A stretch of 64,000 nt of DNA from Vermamoeba vermiformis (taxonomy: Eukaryota), in contig JBEWZL010000260.1 of NCBI GenBank assembly GCA_045837725.1, positions 310,001 to 374,000 of the forward strand, read 5' to 3'. Below are positions 1 to 64,000 of this stretch, piece after piece (within the stretch, counting starts at the first letter, position 1; every line of letters starts with the position of its first letter). The translations under genes were made by a program, and so were the position numbers. The notes beneath the pieces were generated by a model that did not search any database, was not told where the DNA came from, and saw only the letters and a list, made by a program, of their open reading frames with translations.

Positions 1-397
1 ACGAAGCAACACGACGCCAGACCTTGCGCGACCAAATCCAACGAAGATCCACCTAAATTTCGTTTATTTTCCTTGTTTATCGCTAGCTGCCATCGTGAAA
101 TAAAAAATGCGCGTTATTCGTGACTTTAATGCCATTAAAATCGCCCCTGTGCTCATGTTTCAAAGGGAGAAAAAAAAATTGATGCTTCAGTTGCATCCGC
201 TCAATTAACTCACAAACTAATGTTCCGGGGTTACACTTTCGCGTTTCGAAATCTATATACTGATTTTTTTATTATTTTACATTTTCATTTCGGGCTTTAC
301 GTACAAAATTAATAAATATTGGTTCTTTTTAAAAGGTACCAATTTTCTTGTTGGACAAATGAATCAATATAGTTAATTAACTATAATTAGTTATCCT

Positions 398-3300
398 TCA
401 CATAATGTCCATTTGACTATCATCACCGTGCATAGTATTAGTGTTGCTATAGTCAGCGGCACTAACACTTTCTTCATCGTACGAAATTTCTTCGCCGCCT
501 TCTCCAGCAGCCAATTGCGCACTGAGAATAGTGAGCTCTTGATCTCGCTATAATACAAGCATATTAGCACAATTGTATTAAAAAAGTTTCTTGACCACAT
601 CCGATCCATTACCTTTTGGACCTCTTCTACTACAGTAGCGTATACTTTTTCGACCATAGGGATCAAGTGAGGATTGCGCAGCTCGTTGTACTTGAAGCAG
701 TTCATGCGGATCCACTCAAAGTCACCCAAGAACTCGTCTTTGTCCTTGTATTGCATATCACGGATCTTCTTGCGGATCTCGCCCATATCAATAGGATGTT
801 GAACGATCTCGTAGTAATCAGGTGCTTCTTTAGCTGAAACAGGGTTTCGGAACGGATGCGACTAAACAAAGGTCGTTAGGACACGTCTAAACAAGAAATA
901 CTAATGCCTATTGATGGCTCTAGATCTTACCTCTTCCAACGAATAAGCAGCGCGGAAACACTCTTCCAACAAGTTGGACAAATAGACCTCAGCGCTAGTA
1001 CCGCGTCTAAAGCACAGCATTCGTTAGTACACATGCGCAGTATTATGTTCAAAGTGCTGCAAAGGCGTACCTTGAGGACCGTTTGCGAGCACGACCTGCA
1101 TCTTCGCTGCCGCGTTGACGCTTGCGTGAGCCAGTGCCAGGGTGCTTGAACACTTCTTCGCTATTGGTGGACTTCTTGAGCTTCAGCTTGAGTCCATTAG
1201 CCTCTTCCAAGACGACTTCAGGCTTCTCGTCTTCACCGTCGCCGTCATCTTCATCGTCGTCTTCGAGCTCCGGTTCAATCTCCTCGTCATCATCTTCGTC
1301 CTCCTCTTCGGGCTCGTCAGGCTCGTTATCCTCGTCTTTCCTAATTAGGCAATAAGAGTTAGTACTCCAATCCCAATGGTCTCACTACACGTGTGTTGTT
1401 ACTTACGGTTTGCGGCCGCGTCTTCGTCTTCTGACCTTGACTTCTTTCTCGGGTCCTCCGCTGTCTTCTTCAGTCCACAACGGGCAGACACGATTAGTCT
1501 TCATGTGACCGACCATCCCGCAGCGACTGCAAATAAGCTGTTGCTAGTGTTAGTATCAATTCGTCAAGGAGCAATGACTCTATGACTTACCGCTGGATTG
1601 TAGTTCGGGTGGTTCGTCAAACCTCCATCCAAAATTCCTTTCTCAAAGCGCTCCTTCAAGATCTTTTGGTTCTGCAGGTTTTTCTTTTGACGGCGCAATT
1701 TCTCTTGCAAACGTCGCTTTTCACGACGCAGCAAAATTCTGCGCTGTTCTTCCTCTTCGGACAATTGCAGGCGGAATCTTTTTGCACCACGCTGACGACG
1801 AGCCCGTTGCTTGAGTTGATTTATCAACTCGGGATCTCGAATGATTTCCACGTGCTGACTGAACGAGCCATCTGGATTACGGGTCTATAATAACATATCA
1901 ATTAGACTATCATTATGCTTTTAAAAGCAGGGAGGATCACAAATGCAGCAGCGTTCGATTAAAAGGATGTACAATTGTTACGAAAATTCTTTGCTTCCAG
2001 TATTTGGAAGGTTATGGAATGTTCCAAACGGTTAAAAAATAATTGCAACGATTGCGTGCGGATATATCGTGAGCTCATAAACTGAGATTTCAAACGACAA
2101 TTTTTTTCCGTGTAGATCCACCCTCGCGTGTATGCGGCTGATTGATTTACTACACTTACCGTAACAGTGCGTTTCACGACGTGACCTCCAGTAGAACCGT
2201 CGCTGACGATGGCAGAGACCGTGCCTTGCGTTGGCATGTTCGGAGCACCCGCGCTAATAGCTGTGAAAAAATATCGGCATTAAAATCAATGCAGGACATC
2301 GGATCAATCTTGTATAAGCATATCATGCTCCTATGATTTAAAAATAAAGCGTTCGGAAGTCGGAGGCACCTCCGAAGGTTTGTCAATAAATTTAACCGCT
2401 GTTTCGGAGGAGGTCCGAAAACCAGAAAATCGCATAGTTCCATTGTACACAAATAAATATCGCTATTATACGTAGTATACCGGCTATAAATATGATTTCA
2501 AGCGCATCGAATGCATCGGTAACTTACTAGTGATCTTAGTTTCGATGGTAGCGCCAGGCTTGCCAGAGTTACGAGTCTCGGCCAAAAATTCATCGAGTTC
2601 GCGGGCTTCTTCTTCATTAAGCTCCTCCTATAGTGTACAATACCGTTAATGGAGATGAACAGGCAGATCGTGAAATCCGAAATTTTCATATTTCCAACAA
2701 TTGCTGGACAGTACAGCAACGAGGTGGTAATATAATATAATAGAACGTATACGTACCTCTGATATAGTTGATCGTCTCTTCGATGGCTTGACTGAGCTCT
2801 CATCGGCGATCGAATCCAAGCCATCCAGATCCAAGTCTCTTTCGAGCTCGGCCAAGAGGTCTTCATCTTCGCCTTCATCCGACTCGTAGTCTGAGATATT
2901 CGGGTCATTAGCGCTCAATTCGCGGATCTGATTCTCGAAGATCTTCTGGCACTGTACGGAATTAAAAAATTAGTTAGCGGCTCTAAAGATGCAAAAAAAC
3001 AAGAAATGCCAACGCCCATAATTAATTTGTGTTATATTATATTACTTGCCTTAGTATTGTACTGCTGCTGGTGGTGTTGCATGTTGTATCTGTTACCACG
3101 AGCGAACTTTGAAGTAACGCCCTCGCCACCCGTAGCTTTCAGCTCGCTGGCAAATTCTCGAACTTTTGCAATACGCTTCCTATATACATAATATCGTTAG
3201 TATATGCAACACTGATCTATCTCTAGATTTTGATCTGGATCGAATGTGAATTGGTTCAGCGAAATTTTTATCCGAATGAAAAGAAAACTGTTGCTTAGGA

Positions 3301-6300
3301 GAACCAACATTAACTTTAAATAGCCCCAATTTCATATAAAATCAGCATTATGCAGCTGAAATGCAAAATTGAAACAGAATCTGAGCTAGATGTGGTTAAA
3401 GATACTTACCATCGTCCAAGTTTATCGACTTCTTCTTCTGATAGACCGAATTCAAGGAGTACTTCGCGGGCCTTTTGCAAAGACATCTAATTTCAAGCAG
3501 TTAGTTAAATTCACGGCATCCGTTATGGGCAGCACGTGGGATGTGCGCGAAGATAATTTTTCATGAACGGAAAACTGGATGCCCATGTGACTATCTATAT
3601 TTAGTATAATTGCGGCATTACACTCCGAACGTTCAGTGAATTGATGAGTTTACGGAAATAAAAAACAGGTATAAATCGGAAGCATGTCCGAGCTAATTAA
3701 TCATTCAAAAAAGCAACTCAAGAGCTTAACAACACAACTCAACTACTCATCTCATAAATTAAAAATGGACAAAGCTGCCGTTGAAAGACTTCGCGAATCA
3801 TACGCTTTGGTCGCCAAAGAAAATCCAGTCAGGATCACGGAAGCCTTCTACGACCGAATGTTCAAACACAACCCTGAAGTTCGCCACATGTTCCCTCAAG
3901 ACATGAGCAAGCAGAAGATGGGCCTCGCTAGCGCTTTGTCGTTGGTAATCAAGTCCGCTGACAACTTGGGCAAGATCGAAGATGTGCTCCTCAAGATGGG
4001 TGCTCGCCACGTGGCTTATGGAACCAAGGACGAGCATTACCCCATCGTTGCTGGCAACATGATTGCAACTATTAAGGAGCTCTCAGGCGATGCTTGGCAA
4101 GACCAATGGGAGCAAGACTGGACCACCGCTCTCAATGCCATTGCAGCAGTCATGATTCGCGGCCAAAACGAACAAGTTGCTAAGAACAAAGCCGCCGAAG
4201 CAGCCAACAATTAAATCGAATTACACTGTACTTGTAAATAGAATTTTTGAAAGCAAATCCAAAAAGGATCAAATAAAAAAATTGAAAATAATATCGAAAT
4301 ATTACTGTGAGATTATATTTGATGGTAAAAGTTGGTCAGTGCCCGATCCGAACATGGAACTGGATTCGTAACGAAACAATTACGGAAATAAAGGTAATCA
4401 CATGGCAGCTAGATATTAACGGGAAAATATAACGTACCTTTCGCAAGTCGGCATCAGTACCAGTAACGATGGTTTTGGGCTCCTTGTCTTTTTCGACCTT
4501 CGGATTCGCAACTTTCTGAGCCAAGCGCAAGTAACTGTACGCTTCACCACGGCCAGATGGATCACCAAAACCAGTGATTTGAAGCAAACCCTTGCCTTGC
4601 ATAGCATTGATGAAGTTCTGCGTCAAGTTCCACGACGTCAACTGCAGCTCTTCCTCGATGAACTTGCAGGCTTTACGTAGCGGATGTCCGGCAGGAACTG
4701 ACTGAACAGCTGCTTGCAACGCAGGAGTAACTTGATGCAAGCGTTCCTATACATATGAGCATTATTATATTGTTCACGTTAAGTACTGGCAATTTTGTAA
4801 AGTGAAAAGTTTTTCGCGCACTAAATTCTGAACATATTATAAATCGTTATATTACTTACAATACCAAAGTCGTGCAATCGCTGAGCACCAGCAAGCATAG
4901 ACTCGTATGCACAAACTTCTTCCGGCGAGATCATCTTTCTGATCTCCTCATCTGAAGGTAGCTGGAAGGTGTCCTTCAACAGCCAACTGCCGCAATCATC
5001 TCCTCCTCGACGGAATTCAGCACAGTGCTTCAATCGCTTACGAATGGAGTTATCTGATTGACCAGGGAATGCCGTTGCGACATCCGTAATTTTCAAGTTT
5101 GGCTGCTCAGATGGATTTTCAGTTCTCTTCTCGCGGAAACTAGAAATCGTGTAAGTATAATTCCGTGATTAATATGCATGCAAATCCGAGAAATTATTTC
5201 GGATCTGGATTCATCGATCTTGTACGAGCAGATGTAACTTACACTCTATAGACGAAAGATTGCAAGCGGTTCTTGATGAACTGATTGGCAGTACGAGAGT
5301 TAGGAGCGGGTACTTCAATGAGTGGCTGCAATTGACCGACTGTGTAAGCTGTCGGGATCTCGCGGATCGCAAACTTGTTGTCGGCAGTTTTAATGAGCAA
5401 GAAGTCCGTTGATCGAGCGTTGTGTCGGAACATTGGTGCTTTGTACAAGTTGTTCTCGATTGCTTGGACTGTGGTGCCCTTGGGAATATCACCCAAGAAC
5501 GGTGACATGTCCTCTTCTTCCAACATGATATTGTCACCATCGTTGAACTGAAATCAATCGTTAGGCTCATATAACAATAGGGTCCTATAGTGCAATGATA
5601 CATACCGATAAAGTAGGATTGTCACTTCGATCTTGTTTGCGGTAGTAGTTGCGGATCTTGCTGCCCATGCCCAAGTTGTTCAACATTGGCGGGAACTCTT
5701 CGACGTATTCAGTCAAAATGACGCGACCTTCTCGTGCAGATAAATCTTTTCTGTGACGAATAAGATCTCTCATTAATCCGGAGGCACCCTTCTTTTTGCC
5801 CTTTTCTTTCGGATCTTCTGCCGGGATAACACGCAAGTTGGTATTGAGCGGGAACTTTGTGCGCGGACGATGGAACTCTCGCAACTCTGGAGGCTCCAAA
5901 TGTGTCTTGACCATCATGATCTTCCATGCCGGCAGCGAGTGTTGAATAGTTTTCTCGACACGCTTGCGCATTTGAAGAGCCTTAGTCAAGTAGTAATTGT
6001 CGTTTGAAAGGTTGAACTTGTCAGCCTCCTATTGTGCATGTCCGTTAGTATATGAATAACATATTGCGCCTGAAAACTTACTCTTCCGCGACCCATGAAA
6101 ATGCCAGACATCAGCACACGATTAGGCAACATCAAGTGACGACGTTTGCCTGATCTACCACGGCCTCGCTTGACAGGGACAGCACCAGGAACTGCACCTT
6201 CGAGTCGATCCAAATCTTGGTTCTCGTCTTCGAAGATCATCTGGTCGTCGTTGAGATCCAGCACAAGTCTGAAGTGGATCTTCTTCGCACTGGGCGATGT

Positions 6301-8134
6301 GTCGTCCCAAACGATATCGCTGAGCCATTTGCCGGACGAAAGTTCAACGTTCTTTGTCGTGTCTTCTTCCAATTCCATCGGCAAAAGCTCGTCAGGGTGT
6401 TTGAGATCCTCGTCGATCGCCGCTTGCGAGATTTCACCTGCAGCGGTGAAAGGGGCTGGTGTGGTAACTGGCGGTTGCTCGCCTTCCATGTTACTGCTGG
6501 CATTATTTACAATGTTGGCGCTGTGGTTACTATTGTTATTAAATACAGATAAAGGTGTTTGTGGTTGTGGTGTGGTTGGTGGTAATGATGGGTCTGGTTT
6601 GATATCCATTGAAGCCGACTCTGATTGGTCAGTTTCTGGTTTGACTTGAACGTCAGGAACTGATACAACATTTGCCCAACTGGGAACTTCAATATTAGGT
6701 GCAAACGTAATCTCGTTAGGCTTGAATGCGGTCGACATCCTTAGTGGTGAATGCTCGCTAGTAGACCTGTCATTGCTCGTTAGGACAAGTGTCAAAATGT
6801 CACTCGAGCAGGTACTTACAGTTCAGTGTCTTCAATCTCCATACTTTGGGCACCATCAACATCCCACATAATGTCGTCTTCCCATTCGTACTGTTCGACT
6901 AACTCGAATCGCTCATCGTGCGACCAGAGTTTGACAGCTTTGTCAGGGAGGTCTTCTGGCTTCTTCAAAGGAAATCCGATTTCACCAGTCTCTTCTCGCT
7001 TTTCTTTTTCTTCAGTAGCGATTGACTCGGCAGTTTGAACTGTGCGTGCTTCGGAAGGGTCAAGTGGAACTTCAAATACTTGCACCTCGTCCTTAGCGTA
7101 ATCGTACTTGACACGATCTTCTGGGAATTTGACTGCTCACGATAAATTAGTAACCTGAATTGCGACCGCATTAATTTTTCGTACCTGTTTTACGAGGACG
7201 CGCAATGTCACTCTCCGGTGCGAACATTTCAGAAAATTTCAGAATCGGGCCTTCGTTGCCGATCTGATAGCTGTACATATCGGGAGTGACTGTCGTGGGA
7301 GCATTACGCAAGCGTTTGGAGACTTCAGATAATGACTAACACGTGATAAGATCAAAAAAATGTCACGCGAAAAAAAAGGTGTCAAAACGTACCCGTAGCG
7401 ACCGCAGCATGGAACTGAACTTGTTAGTCTGTTTTTTCTTCTCTTTCTTCATTCTAGCCTCTTCAGGTGTTTCCTCCGGTTCCTCAGGTTCAGGAGCAGG
7501 AGTAGAAGGTTCAGCGGCCTTTGTCTGTGCTCCAGGTGTGGCTGGAGTTTCAGTGCTCTGTGCTGGCTTTTCGCCGTCATAATCATAATCCTCTTCTTCC
7601 AATCGCTTCTTTTTTAATGCAAGTGCGTCCACATTTTGGAACTTGGCGTTGCTAGCTGGACGCGCGTCATCGTCAGCCAACTCGTCTATATCCTCGTAAT
7701 CGACTGCATTGGCACTTTTCTTGTTATAATCTACAAGATCATCAATATCTGCACAATGGGCATGTATTAGACACGCGACAAGCTTACCAGTATTATCGGC
7801 CTTATCAGACTTCTCTCCTTTAATTCCAATTACGTCCCCGAAAAATTTTTCTGCAAGCGATCCGGTGAGCGAAGAGAGATATTTGCGTGTTTCCTGTTAA
7901 TAAATCGCTAAGCCATTAAATCCAAAAAATTATTAAAATGTTGAAATTTTTTGTGAAGCAATTAGGGCTCATTTTGCCTCGTAAAAATCAAATAATCCAT
8001 TATCGGTTTTACAAAATAATTTATAAATAATTGTTGGGCCTTACCGGGTCAAGATCTGGATTGTCTAATTCTCCCCTCTCATTAACGTTACCGAATAAAA
8101 TTTCGGCACCAATGTCGCCTCCGCTGTTTGACAT
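398..8134 (-). CDS. TAF1: TFIID subunit 1 (multi-exon)
   Basis: N-terminal ILFGNVNERGEL (TAND-like); central conserved region (EYVEEFPPML, PEEVCAYESM, GFGDPSGRGEAYSY, VTGTDADLRK); zinc knuckle CSRCGMVGHMKTNRVC at about 1455-1510; C-terminal bromodomain (NCFKYN). ATG 8134, TGA 398-400. Confidence 0.95.
3765..4214 (+). CDS. Single-domain globin (flavohaemoglobin/Vitreoscilla-type), intronless, nested in TAF1 intron
   Basis: 149 aa with AFYDRMF (B10 Tyr), RHMF (CD1 Phe), KQK (E7 Gln), ARHVAYG (F8 His), HYPIV, W..A..AIA. Confidence 0.92.
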   Translation: MDKAAVERLRESYALVAKENPVRITEAFYDRMFKHNPEVRHMFPQDMSKQKMGLASALSLVIKSADNLGKIEDVLLKMGARHVAYGTKDEHYPIVAGNMIATIKELSGDAWQDQWEQDWTTALNAIAAVMIRGQNEQVAKNKAAEAANN

Positions 8135-8442
8135 TGTGAATGCTTATAGCGTTTGGTGATTATTGTATGGTATTTTTCCCAATCTATCGATGCGCGGGAT
8201 ACATCTGATCTTGAAAATTTGCTTTGTTGTTTTAAAAATGGACCTATACACTCCAGCTAGGCTGTATTTCCTTTTTTAGTGAAAGTGTAGGGTACGTGAG
8301 ACAGGTCAAGTACGAAGCAAAAACAGACATAAAAGTTTGTCAGGCGGCCGATCCGGTAAAATTTTGTTTTGGGACATTTGCAAAAAATACAAAAACCGGT
8401 TTTCGCCATTTGGTTCAACCCGATCGTAACAAGATAACACAA

Positions 8443-8727
8443 ATGAGTCGAGGACAAGCGGGACAAAACCAACTAACTCCATACGACGAACAGTATTTGG
8501 AGGATGTGGTGAGGAGCATCGAAGAAGGAGGCACTCTACAAGCGGTAGTCAACAAATTGACTTCAACCTGTTGGAAGACTTGTTTTGGAAAGAGTCCTTC
8601 GTTCCCATTATCAAACAAAGACAAGGAATGCTTAGTAAATTGCGCCACAAAATACACCGAAACTTCATCGTTTTTGATAGATGTGCTTGCTGAAGAAGCC
8701 GCAGCCGAAGTGCGAAAAAAACAGTAA
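8443..8727 (+). CDS. Small Tim chaperone (Tim8/Tim13 family)
   Basis: 94 aa with twin CX3C motif CWKTC...CLVNC. Confidence 0.85.
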   Translation: MSRGQAGQNQLTPYDEQYLEDVVRSIEEGGTLQAVVNKLTSTCWKTCFGKSPSFPLSNKDKECLVNCATKYTETSSFLIDVLAEEAAAEVRKKQ

Positions 8728-8994
8728 ATAAATTGTAAATATTATTAGCGATTTAATTCGGTATTATTATCATTATATTGCTGAATTCATTTAGATCCGA
8801 GTTTATTTTCTTTGTTAGTTTCTTTAAAATACAAGGTTAATTGATATTAAAGTCTATCAATGAGTCTAATGTACAATCGTTTATAAATTACTACCAAAAT
8901 TTTTCTGGCTGTCCAATGTCCTTTTCAGTTGGATTCGCAAGCCAATCAAAATTATAATACAAAATATTCTTCTCGGTCAAGCTCGTGTTAGCTC

Positions 8995-11900
8995 TTAACC
9001 TCCGTAGAAGCTTGCGAATGATCCGTTGTTTCGACGCCTGGATCTGGCTTCCTCGGTGAGGCATTTCCTGAATGGCTTATCATACTCGATTTTGCTGTTC
9101 CTCCAGAGCTGGCATTCCTCTGATGCCCGCCAGAGTTGATCGCTGCTGACACCGTCGAGCTCGACATTGACGCTGATAGGCGGACAGGGATTGCCAACAG
9201 GTTTTTCTGGAGCAGATCCCTTTGGTGAGACAATCGCTGGTGGACCTTGTTTAATGCTGGGCTCTCGCTTGAAGCGTGGCACTGGCACTGCCTCGGGGAC
9301 TAGAGCGTCCCAAGCTTCGCGATTGGCCTGGTAGTCGTTGGTGAGCTTCTCCAAAATGACGAGCAGATCTGCACACGAAGGTCTGTCTTCTTGTCTTTCG
9401 TGCCAGCAGAACTTGATGAGATTAGCAATAGGTTCAGGACAATTAGCGGGGATCGTTGGTCGCAGTTTCTTCGTAGCTGCCTTAACGATAACTTGGAAAT
9501 CATGTTGAATTTCTTTGTACTCCGCAAACGGTCGATCGTGTTTGCCAGTCAACAATCGGTTAACCATCTCCCATAAAACGATACCAATACTATATACATC
9601 ACTCTTAGTTGTGAAAGTAGCGCCGTGGTAGAGTTCGGGAGCTGTGTAAGCGTAGGTACCACGAAGCTTGCCAAGAGTGGTCAAGTTTTGATCATCAGCG
9701 ATAATTCGTGATAATCCAAAGTCGCAAACCTTGATCTTATTATCTTTGTCGATCTGCAAACAAGGATTAGATAATTGGCTCATTCATCAATGTCGTATCC
9801 AGGTGGCAACTTACCAACAAGTTTGGCGTCTTCAAGTCACGATGGACGATCTGAGGCTTCCATAAATGCAAGCAGTTGACACCTCTGATAGTTTCAGTGA
9901 TCCATTTCAAAAGCAAGTCCCATGTGAACTTGAGTCGCATGTCGTGCATGTACTGGTACAATGAACCTCTAGGGCAGTACTCGAGGACCATACAGAGCTT
10001 GGGCTCCAATGCTGCGCCGATAAAGTTGACGACATATTCTGATTTGAGGAAGCTGAGCACTTCGAGCTCCTTCTTAAAGTCTTCCAGATCTCGTTTTTGT
10101 GTTTCGAGGCGGAGTACTTTAATCGCAACTTCTTCGTCTTTGTAGGTTCCTTTGTAAACTATAACATCATAGTTAGTATCTAACTGCTGAGCACTATGAA
10201 TATATAATGTTGACAACGTACCAACTGATGAAGTACCCTTGCCCAAAACTTCAACAAAGTACAAATCATCGTACTCCATGAGCCATTCAGGTTTCTACAA
10301 TCATTGTATTAGCATTGACTTAAATATGGCATGTCATTGTCACGTACCAAGGTATCTCGGATGTTTTTCTTAGTCTCGATAGTAAATTTAGGCGTTGATT
10401 GTTCCGACGACTCTGGCCCTTGCGAGTCGGTGGATGCGTTCATGTTATTTGAGGCTCCATGAGATTCGCCAGATTGGCCAGTACGACTAGTTCATAGTTA
10501 GTCACCGCCATAGCACTTAATAGGATTTGCTGTTACGTACCCGAGGGGTGAGTTGGGATCGCTCGCCGACGCTGTGTCTGTAGAGGCGGTGTTGCTTGCT
10601 GGAATTGAAACTGAAGCCTTTCGCTCTCCTTTAGTGTCGCTAACAACTATAACACCCATAACAATAATTAGGAATTTTTGTCAATTTTTAAAATTAATTT
10701 TGCTCATACCGGAAGGATCGGCTGGGCCACTGTAACCCGCAACGCGTCCCAAATCCAAATGGGTAACGCTAGTATGACCACATCCGCAAACAGCACCATG
10801 GGACTTCGGGTTGTACTTCAAGCACTTGCAAGGTGGCTTGCAAGCACCACGTGTAACACCGTACGCAACGGCAAAGTCAGGTTCTTCAGGCTTGGGAGGA
10901 TCGCTAATCGATGTTGCGCGGTTGTGAATCTTAGGAGAGTTAATGCTGCCATCATTGGCACGTGTGCGCGAGGGAGATTTGCCGCCAGGGCTTTCTACGT
11001 CATCAGATCCATCACCCTACGTGCATTAAAGCCGTTAATCGCTCTGCCGCTATTAGAATATTCACTTGAATTCACTTGATTCAGTACTACATACCTTCTT
11101 CTTGTGCTTGCCCTCGCCGCTTACAGAGTGGGCTCGACTTCGAGAAAGAGCGGATGTAAACTTGCTCAAGAAGCTCTTCGATTCTTTCGTGCCGCTCTCC
11201 TCTTCTACGGAGTTCTCCGTGCTCTATTACATCGATTAATAACTTGTCTTTCGGTATACGATTTAAATTTAAAATTTTGATTCAATCGGCCGATAACGAT
11301 CTGGATGGCGGTAAAACGTTTACTTGTTTGCTTATTAAAAATAAGTACTTACGCGATCGCCATCCTTTCCTTTCTTCTTCTTTCGCCAAGATTTAATCTT
11401 ATCCTTCTTTCTCTTCTTAATTTTAATATCTCCTTTTCCGGATACTTCACCTTCCGTGTTCGAATCCTCTCCCATGCTAACTTCTTCGGTTGAAGCAACA
11501 CGTTTGATTCTTCCCTTAACTGGACTCTCGGACGCTGAAGGCTCGTTTTCGGGTATTTGTAGGTCAGCAGGCGGTGTGTAAACTGGAATCTCGATGCCCA
11601 TCTCCTTCAGTTTGGTGTACACGAACGTGAGCTCGTCTTCCAACAACAAAATTCGCTTCTTATCTTCTCTAGCGTTAGCATTCAGCAACCCAATCTTCTC
11701 TTTCAATTTATCATTCTGAATCATGCTAAAATTGTGCAATCGTCGAAGTTCCCTTTCGATCGCCATACAATCCTCGTGCTGATTGCGGCCTTGGTACTTG
11801 AGGCGTTCACCCTCTCCTCGTCGTCTATCTACATCGGGTGTGGTGGGTAAGCTTGCTGAAACGACGTTTAAAGACTGGCTGCCCATTAAACTTCCGCTTG

Positions 11901-12498
11901 GTTTGGGCCTGTTATTGTTGGTGGAAGTATTTTCTGCATCTGTATTATTACTGCTGCTTGAACTACTGTTGGTATTAATTTGTTCACTATCTCGACGATC
12001 ATCTTCCGTTATTCGCTTATTTTCTGGAGAGGTGGCTGAATTTTTAATTTCGGTGGGAGATTTAGGTGGTGAATCCAACCGTTTTTTTGCGTTGTCCGGG
12101 GAAGCGCTATTTGTGCTTGTTCCGTTAGGAGTCTTTGCATCGATATCCTTAGATTCGATATTTACTGAATTTCGTGCTGCAGAGCGTGGTGTAGTTGGAG
12201 TGTTGGTTTTCTCGGCTGCATTCGCTGTGCTTTCAATCTGTCTTGCAATAGACTTGACCGTTGATGCTCTAGCTAAGGGACTAGCGCTTGATGTCGAATT
12301 ACTCCTCGGTGATCGTGGTGAGCGCGGCGTATTTGAACCTTCACTATCGCTCTTCTCGTCATCGCTGATTCGGTAGGCTCGATCTACAAAACTCTGTGTT
12401 GCTCGTCTTTCCCAAATCAAAATCTTGGAATCAATTTCCTTGATGACAGCCTTGCGTTCCTTATCCACTCGGATGGTTACTGATGGGTTTTTTCGTAT
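8995..12498 (-). CDS. TKL-group protein kinase with long S/N-rich and coiled-coil N-terminus (5' end uncertain)
   Basis: LGKGTSS, VAIK, HRDLKTPNLL, DFGLSR, GTYAYTAPE, SDVYSIG, CW...RP across several exons. Confidence 0.88.
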
Positions 12499-12770
12499 CT
12501 GCCATCCAAATTAACCGTTAAAAATTTATAAATTAATAATTAGCGCCCAATCAGCAAAATTCCATCTCTCATAAATAAATAGTCCAACGAGAAATAACTT
12601 GGACAATATTCTCGTTCTCTGTGGGCGTAATTGAAAAAAAATTCAATTTTCAGCCAAGACATTTTTTGTTCGGTCAAAAACCGGGCTTAACATTTGTGGT
12701 TAAGTCAGACTTTTTGTCCTCGACACATTTCACAGAACACCACGAGTGAGTTCATAACAACGACACGAAC

Positions 12771-13819
12771 ATGTTATCAACAAGCTCACGTTTGTTTCGG
12801 TCGATCCGTTCGAAGGCCAGATGCCCTAACACCGCTCATGCGACGACACGACCTAAGAACTTATTTCAATCAAAAAAATATAGTACTACTAGTGGCAATG
12901 CTGGAGCCCCAAAGCAGATGAAATCTGGCGTAAGCATTCAAGGATAATTATTTTATTAATTTTCGAATATTAATGAATAATCTAGAGAGGCTTATGGTTA
13001 GGCACTGGCTTATTTGCCGCGACAGGTGGCGGTATTTTATACTTATTTTTACGAGAGAAACGAAAGAGAGAAGAAGGTGAGTTGGTTTTTTGTTCAATCT
13101 GGATCTCGATCTCATTCTCGGTCTACAGCTCTTGCCGTCAAAACTATTGGTACTCCCAAGATTGGAGGAAACTTTACTTTGGTCGACCAAGACGGTATTC
13201 CTCGAACATCTAACTCATTCAAGGGCGATTATGTTCTTGTTTATTTTGGCTTCACGTACTGTCCTGACATCTGCCCAACTGAACTGACGAAGATGGCTGC
13301 CGTGGTAAACAATATAGGTGAGTGCGGACGCGTATTAGGCCACTGTTTCATTAACTAATCCTCCGTAGACGCTGCCTTTGGCCCAGTAATTCAGCCTCTT
13401 TTCATCACTGTAGATCCATGGCGAGACGATATTGCTCGTGTTAGAGGTTACGTGAAAAGTACGTAAATACGATGTTATAGTTATTTCCTTATAGTAATGC
13501 ATGTCTAGACTTCCATCCAAGAATGATTGGCCTGACGGGCACTCCAGATCAAGTTCAACAAGTCACAAAAGCGTATCGTGTCTATTTTAGCAAACCTCCT
13601 CAAAAAGAAGACAGCGAAGATTACTTACTGGACCACTCTATATTCATTTACATGTTGGATCGTGACGGCAAGTTCGTCGATTACTTTGGTGTGAATAAGG
13701 ACGTAGTAGAAATTACACAAAAAGTTAAACAACACATTAGAGAGCGCGATCAGTTGCCTGAATCGTTATTAGAGAAGATTAAAGCTTTGTGGCCGTTCGG
13801 CAAAGAGGACGAGTACTAA
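12771..13819 (+). CDS. SCO1: SCO1/SenC cytochrome c oxidase copper chaperone
   Basis: R/S-rich presequence MLSTSSRLFRSIRS, TM segment, YFGFTYCPDICP, FITVDP, YLLDHS. Confidence 0.95.
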
Positions 13820-13936
13820 TAAAGCTGAAGTTTACATTCACTTCCGCGAGGGTACATACATTTTATTATACAAATATTCGCTCTATTACATTATATACAA
13901 GTTTTATTTTGCAAGAGCTTTTCTCAATTTAGTCCT

Positions 13937-14460
13937 TCAGTCCGCTTTTCCGTTTTTGCTGTCGAGCCGCGAGAGAATTTTATTCGTCTTAGGCGTAAAA
14001 AACATATCACCCGAGACTGTAACTGAATTGTGGCGCTGCGTTGAGATGATATCGCCATAACAACGCCACGCACAGTGGATCAGGATCAATAACGCAAGAA
14101 AAGCGACCAAGCCAACTAATATCATTTGAAGCTGTATAATATACGTATTAGCATACGTCCATAATATTAACAATAAATTGGCAAGAAGAGAATGTCGTTT
14201 GATTCAAATTTACACAACATTATAAATTTGAAGTTGAATAAAGCTATAAAAATTATATAAATTATGCAAACGTGTCAATTTATTACCTGTAATTGTTCTA
14301 TTGTCTTAATAGTTGTTTTATCTTGATACATTTTTGGAACGCTTTCCTCATCTTGTTTAACCTTCGCTGCATCGGTGCCAAGGTAGTCAAAATCGTATAC
14401 AGCGCCCCATAATAATATAATTCCGAATAATAGTGCAGCTTGTTCTGAAGTAGGTGTCAT
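13937..14460 (-). CDS. Small two-exon hypothetical membrane protein
   Basis: Two ORF pieces joined in phase 0 by a GT-AG intron; two hydrophobic segments. Confidence 0.5.
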
Positions 14461-14532
14461 GTGTTCACACCTGAAACGGTCGCGGTGAAATGAGTTGCAA
14501 TTTTTTTGCCATTACCACTACCGCCCGCCAAG

Positions 14533-16337
14533 ATGGAGCACAATACTGATAATAGCAACTTAATAGATGACGGTGAAACCCAAATTGGCGCTATTGAGGT
14601 TGATGTAGATCCAAATCAGCCTCAGAGAGTTAGACGCAACAAGAATGAAGATCCAATGCGTAAAGAGAAGCGAGAAAAATGGAAAAAGAAGCATACTGGA
14701 AAAAAGCGCGATGGAAATACTGAGGGAGTGATAGACAAGCTTGAGGAATTGGATATTCACCCTGAAGTTGTCCGAATCAAGAATGACGGAGTCGTTTGGC
14801 GCGATCCACACTATGAATACTGTGAAAAAAAAGTAGAAATGACGGAAGATCAAATCGAGGAAGAGTTAGGTGAACGTGCTTGGCAGGATGTGGATTGGGA
14901 TGCAGCGAGAGAAGAAGCGGCGAGAGCAATTCTTGCAAATAATAAGCAAGCAGTATTACCACAAGAAATACAAGGTATTTTTTAACGAGAGTGATTATTT
15001 GCAATTTTATGTATTATTTATTTTCTGTTACCGATCCCAGAATAGCCGATCGGATCTCCTTCTTCTTCGTCATAATTGTATTTAATAATACACCGAATTA
15101 TTTTCACGAATTTTAATCTACTCTATCGATAATTTCTAACTGACGCGATCCAACAGAAAAATTCAAACAAGAGACCGCTGGACGATGGGACAGATTTTAT
15201 CAACACCACAAAAATAATTTCTTCAAGAACAGATATTATTTAAGGTAAGGCATTCCTATCAACACAAATCTGAATCACGCGTCTAACCAATGATCTGTCA
15301 GATCCGAGTTCCCTGAGATTAATGAAGGCAGCAGTAAAACTAGCGATGGAAGCAAGGTACCGTGGGCTATATTACGAAGCACGAGATGATATTAATTAAA
15401 AACGTGTTACAGCCCATTGTACTCGAGGTCGGATGTGGTGTTGGCAACACTTTGTTCCCACTCGTCAAGAACAGTCCTGAAAAATATTTCTATGCCTTCG
15501 ATTTGTCACCGAAAGCGATTGATGTTTTGAAGGTAAAAGCACCTTAAAAGCCTACATAGGATCGTGGGTCAACGTTCTAACATGCTCTTTTTAGACCCAC
15601 AAGCGATATGACGAGTCGCGTTGCAAGGCATTTGTATGCGACATAACAAAAGACGAGTTGCCTGAAGAGATTAGAGAGAACAAGGTCGACATTGTTGTCA
15701 GCATTTTCTGCCTATCAGCCATCCCTCCAGAAATGATGCCGAGCGTAATGAAGAAGATTTACACGGTAAGCATAGCTTTAACTACGTGTTGTAATGATTA
15801 TTAATGTTTTTTTTGCAGTGCTTGAAGCCAGGAGGCATGTTTATTCTCCGTGACTACGGTCTCTATGACATGACTCAAATGCGCTTCTTTGCCAAGAAGG
15901 GCAGTCAAATGGGTGAAAATTTCTTCGTTCGAGGCGATGGTACTTTCACTTACTACTTTTCGCTCGGTAAGTCTTCGATAATACTGTTTTAACGAGCCCG
16001 AGATCTGATCCAAAACCTTCACTTTATAGAGGAGGCTGAAAGAATGATGAAGACAGCCGGCTTTGATATTATGGATAATGTATATAGAACACGAGTGATT
16101 ACTAACCGCAAGCGAAAATTGAAAATGTATCGTGTCTGGTTGCGTGGAAAGTACATCAAACCCATCGGTGATAGTACTCTTCATACAACTATTACTCCTG
16201 TTATCGTCGAGGAAACCGAGAAAGAGATCGAAAAGAAGAGAAAGAAGCTCGAGGAGAAGATGAACAAGATTAAGAACAACACTAACGCCAACAATGACGG
16301 CGAAGATCAGCGTGAGGCCGGCAGCGACGAGAAATAA
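14533..16337 (+). CDS. tRNA N3-methylcytidine methyltransferase (METTL2/METTL6/Trm140 family)
   Basis: [63 protein letters not shown]. Confidence 0.92.
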
Positions 16338-16427
16338 ATTTAGATTTTATTTAGTACGAATTATGCGTAACACCACCGGCAACAGTAAACTCGATTTTGG
16401 ACGTCGAGACTAATTGCCGCGGTGATT

Positions 16428-19191
16428 ATGGATGGGCTAAGCAAGGCAGTCGAGCGTAAAGACCTACACGAGGTCAAAAATATTCTCAAAAATGAAATCA
16501 AAGAGGATATTGCATGGGTATGGAGTAAATTCGTCATAGAATATATCTCATAATTTATTCGAATTTTCAGAGCGAATTAAAAAATCAGTTTTGGTTAGAT
16601 CTGTTTTGTAAGTATCTGATACCTACTACTAAATATTATCAGTATTAATTCAGGCGTTTAGTAACACATGAAGCGTTTTTGCACAAAAAAACGGGACGAA
16701 GACCGACTGCTAAGTATTTGGCTAAGCAGATGTCATTTTTGGCTGAGTTTGTTACAGCTGGCACCGTTAACTTCGACGAGTTAATAACTAGACCAGTATT
16801 CTTTGTTTCCGCGTTAATTATTGGTAGCGTAAAATCGCCTATTAATCGTAATAATACTAGTAAGCTAGCTAGTGTACAAGAAAAATTGTTAATGCATCTA
16901 CAGTTGAGTCGTTGGTGCGCGTGATACTTCAACGGCACGACTTGCATAAAGACAAGAAGGCAGATTTGTTCAGGTTATTAATGGAAAACAAGGTTTTAAC
17001 AAAGAGCCCTTTCGCGCTGGCGGATGTCGCTCAGCTCTTACATTCAGGACAGAAGATGTTAATGACTTTAATAGTTAAATACGATCCAGAATCTATATTA
17101 AGTAAGCATATCATCCCAATTTACGTATTAACGACCGAACTAACTGTTTTACAGCCTCTGATTCGGATGGAAATAACATTACTCATTTCCTCGCAAGATT
17201 GGAGCCCTCGTCTATGTCACAGGCGATACAATCTTTGCAGGATATTATCGGGTCAACAAAGATCATCGAGTTGCTAACTAAGTTGTACGTACCAAGCCGA
17301 CCTGGATGTCCTCTTTTTCGTTAGAATCTCTAACAGCAACCGCAATAGTAACCACAAGAATCAAATGGCCGTGCAAGAAGTGATTTTGAACAAAATAGGT
17401 AGTAAATCACCAAAAGTTCCTCCAGGTAATGCTTTGAGCAAAATTTTAACGATCGATACTAACCGCAAAACCAATTCTATTAGTGATTTTGGAAGCGCTG
17501 GAACAAGGCTGCAAAACAGGAGATTTATATCGCACCGAAAGATTCGGCGAGATGATTAAATCGGACAACGCGCTGTTATTTTTCATTGTTAACAGAACTG
17601 AGGATCGTTATTTACCGGAGATCGAGAAACACTTTGAAAAGTTCTCAGACAACGACGAACCAGTTCTGCTCCCACCACCGGCGCCAAAAGGAACAATAAC
17701 GGACATAGACGAGGAGAAATTACGGCCAGCAAGGCTTAAAGAAGAAGAACGTGAGGCAACAAAGTCGCTCAAACAAGCGATCGAATCAGACTGCCAGACG
17801 AATTAGGCGTAACACTCACGTAGAATTGAGGCCACCAGGGTTCACTGATACCGATTCATTACCGATCCACGAGATGCCAAAAGAATTGATCGATTTGATC
17901 TTAAGCGAGATGGCTGGATCGCACAGGTTCAATCTCTTTCGCACTAACAAGGCGCTGTTCGCTTTGTTGAAAAAAACAGACGAGAAGTACTGGCGAGATA
18001 TTCACGAGCAATCGTTTGTGCCCACTGTTGACCTGATATTCTCGTACAAGAAGAGGTGTCTGAGAGAATACTTGTAAGAATTTTATATCACAAAACATGC
18101 CGGATCTAACGTTTTTTCAGCTACAAGGATAATTGGAAGGACAATCGATGCCAGCAAATTATTATTGGAGGGAAAAGACCCGTGAAAATGGACGAGAATT
18201 GGCTTCTTTTGGAAGACAAGAAGTCGTTCTATTGGTGGAACTGTCGTACGCAACAATTATCTGGACCGAAGTTTAGACCTGCGCGGGATAAATACACGGA
18301 CCTTCACATATTACCTAACTACGAAGAAAATCAAATACCGAGCTACATGATTACAGTGAATATGGTTCCATGTGTTGTTACCGACGATCAAGTGGTCCAG
18401 TGCAAAGCATTATCCGAGAAAGCTGACAACCGTACACGAGTTACTGTTTTGAAAGACAATCGAATATGTGTTTCTAGACGACGTGGTGCGTAAAAATAAC
18501 GTTCTATAAGAGAAGTTACGCTAAAACTCCAACGGCAAAAAAGACGGTTCTACGGTCCGTTGGATTTTTAGCATAAAATGTTTTCTATATTGCATTTCAA
18601 TGTTGGTCTAATTACTTCTGAATGTAGGTCTCGATATTTATGATTATGTGCAGGATAAGATAACGGCTTCAATGGAATACAGGGGTCATTTCGCATTTGC
18701 ATTTGATGGTAAAATATGCTACAACATATCTGCAAATTTGCTTGCACGTCGAGCCAAGAAAATTAAATTTTACAATGCGGAGACTCTCGAACTGGTCCAC
18801 AAAACAAAGTATAATTTCTCTTGTACGGAGGTCGTTGCAACAGATTACAACGATTTTGCTTATATTGGTGTCTATGGGGTTGGATTCTTTTCTATCTTTC
18901 ACAAAGTTGTGGATCACGAATTATTCAAACTAAAGTTTGTAAGGATCCGGTTGATCTTGCCTAAATGTACTAATCTTCGATCGATAGAAAAGAGACGCTG
19001 TGAGTTTGAATAGGATTATCATATGGAACCAAGAGTTCGGCCTAACAATTTGTTGGAACGCTGTGTCCCGACAGTACGAGTGGATCCAGCCGAGTTCAGT
19101 CAGACCAGTTGTTGCCAATACTAGATATCGGGTTGGAACTAAAAACAAATATACCACTGTCATATATGACTACCAAAGCCTAAACATGTAA
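16428..19191 (+). CDS. F-box-like protein with helical N-terminus and beta-rich C-terminus
   Basis: IHEMPKELIDLILSEM...TNK...YW resembles an F-box; ORF fragments can be joined by GT-AG introns (e.g. 17751-17823). Confidence 0.55.
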
Positions 19192-19390
19192 TTCGAGATC
19201 GAGGCAAGATCTGACGCGCTTTGAACTGTAGAATTATTTTGCTGCTCTCAGAACCAGCCATTCGATAATAAATAGAATAATAATAAATCAAAATCAAAGT
19301 TACAACTATCGGAGTTCCGTAGGTAATTAAAATTAAGAAAAATCTTGAGTCCAGTCGTTGCTGCACTGAAAAGCTGAAGAACATATCTTA

Positions 19391-22300
19391 ATGAGTAAAA
19401 AACAGCAAACAATAGATTTATTGCAGCGAGATATAATTAAGCTGCATAAAGAGCTCGTGGACAAAGTTTCAGAGATCGAAGAGCTGAAGTTCATTGTTAA
19501 AATACTTACAGACCAGCTAACCGAATGCCGAGCAAAATTAGAAGCTAAAGAAGCAGGTGTAAGTATTAAGAGAATTAAATTATTAAGCGAGAATCAACTG
19601 ACAGATTTTTTCGAAATTTGAGTATAAAAATTTAATTTCACAACGCTCACTGTAATAATTAGGGCATTTAATCTATTGCGAAATTGATGAATTTTTAAAA
19701 ATATTAAAATCATAATATTGCGAAGATTTACTTGATTGATTCGTAACTTTTATTTATAGATCACAGAGCCAAAACCTACAGTAGAGTCTGAACTCCAAGT
19801 AATATACTCACTGGTGCCTAATATGCCTTCAGTAATCGGAGGACAGCCATTACCTTCGAATTTAATTGCTTCTGAAAATGACACGTGGGTGACACCTCCG
19901 CAGTCGAAATCTGCTGCCGATCTGCCGAAAGAAACGAAAGAGCCTGAAGCACCTATTATTAATATAGAAAATAAGCAATTAACTCAAGTTACTGGGAGTA
20001 AGCGAGGAAGTCGTCAATTGAAAGAAACTCCGGTGCTCGATCCAGAAACTTTGGCTGCGATGAATATTCAGAAATGGATCCGAACGCATTTGGTGTCAAT
20101 TGAATACAAAAAATTAGTGGAAAAATTTAGAAGAAATTGCAAATTAGCAGCTGAAGAGATTTTGAAGACTGAACGAGCTTACGTTCGCGATCTCGAAGTA
20201 ATCATTAAAGTAAGTCCTTAAACTGCTCCTAAATAGCTAAATATTAATACTATATACGAATAATAATAATAAATATATCGACTACGACCAATGCTAATTA
20301 ATTTAATTTAGACGTTTAAACAACAGCTAGAATTTGACAACATAAATGTGGCCTCAAAAGAAGAAATCGATACAATTTTTATTAATATAACAGAAATACA
20401 CCGAATTAATGCACAATTATTGAACCACCTCGAGGATATTTTTGCAAAGGTAAGATCTCGTTTTTTCGGTCGAGAGATCTCCTTCTAAAAATTAGAATCA
20501 TTAGGGCGTTAGTGTGCCTTCCAAAATAGGAGTATTATTTATGCGCGTAGTGCCTTATTTAAAAGAATATTCGTTATATGTAAACAGATACCGTTATTCG
20601 TTGAGCACTTTGCAAGAGTGCCGAAAAAGAAAAGATTTCGAGGCCTGGATCCAAGTAATACCATAATATAATACTCAACTATTAATAATATATACTAATT
20701 ATATTATTTAATAGACGCTTATTCCATTACCAGAATTGCAAAATTTGGATCTGCCGGATTTTTTGATTAAACCGGTCAAAAGAATTCCTCAATACGTGTT
20801 AATGTTATCAGTAAGTATACTAAGCATTATATATATATACTAACGATAAATATAGCAATTGATCAAATACACGGTGCAAGACAGTCAAGCGTTCCATACA
20901 TTAACAGCGTCGCTTCAAAAAATTAAACAAATCGCTGATTGGCTCAACGAAAGCAAAAGACATGTAATTACATCTATTTACAGCAAAAACAACAGTTCTT
21001 AATTAAAACTTTTTTAGGCGGAGACGGTTGAAAAAATTAACGAAATTCAAGTCAGTTTCATTGACGATCAGAATGCACCGGTAAGTCATAATAACTGCAA
21101 AATACAATAAGTATACATATCAATATGATAATATACCTTTAGATTCTTTTAGAAGATGGCCGTGTATTCGGTAAGTCCAACTGTGAAAAATATCTTTGAC
21201 GCGTGTCAACAAGTGTCATATCCAATAACGCTACTATTCACTTGTAGCACTTACATTAATATATTACGTATTATTTTCGCCCTTTTCTACCCAATTTTTT
21301 GACACCTGCCAAAAGTACGATGAATTCTGACCAACCGGTTTTAGTACGAGAAGCCATCCTCGAAGAGAAACTTGGCATTTTGTCAGCAGAAAACAAACAC
21401 GTCTATTTATTCAACGACTGCATTTTGTTCTCTTTTGTGACCGGCCAAACTAAATTTGATAAAATGTTGGATCTGCATCAAGTCAAAATCGAAGAAGGTA
21501 CGTCACGACTCTTCGATAATAATCGTTATATTAATCTAATGCATTATGATAGGATCGCCTAGTAGCTTGTACATTGGACTGCAATGGGGTCCGAATGCAA
21601 AAAGTCAATTAGTTTTCCAGTCCAAAGAAGACAAAGAGACGTGGCTGAATGACCTCAAAAGACTGCAAAAAGAACAAATTAAAATCGTGCAAAGTCATTA
21701 TTTCAACGTAAGTCAAACAAAAAATATCTCGGATCCGGTCCGTGAAAAAATTGTTAATTTTACATTTGTAGCCAATTGCCGAGTTCATAACTGATGCACC
21801 ACCATCAATTGTTATAAATAAGGCAGTTAAAGAAGGATTTTTATATAAGATGAGCAATAGAAGCAAGATCTGGTACAAGCGGTGGTACGAAAAATCAACT
21901 TCAAAAATTGAATAATTTTTACGAAAGCCAATAATAATAATAATTTAAATAGGTTTGTATTAGAAGATGGATTTTTATCGAGTTATCGGTCAAAGATTAT
22001 CAAAGACGAGCCTGTCAAGTTAATGCTCAAAAATTTCTTTTTAAAGAATGAGACCAAAATGACTTCACGACATCGATTCTGCTTCGAATTGTACAACGCT
22101 AAACAAAAAAGGTAAGTCACGTGACATTTTAACTTTTGACACTTAATGACACCTGTCATTTTTTTCCATCCAGTTTGTACTTCGCTGCTGAAACAGAGGC
22201 CGAGCGTCAAGCTTGGATGAGTGCTTTGACAACATTTACCATGTTTGGGCATAAGATCGATCTTCGTGCTCAAATTATTCCGCTTGAAAAAGTTGAGATT

Positions 22301-22525
22301 GTCGAGTCTCCCAGATCCGTTCATGAAAGTCCAAGATTGGCGGTTAGCGCTGAGATCGAGCGCGATGAGGACAAACTTACCATATATGGATTCAGTTATG
22401 ATCAAGCGGAAAAACCATCGATGATCCCACGAGCTATTTCAGTCAGCATGCCAACGACACCTGTTGGCGTCAGAGACAAAAAAACAGGTTCAAAATCAGA
22501 CGAAAAGAATTCAGATGAAAAATAG
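19391..22525 (+). CDS. RhoGEF: coiled coil - IQ-like - DH - PH - PH
   Basis: AAMNIQKWIR (IQ-like), EILKTERAYVRDL, FLIKPVKRIPQY, VYLFND, KEGFLYK..WYKRWFVL, ERQAWMSAL. Confidence 0.88.
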
Positions 22526-22611
22526 TTATTGAAATACAACGAACCCACCAACTGTAAATAAAAAAACTTAATTTATTGTCGTTCGTTCAAGATTTTTCCT
22601 CGAGTCCGCCG

Positions 22612-24608
22612 TTACTGCTTCGACAGCATTTCCAATTTCAACTCTTCTTCTTTGGCTCTCTTTCTGCATTTAAAGCACGGGTTTTCTCGCAACAAAATGA
22701 GTCGTGGTAAGTGTGGCTCCAAGATCTGATAGGTGACACCAGCTTCTGTTACAAAGAACGAAGTGGTTAGAGTTGCTTTTCATTAAGTATGGTATGAGCA
22801 CTTACTTGGTACTATAATTTCAATTTCCTGTAATTGAGTTAAATGTGCAAGATGATTGGCGTCAAAATGATTGCAGACCGAATTAGTAAACATTGTGCGA
22901 TTGCCAAGAAGAGTTAAACGTCTCAAATTCAGCGTTGATATTGAGTCATCCATATCGAAAGTATCCGTCAAAAGACATTCGAGTGCTGTAAATTTGGCAA
23001 TATCCGGCCACGGAATTGGATTCGCTAATGTTCCAATTGAAATTTCCTTCAGTTTTCTTAGCTCGTCCGGCACCAACTCTATACCGCTCTTAGACTTATC
23101 AGGAGCGTGATATACAAATCTCTGTAATTGCGTTGCACCGCGAATGTCAACTACGTTCACGCATTGCGTCAGTTCAAGGTCAGTCAAATTCGTGAACGTT
23201 GATAGACTGAGCTTGTCCAATGGATGGTCGGGAGATTCGCTGGTGATACGGAGCGAGTTTAACTTTGTCATGTTTGAAAGATTTTTCAGTCCGATGTGTC
23301 TTCCGAGTCTAAGCATGAGCGAGGTCAATTGAGTTAGCGTCATAAGTACTGACAAGCCATATGGTTCGTTGTATAAAGTTGTGTTACGAACATATAGAGT
23401 CAATCGCTCTAACTGGTCATCTTGCTAATCTCGGCAAAACAGTCTTCGTGGTCGTGATAAACGGTCACCCACAATGTCCGTAACGTGTCTTTGTTGAACT
23501 GCTGCAACAAGTTCTTGACACCTCCGAACGGTGGGACGCCTCCAATAAGCATCGTGAATGCACGCAAGTGCTTCATCTCGCGTACATCGACTGAATCAAA
23601 CATGTCTTGAGTGGAGACAGCAGTGACATTGAGCGATGTGAGGCTCGTACACTTAGAGACGTGCTTCAAGGCTGAGGAGTCCATTGATTTCCGCGTGAAG
23701 TTCAGCGATAATTGTTTCAATTGGTGCCACGGAATTTCAAACTTGTTCTGAATTGAAATGTGATCAATGGACAGCGAGGTGAGATGGTCCCACGAGCCAG
23801 TTGGTACATAGAGATGAGGGGAGGCTGTGAAGCGATTCACGTTTTGAATATTAACAGTCTTTGGTTTGAATTTTGCGAGCCATTCTTGCGGGGGACTTGT
23901 CTATGATCGAATTGTCAAAGATGTGACGTTCGGACATGTCAAGTTTGACCAGCTATTGTTCTTGTTTGTTAAGTGCAAAGTCATTAATTTGCTAAGGAGA
24001 GCTGTGTCGGCCGGCGTCTCCAGTAAGTTCAGCCTCGAGGTAGGTCAATTTTGACAGATGATGAAGCGCTGACATCGTGACAACACCGTTCTCTCCAACT
24101 TTTAGCGAGACCAAATTTGACAGTTGCGTTAGTACTGAGCTATCAATAGCACTATCTATATGCAGTGAAGTGAGTTGGGTGAGGGCCAAAATGCGTCTCA
24201 TATCGTCAGATCTGAGCATTTGTGTTTTTTTGAAGGTCGATCCAGCCGCGTTGAGCGCGTGCACGATGTTTGGCTTGTTGAAAGTGAGGCCAATCGGCTT
24301 TTGATAGCGACCAAATACTCGTACGAATTGTCCCACCTCGGAGGGAACTATAACTCCGATATTAAATTGAGACCATCTGACAATGTTGAAGAATGTTCTA
24401 GACACAAGACGAACACTTGATCTCTGATCTTCTTTTGGCACGAGAGCCACAATTGCGTTTACTAATTCTTGTGGTAATTCGAGAATATTGTAAGCAGGTT
24501 TATCTGGCTGTTTCTCCAAACGAATCAATTAATTATTAATAAAAAGAAAAATCCCGAAAAATGTAAAGAATGAAATAAAAAGTACGTAATTACCTCATGA
24601 TTCTCCAT
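22612..24608 (-). pseudogene. F-box/LRR paralogue 1, disrupted
   Basis: ILELPQELV F-box and LxxLxxL repeats; frameshift near 24020; in-frame TAG at 23901-23903 and 23409-23411 where the paralogues have sense codons. Confidence 0.75.
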
Positions 24609-25257
24609 TTGATAATGGCGTTTAATTCAACTGCTTTTAATTTAAAATTGGATTTTTGGTTCTGATCTGGCAGAAATCGCAGAAGTCCCAGCTTATAAAA
24701 TAAAGTCCTCTTTTTTTCGCTGATGATTTGGCATCAGTGTGGTTAACAGTCAAAAAAAAGGACTGAAGCACTTCAAGTTATTTCTCGTGGAACAAAATCA
24801 AATAAAATGAAATTGCGTATTTTGAAACCTTGTTGACGGAAGAAAAGCAGAGAGGGATGTCCAAGAATTTTCTCAGTCAAATACGAAGTAGCCGTATGGC
24901 CAGGATTTATTTAATTCATGTCTACAACCCCTTATCCTGTCCCAAGCGCTACACGGCAAAGAAAAGCGAAAGAGACGAAAACGAAAAGCCAGAAAAAAGG
25001 GAGGGGACAAAGGAGAGGGGGGGAAACGCCCGCGTGGCGGTTAGAGTAAGAACCCGGGGGCCGAGGGGTAAGGGGGAGCCTTGTAATTCCCTCCTCCTGT
25101 TTTTCTTGTTGGCGGTTTTTTTTTTTTTGTTTTCCGGGTTTTTTTCGATTTTTTTTTGGTGCGGGAACGGAATCCTCATTTTGAAGTGATTCACTTGGGC
25201 TTGGACGTGTCATCTTGCCAACAAACTTCGTGTCAAAAAAAAACGACGTCATGGCGG

Positions 25258-27574
25258 CTAACATGGTTCCTCTTTGAAATGCACGAGCATTGGCCACCGT
25301 TCAGATTCGATGTTTTGTGAGGGTGTGCCTACGAAGTGTTATCAATATACCTGAATAGGTAATAGAGTAGTTACACTTACTTCGGTGCACACGGATCTCC
25401 AAGTGCTGCAGTCGCGTCAAAGTTGTCAAATGATTCATGTCAAAATGCGTGCAAGGAGACTTTGCATAGTACAAATCAAAGTGACCTAGTCTCGTCAACT
25501 GTTTCAAGTTTTGCAACGCCAAGATTGAATCTCCGTTTGAATAAATGAATCAGTTGAAATGCTGTTCAATTTGGTGCATTGAGCCAAGTCAGTCCACGGT
25601 ATTGGATCCGATAAATAACCAATGGAAATCTGCTCGAGATTCCCCAATTCTGCCGGATCCATTTCTATCGCACTTTCCGACTCCTTCTGAGAGTCAAAGG
25701 CGAAATTTCGCAGTTTGGTAATGCCGCGAAGGTTCACTAAGCTGGCAACTTGCATTAATTCCAAACTTGTCAAATTACTAAGTGACGATACGTTGAGTGA
25801 CTCCAATGGTTGGTGATAATCGCAAGAGATAGTAAGTGATTGTAAGTTGGTCAAGTTCGTCATATTATCAAGGCCTTTGCATTTGTTCACTGACAAGTAA
25901 AGTGAGGTCAATTGAGTCATTGTCATGAACGGTGCCACGTCATCAAGTTCATAAGCTTCGTTGTGGAGATGTTTCACGTAGAGCTTCAGCGACTCTAACT
26001 TAGTCATCGCACTAATCTCCGCAATGCAATCTTTGTGGTCTTGAAAGATTATCATGTGAAGTGCCTTCAACGTGTCGGTGTTCAACTGTGGCAGTAAATT
26101 CTTCACACTTCCAAAGGGAGCCGCTCCTCCCATTAATAGCGTGAACGACTGTAGCTTTTGTAGCTCACGGACATCGATCGCGTCAATTAGGTGTTGACTC
26201 TTGACCGACAGCACGTTGAGTGACGTGAGGTTAGTGCACTTTGAAATGTGACGTAGTGTTGACATGTCCATTCGAGGTCCAGGAATATACAACGACAAAG
26301 AATTCAATTGGTGCCACGGAATGTCATCTTCGTTCTTTAGCAATACTTTTCGCAATGAGAGTGAAGTCAGATTGCGAAACATGTTGGCTGAAAACTGGTA
26401 CTCTGTGCATCTTTCGTATTCTGGATTGTCAGTAAATAAGGCGTTGTATCCACCTTGGTAATCGATTGACAAAGACCTGATTGGCGTGGGATCGTCAAGC
26501 TTGATGTTAATTGCAGGATCTTCCTGTCCCCAAGTTAGCGCTTTTTCAGGCTTAGATATTAGTTCCAATGACACCAAGTTGGGTAGCGTAATTTCAATCT
26601 CGTTTGTAGCGCGTCGAACGTGAAGACGAGTCAATTTTGACAGGTGTTGAGGAGTTGCAGGTGTGATGTTATCAGCCTCGAGCGACACGAGGTTTGTAAG
26701 ATGAATCAATGTCGGGCCATCAATGTACGCTTCTTTCGCACTCAAGCAAGTGAGTTGAGTGAGTGATGTGAGGTGTGCCATGTCTTGCACACTCAGTTTG
26801 TGAGGTTTGTTGAATGTGAGTCCGAGTGGTTTTTGATAGCGACCAAACACTCGCACCAAATGCTCCATCTCTGATGGGAGAACCAATCCGAGATTGAATT
26901 GCGATAATCCAACACTGTTGAAGAATAATTTGGATACAAGATGGACACTCGATCTTTGATCTTCTTTTGCAATTGATGACGCGATCAATTGTAATAATTC
27001 CAGCGGTAAATCCAGGATATTTAATCCCTAATAAGAGGAATTATTGATAAATGGCTGTAAGAATAAAGAAGCTAAGTATTTATACCTGGGACGGTATCGC
27101 GTTTTGGATCTGTTGTCGTCGGAGTGCAGCCTTTTCTGCGGGCATCTTCGCCAAAAATTCTGATACTTTCGACGTAATTGAATGTACATATTTATCGAGT
27201 GTTGGTGACTTGTCTGCAAGAGCTTCCTCGAACTGGCAGATCCTTTGCTCAAGGTTAATTTTAGTAATTTAAACATTATTTAATTAATCATTTAAATTAA
27301 TTACCCTTTGCTCTGTACTGGGATTTTCTGCGCCTGTTGTAATAATTTGAAAATCTCTTGTCACATCCAGCCTAAAAAAAAAGAATTAAGTAATCTTCGC
27401 ATCAGTTCTGAATCATTTGTAACATAAAAATGATAATACTATTATTGTTGATAGTAATGATTGCTTTTTTAAAGCTCAGAGCGATCCAGCTTACAAAATC
27501 GCTCGTAACTTCCGGCGTACGTCTTGGGAATGTTGAGAAGCCTTCCAGTCGATCACGTCTGCCTTGGCTTGCAT
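25258..27574 (-). pseudogene. F-box/LRR paralogue 2 with extra N-terminal exons; late frameshift
   Basis: ILDLPLELL F-box; 494-aa LRR ORF; single-base shift near 25541 relative to paralogue 3 (DSIDTNGSVLAL). Confidence 0.7.
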
Positions 27575-27682
27575 TATTTGAATAAAGACAATTGATTTTT
27601 GTTGTTAAACATAATTCGTGTCCATTTATTAGCACAGGTTAATTTTTGACCGCAGCAATATTGCAAAGCAACCGAAGCCTTT

Positions 27683-29520
27683 TTATTGATCAACAGGTGC
27701 TTTTGCTTCGCTTTCTGGTAATGCCCTCTGTTGCAAGCAAGGCACACACTGCCTCTCCTTGAAGTGCAATAACATCGGTAACTTTTCCTCTAATATTTGT
27801 TTTGTGACACCAGTCGCTGTGAGGAGCGCGTTAGTAATGACTACTAAGTGTCAATACAAGTACTTACTAGGTACAGTTACTTCGACATGTTGCAGTCGTG
27901 TTAGCTGAGCGATATGATTCGCGTCAAAATGTACGCAAGAGCGAGCAAATAGATTAGCGTTGCCGAGTCTGGTTAAGCGCTTCAAGTTCTCTAGCGCTAG
28001 TACCGAGCCGTTGGTATCAATCGAATCAGTAAGGATATTTTCTAGCAAAGTGCACTGGGCCAGATCAGTCCAGGGTATTGGTGCTGCCGGCCGATTGATG
28101 GAGATTTGATGTGAGGTGTTGCAAGTCATTGATGTCGTAATTGATAGAGCAGTTGAAGTGAAGCTCTTCCAATCTTGTTGTACCACGAATGTCAACATCT
28201 TTAACAGCTAGTGATAGCGATAGCTGTCTCAAATGAATTAAGGACGATAACGAGACACTGTCTAGAGGACAGTTTGCGTTGTCTAATGCAATTTTGAGAG
28301 ATCTCAAATTGGTCATGTTTGTGACATTGTCGAGTCCTTTGCAATTGCCTGCGTTTAACGAGAGAGAGTTCAATTGAGTCATTTTCACAAGTGCGGACAT
28401 GTCCACTGGTTCGTAGTGCAATGTAGGGTGGCGCACGTGTAGATTCAATCGCTTTAAGTTGGTCATCTTACTGACTTCGGCAAAGCAGTCTTCGTGATCG
28501 TGCCAAACGGTCACGTGCAAGCTCGTCAAGGTATCTTTGTTTAACTGTGGGAGAAGGTTTCTCACACTTCCAAAAGGCGCTGCACCACCAATGAGGAGCT
28601 GGAACGATTCCAGGTGCTTCAATTCCTTGACGTTGATGTTGTCGATCATGTGTTGATTGGACATTCCAATAATGTGGAGCGAAGTCAGAGTTGACAGACT
28701 GCGAGATTGAATGCAACAATGCATCGTCAATGCCTTTCGCCGGCATGTTCACCGACAGTGCTTTCAACTGATGCCAAGGGACGTCGGACTTGTTCTGGAT
28801 GAAGACACGGTTCAACGACAGTGACGTGAGAGTGTTACACATATCGGCGGGAAATAGGCAGTAATGTACTGATAGTCACGCTGATCGGACCAACTCCAGC
28901 GATTGCAAGCGCTTGAACTGACGTAGCCAATATTCAGGAGGGCTCACTTCTGATTTGACTGTCAGCGACGTCACAACGGTGCTTGTCGTATTGATCCATT
29001 CGTTGCTAGTGTTTGTAAAGTTCAAGGTCTCTAACTTGCTCAAATGAGCGATGGAAAACGTCGCCAGAGTTTTGACGTTATCAGCCTCGAGCGACACGAG
29101 ATTTGTAAGATGAACCAATGTCGATCCATCAATATACGCTTCTTTTGCACTCAAGCAAGTGAGTTGAGTGAGTGATGTGAGGTGTGCCATGTCTTGCACA
29201 CTCAGTTTGTGTGGTTTGTTGAATGTGAGTCCGAGTGGTTTTTGATAGCGACCAAACACTCGCACCAACTGCTCCATCTCTGATGGGAGAACCAATCCGA
29301 GATTGAAGTGCGATAATCCAACACTATTGAAGAATAATTTGGACACAAGACAGACACTCGATCTTTGATCTTCGTGCGGTACAAACTTAACGATAGACTT
29401 GACCAATTCCGCTGGTAAATAATTAATATTCAAAGCCTGAAAAATAATATCAGCATATTACTCGGATAGGCAAATGTTAAACGTAGGTAGTACCTCGGTG
29501 GATTGGTGATCGTGTTCCAT
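27683..29520 (-). pseudogene. F-box/LRR paralogue 3, disrupted
   Basis: INYLPAELV F-box; in-frame TGA 28876-28878; frameshifts near 28695 and 28110. Confidence 0.75.
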
Positions 29521-29951
29521 TTGATCTTGTCTGCCGTATGGTTGTTCGCTCTTTCTTTGATATATATATAAAATAGAGGCAATTAATTCGAATTTTTTAG
29601 TCCACTAATAGGAATTGGAGGGTTCTTTGTACTTTTCAACTTCCAGAATCCGGATTCTACGGTTAGAGTCTTATCGCTTCGGACTGAGACACCACAATCC
29701 AAAGTTGGTCTTACATATCCTGAACTACTAATAATACACCAGAAAACACCTGAAAAATGCTTTTCAGTCGCGTAGGTAAAACAAATTTTTTTATTTTCTA
29801 TTTTTTATTCGGAGCAGCCGCGAAGAAACACTAATTACGTAGCATGACTCGTCAATAATTCACGAATATGACATTTCCTTGTACTTCTAAAGTTTAATTT
29901 TATTTTTCGTATCGATTATTCGGTAGGTTACAATATTCAAAATCATTTAAA

Positions 29952-30842
29952 TTAAAGCAAAAGAACAGCAACAATATTAACGAGGCCGAATACAAGGCAG
30001 TGAAAGGAGGATGCGCTGCTATTTTTGGTTCCAAAATCAACTGAACCGCTAATAGTGAGATCGTCGACCAACAAGCAGCTGCCTTCGTATTTAGGCTTGT
30101 ATGAGCGAGCGAAGTTTCGCAGAGTGTTTGGCTTGTTTGAAGCAAGCAAACTGTTGCCACAGGCCCAAACGTCGAAGATCACCTCGTCATCGATTGTTTT
30201 GTTGAAAATTCCCACAGGCTCGGCAGGAGAATAGTTAGTATTAATAAGTACGTCGCTGGCGTCCATAAGAACGGGAGTAAAGCTGTATTCTCCGATCGGC
30301 ATCTCGGGATACTCGATGGCAATCTTGGGAGCCTTCTTGCGCAAACGAGCAGCATCGATGTCGGGTGTATCCGGGTGGAATATTCTAAAGTCGATAGTCA
30401 CGTTGGTCTCGCTCCATCTGTACCACCTTCCACGGAATCGATCCGGATTTGGAATGGATAGATCGTCGGGTACAACAAACGGCGAAGAGTTGAAGAGCTG
30501 TTGACCGTCAGGGCCAGGAATGGGTCCGGTAAGTCCAAGAGTATAGGCGTAGCCAGCTTGCGCCATGAACTTTCTTTCAGCGAACTTCGTTCCAGAGGTA
30601 GCGTCGGTAAAGCTAACCACGATATCTTCTTTAGGAGGGAAAAACGAGACGTAGCTTGAGGCACCACAGAACGGAGTGCTCTTGATGAGTACTTGGCCAT
30701 TGACGACCACGTTGATGGATGTTGGGGAGTCCGGGTTGTAAGTGTTGATGACGCGGATCAGCGCTGGACAGTTGTCAGCTGTGGTATGAACAACGCACAA
30801 TACTACAACAAGTGCTAAATAAGCAAAAAGTCTCGGAGACAT
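29952..30842 (-). CDS. Intronless secreted, probably GPI-anchored protein with DUF4397-like N-terminal domain
   Basis: Signal peptide; IRVINTYNPDSPTSINVVVNG...ASSYV; C-terminal SSASS plus hydrophobic tail. Confidence 0.7.
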   Translation of the reverse strand: MSPRLFAYLALVVVLCVVHTTADNCPALIRVINTYNPDSPTSINVVVNGQVLIKSTPFCGASSYVSFFPPKEDIVVSFTDATSGTKFAERKFMAQAGYAYTLGLTGPIPGPDGQQLFNSSPFVVPDDLSIPNPDRFRGRWYRWSETNVTIDFRIFHPDTPDIDAARLRKKAPKIAIEYPEMPIGEYSFTPVLMDASDVLINTNYSPAEPVGIFNKTIDDEVIFDVWACGNSLLASNKPNTLRNFARSYKPKYEGSCLLVDDLTISGSVDFGTKNSSASSFHCLVFGLVNIVAVLLL

Positions 30843-31703
30843 GGTGTTAAATTGAGCTTACTTCGCGACAATTGACGTCGAGAGAGCAGCTTCAAAATTT
30901 ATAGTTGGTGCGTCACGTGGAGATTTTCTGTGACACGATAAGTGACACGTGCACGCCACGCGAATTACTTAAAATAAATCCGGAAACAAAGAACCATCTC
31001 CGAATTAATACTCCGAAATTTAAGAATATTTTTTCCGGATTCAGGTTTCTTAGTCAAAGACATATCCGTCGCTTGCATGTGTTTACCAGGTGTCATTGTA
31101 AGCTCAAAATAGTATTTTGTATGTATTGATTGGTAATAAAGCAGAGAAATCAGAAAAGCGAACGGGAATTAGGGAAGCGGCCCGAGATAGAGGGAGATTT
31201 GTTGGCCAAAATAGTAAAAATTGCCGCACCTATTCTTAGATGTGGCGCTGGGCAACACGTGGATAAATCGGGCTATTATACTTCAATTTCGGAAATAAAA
31301 TCTCCCGTAGTGCTTGCGGCCAGTCGCTGGATCTACCTCGCAGTTACGCATGCCACAGAACCTAAACGCGTAAAATCGAATTATATACCCAACAAATAGT
31401 AAGAACTCACATTTATTGCAACCTTGACGGTAGGTAAATGCTTTTGTCCTCGTGCCTAATATCATTGTACTTAGTGCTCAATTTTCTGAACTTTCAATTG
31501 CACGCTAACAATTGAATGCTTTGTCCTTGAAATACTTTGCCGAAATGCACATATACGAAATCCATCGATGATGTGATCGGGCAATTATAAACCATCTATA
31601 GATGTCATCGGAAACGCGAGATTTTACTAATGGGTCGTAAAGCACTGGATTTGGCAAGTTATGCTTAAAGTCGGCGCAGATATCTAATTGTTTGAATCCG
31701 GCT

Positions 31704-32412
31704 TTAGTTGAAGTACGATTGAATACAGTTTGTCAAATGATCTAATCCTTGTTCGTTGTTCTCGCATATTAAGTCCCAGTCTTTGAACTGATCTAGGTCG
31801 ACTTCTGTAGTGTCGCTGTCGATCGGACTCAATTTCCAACCGCGCTGTTCTTTGACGGTGTTGTTAGCTTCTACTCGCACTAATACTAGTCTTTCGATTA
31901 ATTCAGGGTGGTCGTGATGAAATTTCTTAAAGTAGGCTACTTCGAATTGGTGACGAAGATCTGAAATGATCAAAACGTGTTGCTTGTTCGGATCCATTGA
32001 TTTCAGTTGGCTGGTTATGCCCTCACAGAACATTAATACGTTATCAGTCTTCGATTTCGTATAAAAGTTCGTCAGTTCTGTTCTGTGTTGCTCCTAAGTG
32101 GCTCAAGTTAAAACTAACCTTAAGATCGTATTTGCACCGCATAAAAATTCTGTAAAATTCTAAAATATCATAAATATAGCTTACTTTATAATCTCTGTCG
32201 GTAAGAAGACGTTGATAATCAGCTCCAGCTTGGATCGCAAATAATCTCTTGCACTCATCGGCAAAGTGAGTTAATTGCACCAATTTGCTTTGTTTTTCTT
32301 CCAAATATTTTTTCAACACTTGAGCGAACGTGTCTTTGCCTGCACATCGCTTTCCTGAGATCAGTACAACGGTTACTTTCCCGTTGTGGCTAGAATTCTG
32401 GCTGTTATCCAT
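31704..32412 (-). CDS. PMVK: Phosphomevalonate kinase, animal (P-loop) type
   Basis: ISGKRCAGKD, LLTDRDYKEQHR, IISDLR, VRVEA...QRGW, IDSDTTEVDLD; one intron. Confidence 0.88.
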
Positions 32413-32568
32413 GTAATACTTCAAATAGCAGTAATTTATGTTATTTAAACTATATTTGTTAACAAATAATATTATGATGCTTGTTCAAAAGAAACAAATC
32501 AAGACTGATTTTGAATTTTCTCTTTTACGCCGATAACCAATACAAAGTACACAAGGACAAATATCAGT

Positions 32569-33076
32569 ATGTTACGCAACGTTTTCGCCCGGAATATAAT
32601 TGTTAGAACGAGCAATAAGGCTCCTGCAGCAATCAGAGCCAATCTGTTTGCGCAGTACTCCACCAAATTGAATGTAAACGACTATCCCGTTTCTCATACC
32701 GAAGAAATTCAGCCTAATGGCAAGAAAGTATTCTTTTGCAGGTACTGTCAAGCATTCTAGCCGAAGAAAAAATTTTCGAGTTTTTTATTTATTTTGGAAA
32801 TTGTTGGAACGGACTCTGTACCCTAAATTCTGATATTGTATATTGTATTTCAGATGCTGATGGTGAGATATTAATTTTAACAATTTTTCTTGGCCAGATG
32901 CTGGCAAAGTAAAAAATTCCCGTATTGCGACGCATCACACAAAGCCTACAACGAGAAAACAGGTAACACGCCTATAATATGATACATTGATAGATCGTAT
33001 TGTTTCAGGAGACAAGCTTGGACCTGTTGGCGTGTACGCGCCATCTGCTACCGCTGCTCAACCCGAACAGAAGTAA
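32569..33076 (+). CDS. CDGSH iron-sulfur (NEET) protein with mitochondrial presequence
   Basis: Spliced motif [25 protein letters not shown]. Confidence 0.88.
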
Positions 33077-33296
33077 ATGTTAATAAGGAAAGCGGTTTGT
33101 TGTTTATTTTGTAACATAAATTTCCTTTGTGGTCTTATTATAGAGCTAGCGAAGGCTTTGCACGATCGTAGTTTTGAGATCGATTCACAAATTGCAATTT
33201 TTGAAGCAATTAAGTCAACTTCTTACGGGCATAATATTCCGCTTCTAGCGTTTCTTAGGGAGGCTTTTTCGTAGGCGTGCCATGATTGGTTGAAAT

Positions 33297-34375
33297 CTAA
33301 GCGAGAAATTTTGCCACATCGAATCCAGCTTTAGGTCTCAGTTCATACACGAGACTTAATCTGCTCGTAGTGTTCTTATTAACACGATGAATAGCAGCGG
33401 GATATACACCTCTTGAAATATCTTGCAGCACTTGATCAGCGAACACAATGACGTCTTCAAGCGGTGAACAGTGTCGTTCTATCGTAAGCCACTGTTTGAT
33501 ATCTGGGTGTAAAATCTCCAGACCAGATGTGAAAGCACATGGTACGATTGTCATGAGGCCTATATAAGGGGTCAATAAGCGACAATTCGATAAGGCTAAC
33601 GAAAATGGATGTACCTGGATCCACGTGTTCATGACAGTTAATGACGTCTTGCGCTTGTTCGGTATTGAAATAATGAAAAAAGTCGAATGGAGACGTTGAC
33701 AAAGTTTGACGTGCGTTCAGTGAACCGTTCGTGTCGCAAATGTCAGCCAAAAGTTGTTCCGCATCAATGTCAATGCTACACGGAGAAGCATTAGTATACA
33801 GATAGGATTAATATTATTAACACGTACTTCCATAGTAAATTATTTAAGCAAGTTTTCAGAATGCGCTCTAGCAGATCAAACGCGGCCAAAGTGTTCTTTT
33901 CAAAGTCAGGCATATGAGGCCACTTCATACCAACACCGCGTCGAATTCGAAATAATTCCTAAAAATAACATTAGTATAATTATACATCGAAGGGATCTAC
34001 GTACTTTTGCTGCCGTTGGACTGTTGTAGCCTGCCAAGCCCTTGTTCGATCCAAACTCTTCAAATAAGACGCGCAGATTGTCTTTTTCGTCTTTGGAAGT
34101 TGATGAAAAGAATATTTTGGCGGTATTGTAGGCATTTAATAGTGTTTCCTTGTCTTTAGAATCGAGTGTAACGATCTGGACCGAAAAAAAATTATGGAAA
34201 AATTCCAATCGCTATTGTTAGTTGTAATTCTTACGGCAAATCCATGGTTAGCGATGTTAGAGCTTAGGATTTGAGCTGCATTATTATTTCCTTCGATCAA
34301 ATCCGTAAACGAGATCTTTTCGATCTGGAGGTATCCGATGTTGGCAAATCTTTGTTGGCTTGCATTATCTGCCAT
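33297..34375 (-). CDS. 2-oxoglutarate/Fe(II) dioxygenase (IPNS/DIOX-like)
   Basis: NHGFA, HVD, GLEI, HRV, RLSLVY motifs across exons. Confidence 0.85.
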
Positions 34376-34511
34376 TTTGAAATCGGGCGAATAAATAAAT
34401 GAACTCTTCTGGCATTTTCAAGAGCAGTTCAAGTGGGAAAAGAAAAAATCTTGCAAAATCTTCTTTTTATTGTTTGTCAGGAAGGCGATAACAAGAGAGT
34501 TGCGCGTAAAT

Positions 34512-36247
34512 ATGAATAAACTACTCTTAGTATCATTATTGCTCGTGTTGACGAGCGTTGCATCGGCTCAAAGCACAGATGAGCTGTGGAAAGTTGTATC
34601 GGATAAAATCAATGGCTCGTCCGTTAGTGGAGCATACGTCATTATAGGAGATGCCAGAGGAACTGTCTATTCATTTATTAAAGGTAATTAGAACGAGATA
34701 CGATGAAAAATCAAATTTAATTTTTTCTTTCACTGCGTTCTTGCTTTATTTTGCATATTACGTATGTCCATTAATATTACAAGTAATTTTCAGTAATATT
34801 ACAGCGATCGGTGATTTTCGTTAACTGACCAAAATCAATTTCGTGATCTAGGAGATATAACCGACGGCACACAGCTAGTTATCGCTAGCGCTTCAAAATG
34901 GGTTAGCACACTTGTAATTATGAAGCTAATTGAAGAGGTAAAAATTTACAAGCATTTTTCAGATTCGCTTATAGTACCGACTTCGCTTACCATTTCCTAA
35001 TAGGGAACGTTATCCTTATCGATGAAACCTTCCGACATTATTCCTTGGTGGACAAAGGATGTAGCTGATAATAGAACTAGTGTCACAGGTATGACCTACA
35101 TTTAATTTTCGTCGCGACAACATGCTGATCCACTTCGATTTTTCAGTACAACATTTGTTAAGTTTTCAAAGCGGATTTAACGTTGACAACGCGTGCCTTA
35201 GCAACAAAAATATGGAATTGTAAGTATTAATGGTTAAAGAGCTATTCTAGTAGATCTAATGAAATCATTCACAGAGAAGATTGTGCTAAGAGTATTTACG
35301 ATGCAGGAGTTCAAACTGAACCAGGAACTACATTTTATGACGGGTAAGATCTATATTTTTCTATAAAAGTTTTTTGTAAATTTTTTCTCGTAGCGGAAAT
35401 CACTTGCAATTGCTCGGTTTCTTGGCTCAAAATAAAACGGGCAAAAGTTGGACAACGCTCTACAACAACTACGTTAAGGCTCCTCTCGGCGTCTTCACAG
35501 CATACAACGTTGGTGGAACCACAGGAAACAATCCTGGTATTGCTGGTAAGTCCTCAAAGTCCTTGGTTGACACGTGTCAAAGTGACACGTTCTCGCGTAG
35601 GTGGATTGACATCCAGCGTGCCTGATTTCGCTAAGATTGTCCGAGCGTTATTCATGAAAACAGCACTGCAGCCCGAAACTATTGATCTCATGGAACGAGA
35701 TTACACTGGCAGCGCAACGATTGGTTACTCTCCTGCCAAAGAGGCTGGCTTGGGCTGGCGATTTGGTAAGCAAAAATATCATTTAAATCAATATTTTAAG
35801 CCTTAGTAATACACCGCAACCGTTGCCAATGCTCAGCCAAAACGTGAAAAAATGTGGTAACTAAGATATTTTTTTTCATTTACAGCGCTAGGTCACTACA
35901 TTGAATGCAATTCTACGACATGGAAAGACTCGTGTTTGACTGACATGTACATCCGATCAACGCTAGGCTCGTTCGGATTTTACGCATGGCTTGATCGTAA
36001 GATGGACTATTACGGCGTGTTTGGCACGACCGTTTCAACTGGCACTGACTCAGCACAATTTATCAATTCCATTCGATACGACATTGAAGCTGCATTGGCG
36101 ACTTTGCCGCCAGTCGCTGTTACTCCTCCGACTGGATCTAACCCGCCAACTGGAGCTCGAAACCCGAGCTCGCAAACTTCAGAGGCAACGGCCACTAAAT
36201 CGATGGTATTTTGTTTGCTTTTCGTATTGTTGAAATTATTTTTGTAA
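34512..36247 (+). CDS. Secreted serine beta-lactamase-like hydrolase (AmpC/PBP fold), probably GPI-anchored
   Basis: Signal peptide, IASASKW (SxxK), LLSFQSG, EPGT.F, AGGLTSS, P/T stalk and hydrophobic tail. Confidence 0.82.
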
Positions 36248-36545
36248 AAGGTGTTTCGATTGGTTTATGTAAAATAATATTAATATGCTTTAGCGAGATC
36301 CACGTTTGTGGCTGAGTATTCTGTGCTAAACAACAAGAAGCTCCATAAAAAAAAATCGCGGTTTTTGTCCTCTAGATTGAAGGGTTCAAACCCACCAATG
36401 CAGCGGCAACATCGTCTTCAGTGATGTGCTTCAAATCCAACAACTCAATGAACGACTTGTTATCAATGCTCTCCTTTGAATTATCAGTCAATTCGACGCT
36501 GCCACCATCTTCTTCATCTCTTTCGCTAATAAGTAACACATTTTA

Positions 36546-37698
36546 TGGTAAAACGACAGCGCATGGAGGGAAAAAGTTTTATACTGAAATATATATACAA
36601 GTTTATTGGCAAATTAACAATGGGATATCTGGTAATCAATAAGATTAAGTGAGGAACTAGCACTGACACTAAGCTGTAGGGTGCTAGACCTTGAGTGGAG
36701 TCACCTCTCACTCTTTCTTATTGCTAGTGGGGTAGCAAGGGCACTCAGTCAAGTAAAGTCACCATTACAGTGAGAGGTCACCAGTGCAGTGATAGAGTTA
36801 TCACCATTACAGTGAGGGTTGTCCCTATTGCAGTGAGAGAGTCATCACCATTGCGGTGATCAAGTCATCACCATTGTGGCAATAGAGTCGTCACCATTAC
36901 GGCGATAGAGTCATCACTATTGCAGTGATAGAGTCGTCACCATTGCGGCGAGGGAGTTGTCACCATTACAGCGAGGGAGTCGTCACCATTACGGCAAGGG
37001 AGTCGTCACCATTATGGCGAGAGAGCCATCACCATTACGGCGAGGGAGTCGTCACCATTACGGCGAGAGAGTCGTCACCATTGCAGTTAGAGAGCCATCA
37101 CCATTACAGTGAGAGAGTCGTCACCATTGCGGCGAGAGAGTAGTCACCATTGCGGTGAGAGAGTCGTCACCATTGCGGTGAGAGAGCTGTCACCATTACA
37201 GTGAGAGTTGTTGCCATTGTGGTGAGAGAGTTGAACCAAGCAAAGTGTCCCATTATGTAAATAAAATAATTAATAATTAATTAATAATTATTTATTATTA
37301 AATTAATGTTAATACTATTAATTAAAATTTAATATGAAGGCTTTATATAATGTTATGCTCAATTAATAAATTATTATTAATATATTATTACTAATTTTAT
37401 TATTTGAATAATAAATAAATTTTCTAATCAGATCTGCATGACCCAATTCATGAAGCATCTTACCAAATAAAATTCATCCATATGTGATATTATATTTATG
37501 CATTATTGCTTATGTTTGTGCGTTTGTGGTGCTGACATGTCAGATCTGAGATAAAATACAGTTAATTTTATTTCTGATCTGATTTTAACACTTTGAGGTA
37601 TAGCACTTACTAATAACTACTATATAAAGTTATATCTACTATTTCTACCATTATATGCCTTACATTAATACTTTTCCCCCTGCGCTGTCGTTTTACCA
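36546..37698. mobile_element. Non-autonomous TIR DNA transposon (MITE-like), TA target
   Basis: Perfect 18-bp TIR TGGTAAAACGACAGCGCA extending imperfectly to about 30 bp; TA at 36544-36545 and 37699-37700; no transposase ORF. Confidence 0.85.
36759..37232. repeat. Tandem minisatellite, about 21 copies of a 23-bp unit (TCACCATTRCGGYGAGAGAGTCG)
   Basis: TCACC-type starts recur every 23 nt from 36822 to 37190, with shorter degenerate flanking units. Confidence 0.95.
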
Positions 37699-38050
37699 TA
37701 ATTCGTCTTAAGTCTGACTGTGTCCTCTCCTGTGGTATTATTAGAAATGAGCCATATTTTAGCAATTAATTCCCAGAACAAACCTTGATTATCGAAGATT
37801 AACATGAACCGCTCTGCTATATCTCGGAGGGTACCTTCTGTTGGTGCATAGAACTTGACATTTGTAAAGAAAATCACTAATGATAATAGTTTGTTCATGA
37901 GATTGAGTCAAGTAAGATTATTATGACGTACACTTCATTTTCGCTCGTTCAACCAAGGCAAAAAATTCGTCCTTTGCCAGATCCGATGAGAATTTAACTT
38001 GCTACGAGTATACTATTAGCCTTATTTGACTAAACGAATTAAATTAGTAC

Positions 38051-38237
38051 TGTAATATAACGGTGAGATCTACGCTCCTTTCGCCGTTATCTCCGTCCCA
38101 GAAATTCTTTCCTATTTTAGGCAACTTTATGTGAATCGGATCCGCCATAAATAGCGTTCCGAAATCTTGTATTATCGACACACTTGTAGTAAATAAATCA
38201 ACACACGTCATTATAACAAAGTAAGACTTTTATTACA
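38051..38237 (+). repeat. 5' LTR
   Basis: TGTAATA...TATTACA; identical by eye to 44812-44998. Confidence 0.98.
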
Positions 38238-38239
38238 TT

Positions 38240-38252
38240 TGGCGACACCGTG
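38240..38252 (+). promoter_or_regulatory. Primer binding site
   Basis: TGGCGACACCGTG 2 nt after the LTR, complementary to a tRNA ending ...CGGUGUCGCCA. Confidence 0.8.
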
Positions 38253-38273
38253 TTTAACGTACCGCTCGCAGAC

Positions 38274-39735
38274 ATGGCTGAAGAATTCGGCAAATCTGTC
38301 AACGAGTCAGCGCGTAAAAAGAATGGACTAGACCCTAGAAGAGAGTCTACTTTTGACGTGACTACAAGTGAGTTCCTCCGTTATATTTGTTGTCGTGGAA
38401 ATTTCTGACCGAGATCCAGTCAGCGAATCACCGGATGTACCCATGCCGAGCGATTCTGTCCCTTCCAGTCCAGCACCAAGCCCCGCGCCTGTGCTTGGAC
38501 CTAATAACAACAATTCTCCCAAGTCTGAGAAGGAGAAAACGGAGAAGAGGCCAAAACTCTCGCTCCTCTTCGACGAGACCGGCGACGCTTCACGAGCCGC
38601 GAGTTCTTCTGAACAGAAGCAGCCTTCTGACTCTTCTGAGAAGAAGGAACAGACTACAACTCCGGAGCAGCCCAAGGAGAAGTCTGGCGACGTACCTCCA
38701 CCCGGTAAGCAACCCGAGTTAGGCAGCCAGTCTGCAGCTGGTGGTCAGGCTCCGGGGGGCAACAAGACCGGTGGTAGACGCTTTAGAACGCGCAGGGCGC
38801 CAAGCCCTCCTAAACGTGGTGATCAGCCAGGAGATGGTGATCCTTCCTCCAGCGATGACGATGTCGGAAATAACCCCGACGGGGGTTTGAAATTTCAACA
38901 ATATTTCCAAAGCCACGAGCACGACGCTTCGAAGCCAATGATTCGACTTAGTCTCCCAAGCTCCGTAGATGACTTTAAGGGTGATGGCTCTATCACTCTC
39001 GAACCGTGGTTCGACCAAATCTACAGCGCAGCTCAAGCCGCTAATTGGAGCACGGACTACATCTATTACGTGATGAAGAATCGCCTCAGGCCTCCAGCAG
39101 CGGACTTTATAGGCTTGTTCCCGCCTAAAGAGACCGACACTCAAGAGAAACTCGTCGATCGTCTGACGTCACTCTACGGGAAAACTCAGACAGATGTTCT
39201 CGCTCAACACCAGAACATCATTCGTCACCCTCAGCTCCCTGAAGAGAATTTCCGTCAATATCTCAACCGTCAGATGGCAAATTTCCGTACTCTTAACGCA
39301 TCAGACCGATTCTTGCTCTTACGCTTCAGTCTCCGTGACGAGTACAATGAAGAACTGCGACGCAAGGATATCAAAGACTTTGAGAAAGCTTTGGTTACCC
39401 TGATGGATTACGACAAGACTCGTCGTCCCGCACCAGCTCCCGTGACAATTGCAGCTGAAGTGTCTGAACCGTCACTCCCAGTTTCTTCAATCAACGCACT
39501 CTTTGAGCAACGCTACAATCGCTTTAATGAGGTGCTTGATCGCCTTGCTTCACTCGAAGCTAACATGAACAATTTGGCCCGAGTCTCGCAGAGCTCCGCT
39601 CCCGCGAAATGGTGCACGTTCCACAAAGTCAGTTCGCACAACGACAGCGAATGCAAGGCCCAAAAGCAACAGCTCTCTGGCAAGAGGCAAGGTCAAGCGC
39701 AAGAGGCTACTCATAAATACCATGCAAAAAAATAA
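38274..39735 (+). CDS. gag: Gag (predicted join 38274..38367, 38420..39735)
   Basis: FKGDG...WF capsid-like start, QLPEENFRQY, CHHC-type knuckle CTFHKVSSHNDSEC; first ATG joins the main frame only through intron 38368-38419. Confidence 0.85.
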
Positions 39736-42700
39736 TGCAGGTCCGAGTTGACTCGCCTCCGCGACCTAAGCCCTCAGAGTCAGTTAACGCTCAACCGCAC
39801 GTGGACAATGTGGTTGTTCTACCTCCCGCTCCAAACCCACCAACCACTGTTATTTCAGACCCGAATGAAGGTCAGGACGACACTAAAACGCCTGTTTTTG
39901 GTCCTGTGACCGCTAACTCACATGAGGTCATGGCCATGTTCGACACTGGCGCTGGTCGGTCCTGTGTATCTCGCGACTTCCTCAACAAACTAGGCAAAGT
40001 CCGCGTTACTTCATTTCATGGTGATTCACTCTCTGGATTAAATCGCTTCCCACTGAACATCAAGACCGTCGCGTACATCGAGGTCTGTTTCGCTGGTGTT
40101 CGCATTACTTGGCCTTTCGGCATTGTACATAACTCCGCAGTTGATCTTCTCATCGGGAATGATCTCATGGGCAAGGTTAATGCTAATGTTAGCCTCGGCG
40201 GCAGTTATGTGAAGACCAGTCACGGCAAGGTCCGAATCACATATGACAAGAGAGACATTTTCTTCAACCGACAACGAGTTGTGTTAGATCGTGACTTGGA
40301 GTTTAAACCATTCACGGCCTATATCAATCCCATCGCTGTCTCGTTACGACCCGATACTGTAGCTATTATGGTTCCGTCACCTGATCTACAACACGAAACT
40401 TCGATACGAAGCGCGTGTACTATCGACAGTGTCTCTTCTGATGGTCTTATTATGCTGAATTTGGTCAATGGCACGATGTTTCCTATCACTCTCAAGAAAG
40501 GAACCGTTATTGGCGAGCTCAATCCCGTACTCTACAATTCCGTGAATCTCATTTCAACATTGACACCTGTCAATCCGTCACCCGACACCGAGGAGCAATT
40601 TCTCTCTCAATTCTCCTTCGACAGTAGTCTCAGTCCCGAGCAATTGATCCAGATCAAGAAGGTCCTTCTGGATTATCGCGATAGATTTTTGAACAAGATC
40701 CATTCGACTGACGTAATTCAAACTAACGTCAAACATCGCATCATCACCGAACCTCACGCTCATCGTGTCCAGTCTCAGCCTTATGTTTTTGGTCCCACTG
40801 AGCGCAAGATCGAGAGTGACGCTATTGACGAGATGCTTGCGTCAGGCGTCATTGAACCCTCAGCTTCACCTTGGTCCTCACCCGTGGTCTTAGTGCGAAA
40901 GAAAGATGGCTCTATCCGTTTTTGCATTGACTATCGGCGTCTCAACAAGACAACCGTGCGCGACATGTACCCGTTGCCTCGTTTGGACCATACTCTCGAT
41001 TCTCTCTCTGGCATGGTCTGGTTTTCGACCATGGACTGCGTCTCTGGATACTGGCAAATTATGATGCACCCAGACGACGTGGAAAAGACTGCCTTCGTCA
41101 CACACCGCGGTCTTTATCAATTCAAGGTGATGCCCTTTGGCCTCGTAAATGCTCCGATGACATTCCAACGCGCAATGGATATGATCTTGTCAGGACTCAA
41201 GTACGAGATCTGCCTTTGTTATCTCGACGATATCATCGTTTTCTCCCGTACCTGGGAAGAGCATTTGAAGAATTTACGAACTGTCCTCGAGCGTATCAAG
41301 TCGGCAGGAATATACCTTAAACCCACAAAGTGTCAATTCGCGCGAAAATCCATTACATTTTTGGGTCATCAGGTTTCCTCCGATGGCGTCACGATCACGC
41401 ACGAGAAAGTAAAGGCCGTCATGGATTTTCCCACTCCAACGAAGCCCGACGACATACGAGTCTTCCTTGGCTTGGTCAACTTCTACCGTCCCTTCTTGCG
41501 GAATATTGCAAAAATTCAAAAACCGTTAACGGATCTACTTAAGACAAACACGTCTTGGACGTGGAATGCTACAACTCAGTCAGCGTTCGACACAATCAAG
41601 CATATCTTCGCGCACCCGGACCTTCCACCCGGAGTTCTTCCCGGACTTAAAAATTTCACCTTTTGTTAGCTAGCTCAGTATCCTATTGAGCCAATTTAAT
41701 GCCTTTTGGCAAGATAAATCTTTGGGACCTAACAATACTTTCCACAAAAAGTGGCTGAAAAATTCAGTAACAGCTCTTATATATATCTCATTTAACATCG
41801 ACATGTCTCGTTTGAGATGAAAAACGATCGGCAGATTCCTCCCCTTCACCAACACATTTGGTTGACCTGATATTTGTCAGGAGTGATCTCCATGATATTT
41901 ACTTAGATTTGAAGGGGAAGTTCATTTTGTTAATTGGAGGTTGCCATTGGAAGTGGTACACAATTTTTTTTTTCTTCCTGCACCTTTCCAAGAGCCAAAT
42001 CAATGTTACTTCAACATATATTTGATAGTAATAAGACCTCCATTATTCAAATGACAAGTTTGGCACTCTGCAAAAAAGCTGAAGGCTGTTGCCAAAAATT
42101 TATAAAAAATGTGTCAAACATGTTCTAACTTCCAAAATATATTTCAATAGCTCTGTTGGAGGGGCAAGTACCTCTAGTATAGAGGATTGTATATCTGCAA
42201 AATCTCAAGCAGGGCATCAGCTGTAATGCAGGTAGCCATTGTTTAGTACGATGTCTTTTTGAAATTGAACAAAATATAAATACCAATTTTCTCTTCATTA
42301 CAGCCAGTTAAAAAATAAACTTCCGGTTTAAAACAAGGACCATTCAACATAGAAATGTTCCACCAAAGATCTCTGAAAAAGATATCATTGGCATGAGGCG
42401 ATCCACTGCCGACCTCAAAAATGGCCAACTTTGATAAATTGTAATTTTCTCCCTTCTATTGCTAGCTTCCTTATTGAAACAAAGCTGTATCTTGTTCCTT
42501 ATGTATCAATATGTTTGAGGTGAAAAAGGTTTGGCCTAGCTACCTGAGTAAAGGTAGGGTAGCCAAAAGTCACTCTGGGAGGAAGTCCGGGTGGAAGGTC
42601 CGGGTGCACGAAGATATCCTTACGTCTAAACCCGTTCTTGGTTTACCTGACTACAACCAACCCTTCATTCTCGCAACCGATGCTTCTGGTACAGGAATAG

Positions 42701-44790
42701 GCGCTGTACTATCGCAAGCCAACATCTCCGGTCCTCCCGAACGAGTTATTAGCTATTATTCAAGGTCCCTCTCTCCCGCTGAACGCAACTACTCAATCAC
42801 CGAGTTAGAGGCATTGGCAATGGTCAAAGCCATAGAGCACTATCGCCCGTACCTTTTCGGTCGAAAGTTCACTGTGGTCACTGATCATTAAGCGCTTGTT
42901 TATTTGCACACGAATAGACAGCCTACTGGTCGTTTAGCCCGCTGGCAAGCCGCGCTGATGGACTATGACTATGACGTCGTGTTTCGAGCAGGATCTAAGC
43001 ACACCAACGCTGACGCTCTCTCGCGTTATCCAGTTGCAGCACTCGCGTCTACAACGACTACACCATGGCCTTGGACACGTGAACAACTCATAAAGGCTCA
43101 AGATGAAGACCCTTCGATCAACTATATCAAGGACTTCATCGTACATAAGACCTTTCCGAGAGACCATCTTCAACGATTCTATACGCTTATGTATAAGCGT
43201 GAATGGCTAGTTGACGACAATATCTTGTATCGCCTTTTCGACAACCCCGTGACCCAATCGACAATTCGACAGCTAGTAGTCCCTGAGCCTCTACGCAAGC
43301 TCGTACTTGAGCACTCGCATGATGGTCTACTAGGTGGTCACTACGGCTTTAACAAGATGTTCTATCGAGTACGACAAGACTTCTATTGGCCCAGCATGGC
43401 AGATGACATACGTCAGTACGTCCAGACGTGTGAATCTTGCAATGCGCGAAAGCTCTCACTCGACAAACAAATCGGAGATCTACAACCGTTTCAGTCTCAC
43501 GAACCGTTCGACATTATTGGTGTTGATCTCGTAGGTCCTCTTCCTAAGACCCGCGAAGGATACCAGTATATTCTCGTCGTACAAGATCTGTTCTCGAAGT
43601 GGGTAGAAGCCTTTCCGATACGCACGAAAACTGCAAAAGAAGTCGCTGACGTCTTAGTAAGCGAAATAATCTGCCGTTTTGGTTCACCTCGACAGATTCT
43701 CTCAGACAACGGAAAAGAGTTTCTCAACGAACTTCTCTCCGCGATCTGTGACATCGTTGGATCCGTCAAGATCTTCACTGCGCCTTATCGACCTCAAACC
43801 GACGGACAAGTAGAGAGATTCAATAAGACACTGGTCAATACGCTCTCTCACTTCACCAACGAAAAAGCAACGACTTGGAATTCCTTTATTCCGTTTGCTT
43901 GTTTTGCTTATCGAATCACACGTCAAACGTCAACTCACGCGTCACCTTTTGAAATCCTCTTCGGAAGAATTGCGCGATCCCCGCTACTTAATGGAATTCT
44001 ACAACCCAACGATCTCAACATTGACCCAAACTCTTATGCTCATGAGATCTCGAAACAATTCCTGACCGCGTACGACATTGTTCGACGACATATCAAGGAC
44101 TCTCAAGAATCCATGGCCCATAATTACAACTTGCAACGTAGAGACTTTAGCTACGGAGTTGGTGATATGGTCTGGATGCAAGTTCAAAAACGAAGACACA
44201 AGTTCGCACCAAAGTGGAAAGGTCCGTTTATTATTATCCGTAAAAACAGTGATCTTAGCTACGTCATTCGCGAGCTCAACTCGCGTAAGAAGCGAACTGT
44301 CAACGTCAATCAAATCAAGCCCTTTGTTTCACGTCATGAATATTCCGATGAAATTCCCGAAAAAAATTCAACAGAATCGGAACAACCTGCTCCAAGTCCT
44401 AGTTCTGAGCTTGTTGAATCGTCATCTCAAGACCTCTCGCATGACCTCACACCTATCCCTTCAATTCCCGCTCCTTCAGTTCCAGCATCCGCTCCATCTA
44501 CATCTCGACGAACGGATCGCTCAAAGTCAATTCTACAAGTGTTAGCAGAGACTCTTATTGATCTGCGTCGCCGCTTTGAAGAATTGCCTACTTACCCACT
44601 TCCTGCGCTCAAGAATCAACTACGTGATCTCCTTGGTCCTGGATCTGTTTTTCTACGCTCCAGTACTCTTAACCGTAGTTTCAACACGCGCATCTCTCAG
44701 CTCGACACGCGTGTAAAAGCTCTTTCGCTTTTACAGCAGATCACCACGAATTTCAACACGGAGTTCGCGGTAGAGATAAACGGCAAGTAG
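39735..44790 (+). pseudogene. pol: Pol (PR-RT-RNaseH-IN), interrupted by an insertion and a nonsense codon
   Basis: FDTGA, RFCIDYR, MPFGL, YLDD, TDAS, HHCC zinc finger, D-D-E core, WKGPF; insertion 41606-42613; TAA at 42889-42891 in TDH*AL. Confidence 0.95.
41606..42613. mobile_element. Non-autonomous TIR element nested in pol
   Basis: TIR CTTCG(C/T)GCACCCGGACCTTCCACCCGGA; flanked by ATAT on both sides (or TA if the TIR is 1 nt longer); removal restores AAG CAT ATC CTT ACG (KHILT). Confidence 0.93.
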
Positions 44791-44800
44791 CTTTCTCTCA

Positions 44801-44811
44801 GAGGGGGGAAA
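44801..44811 (+). promoter_or_regulatory. Polypurine tract
   Basis: GAGGGGGGAAA immediately before the 3' LTR. Confidence 0.9.
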
Positions 44812-44998
44812 TGTAATATAACGGTGAGATCTACGCTCCTTTCGCCGTTATCTCCGTCCCAGAAATTCTTTCCTATTTTAGGCAACTTTATGTGAATCGG
44901 ATCCGCCATAAATAGCGTTCCGAAATCTTGTATTATCGACACACTTGTAGTAAATAAATCAACACACGTCATTATAACAAAGTAAGACTTTTATTACA
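44812..44998 (+). repeat. 3' LTR
   Basis: Direct repeat of 38051-38237. Confidence 0.98.
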
Positions 44999-46611
44999 GT
45001 ACCTTGATTCTTTCGAGAAGTGTCAATTTGACTTTGATCCGATTCGTTACAAATTCCATCTCTTTCGCCCAATCAGTTTCGTTATTCAACAATACTCTAA
45101 ATACTCGTTCTAATTCATTGGTGATATCTCCGCGCCATTTTCGCTCTTCTGATTTGTTTAAATCCCTGGGACTGTAACGCCTGTCGTTATCGCTGGTGGA
45201 ATACGAAGCATCGCTTCGCTCAATTGTTGGGAACATAAAAGCAAACTCCGCAGTGGGTACTCCGAATAAGCCAAGCCATCTCTTGATTGGCCGCACATTC
45301 TGGTCTGTCCAAGGATGGATCTGGTCCCAATCATCTACATCCGCAGTGATGCTCAAAGTCTTTGTCGTTGAACTATTGAGGCTCTTCAATGAAAACTCGT
45401 ACTCAAGGTTTCGCCAGCTCTCCTGCTCATCGTGATCGTAGCCCGTAATGTCGTGACACTTGGCTTGGACGTAATGGCCCTCGGATCCGAACCAGAAAAA
45501 ACGACATTTTCTCTATCCAAACGTAAGCTATAGCTACGTAATGTATACAACATACGATCTATATTAGAAATAGCGCCATCTGTACCGTCATTATACCTGC
45601 CAACCTCAGATTCCCAACCTGCACGAGTCAGATCGCAATTCGAAATTTAGAAGAGAAATTACCTGTGTAGACTAGTGATTTACAATGCTGTTCGACCAAA
45701 GTACGAATCTTTTTATCCATTTTTTTCTTCTTGTTGTCCACCAAACAAACGATCATGTTCGATAGCTTTTAAACGTGTGGACAGATCCAAAAGTGAACTG
45801 AAGTCTCTTGCCTTTGCCGCAACGATAGCACGCTCCAGTAGTACGTAAATATCTTTATAATGGATTAGTTAAAGAATACGAGGTCAAGATACACGTACCC
45901 ATGTTCGAGTAAATTCTTTTCACTTGGTTGGGGAAAGAAAATGCCTTCGATAAAGGAAGCCCTATAATTCCGATTAATGCGGACTATATTTTCAATGTTA
46001 TTTACCTAAATCCGTTGAGATTTTACGGTATAAAAGGCCGCAATAAATTCTCCTCCAGTTCTTGAAACAAAAAATAATGGGACTGCGGATTCCAAGGGGA
46101 CGGCCTTCAATATAACCTCTAGGCATTCAATTGGGATATCTGAGATATTTATTAAAATTTCTGTCGTAGATCCGTGGGCAACTTTTTGTTTTTTATTTTG
46201 GCGCTCTTCTAAATCCTCTCTGATTCTTTTCCTGCTTATTTTTCCCTGCGAAAATAGAAAGAGGTTAGTATTTAGCCAATTGCAGGCAAATCGTGCCAGG
46301 TTTACAAACCCTTGATGACATCGTTTCCTTTGTCAGACCTGGCTTCGGTTTGAGTCGTGTTCTTGGGTTGAGTAATGCTGAATGATGAAGCAACGCTGTT
46401 TTATGCTTTGTTTGCGCAATTTTTTTCCAGGAATTGTTTTTGTGATCCAAGGCCTAATGACACGTGTCATTCCGCCGATTTCGTCTATTGTGGATTATTT
46501 CGCCAACCAGTTTAGCTAGCTTATTAAGGCCGTTATCCTCGGAACGTCCAAGTAAATAGAACTAAAATTTAAATCGGATCTCAAAAAAAATTGCGGAAAA
46601 ACTTTTTATCA

Positions 46612-49600
46612 TTATTGCTGGTTTGCTTGCATTTCTTTTAACCTGCGCCGTTCTTGATTAGCTTTGTATCTTTCGTCTTTAGCCTTGAGATTCGCTTCAC
46701 GCTTTTGTCGTGCGATTTCGCGGTTTAATTCTCTTTCTTCGGGCGATCTATTAATCTTGTTCCAATGGACCGAGTATTTCTTGAATTTCCTAGAACTTTG
46801 ATAAACTGCTAATAAGTTCTTGTATTCTACTTCAGTGACTCGTTCCTTGATAAACTTGAAAAATTTGTTGTTCGGATCCAACATCTTAATTCGCATGTCT
46901 TGCTTGGCTTGCTAAATAAGGCAATAAAGTTAGAATACTATGATTATATATTGCTCTACGTACTGATAATGTGTAACCGAATCCTTCGCCAACTAATCTA
47001 TTATACACGAAGAAAAAGCTTCGCCAACTGTTGTCCGCAGAAAAAATAGCACCGTTGAAATTTCGCGATTCCGGAGTGATCTCCGAGTTCCTCGCAATAA
47101 TTTCCTCGTTACTTTGCTGTGGCTCCTGATGTTGCTTAGCCTCCGAGGTCGGAGCGTTATCATTTTCGTTTTCGTCGTTGGCGTCGTCCAGCATCCACAC
47201 CTCGTCAAAATCTTCCTTATCAAAAACCTCGCCGTAATTACGTTGCAATTGCTCTTGCTCTTTTAATTCTTCTTCAGCAAGTCTAGCTTTATCAGCCTCC
47301 GCTTGTTTTTGACTGCTGAATTGAATGACCGGTCCACCAGTTTGTCGATCAAAAGCTGTCGGCAAGTTATCCAAATCGATGCCTTTTTGTTGAATAATTT
47401 GTCGCTCAGTCAATGTGAAATATTTGTTCAGATTCTTAGGTGGCAATGAATCCCTGTAAAAAAAAGAGTCGTTAGCTCCAGACTTGGGAGACAAAATATG
47501 ACCAAAAATTCTAGAAAGCGAAATCTTTGTAAATATTTATCGCAATGATCGCGTGATTTGATATTGTCACGTGACACTGCCGTCTTCAATAAACTATGGG
47601 GGCAAACTTACCAGGCAGCCACAGAGCGCGAGTCGCTGTACTCTTTCAAGTAATGACGGATCAATTCAGCGATGACAATAACGTCCGATCGATCGAAATT
47701 GACACCACGTGATAGCGGATTGAGCGTTTCCATCCTAAGAAAAAAACGTTTCTTAGAAAAATTGAAATAAAATAAGTTCGCAGGGTTCTAATAATTACCT
47801 TTTCCTCCTATCTTTCTCAAAATTTTGTTTCAGTTCTGAAATTTCAAGAATTTCTTTCCGCGTGATCATTTTCTCTTCAGTGTCGAGCGGCAATTTTTGT
47901 GCGTCAATTTCGTCCCACAATTCTAACGCCTTTGCAGGTCGTTTCATCAACAACGCAGCCTTAATCATCAAATTATAGGTATGTGCATCAGGTCGTTGAT
48001 CTTCTGGCAGTTTTTTCATCGGTTCAAACACAAACTCCCGCATTCTTTGAAACGTGTGTCGTGCTTCACTTCGTTTGACATATTGAGCCAGACCAATCAT
48101 TTGCTCGCACCTCTTTTTCGTTACTTCGCTGCCGTACTCCAGCATTTCTTTCCAAGAAAACAACGCCTGGTATTCTTCGTTAGTTTTTTTTTGACGCGAA
48201 AAAGTCGAGTCGATATTTGCACTTACAGCGTTATAGAATCCACGTTGAGATTGCATAGTAATCAATTCCATCCATACAGTTGAAGGAATCTTCGCCTTTC
48301 CTAATAAGGAAATATCGTGTTAAAATCATTTGCTCGCTCAAATTGGGATCCGTTGTTTGGATCCGTTGTAACTTACGTTTTTTCAATGAATGCACAAACT
48401 CTTCTACGTATTTAACATCAGGCAATGAGCGAATGACGCTAAGGTAGATCTCATCCATGTACTTGAAATTTCTCGTTTCAGCCATTTTCACGACATCGTT
48501 CACGACGTCCATTGGCGGACGAACATTTCTGAAGGACAAAAAGATTGCTTTCCAGACCTTGACTTCTTCTTTCTCCGTTACGGATCCAGGGTGCTTTAAG
48601 AGGACGTCTAACAAGTTAATCGCCTATTGTCAATAATTAGGACCATGAACTGTGATTTAATTTTCGTGGATCGGATCTACCTTGAAAGTATCGCCGTTTA
48701 AACAGTGCATGAAGATCAAATTGTAAATAATATCGATATTATAGTCTGAGAGTTGAATTTTATCGACGAGAACTGCTGCCAAGTCCTTTTTGCCAGCAGC
48801 CGCATAACCCCTGATGACGACCAAAAATTAGCAAAGTCACAAGCTTCTACGGATCTATTTAAGCCATAATACGACAAGAGATGTCAATGATAATAACATA
48901 TATTAATATGAACGTACCTGGCCATTAAGGAGTAGGTCAGCGGTGTCGGCTTTATACCCTTGCTGAACATCTCTTGGAAAGTCATATTCATGAACTCGTA
49001 TTTTTGTTGGTACAATCCGAGTCTTAGTACTTCATAATACAAACTCTCCGTAATAGTAATTCCTAATTAGGAAATATTAGAACAGATCTCTTGCCGATAT
49101 TCAAGCCATACCAATCCTTTCTAATTGTTGCAAAAGCTCTAATACGTGATCCATACGTCCACGCCATAAAAATATTTTTAATAGCACTAATGCTGCTTCT
49201 TTTCGCGCCAATTTTCTTTGCTTAATGGCCAGGTCGGCGAGTTCAATAATTTCCTTGTCATATTTTACATTCCTATATATTATATTATTAATATGGTCCA
49301 TAATATTTAGCGTACTATTGACGTACTCTACTTCAATCTCGCCGAGTTTGGTTAATAATTTCATTAGATGCACTTTCATCGTGGTTTCACTCAACAGCTC
49401 GATGAATAATTTCTTAATAACATCAAATTGCTTTGATTGAGAACATAATTCGACGAGTCGGGCCTGTGTAGCTATAATACAAGGTTTTATTAACGAGTTA
49501 TTAAAAAGATCAGATCCGAACATTTTTGTATCAAGTAATTAATTATTTTAATGGCGGGTATTATTTTAGTATATGATATTTATACTGTCTAAAAGAATTA

Positions 49601-49877
49601 ATATTATATTTTGAATTTTTGTAAATTATTTTCATTCCGTGATCTTACTTGGTGAAGACAACGTCAACAAATCAGTCTGCTCGTCGGTTAATAAATTAAC
49701 TGGCTTATTATCCTTTGATTTTTCCGGTGATGAAGCATCAGCTCTCGCAGATTTGACTTTTGTCGTGTAACTTCTCGACTGTAGAACGCGAGATCGGACT
49801 GCAAATAGCGTGCCATGTGTAGTTGTCCTCGCTTTAGTAACAACAGCGCTACAGCGCCTAAGTAGCGAGGATAACAT
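46612..49877 (-). CDS. Mitochondrial pentatricopeptide-repeat (PPR) protein
   Basis: Presequence MLSSLLRRCSA; PPR-like motifs GIKPTPLTYSLMARGY and RPDAHTYNLMIKAALLMKRPAKALELWDEI. Confidence 0.75.
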
Positions 49878-49995
49878 CTGTTGTTTTCAGATCCAAACAA
49901 TTAATTTTATGAAAACGATTACTCGAATGTAGAAGGCGGAATAAATTGAAATTGTAATGTTTTATATTGAATCGGTTATATACAAATAAATATTT

Positions 49996-52886
49996 TTAAT
50001 GCATGAGTATGCTTGCAATGGCGAGGACGACAAAGGCAAGAGAGTTGATGAGAACGGATCCACTGCTGGTAACTTGATTGTTAACCTAAAAAGGGCAAAA
50101 CCGTTAGAAATTTGTCTCTTATATTACGGTAATATATATATGTATAAAAGTCTTTAGCCATTCGCCTCTGAATACTCCATCATTCAAACGTTAGCAGCAC
50201 TTGATCAACTTTTTTTCGTACCGATTCAGGAGTAGCAGTAACAGGCGTTATAACAACAGTAACAGGTGTTTGTTCGACTATTGGAGACGCAACGGGAACG
50301 ACTGCTATAGGGGGAGTACTTACAATAGGAGTACTGGCAGTGGGTGCGAGTTCAGTAATGGGTGTTTGCGTAGTAACGGGTGGACTTTGTTCGATGACTG
50401 GAGTAGCAGTGCAAGTAAGACCGCATTTGTTAGAGTCTACAATCTTGAAGACCGCCTAAGAAAATTAAAACGTTAGATTGATCTGATCCGGATTTGGATT
50501 TTCGATTTTGATACTTACGTCTTTAGCCAAGATGTACATATCGTCGTTGCGATCCTGACCGAAGCTGAAGACAATATCAAGAGTTCTGCAAGCCTTAGGA
50601 GAGCTAGAAGCGCACTTGGTGCTGACTTTGTACATGTTCCAAACGTCAGATCCGTCAGCGACTTCTTTGCCTTGCAGAAGAACACCAAAGTAATCAGCGA
50701 AGAGGTAAGTGCCTTGCAAGCAAGGGTTCACCGATGAGCGATAGACGTAGCCACCGATAACGCAAGCAGGGTCAATAAAAGTTCTGTAATAGGCCATAGT
50801 AGGAGGCACGCGATCAGGAATGTCAGGCTTGTCAGTGCGATGCACTTCCACTCCTTCGTAGCGAGACCAGCCGTAGTTACCACCCTTTTGAATAATATCC
50901 ACTTCTTCTACAACCTACAGCACAGCATTAATTAACGGTTCCAAACGATGACCAGATCTTGCGATAATCGAGTAAAAGTTCTAATTTTGAATATCGTATT
51001 AAAGTACTTACCGCACCACCAACGTCACCGACCCACATCTTGCCAGTAACCTTATCAAACGAGAATCTGTAAGGGTTTCTCAAACCATAGGCCCAGATCT
51101 CCCCCAGAGCATCAGCTTGGTTGACGAACGGGTTATCAGAAGGAATAGCGTATTGTTTGCCTAGCATATATATTAGATATATAATGCTATATGAATAATA
51201 GTCAGCGAATACTTACCGTTTTGTTTGTTGTTGACGTCAATACGCAAAACTTTGCCGAGAAGGCTCTTGAGGTTTTGAGAAGAATAAAAAGGATCGTCTT
51301 GATAGCCACCATCACCAGTAGTAGTGTAGAGGTAACCGTCTTCAGGACCGAAATGCACATCTCCTCCGTTGTGGTTGGCGTAAGGGTGAGGATACTCTAA
51401 GATTCTGCGGACAGCGGTAGGAACAGCAGTGTTGGCTCTAAATAGCATAATATGATTAATTTACTATCATTATCATACTAATCCTACTATATTTTTGTAA
51501 CTTACGACCAATCACCATCAACTTTGTACTCTTCAATGATCTGCACGTGCGACAAGTTCTCGCAGTAGCCGTCAGCTTTGCAGTTGCCGTAAGGACATCC
51601 GCGATCACACTTCCATTGGCAGTTAGCGTTGCTAGGAGGGCAAGAATAGACCTAAACAAATTGTAAGATCAGATCTCCGGATCGCGCACTTGGTGTCATT
51701 TTTTCAATCTACGTACCACATAGAACAAGCCGTTAGTCTCGTAGTTGGGGTGGAAATTCAAGCCGTGCATGCCAGTCTCTCCGTTGACAAAAGTCTTGCC
51801 GCTAATATCCAAGAAAGTTCCGGAGATTGTTTGCGTATCTTTATCGTAGATATCGATTGTACCGCTCTACGTATGAAGTTGCATTAATATATATTGCCAT
51901 ATTAACAAAAGTAAGATATTTTCTGATCTTTTTGATTCCGCAAATCATTTCAAATGAGATCCCGTTAAAAACTTACCTGAGTACCGAGGAATAAACGATT
52001 ATCCTTTTCAACAGGAGTGACGGCCATAACGAGGTAAGTCTTAGTATCCAATATTCTTTCAACGCAAACCTAATATCAAGCCATTTAGCGTCAGTTTAAA
52101 TAAATTGCAAATTAGCTAATTACCGTTTCAGTGAAATTACTGTCGGTAATGACAGTCGGTACGAAAGGGGTGCCAGAATAGCAGTATTGGCCAGAGTTAG
52201 TCTTATAAGCGGCGCAGAAAGCATTTTGAGAGGAGTAGAGCTCGTCTAAAAATAAAATTGTTAGGGATCGGATCCAGCAAAGTTATTCCGCTTAATCTTT
52301 ACGTACTCAAAGAGATTGAGCGCTTTTGATCATCGAATGGGTTAGCGTTGATGACTACATTTTGACAAGCGTTCCATAACTTTCCGCAATAATCGGTGCA
52401 AAGAAAAGGGGCTTCACGAACACCGTTGCCAGACTCGGCATCTGTTGCAAAAAGTTAGTCTTAAACTCATACAAACCAGCTTGCTATGCCTACCAAACAG
52501 ATGCGCAGCCCAAGGATCACTAAATAATTATATTAATAAAATTCAACGGAGATTACAGAACACAAATCCGATCCTACCATCTCGAGCAGAGGATCTGTTG
52601 AAGCAGAGTACGGCATTCGCCAGCAGCGACGCCAATATTGGCTAGTTCAGTTTTAATAGTAGCTTCAGTGTCTATAGTGCAGCAACCTGCGTCGTTGTAA
52701 TCAGTGCAGAGTTCGAGTGGTGTCGCGGGCTAGAAGTTAAAACGTTGTTAGCGCTTGATCTGTGTTTTCAGAGTAAGTATTCGGACTTACTTTAGCAGGG
52801 CCATCACCATTGACGCACAGAGGGTGCGTTCTTATCGCACCAATGAGTAGCAGTGAGATGCACAGAGTTAATAAAAACTTCTTCAT
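49996..52886 (-). CDS. HIPL/HHIP-like protein (Cys-rich domain + glucose/sorbosone dehydrogenase propeller), P/T stalk, GPI-like tail
   Basis: Signal peptide, HPLC, GCC, NHNGG..FGPEDGYLY...GDGG, LGKVLRIDV, IPSDNPF, WAYGLRNP, GGNYGW. Confidence 0.92.
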
Positions 52887-53746
52887 TTTAGTTGTGTCTT
52901 AGTCGTTAGGAAATACAAAATAAAGAGAAATTATCCCAATAAATAGTTTTTTCACCATCGTGCTGCGGAACAGGTGTATTCGAGTATCAAAAAATAAATT
53001 GATTTTCATAGGGAAATTCGTTAAAATTTGACTGAGAGATCCGATAATTAATGTGCGCCGAATCAACGTGACCAAAAAATTGCTTATTATAGCGCCTGCA
53101 AACACTGGGAATGCCGTAGTTGCAGGGTTCAACCAAATTTATGTCTTTTTCATGTGGAATTTAAAAAATTTGTGTCGATCTAATGCGACTGCAGCGTCCG
53201 TAATTAGCCTATTTGTTCGAGACTATTTTGGGCATTTTTTTACCTTATTTTCGGGGTTAATTTCGTTGATAACTTTAATTGGTGCGGATGCTTCCGATTA
53301 CGGCGTAACAGCCACTTTGTGTGATGTCCCTCATGCATTCTCGGCTTGCAAATCCTCAACAGAGTGAATACTAACTATTCTGCACAAATAAAAAGTGTTG
53401 CTCGCTTCTAGAAACATCGAATAATCGATTTTATTTTCCGTTCGAGACATTTTACACCTAACACTCAAAGGAGGATACACAGCAGTAGATTTGTAAATAA
53501 TAAGTTCAAGGCGTTGATATTTATATATATTATAAAAGTAAGCAAAAAAGCATAAGATTTTCGTTCGGATGTCGGTTCAATTAACTCTCAAAATCAACAA
53601 GATTCGTTAACAAACGCTCGATCACGTTGCGATTTTTCGAAAATATTATGTCAAGCACTCTGACATTATTTAGAAAATTAACCTTTATTTATTTTCAGGT
53701 AGTTCTCTCGATCCTATTTCTATTCGTAATCCTGCTTTAGTCAACG

Positions 53747-56489
53747 ATGCAGAACTACATGTCAAACCTGCCAATCGACGGCCATCCAGCCCTATTTACG
53801 CTACCAGATAAGGCTGAGCTCAATGACATTCATGTTAAAGTTTTTCCTGATCGACGGACTGGCAAAATTGAAATTTTATTATTTGATCGACGCCAATCAA
53901 GGCTAGCACTGAAATGGCTCGTTGGAAAGCATCAGACAGATACGCCCCAATTTCAGATTAAATATGGCGACAATTTTAAGACGACTAAAGGATTCGACTT
54001 GATCTGGAGGAACACGAGCTTGAAAATTCGTCAAGCAGACACCGAAGGCTTCGATTTCGAGTGGAATTTAATAGACGTGAACACTACTGACGAGTTGGTC
54101 GTGTGCGACGCTTTTGTACTGGCTAGTGGCGTGAATTGGTATGGAGGAGCGGAATTGGTCCGGCAACATTGGCCCATCGAGTCTCTGCACTTAAATACTG
54201 CACCATTGCAAACATGGGATAATGGTCCTTCAGGTATACGGCCTAAACATGCAGATACACGTTTAGTACAATTGTATTTCTAAAATTGGAAATATGTTTA
54301 GGGATCAACACTGTAGTCCAACCAATGTGGACTACTTCAACGGGGGCATCGATAATAGCCGATCCGAAGTACCTTATAAGCATTAGCATGAACGAATACA
54401 ACACTGGTCACGAATTTTCTGGTAAAGTGAGTTGAATTGCCGATTGCGGATCGGAAGCGATTGATTCATTTTTTAACGATAAATTCCGTATAATATGTGC
54501 CGTGGTTGCCATCATCAGTTATTATGAACATTTTCAATGGTGCTAACCATTCCATTGTCAGTCTGCCGCGCCTTACCCTGTTTTCAATCAAAACGATGGC
54601 GATGGTCTATTTTGCCTGAAAATTGTATTCAATGAGAAGAATAAGCCTACATACTCCGCGAAAACGAACGTAAGTAGCTACTCTTATTACTAAAATTCCA
54701 ACTTGATCTGATCACTTTCAATCAAAGCCGATAATTATGAAATATCAAATAGCAGCGTATGATAATCCTATGGAAGCTCAGAAGAAACAATTAGCCGCTC
54801 TAAAAAAGCCGAAAAGCACGCCCGAGGAGTATTTACTCAGATCTCCGATTTGGACCACGTGGGCGAGATACAAGACCGATATCAACCAAAACAAAGTCTT
54901 AGAATTCGCTAAAGAAATTATATCGAACAAATATCCGTATTCAGTTATGGAAATCGATGATAAATGGTCGAGTGCACACGGAGATCTCGAGTTCAACTCC
55001 ACGTTATTTCCGGGTGAGTACGAAGCTATAACTTGTATACGGTGCATTCGTTGCTAACCAATTAACGCTCTTCAGACCCCAAAAAGATGGTGGATCAGCT
55101 CCACGATCTTGGCTTTAAAGTGACTCTTTGGGTGACGCCTTTCGCTGAAGAGACAAGCAAAGCTTACCATGAAGGCCGAGTCAAAGGATATTGGGTCAAA
55201 GATAGTACCGATCCGTCTAAGTCAGTACCAAGCAAGTGGTGGAACGTAAGGATCTAAATGAAAAATTTTCCTTCAGTCTCAGCCACTAACGTAAGCCCTT
55301 AGGGAACATGTTATATTTTGGATGTTACGAATAACGAGGCTGTAGAGTGGTTTGTTAGCAGACTTAAGAAGATGCAAAAGGACATAGGCATTGACGGGTT
55401 CAAGTTCGATGGAGGTAAGTGCCGGCACGAGTCAGATCCTACGTATATTAATATCTATTTATGTAGGCGAGTCCAATTTCCTCGACAGAACGAACAATCC
55501 AGCTGCGTATAGCAATAATGACACGATGTACAATAAGAATTACTACAGCACGAAGTGGGTAGAACTGGCAAACCAATTCGCGTGTGGTGAAGTTCGAACA
55601 GGATATAATTCACAGAATAGCCATCACTTGGTAAGTACATCATGTATATAACAATATTTACTTACTAAGTTCAGATGAGACAATGGGACAAAGCCTCGAT
55701 CTGGGGTCTGGACAATGGACTCGAAAGCGTTTTAACGGGAGCTCTGACTCTCGGAGTGCTTGGGTATCCATTTGTATTGCCCGATATGATTGGTGGAAAT
55801 GACTGGGGCCAACCGTAAGTCCGAGCAAATTAGTTCTTTTTTGTTGGCAAATAGCTGCCTGACACGTGTGTTTAGACCCACAAAAGAACTGATGGTACGA
55901 TGGGCACAAGCCAATGCTTTGTTGCCTTCGATGCAGTTCTCTATCGCACCATGGACATTTGATGCAGAATGTGCGCAACTATGTTTGAAAGCGGTAGAAT
56001 GGCATCAAAAGTACGCGGATCTCATCGTTCAGTTGGCCAAGGAAGCAATGCAGACAGGATGGCCTATTGTCCGTCCTATGTATTGGCTCGCCCCTAATGA
56101 TAAGAAAACGTATACCATTGGTGATCAGTTCGTACTAGGCGACAGAGTGGTGCGTACTTGTTCAATAATAAGATCTCTTTTGGATTTGTGCTAACGTGTC
56201 AAACTTGCAGGTCGTAGCTCCTATAATTAAGCAAGGCCAATTCTTGCGATATGTATATTTACCATTCCCGAACAAGTCGTGGAAAGAAGTTTCATCTGGT
56301 GCGGTGTTCAAAGGAGGCGACTGGCATACCATCACTGCGACATTGGACCACTTGCCTATATTTGAATTAGCTACTGACGAAGACATTAAGAAGTACAACG
56401 ACCAACAGGCTGCGAAGAGCGCTGCATACATTAAGAACCAGAAAGTACCAGATGTGGCTCAAACAGGTGTTTCAAACACTGTATTGTAA
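53747..56489 (+). CDS. GH31 glycosidase, MYORG/NET37-like (start uncertain)
   Basis: WYGGAE, PIWTTWARYK, EIDDKW, DGFKFDGGE, LPDMIGGN, PSMQFS, PIVRPM. Confidence 0.9.
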
Positions 56490-56643
56490 ATAATAACGTC
56501 ACTGCTCATCACGAGTATATTTTAAGATCGAAAATAGAGTAAGCAGAAATTCTTATCTTTGGGAGATCTCGAAAGCCAAAACCTTTTTCGCGGCTGCTCT
56601 CACTTTCGTCGTTCTTGTTACACTAACCCACACAACAAACAAT

Positions 56644-59073
56644 ATGTCGGAGGTAATATTAATAATTGGACGGAAGCTATCGAATGAATCCGATACTAAC
56701 TGTCCGATCTGCATCAGGAGCAATTTCAAAGCAGAGAGGATAACGTTCCCCAAGGAGGAGGAGTGAACATTTTCCAACAAGATACTAAGGAAGAGAAGGG
56801 AGAGGAAGCACGAAACGTACGAGAGATTTGAATAATAATTATTGGATCGAGCTGATAATAATTTTTTATAATTGATAGCGTTTGTTTGTTGGTGTTCTTG
56901 CCGTTACAGACCTTTTGAAAACCACTTTGGGACCGAAAGGACAAGTAAGCATATTTTTCTGGCTTCATTTATTAATTTACAGCGAATAATTTTTCTGCTG
57001 GATTTATTATGACAAAGGCGTATAACAACCAATTTAACTAATACCATGCAGGATAAAATTTTGCAACCCTCCAGTGATGGCGCTCGATTCAATGAACTTC
57101 AAGTTACTAATGACGGTGCTACCATTTTGAAGTCGATTCACGTTTCGAATCCTGCTGCCAAGGTAAGTCTCGACAAACATTTGCAAGCGATCACGAATAT
57201 TCATATAAGGATATTCTACGATCATAAAAATTACTTGTTATCGTTTAACAAGACTGACCGCTCGATCGCAGATCTTGGTCGATATTTCTAAAACACAAGA
57301 CGATGAAGTCGGTGACGGTACTACCAGTGTTTGTGTATTGACTGGTGAGCTCCTCCGTGAAGCCGAGAAGCTTATGTTCCAAAAGATCCACCCTCAAACC
57401 ATCATCGAAGGTAGGTCACATCCGTCAATTTTTCCGTGCTTGTAATACGAGCGAATGTGCTAATATTATCAATATAGGTTGGAGAATGGCCGTCGATGTT
57501 GCTCGCGAGGCTTTGGTCAAGTCTTCTACTGATAACTCTTCAGATAAAGGTACGCAAACACACGTGTTACACGATCTAGATCTGCTTGTATCGAATAGAG
57601 AGTTGGACTTTTGTGGCTTAATATTGCAATAGCATTATTAATATACTAACGGTTCTTCTTAAACAGAAAAATTCAAACAAGATCTGTTGCAGATCGCTCG
57701 TACTACTTTGGGCTCGAAGATTTTGGGCCAGAACTCTACTCACATGGACCACTTCGCCAAGTTGGCCGTCGATGCAGTGATGAGATTGAAGGGCAGCACT
57801 GATTTACAAATGATTCATATTATTAAGAAGGTTGGTGGTTCATTAGAAGATTCATTCTTGGACGAAGGTTTTATTTTGGAGAAGAAGATCGGTGTCGGTC
57901 AACCTAAGCGTATTGAAAACGCTAAGATTTTGTTGGCCAACACTGCTATGGACAGCGATAAAGTCAAGATCTACAGTGCCAAGGTCCAAGTGGATTCGCC
58001 CGCTGAATTGGCTAAGATTGAGAAGGCTGAGCGTGTAAGTTGACTACAAAAGCTATGCTGAATTATTATATACGTGCACTTTATATTATTTATAATAACA
58101 AAATTCATGTAACGGTGATCTAGAAAATTCAATGCCGAATCCGCCTAACAGAATTGTTTCCCTTAGGACCGCATGCTTGCCAAGTGCGAGAAGATTGTCA
58201 ACCATCAAATCAACTGCTTTATCAACAGACAGTTGATCTACAACTTGCCCGAACAATACTTCGCCGACCACGGCGTGATGGCCATTGAACACGCTGACTT
58301 TGAAGGCATTGAGCGTCTCGCCTTTGTCACTGGTGGTGAGATCGTTTCTACCTTCGACAACCCTGAACGTGTCAAGCTCGGTCACTGCAAATTGATTGAA
58401 GAGATTATGATTGGTGAAGACAAGGTTATCAAGTTCAGCGGTGTTGAACGCGGCGAGGCTTGCACTATCGTCTTGCGCGGTGCTACTAAGCACATTTTAG
58501 ACGAAGCTGAGCGATCATTGCACGATGCTTTGTGCGTCTTGACCCAAACCACTAAAGAAACTCGCACCGTGTACGGTGGTGGATGCGTTGAATCGATCAT
58601 GGCCCAAGCTGTCGAAGAGTTGGCCAAGAAAACCCCGGGCAAGAAATTGCTTGCTATTGAAGCCTTTGCTAGGTATGTACCGGTACTACTACATTTTAAC
58701 ATCTACAATGTTGTAGAATGTAATCGAAAAAATAAGATCGGATCGGATCTATCAATCGACTTCAATACTAATGATGTTATACAGAGCTTTGCGTATGATC
58801 CCTACGATTTTGGCTGACAACGCTGGTTACGACAGCTCAGAATTGGTTTCTCAATTGAAGGCTGCCCACTACGAAGGCAAGGTGCACGCTGGTTTGAACA
58901 TGGAGACCGGAGAGATCGGTGATATGGCCAGCATGGGCATTAAGGAGTCTTTGAAGGTTAAGATGCAGATCTTGATGTCTGCCGCTGAAGCCGCTGAAAT
59001 GATTTTGCGTATCGATGAAATTATTAAGGCTCCCGAGAGAAAGCGCCGCCACGATCCTAGATACCCTCACTAA
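56644..59073 (+). CDS. CCT2: Chaperonin CCT/TRiC subunit beta
   Basis: [67 protein letters not shown]. Confidence 0.97.
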
Positions 59074-59441
59074 ATATGGACCATAAGAAGGCATCGTTAC
59101 AAATACTAAGTTTAATTGTAATTGACTCCGTAATAAAGAGTTAATTCCAGCATACAAGCAGATCTTGCAGATCCAGATCGTCAAGTGAAACGATGTCCGG
59201 TGGGTAATTGGCAAGATTTAGTAACCCTAGCAATGCCTATTAACAAAATTTACTAGCGCGAGGACAAGGTTGTCCGCTTGTAATTATGGTGAATTTAGAC
59301 AAAATTTCGCGCGTTTTTTGGTGACGAGACACTTTGCTTATTATTTGAGCCCGCAGCACTTCGTCATTCTTCAAATCGAGTTCTACAGAAAGACAACAAT
59401 ATTTTAAGATATTTATTAACGTATAGCGATCACATCCAGCA

Positions 59442-60802
59442 ATGAACGCGCTATACACCCGTGCCACTGTCACAGTTGCTCTTGCAGCAGCTTTTATTGG
59501 CTCTTTATTTTTACCACCACAACAACCCCTTCCTCCAGCTCAAATTGGTAAGTTTAGTTTATTTATTGAAGGCTCTGGTGATTTATAAATGTTTTTCAAT
59601 TCTGCACATCTACAATATTTATTCTTTATTCTGATTATTCTTTTGTAATAAACTTATTAATTGCCAATAATTTCATTAGAAAAAACTACCGTAGTGACGA
59701 CTGCCAACACAGAAGTTCTCGACGAGCTGCCTTCGAAATCTCAACAAGATGGACAACAACACCTCTCAGGAATCGATCAAGAGAGTAATAAAGGGCCAGC
59801 GTATGGAGGGGATACCTCAGGTACGCAAGGCAAGGGTAAGGGCGAAGGATCCTCTCGCCAAGATCAACCCGATCAAAGCCAAAACCAACAATCTTCGCGT
59901 CAAAGCGATCGCGATACAAGCGGCTCTAAAGACGAAGCCTCGCGTCGAATGAGCGATGAAGATGTTGAAAAGCTCATCGAACAAGTCGTCGAAACCGAGC
60001 GCAAGAGATGGGATCGTAAGCTTTCCGAAGCTAACGAGAACGCCAAGGACTGGGAACAAAAGTACAACCAAGCCAAGCAAGATCTCAACAAGAACTTGGC
60101 TCCTAAGCCCGCTACTGTCTGTAAGTACTTGGCCCATCCGCCGAAAATTCGACGTGGCAAACTTTGCGAGGTCATTAATGCTCATCTTATAGCTGAAGAC
60201 GAGTTCACTCAAGGTCCCGTTCAAGCCTTCTGGAACGACCCTTCAAACTTGTTCTGGGTCGGCTTAGAGACCCTCTTGTTCTTGGGCACTCTTCTCTGGG
60301 CCTCAATGCGATCTACCAAGGAAAAGGCTTTGTTGCGTCAAATGGAAGAGAAGGTCCGCGCTCACCAAGAGATTGAAACCGAGACTGTTGGTAGCCTCGA
60401 GGTTATTAAGAACATGTTCAGTCAATTGGAGGATAGATTCCCTTCTCCCAATGATAAGCGCGCCATGCAAGACTTCAGAAACCAAGTCGATGATATTGTT
60501 ATCAACTTGAACGCTGCTATCCGTAAGTACCTAATATAAGTTATATACATTTTAAATCTCAATTCTTCCAATGCTAATATTAATTCGACTAAAAATAAAT
60601 TTGATAAAATCGTGTACTGACTCGTATGATCATAGGAGCCGAGACTGACGAAACTGTTGAAACTGGCGTTGTTGTAGTTGATGCTAAGCCTACTTTTGAT
60701 GATGAAGGCGCCATAATGAATGAAGCAGGTGCCGAAGCCTCGTCGCCAGTTGTGATCCAACAAACCCCGAGCAAGCACAAGAAAAAGAAGCACCATAAAT
60801 AG
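59442..60802 (+). CDS. Hypothetical protein: signal/TM, low-complexity region, coiled coil, TM, coiled coil
   Basis: Exons joinable by GT-AG introns; TM LFWVGLETLLFLGTLLWA; codon usage similar to neighbouring CCT2. Confidence 0.7.
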
Positions 60803-61077
60803 ACGAGATCCGCGTTGTAAATACAAATAATTAAGTACCTATAATATATAGAACTATATAAATTAATTTAACAATGTACATAGAAGAATAATAAATCTTA
60901 CCAATAGATTATAGATCCGCTGTACTGTTGTACGCTGAATCTCTTTACGTTGCCTCTGAACTATCCACCATTCAGATTTAATTCGATCCGCTCTGTGCGT
61001 GTCAAAATATCAAAATTGGGATACAAAAAGTTGCCCTTTTCCTCAGCAGTTCTAATTCGCAGCCTTACAGCCACAAC

Positions 61078-63003
61078 ATGAGGTCGTTTCGAAAAAAAAT
61101 GACCCCAAACTTAAGCGTCGCTTTACAGATTTTGTTTTTATATATTTGTTGCGCATCCGTTCTAGTTACAGCTGATTTCACTATTTCAACCCCAAGTATT
61201 CCGGTAGATAATCTAGTATTTCAAGGAAATGGCTCTGTGTCGACTACAGACATAATTCTGTCGTTGAACCAGCAAGCAACCTCATCTGTTGTCTATTGGA
61301 AATACGCACAAGATGTTCAACATGGCTTCAAAGCTACTATATTATACATAAGCACGGATTGCGATGTGGTTCCCTATTATGGCGGCGGAGACGGGTAAGC
61401 AAGACTGCGCGATCCCAAAGATTAATTAATAATTTTTATTTTGACAGCTTCTCATTTTTCTTCGCCTCGTCAATTAATACCTCAGAGACATTATCTACAG
61501 GAGGGACATTGGGTCTAGCGAATAAAACGAATATTGCAATGGTCGGATTTGATCTGTTGAACGATAAAATCGTTTACAAAGCAACGTAAGTTATCTATAT
61601 GAACTCTACGTAGTCTCCACATCCAAAGATGCGTTTGAACCATCTTAAATTGGTTTATAGAATAATTCTTTTTTAAAGTTCATATTTAATCTTTTCCTCC
61701 GCCACAGAACCGAAGCTATTCTGGGTCCCCGTGCAGGTTATACAGCGGTTAATGCTATTGTATCTGGATGGCGGTGTTATTCTCCCGGGATCTACGTTCA
61801 AATCGAGTACGCTCCTCCAACTTTCCGCGTATGTTCAAAACTCTTCAGAGTATTACAAGAATATGAACTAATAATCGCGTAGATAACGAGCAACACTACA
61901 AATCTCGATGTGTCGATCACTATGGACTTGAGGAACTATTTCGATCCATATTCGCAGTTGTACGTCGGCTTAAGTGCTGCGACTGGTCAGGCGTTCATGA
62001 AACAAACAATTACCTCCTGGGAATTCACTGGTGGTACGCAAACGAAGACTATAAATGTATTAGTACGCTATAAGTGCTAATTGTATTCGATTTTAGTTCC
62101 GCCACCCCCAGAGGTTATTCCGATTCTGGAGTGCTACGAACAGCCGGCCAACAAAGACACATATGTAGCATACATGGGCTATCGAAACCCAACGACGGCA
62201 CCGCTCTCTTATGAGGTTGGTCCAAATAACGGCTTCTTCCCAGACCCGCAAGATCGTGGTCAACCAACAACCTTCCAAAGTGGGAGATCCAGTAAGTCTA
62301 ATACTAGCTATTCAAATGATATGTGATGAATATATTATGCATCATACTGAAGTTATACGTAGCGAGCTATCCGTTGAGTGCGTTCTCCTTTGGATGGAAC
62401 GGAGCTGAATTGACATGGAACTTGACATCAAACTTTGTGAGGTTCAACGCGGCCAACACAGCTTTTCTTTGTCCCAAATCACTTAAAGTCGTCATCGTCT
62501 TCTCAACTGCAGCGAATCTCAACGATACCCAGCTCAACGCGATTGTGCAGTCCCTGGCCAACTTCTTGGGAATTTCAGCGACACGTGTCACGGTCACGAG
62601 TGTCAATTACGTGATCATTTCTTTGCCAATTGCTCGATCTATAATGCAAAGTCAGCAAGGTACACTCGAGCTCGAGATCAGTGGCACAGATTCACAGACG
62701 GAGAACGAGCCTTCAGCAGCTGAAAGTGTTCAGAAGTTCGTCAACAGTGCATCGAACAGCACGCTTGTGAACGAAGTGCTCAATCCTCCGGGCACCGAGA
62801 ACACCATTGAAGTCATATCGGTGAATCCGAAGTCAACGGGGGTTGAAGGCACTGGCTCACTTGTTGTCGCTCCACCCGTCACAACGCCCGTCGCACAGCC
62901 TGTTACCACTACGCCGACTGCGCCCATAGGGGTTTCACCCGCAACTTCAATTTCAACTGCAATGTCATTGGTGGTAGCAGTGGTGGGGTTTTTCCTACTA
63001 TAG
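61078..63003 (+). CDS. L-type (legume) lectin-like surface protein, probably GPI-anchored
   Basis: Signal peptide, LVFQGNG, GGDG|FSFFF, YVGLSAATG, ITSWEF; P/T stalk and hydrophobic tail. Confidence 0.8.
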
Positions 63004-63250
63004 GCGATGGGTACGATCGGCATAAAATAGGCTCGATCTTCTTGGAGCTCGGCCTCGAGATTGTGGTAGTAACTGCTCAATTCGAGTAACTATCATCCTG
63101 CACGCATCCAATGGAACTAGTACTAAAGGTGAACTTTGGCTGCTCTTTCCTAATTTGGATCCGTGAGGAAAGAAATGTGTTCGTAGGTTAATCGCATTTT
63201 TTTTTATTTTGTACAATGAATGGCACATTTAGTCTGTAAATATTCACTAA

Positions 63251-64000
63251 ATGGTGTCATATAATTTAGGGATTTTATTTTTGTTCACTTTCGGTTACTT
63301 TACGCACCACGCGATTGCGGATTTCAGCATCGCCGCTCCGAATATTCCTGTAAATAACTTCGTACTTCAAGGAAACGGATCTATATCGACAGGAAGTATA
63401 ATTTTAAGCTTAGCCGAACAAGGTACCGGATCTGTTGTTTACTGGAGCGAGGCCCAAAACGTATTGGATGGATTCACTACCACATTAACATACCAAAGTA
63501 CGAGCTGTGACACTATTGTCTGGTCTGGAGGAGCGGACGGGTAAGATCTCGTGGGCGACTGTTATTAAAGTATTAATTTTTTATTATTTTAGTTTTGCGT
63601 TCTTCATTGCACCGTCAATTAATACTAACGAAGACATATCGTTTGGATCCTCGTTGGGTCTTACTGAAAAAACTAGCATCGCGTTAGTAGGCTTTATTGT
63701 TTGGCAAGGCAAGATCCTGTTCAAAGCAAAGTACGTCTTTGATAAGACTCTAAAGGGTCAAATATTCATTGAAATATTAGTTTTTATCGATACTCGATGG
63801 TTATTGCAATTTATACAAAGTCAAACTTTTTAAGCTTTTACTGAGTTTGGTAATATAGCGCTGTGGGCATGACTATGGGCCCTGCCGACAATGTTCCTTT
63901 TCTGCAAGACATGAATATGTTGTCTTGGCGATGCTCAGGTCCGCTTACCGTTACGATCGACTACTCCCCGCCATCCAGTTTCCGGGTAGCTAAAAAAACT
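63251..64000 (+). CDS. Tandem paralogue of the L-type lectin protein (runs off the window)
   Basis: Same exon pattern: ADFSI..P.IPV.N.VLQGNG, GADG|FAFF. Confidence 0.8.

Follow-up and report, generated by a model that had tools for sequence, protein, structure and literature searches.

Introduction

In the elements whose RNA is known to be spliced (Ogre, copia, BARE, the retroviruses and Cer1), Gag is, to our knowledge, still translated from unspliced RNA. Retroelements usually lose introns, since spliced RNA can be reverse-transcribed. In Ogre, a plant Ty3/gypsy element of the Tat lineage, an intron is spliced from a subset of transcripts and its removal allows translation of the polyprotein, according to the relevant section of PMC6317226 (Ogre is also cited in PMC3735527). 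For the Ty1/copia elements copia and BARE1, the pertinent part of PMC3735527 describes splicing that makes a Gag-only RNA, with the spliced RNA kept out of replication, and for BARE it describes separate RNA pools for translation and packaging. In Cer1, as outlined in PMC10309623, an accessory protein comes from a spliced (cerv) mRNA and Gag from the unspliced genomic RNA; the same portion of that paper states that genomic RNA with an intron has to avoid both being retained in the nucleus and being degraded. Finally, a passage of PMC7175516 links a cryptic intron of the Schizosaccharomyces pombe Tf2 element to RNAi and describes SCANR (spliceosome-coupled RNAi) in Cryptococcus.

Here, we describe a Ty3/gypsy retrotransposon in a 64-kb stretch of DNA (the window) which carries a candidate spliceosomal intron of 52 nt in gag codon 32. 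As with Ogre, at least as Ogre is portrayed in the section cited, there would be a spliceosomal intron within the element, the full polyprotein would come only from spliced RNA, and genomic copies keep the intron. Unlike in Ogre, the intron's position in gag codon 32 would make every protein splicing-dependent, with the gag:pol ratio set separately by a putative -1 frameshift site. Nor was an intron of the Ogre kind found between a gag-pro ORF and an RT-RH-IN ORF: gag and pol overlap at a slippery A7, and the sole gap in pol is a nested insertion with terminal inverted repeats (TIR).

With copia and BARE1, in the account quoted above, the element would share the creation of a distinct translated RNA pool by splicing. 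In those elements, however, splicing removes pol or makes a stop after gag, which yields an excess of Gag while the unspliced RNA is translatable, whereas here splicing would open gag. Pol is neither removed nor truncated by the candidate intron, since its 52 nt lie 5' of nearly all of gag and pol stays accessible. The retroviral 5' leader, with its donor 5' of the packaging signal, and Cer1, as far as the cited part describes it, are similar in having a donor near the primer-binding site or gag start and an unspliced RNA that serves as the genome. Yet they take Gag from unspliced RNA and produce accessory or env mRNAs via distant acceptors, whereas here the intron is 52 nt long and Gag would come from spliced RNA. 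Tf2 and SCANR, to the extent covered by the passage in question, offer introns in transposon transcripts, hosts with short introns, and splicing tied to the fate of transposon RNA, but there the introns are described as triggers of defence and not as being needed for Gag translation.

A first-pass annotation of this DNA had held that the known spliced LTR-element RNAs are arranged differently. This stands for the arrangements of Ogre, copia and BARE, although splicing-dependent translation itself has precedents in all three. Among the LTR elements covered by the full-text literature searched (open-access main texts), we came across none whose intron lies in the N-terminal portion of gag. What appears to be new here is an intron in the N-terminal gag codons that would make all proteins splicing-dependent, a feature that none of Ogre, BARE1, copia, Cer1 and Tf2 has.

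Results

The window contains a single complete LTR retrotransposon, at 38051-44998 on the + strand. Its two LTRs, each of 187 nt with TG...CA ends (38051-38237 and 44812-44998), are 100% identical, and both junctions, when inspected, were found to carry a 4-bp target-site duplication, GTAC (38047-38050 on the left and 44999-45002 on the right). The primer-binding site (TGG..., 38240-38252) begins 2 nt past the 5' LTR, a polypurine tract (AGAGGGGGGAAA, 44800-44811) adjoins the 3' LTR, and no tRNA gene that would pair with the primer-binding site lies in the 64-kb window. Pol starts with protease and reverse transcriptase (39717-41606; Pfam RVT_1 at 7.9e-38, with weak aspartyl-protease matches), continues with an RNase H domain (42614-42891; Pfam RT_RNaseH_2 at 3.7e-32) that ends at an in-frame TAA (42889-42891), and closes with an integrase (42892-44790) in which Pfam identifies a zinc-binding domain, a core and an SH3-like C-terminal domain, with a long C-terminal tail. 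All of these features lie on the + strand. The domain order by Pfam, PR-RT-RH-IN, is the Ty3/gypsy order, and the element is a Ty3/gypsy (Metaviridae) LTR retrotransposon. The element has no env-like ORF, and the pairing of donor 38368 with a distant acceptor to express one was rejected for that reason. No further copies or solo LTRs of this family occur elsewhere in the 64-kb window.

Gag has a stop-to-stop ORF of 38362-39735 and is read here as two exons on the + strand. Exon 1 (38274-38367) comprises 31 codons, starting with the ATG, and the first base of a split codon; exon 2 (38420-39735) comprises the final 2 bases of that codon and 437 further codons, followed by TAA at 39733-39735. Between them lies a putative phase-1 spliceosomal intron of 52 nt (38368-38419, + strand), to which signals, frame, colinearity with homologues and retention in the DNA contigs of two samples (X1 and X3) all point. 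A heptamer, A AAA AAA (39726-39732, + strand), sits directly 5' of the gag stop, and the pol frame, which is -1 relative to gag, is open from 39717; the heptamer is probably a -1 frameshift site. AKK is also the C-terminal end in 3/5 of the full-length Gag homologues. Although gag gave no Pfam match, its exon 2 encodes a knuckle-like C-X2-H-X4-H-X4-C that is conserved among the aligned homologues. At the gag C-terminus (39600-39660) the knuckle reads W-C-X2-H-X4-H-X4-C, so that His occupies the position of the second CCHC Cys; most aligned Gag homologues (P0003-P0010) share this form, while P0011 is without the W-C start.

The surroundings of the element include a tandem array at 36777-37231 (about 20 copies of a 23-nt unit with 80% matches), 0.8 kb 5' of it, and, at 22700-30900 on the minus strand, a cluster of F-box and leucine-rich-repeat ORFs (Pfam F-box, LRR_14 and LRR_4), apparently several short-intron genes. 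Elsewhere in the window are globin, Tim10, kinase and CCT-beta genes, the last as a fragment that marks the host as a eukaryote and no more than that.

The copy at 38051-44998 is itself dead, despite its identical LTRs, because of a nested insertion of about 1 kb and an in-frame TAA. The insertion (41607-42613) is a non-autonomous TIR element with inverted ends of about 48 nt (90% complementary) and a 5-bp duplication, ATATC, and it interrupts the RT/RNase H region of the retrotransposon. Retrotransposon copies without it exist, as shown by a joint, 41601->42614 (1012 nt skipped), in the DNA of both X1 and X3. A second, large intron was considered as the cause of the 1.2-kb gap in pol and rejected, given the 48-nt inverted ends, the 5-bp duplication and the absence of this stretch, as DNA, from other copies. 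The TAA (42889-42891) falls inside the RNase H domain (TDH*AL). Being defective, the copy is silent by itself on current function. An empty-site joint, 38020->44999, was found in DNA run X1 at a depth of 441, and the insertion is polymorphic or hemizygous. In the empty-site allele of X1, 25 different letters replace the last 30 nt 5' of the LTR; hence the haplotypes differ in the flank. The 100% identity of the LTRs and the empty-site allele together indicate a young and polymorphic insertion, in which several private indels within 50 nt would be unlikely.

The first ATG after the primer-binding site, at 38274, lies in a strong context (gcagACATGG) and opens a frame of 31 codons and 1 nt that runs up to 38367. 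There follow a 5' splice site, GTGAGT (38368-38373), a branch site, CTGAC (38405-38409), whose branch A is 11 nt from the 3' end of the intron, and CCAG (38416-38419), with the 3' splice site CAG at 38417-38419. Taking out this 52-nt interval joins the two halves of the split codon A|TC and carries the reading on in the gag frame. In unspliced form, the frame from 38274 ends at a TGA (38406-38408) inside the intron. The first-pass annotation had given this structure (38274, 38368, 38405 and 38419; 52 nt; the A|TC frame join), and every position is correct on the sequence; its figure of 45 codons before the unspliced TGA includes the stop, the sense codons numbering 44. Before gag, ATGs also occur at 38323, which opens 2 codons; at 38435, which opens 95 codons in another frame; and at 38443, which lies in the gag frame but in the weak context cccATGc. 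The T content of the intron is 37% vs 19-21% in the flanking exons.

How often would such signals fall together by chance? Both strands of the 64-kb window were scanned for GTRAGT followed by CTRAY at most 35 nt from a YAG, with a total length of 40-90 nt. The scan returned 23 intron-like sites of 45-79 nt, against 8.8 +/- 3.0 in 50 block shuffles, an excess from which we conclude that the host truly uses introns of this form. At a chance rate of about 7e-5 per position, about 0.012 sites would be expected in the 170 nt between ATGs 38274 and 38443, a figure that does not yet require restoration of the frame.

Host genes in the window provide further points of comparison. One intron candidate (9814-9754, minus strand, 61 nt) falls exactly where two ORFs continue a single Pfam kinase profile. 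Another intron (46963-46912, minus strand, 52 nt, GTACGT..CTAAC..TAG) is supported by RNA, through a joint in run X24 (46911->46967) that was resolved by sequence. That the gag intron matches host introns in size and signals, as had been claimed from the sequence alone, thus agrees with candidates of 45-79 nt, an RNA-supported host intron of 52 nt and similar signals. Of the RNA runs X22 and X24, which bear the same species label, one placed 11 reads and the other 24 over 12.6 kb; identity was mostly 90-95%, and the runs therefore appear to come from a diverged strain. Most of these reads belonged to a neighbouring host gene and hardly any to the retrotransposon, too few to show splicing either way.

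Gag homologues were drawn from a full HMMER scan, which gave 9 proteins, plus their cluster mates. The full-length members from other families are P0010 (484 aa), P0003 (503 aa), P0011 (500 aa; 14 cluster members), P0005 (505 aa) and P0004 (445 aa). When placed ungapped on residues 1-31 of these proteins, the exon-1 peptide is identical at 21/31 positions in P0010, 13/31 in P0005, 11/31 in P0011 and 10/31 in P0003, and 0/20000 shuffles reached the score of each of these four matches. The match to P0004 was weaker (6/31; 325/20000 shuffles), and that to P0009 (3/31) was not significant. BLASTP of the exon-1 peptide aligned residue 1 on residue 1 of P0005 (E 1e-7) but gave no convincing match to P0003, P0004 or P0011, for which homology is based on the ungapped shuffle test and a MAFFT alignment. 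A word-based gag search at near lengths recovered no protein besides the one predicted from the window itself, which begins at Met 38443, and the 44-residue upstream ORF had no match among longer proteins, where cluster representatives may be without an N-terminus, as P0002 is. Given this homology between the exon-1 peptide and the N-termini of other Gag proteins, ATG 38274 is the true Gag start and the upstream ORF is not a regulatory uORF. The proposal that Gag opens at ATG 38274 is thus borne out by the N-termini of four Gag families.

The position of the junction can be examined in the same proteins. The first 12 exon-2 residues after the split codon were placed, ungapped, at the best of 90 offsets, and this was residue 33 in both P0011 (8/12 identical) and P0003 (5/12). 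Since 31 residues and the split codon precede exon 2, the placement at residue 33 means that the window has exactly 52 surplus nt compared with P0011 and P0003, which is the length of the GT...AG interval.

P0010 belongs to the closest family (44-46% identity over Gag, and 71% over the first 35 residues) and differs from the other homologues at this point. Its residues 32-35 are the translation of a conserved A|GTGAGTTCCT, that is, of codons that spell the 5' splice site. Past A|GTGAGTTCCT P0010 diverges, and exon-2-like sequence returns only 19-20 residues later (best offset 52 vs 33), the homologous stretch being open and in frame and read straight through. These 19-20 extra residues are absent from P0011, P0003 and P0005; the P0010 boundaries and the absence of the intron from these three are both deduced from predicted proteins, on the assumption that gene callers ignore introns. 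Between the window element and the P0010 family, arithmetic from the alignments gives a net difference of 5 nt in the intron stretch, which is no multiple of 3. Extra sequence that begins precisely at a conserved 5' splice site, changes by indels that are not triplets and is missing from three families has the look of an intron, and the P0010 family probably carries the intron too, there open and in frame by chance. A continuous ORF here in sister copies had been named as grounds for rejecting the intron, in favour of a simple 1-nt indel in this copy. The relative P0010 has such an ORF, which counts against the intron; its distance from the window element is not that of a single 1-nt indel. 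Scans of metagenome, genome and viral contigs with gag, P0010, P0003, P0011 and PR-RT found no DNA of related families.

Retention of the intron was examined in contigs of the two DNA runs, X1 and X3, placed on 37400-50000. Contigs from both runs cover the intron site and keep the 52 nt, and an intron-less joint, 38367->38420, is not among the four joints found in them. The X3 contig differs over 38145-38552 by 6 substitutions and a net +1 nt, and the latter does not bring gag into frame with ATG 38274. Exon 1 shows a single listed variant, a synonymous A>G at 38327 that occurs in X1 and X3. Just 3' of the intron, one X1 contig departs from the window: its match ends at 38436 and 28 unlike letters follow, which may reflect another variant copy or an assembly break. 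Hence, to the question of whether genomic copies retain the intron, the contigs of these two samples answer that they do.

Discussion

On the strength of its signals, its effect on the frame and its colinearity with related proteins, we consider it likely that 38368-38419 is a genuine U2-type GT-AG phase-1 intron in gag codon 32. A gene caller reads this region otherwise: it chose ATG 38443, where the frame of the long ORF has its first ATG, for a product of 430 aa (P0001). With the stop of the upstream ORF 29-37 nt 5' of ATGs 38435 and 38443, one could take that ORF for a mere uORF of 44 codons, have Gag translated from ATG 38443 by leaky scanning or reinitiation, and regard the splice signals as coincidental; the zero junction reads would agree with this, in RNA runs (X22 and X24) almost without reads on the element. 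The uORF peptide, however, is homologous to the Gag N-terminus in four other families, and is thus Gag sequence rather than regulatory sequence. In addition, ATG 38443 has a weak context and three other ATGs ahead of it, the splice signals would arise by chance at a frequency of about 0.012 or less, and removal of the 52 nt yields exact colinearity. Gag translation from ATG 38443 is, in our judgement, very unlikely. We give still less credence, to the point of regarding it as scarcely credible, to recoding, in which ribosomes would pass from one frame to the other, by +1 frameshift or bypass, within the overlap at 38362-38405. Both frames are indeed open over 44 nt, and programmed frameshifts are used by LTR elements. 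Against this, visual inspection revealed none of the known +1 signals, low-efficiency recoding at the Gag start would leave the element short of its most abundant protein, and the recoded product would contain about 17 additional residues with no counterpart in P0011 or P0003.

The continuous frame of P0010 raises the further question of whether the family formerly had such an ORF throughout, with a frameshift leaving the Gag N-terminus defective in this lineage, which would now depend on intact relatives for mobilisation in trans. That P0010 reads through the homologous stretch fits this history, as do the other lesions of the copy (the nested insertion and the TAA) and a copy number that, from the depths, seems low in X1. 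The two sequences, however, are separated by a net 5 nt rather than by any single indel, and the extra residues of P0010, missing from P0011, P0003 and P0005, begin exactly at GTGAGT. The X3 copy, which is from another sample, has the same arrangement, its net +1 nt leaving the frame unrestored, and the LTRs are identical in an insertion that is polymorphic. A frameshifted lineage would also need a perfect 5' splice site, branch site and 3' splice site by coincidence, and we think there is little chance that this is the explanation.

If 38368-38419 is a real intron, then full-length Gag and Gag-Pol come only from spliced RNA. Transcription would start in the 5' LTR, splicing would take out the 52 nt, and ATG 38274 would then read a Gag of 469 codons, which a -1 frameshift at A AAA AAA (39726-39732) would extend to Gag-Pol. 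RNA left unspliced would meet a stop after 44 codons and give no full protein; unless protected in some way, it might be subject to nonsense-mediated decay. The intron is still there in genomic copies, so reverse transcription must use unspliced RNA as its template. Splicing would thereby create two pools of transcripts, one translated and one copied, and every copied RNA would rely on proteins from another RNA molecule. The occurrence of splicing, the -1 shift at the heptamer, the division of the RNA and whatever part the intron may play in packaging are inferences.

The first-pass annotation had suggested just such a sorting of translated mRNA from genomic RNA. This follows by logic if the intron is real, but the block on unspliced translation is not conserved, P0010 being open. 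Indeed, because the stretch is open and in frame in P0010, blocking the translation of unspliced RNA is no conserved design; the conserved feature, if there is one, would be retention of the intron itself. Persistence of the intron across diverged families would imply a mechanism that keeps spliced RNA from the replication pool. As to the annotation's further suggestion that the intron might carry a packaging or dimerisation signal, the predicted RNA fold of 38180-38450 (z = -2.59, with 3/200 shuffles folding as well) is too weak to support a packaging structure. We offer only tentatively, as a possibility that we would not bet on, the fullest version of this model: that in a lineage of at least two diverged families the gag-start intron is an obligatory switch, with spliced RNA as the sole Gag/Gag-Pol mRNA and unspliced RNA as the sole template; that packaging or dimerisation determinants overlap the intron, so that spliced RNA is kept from particles; and that replication is wholly trans-complementing and set by host splicing efficiency.

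Retroviruses and LTR elements have long posed the question of how a transcript's role as mRNA is separated from its role as genome. If our reading of gag is true, no full-length protein would be made without splicing, and the mRNA and genome roles of the transcript would be cleanly split in a simple and testable system consisting of one 52-nt intron. The activity of the element would then be tied directly to host splicing and to the surveillance of intron-containing RNA.
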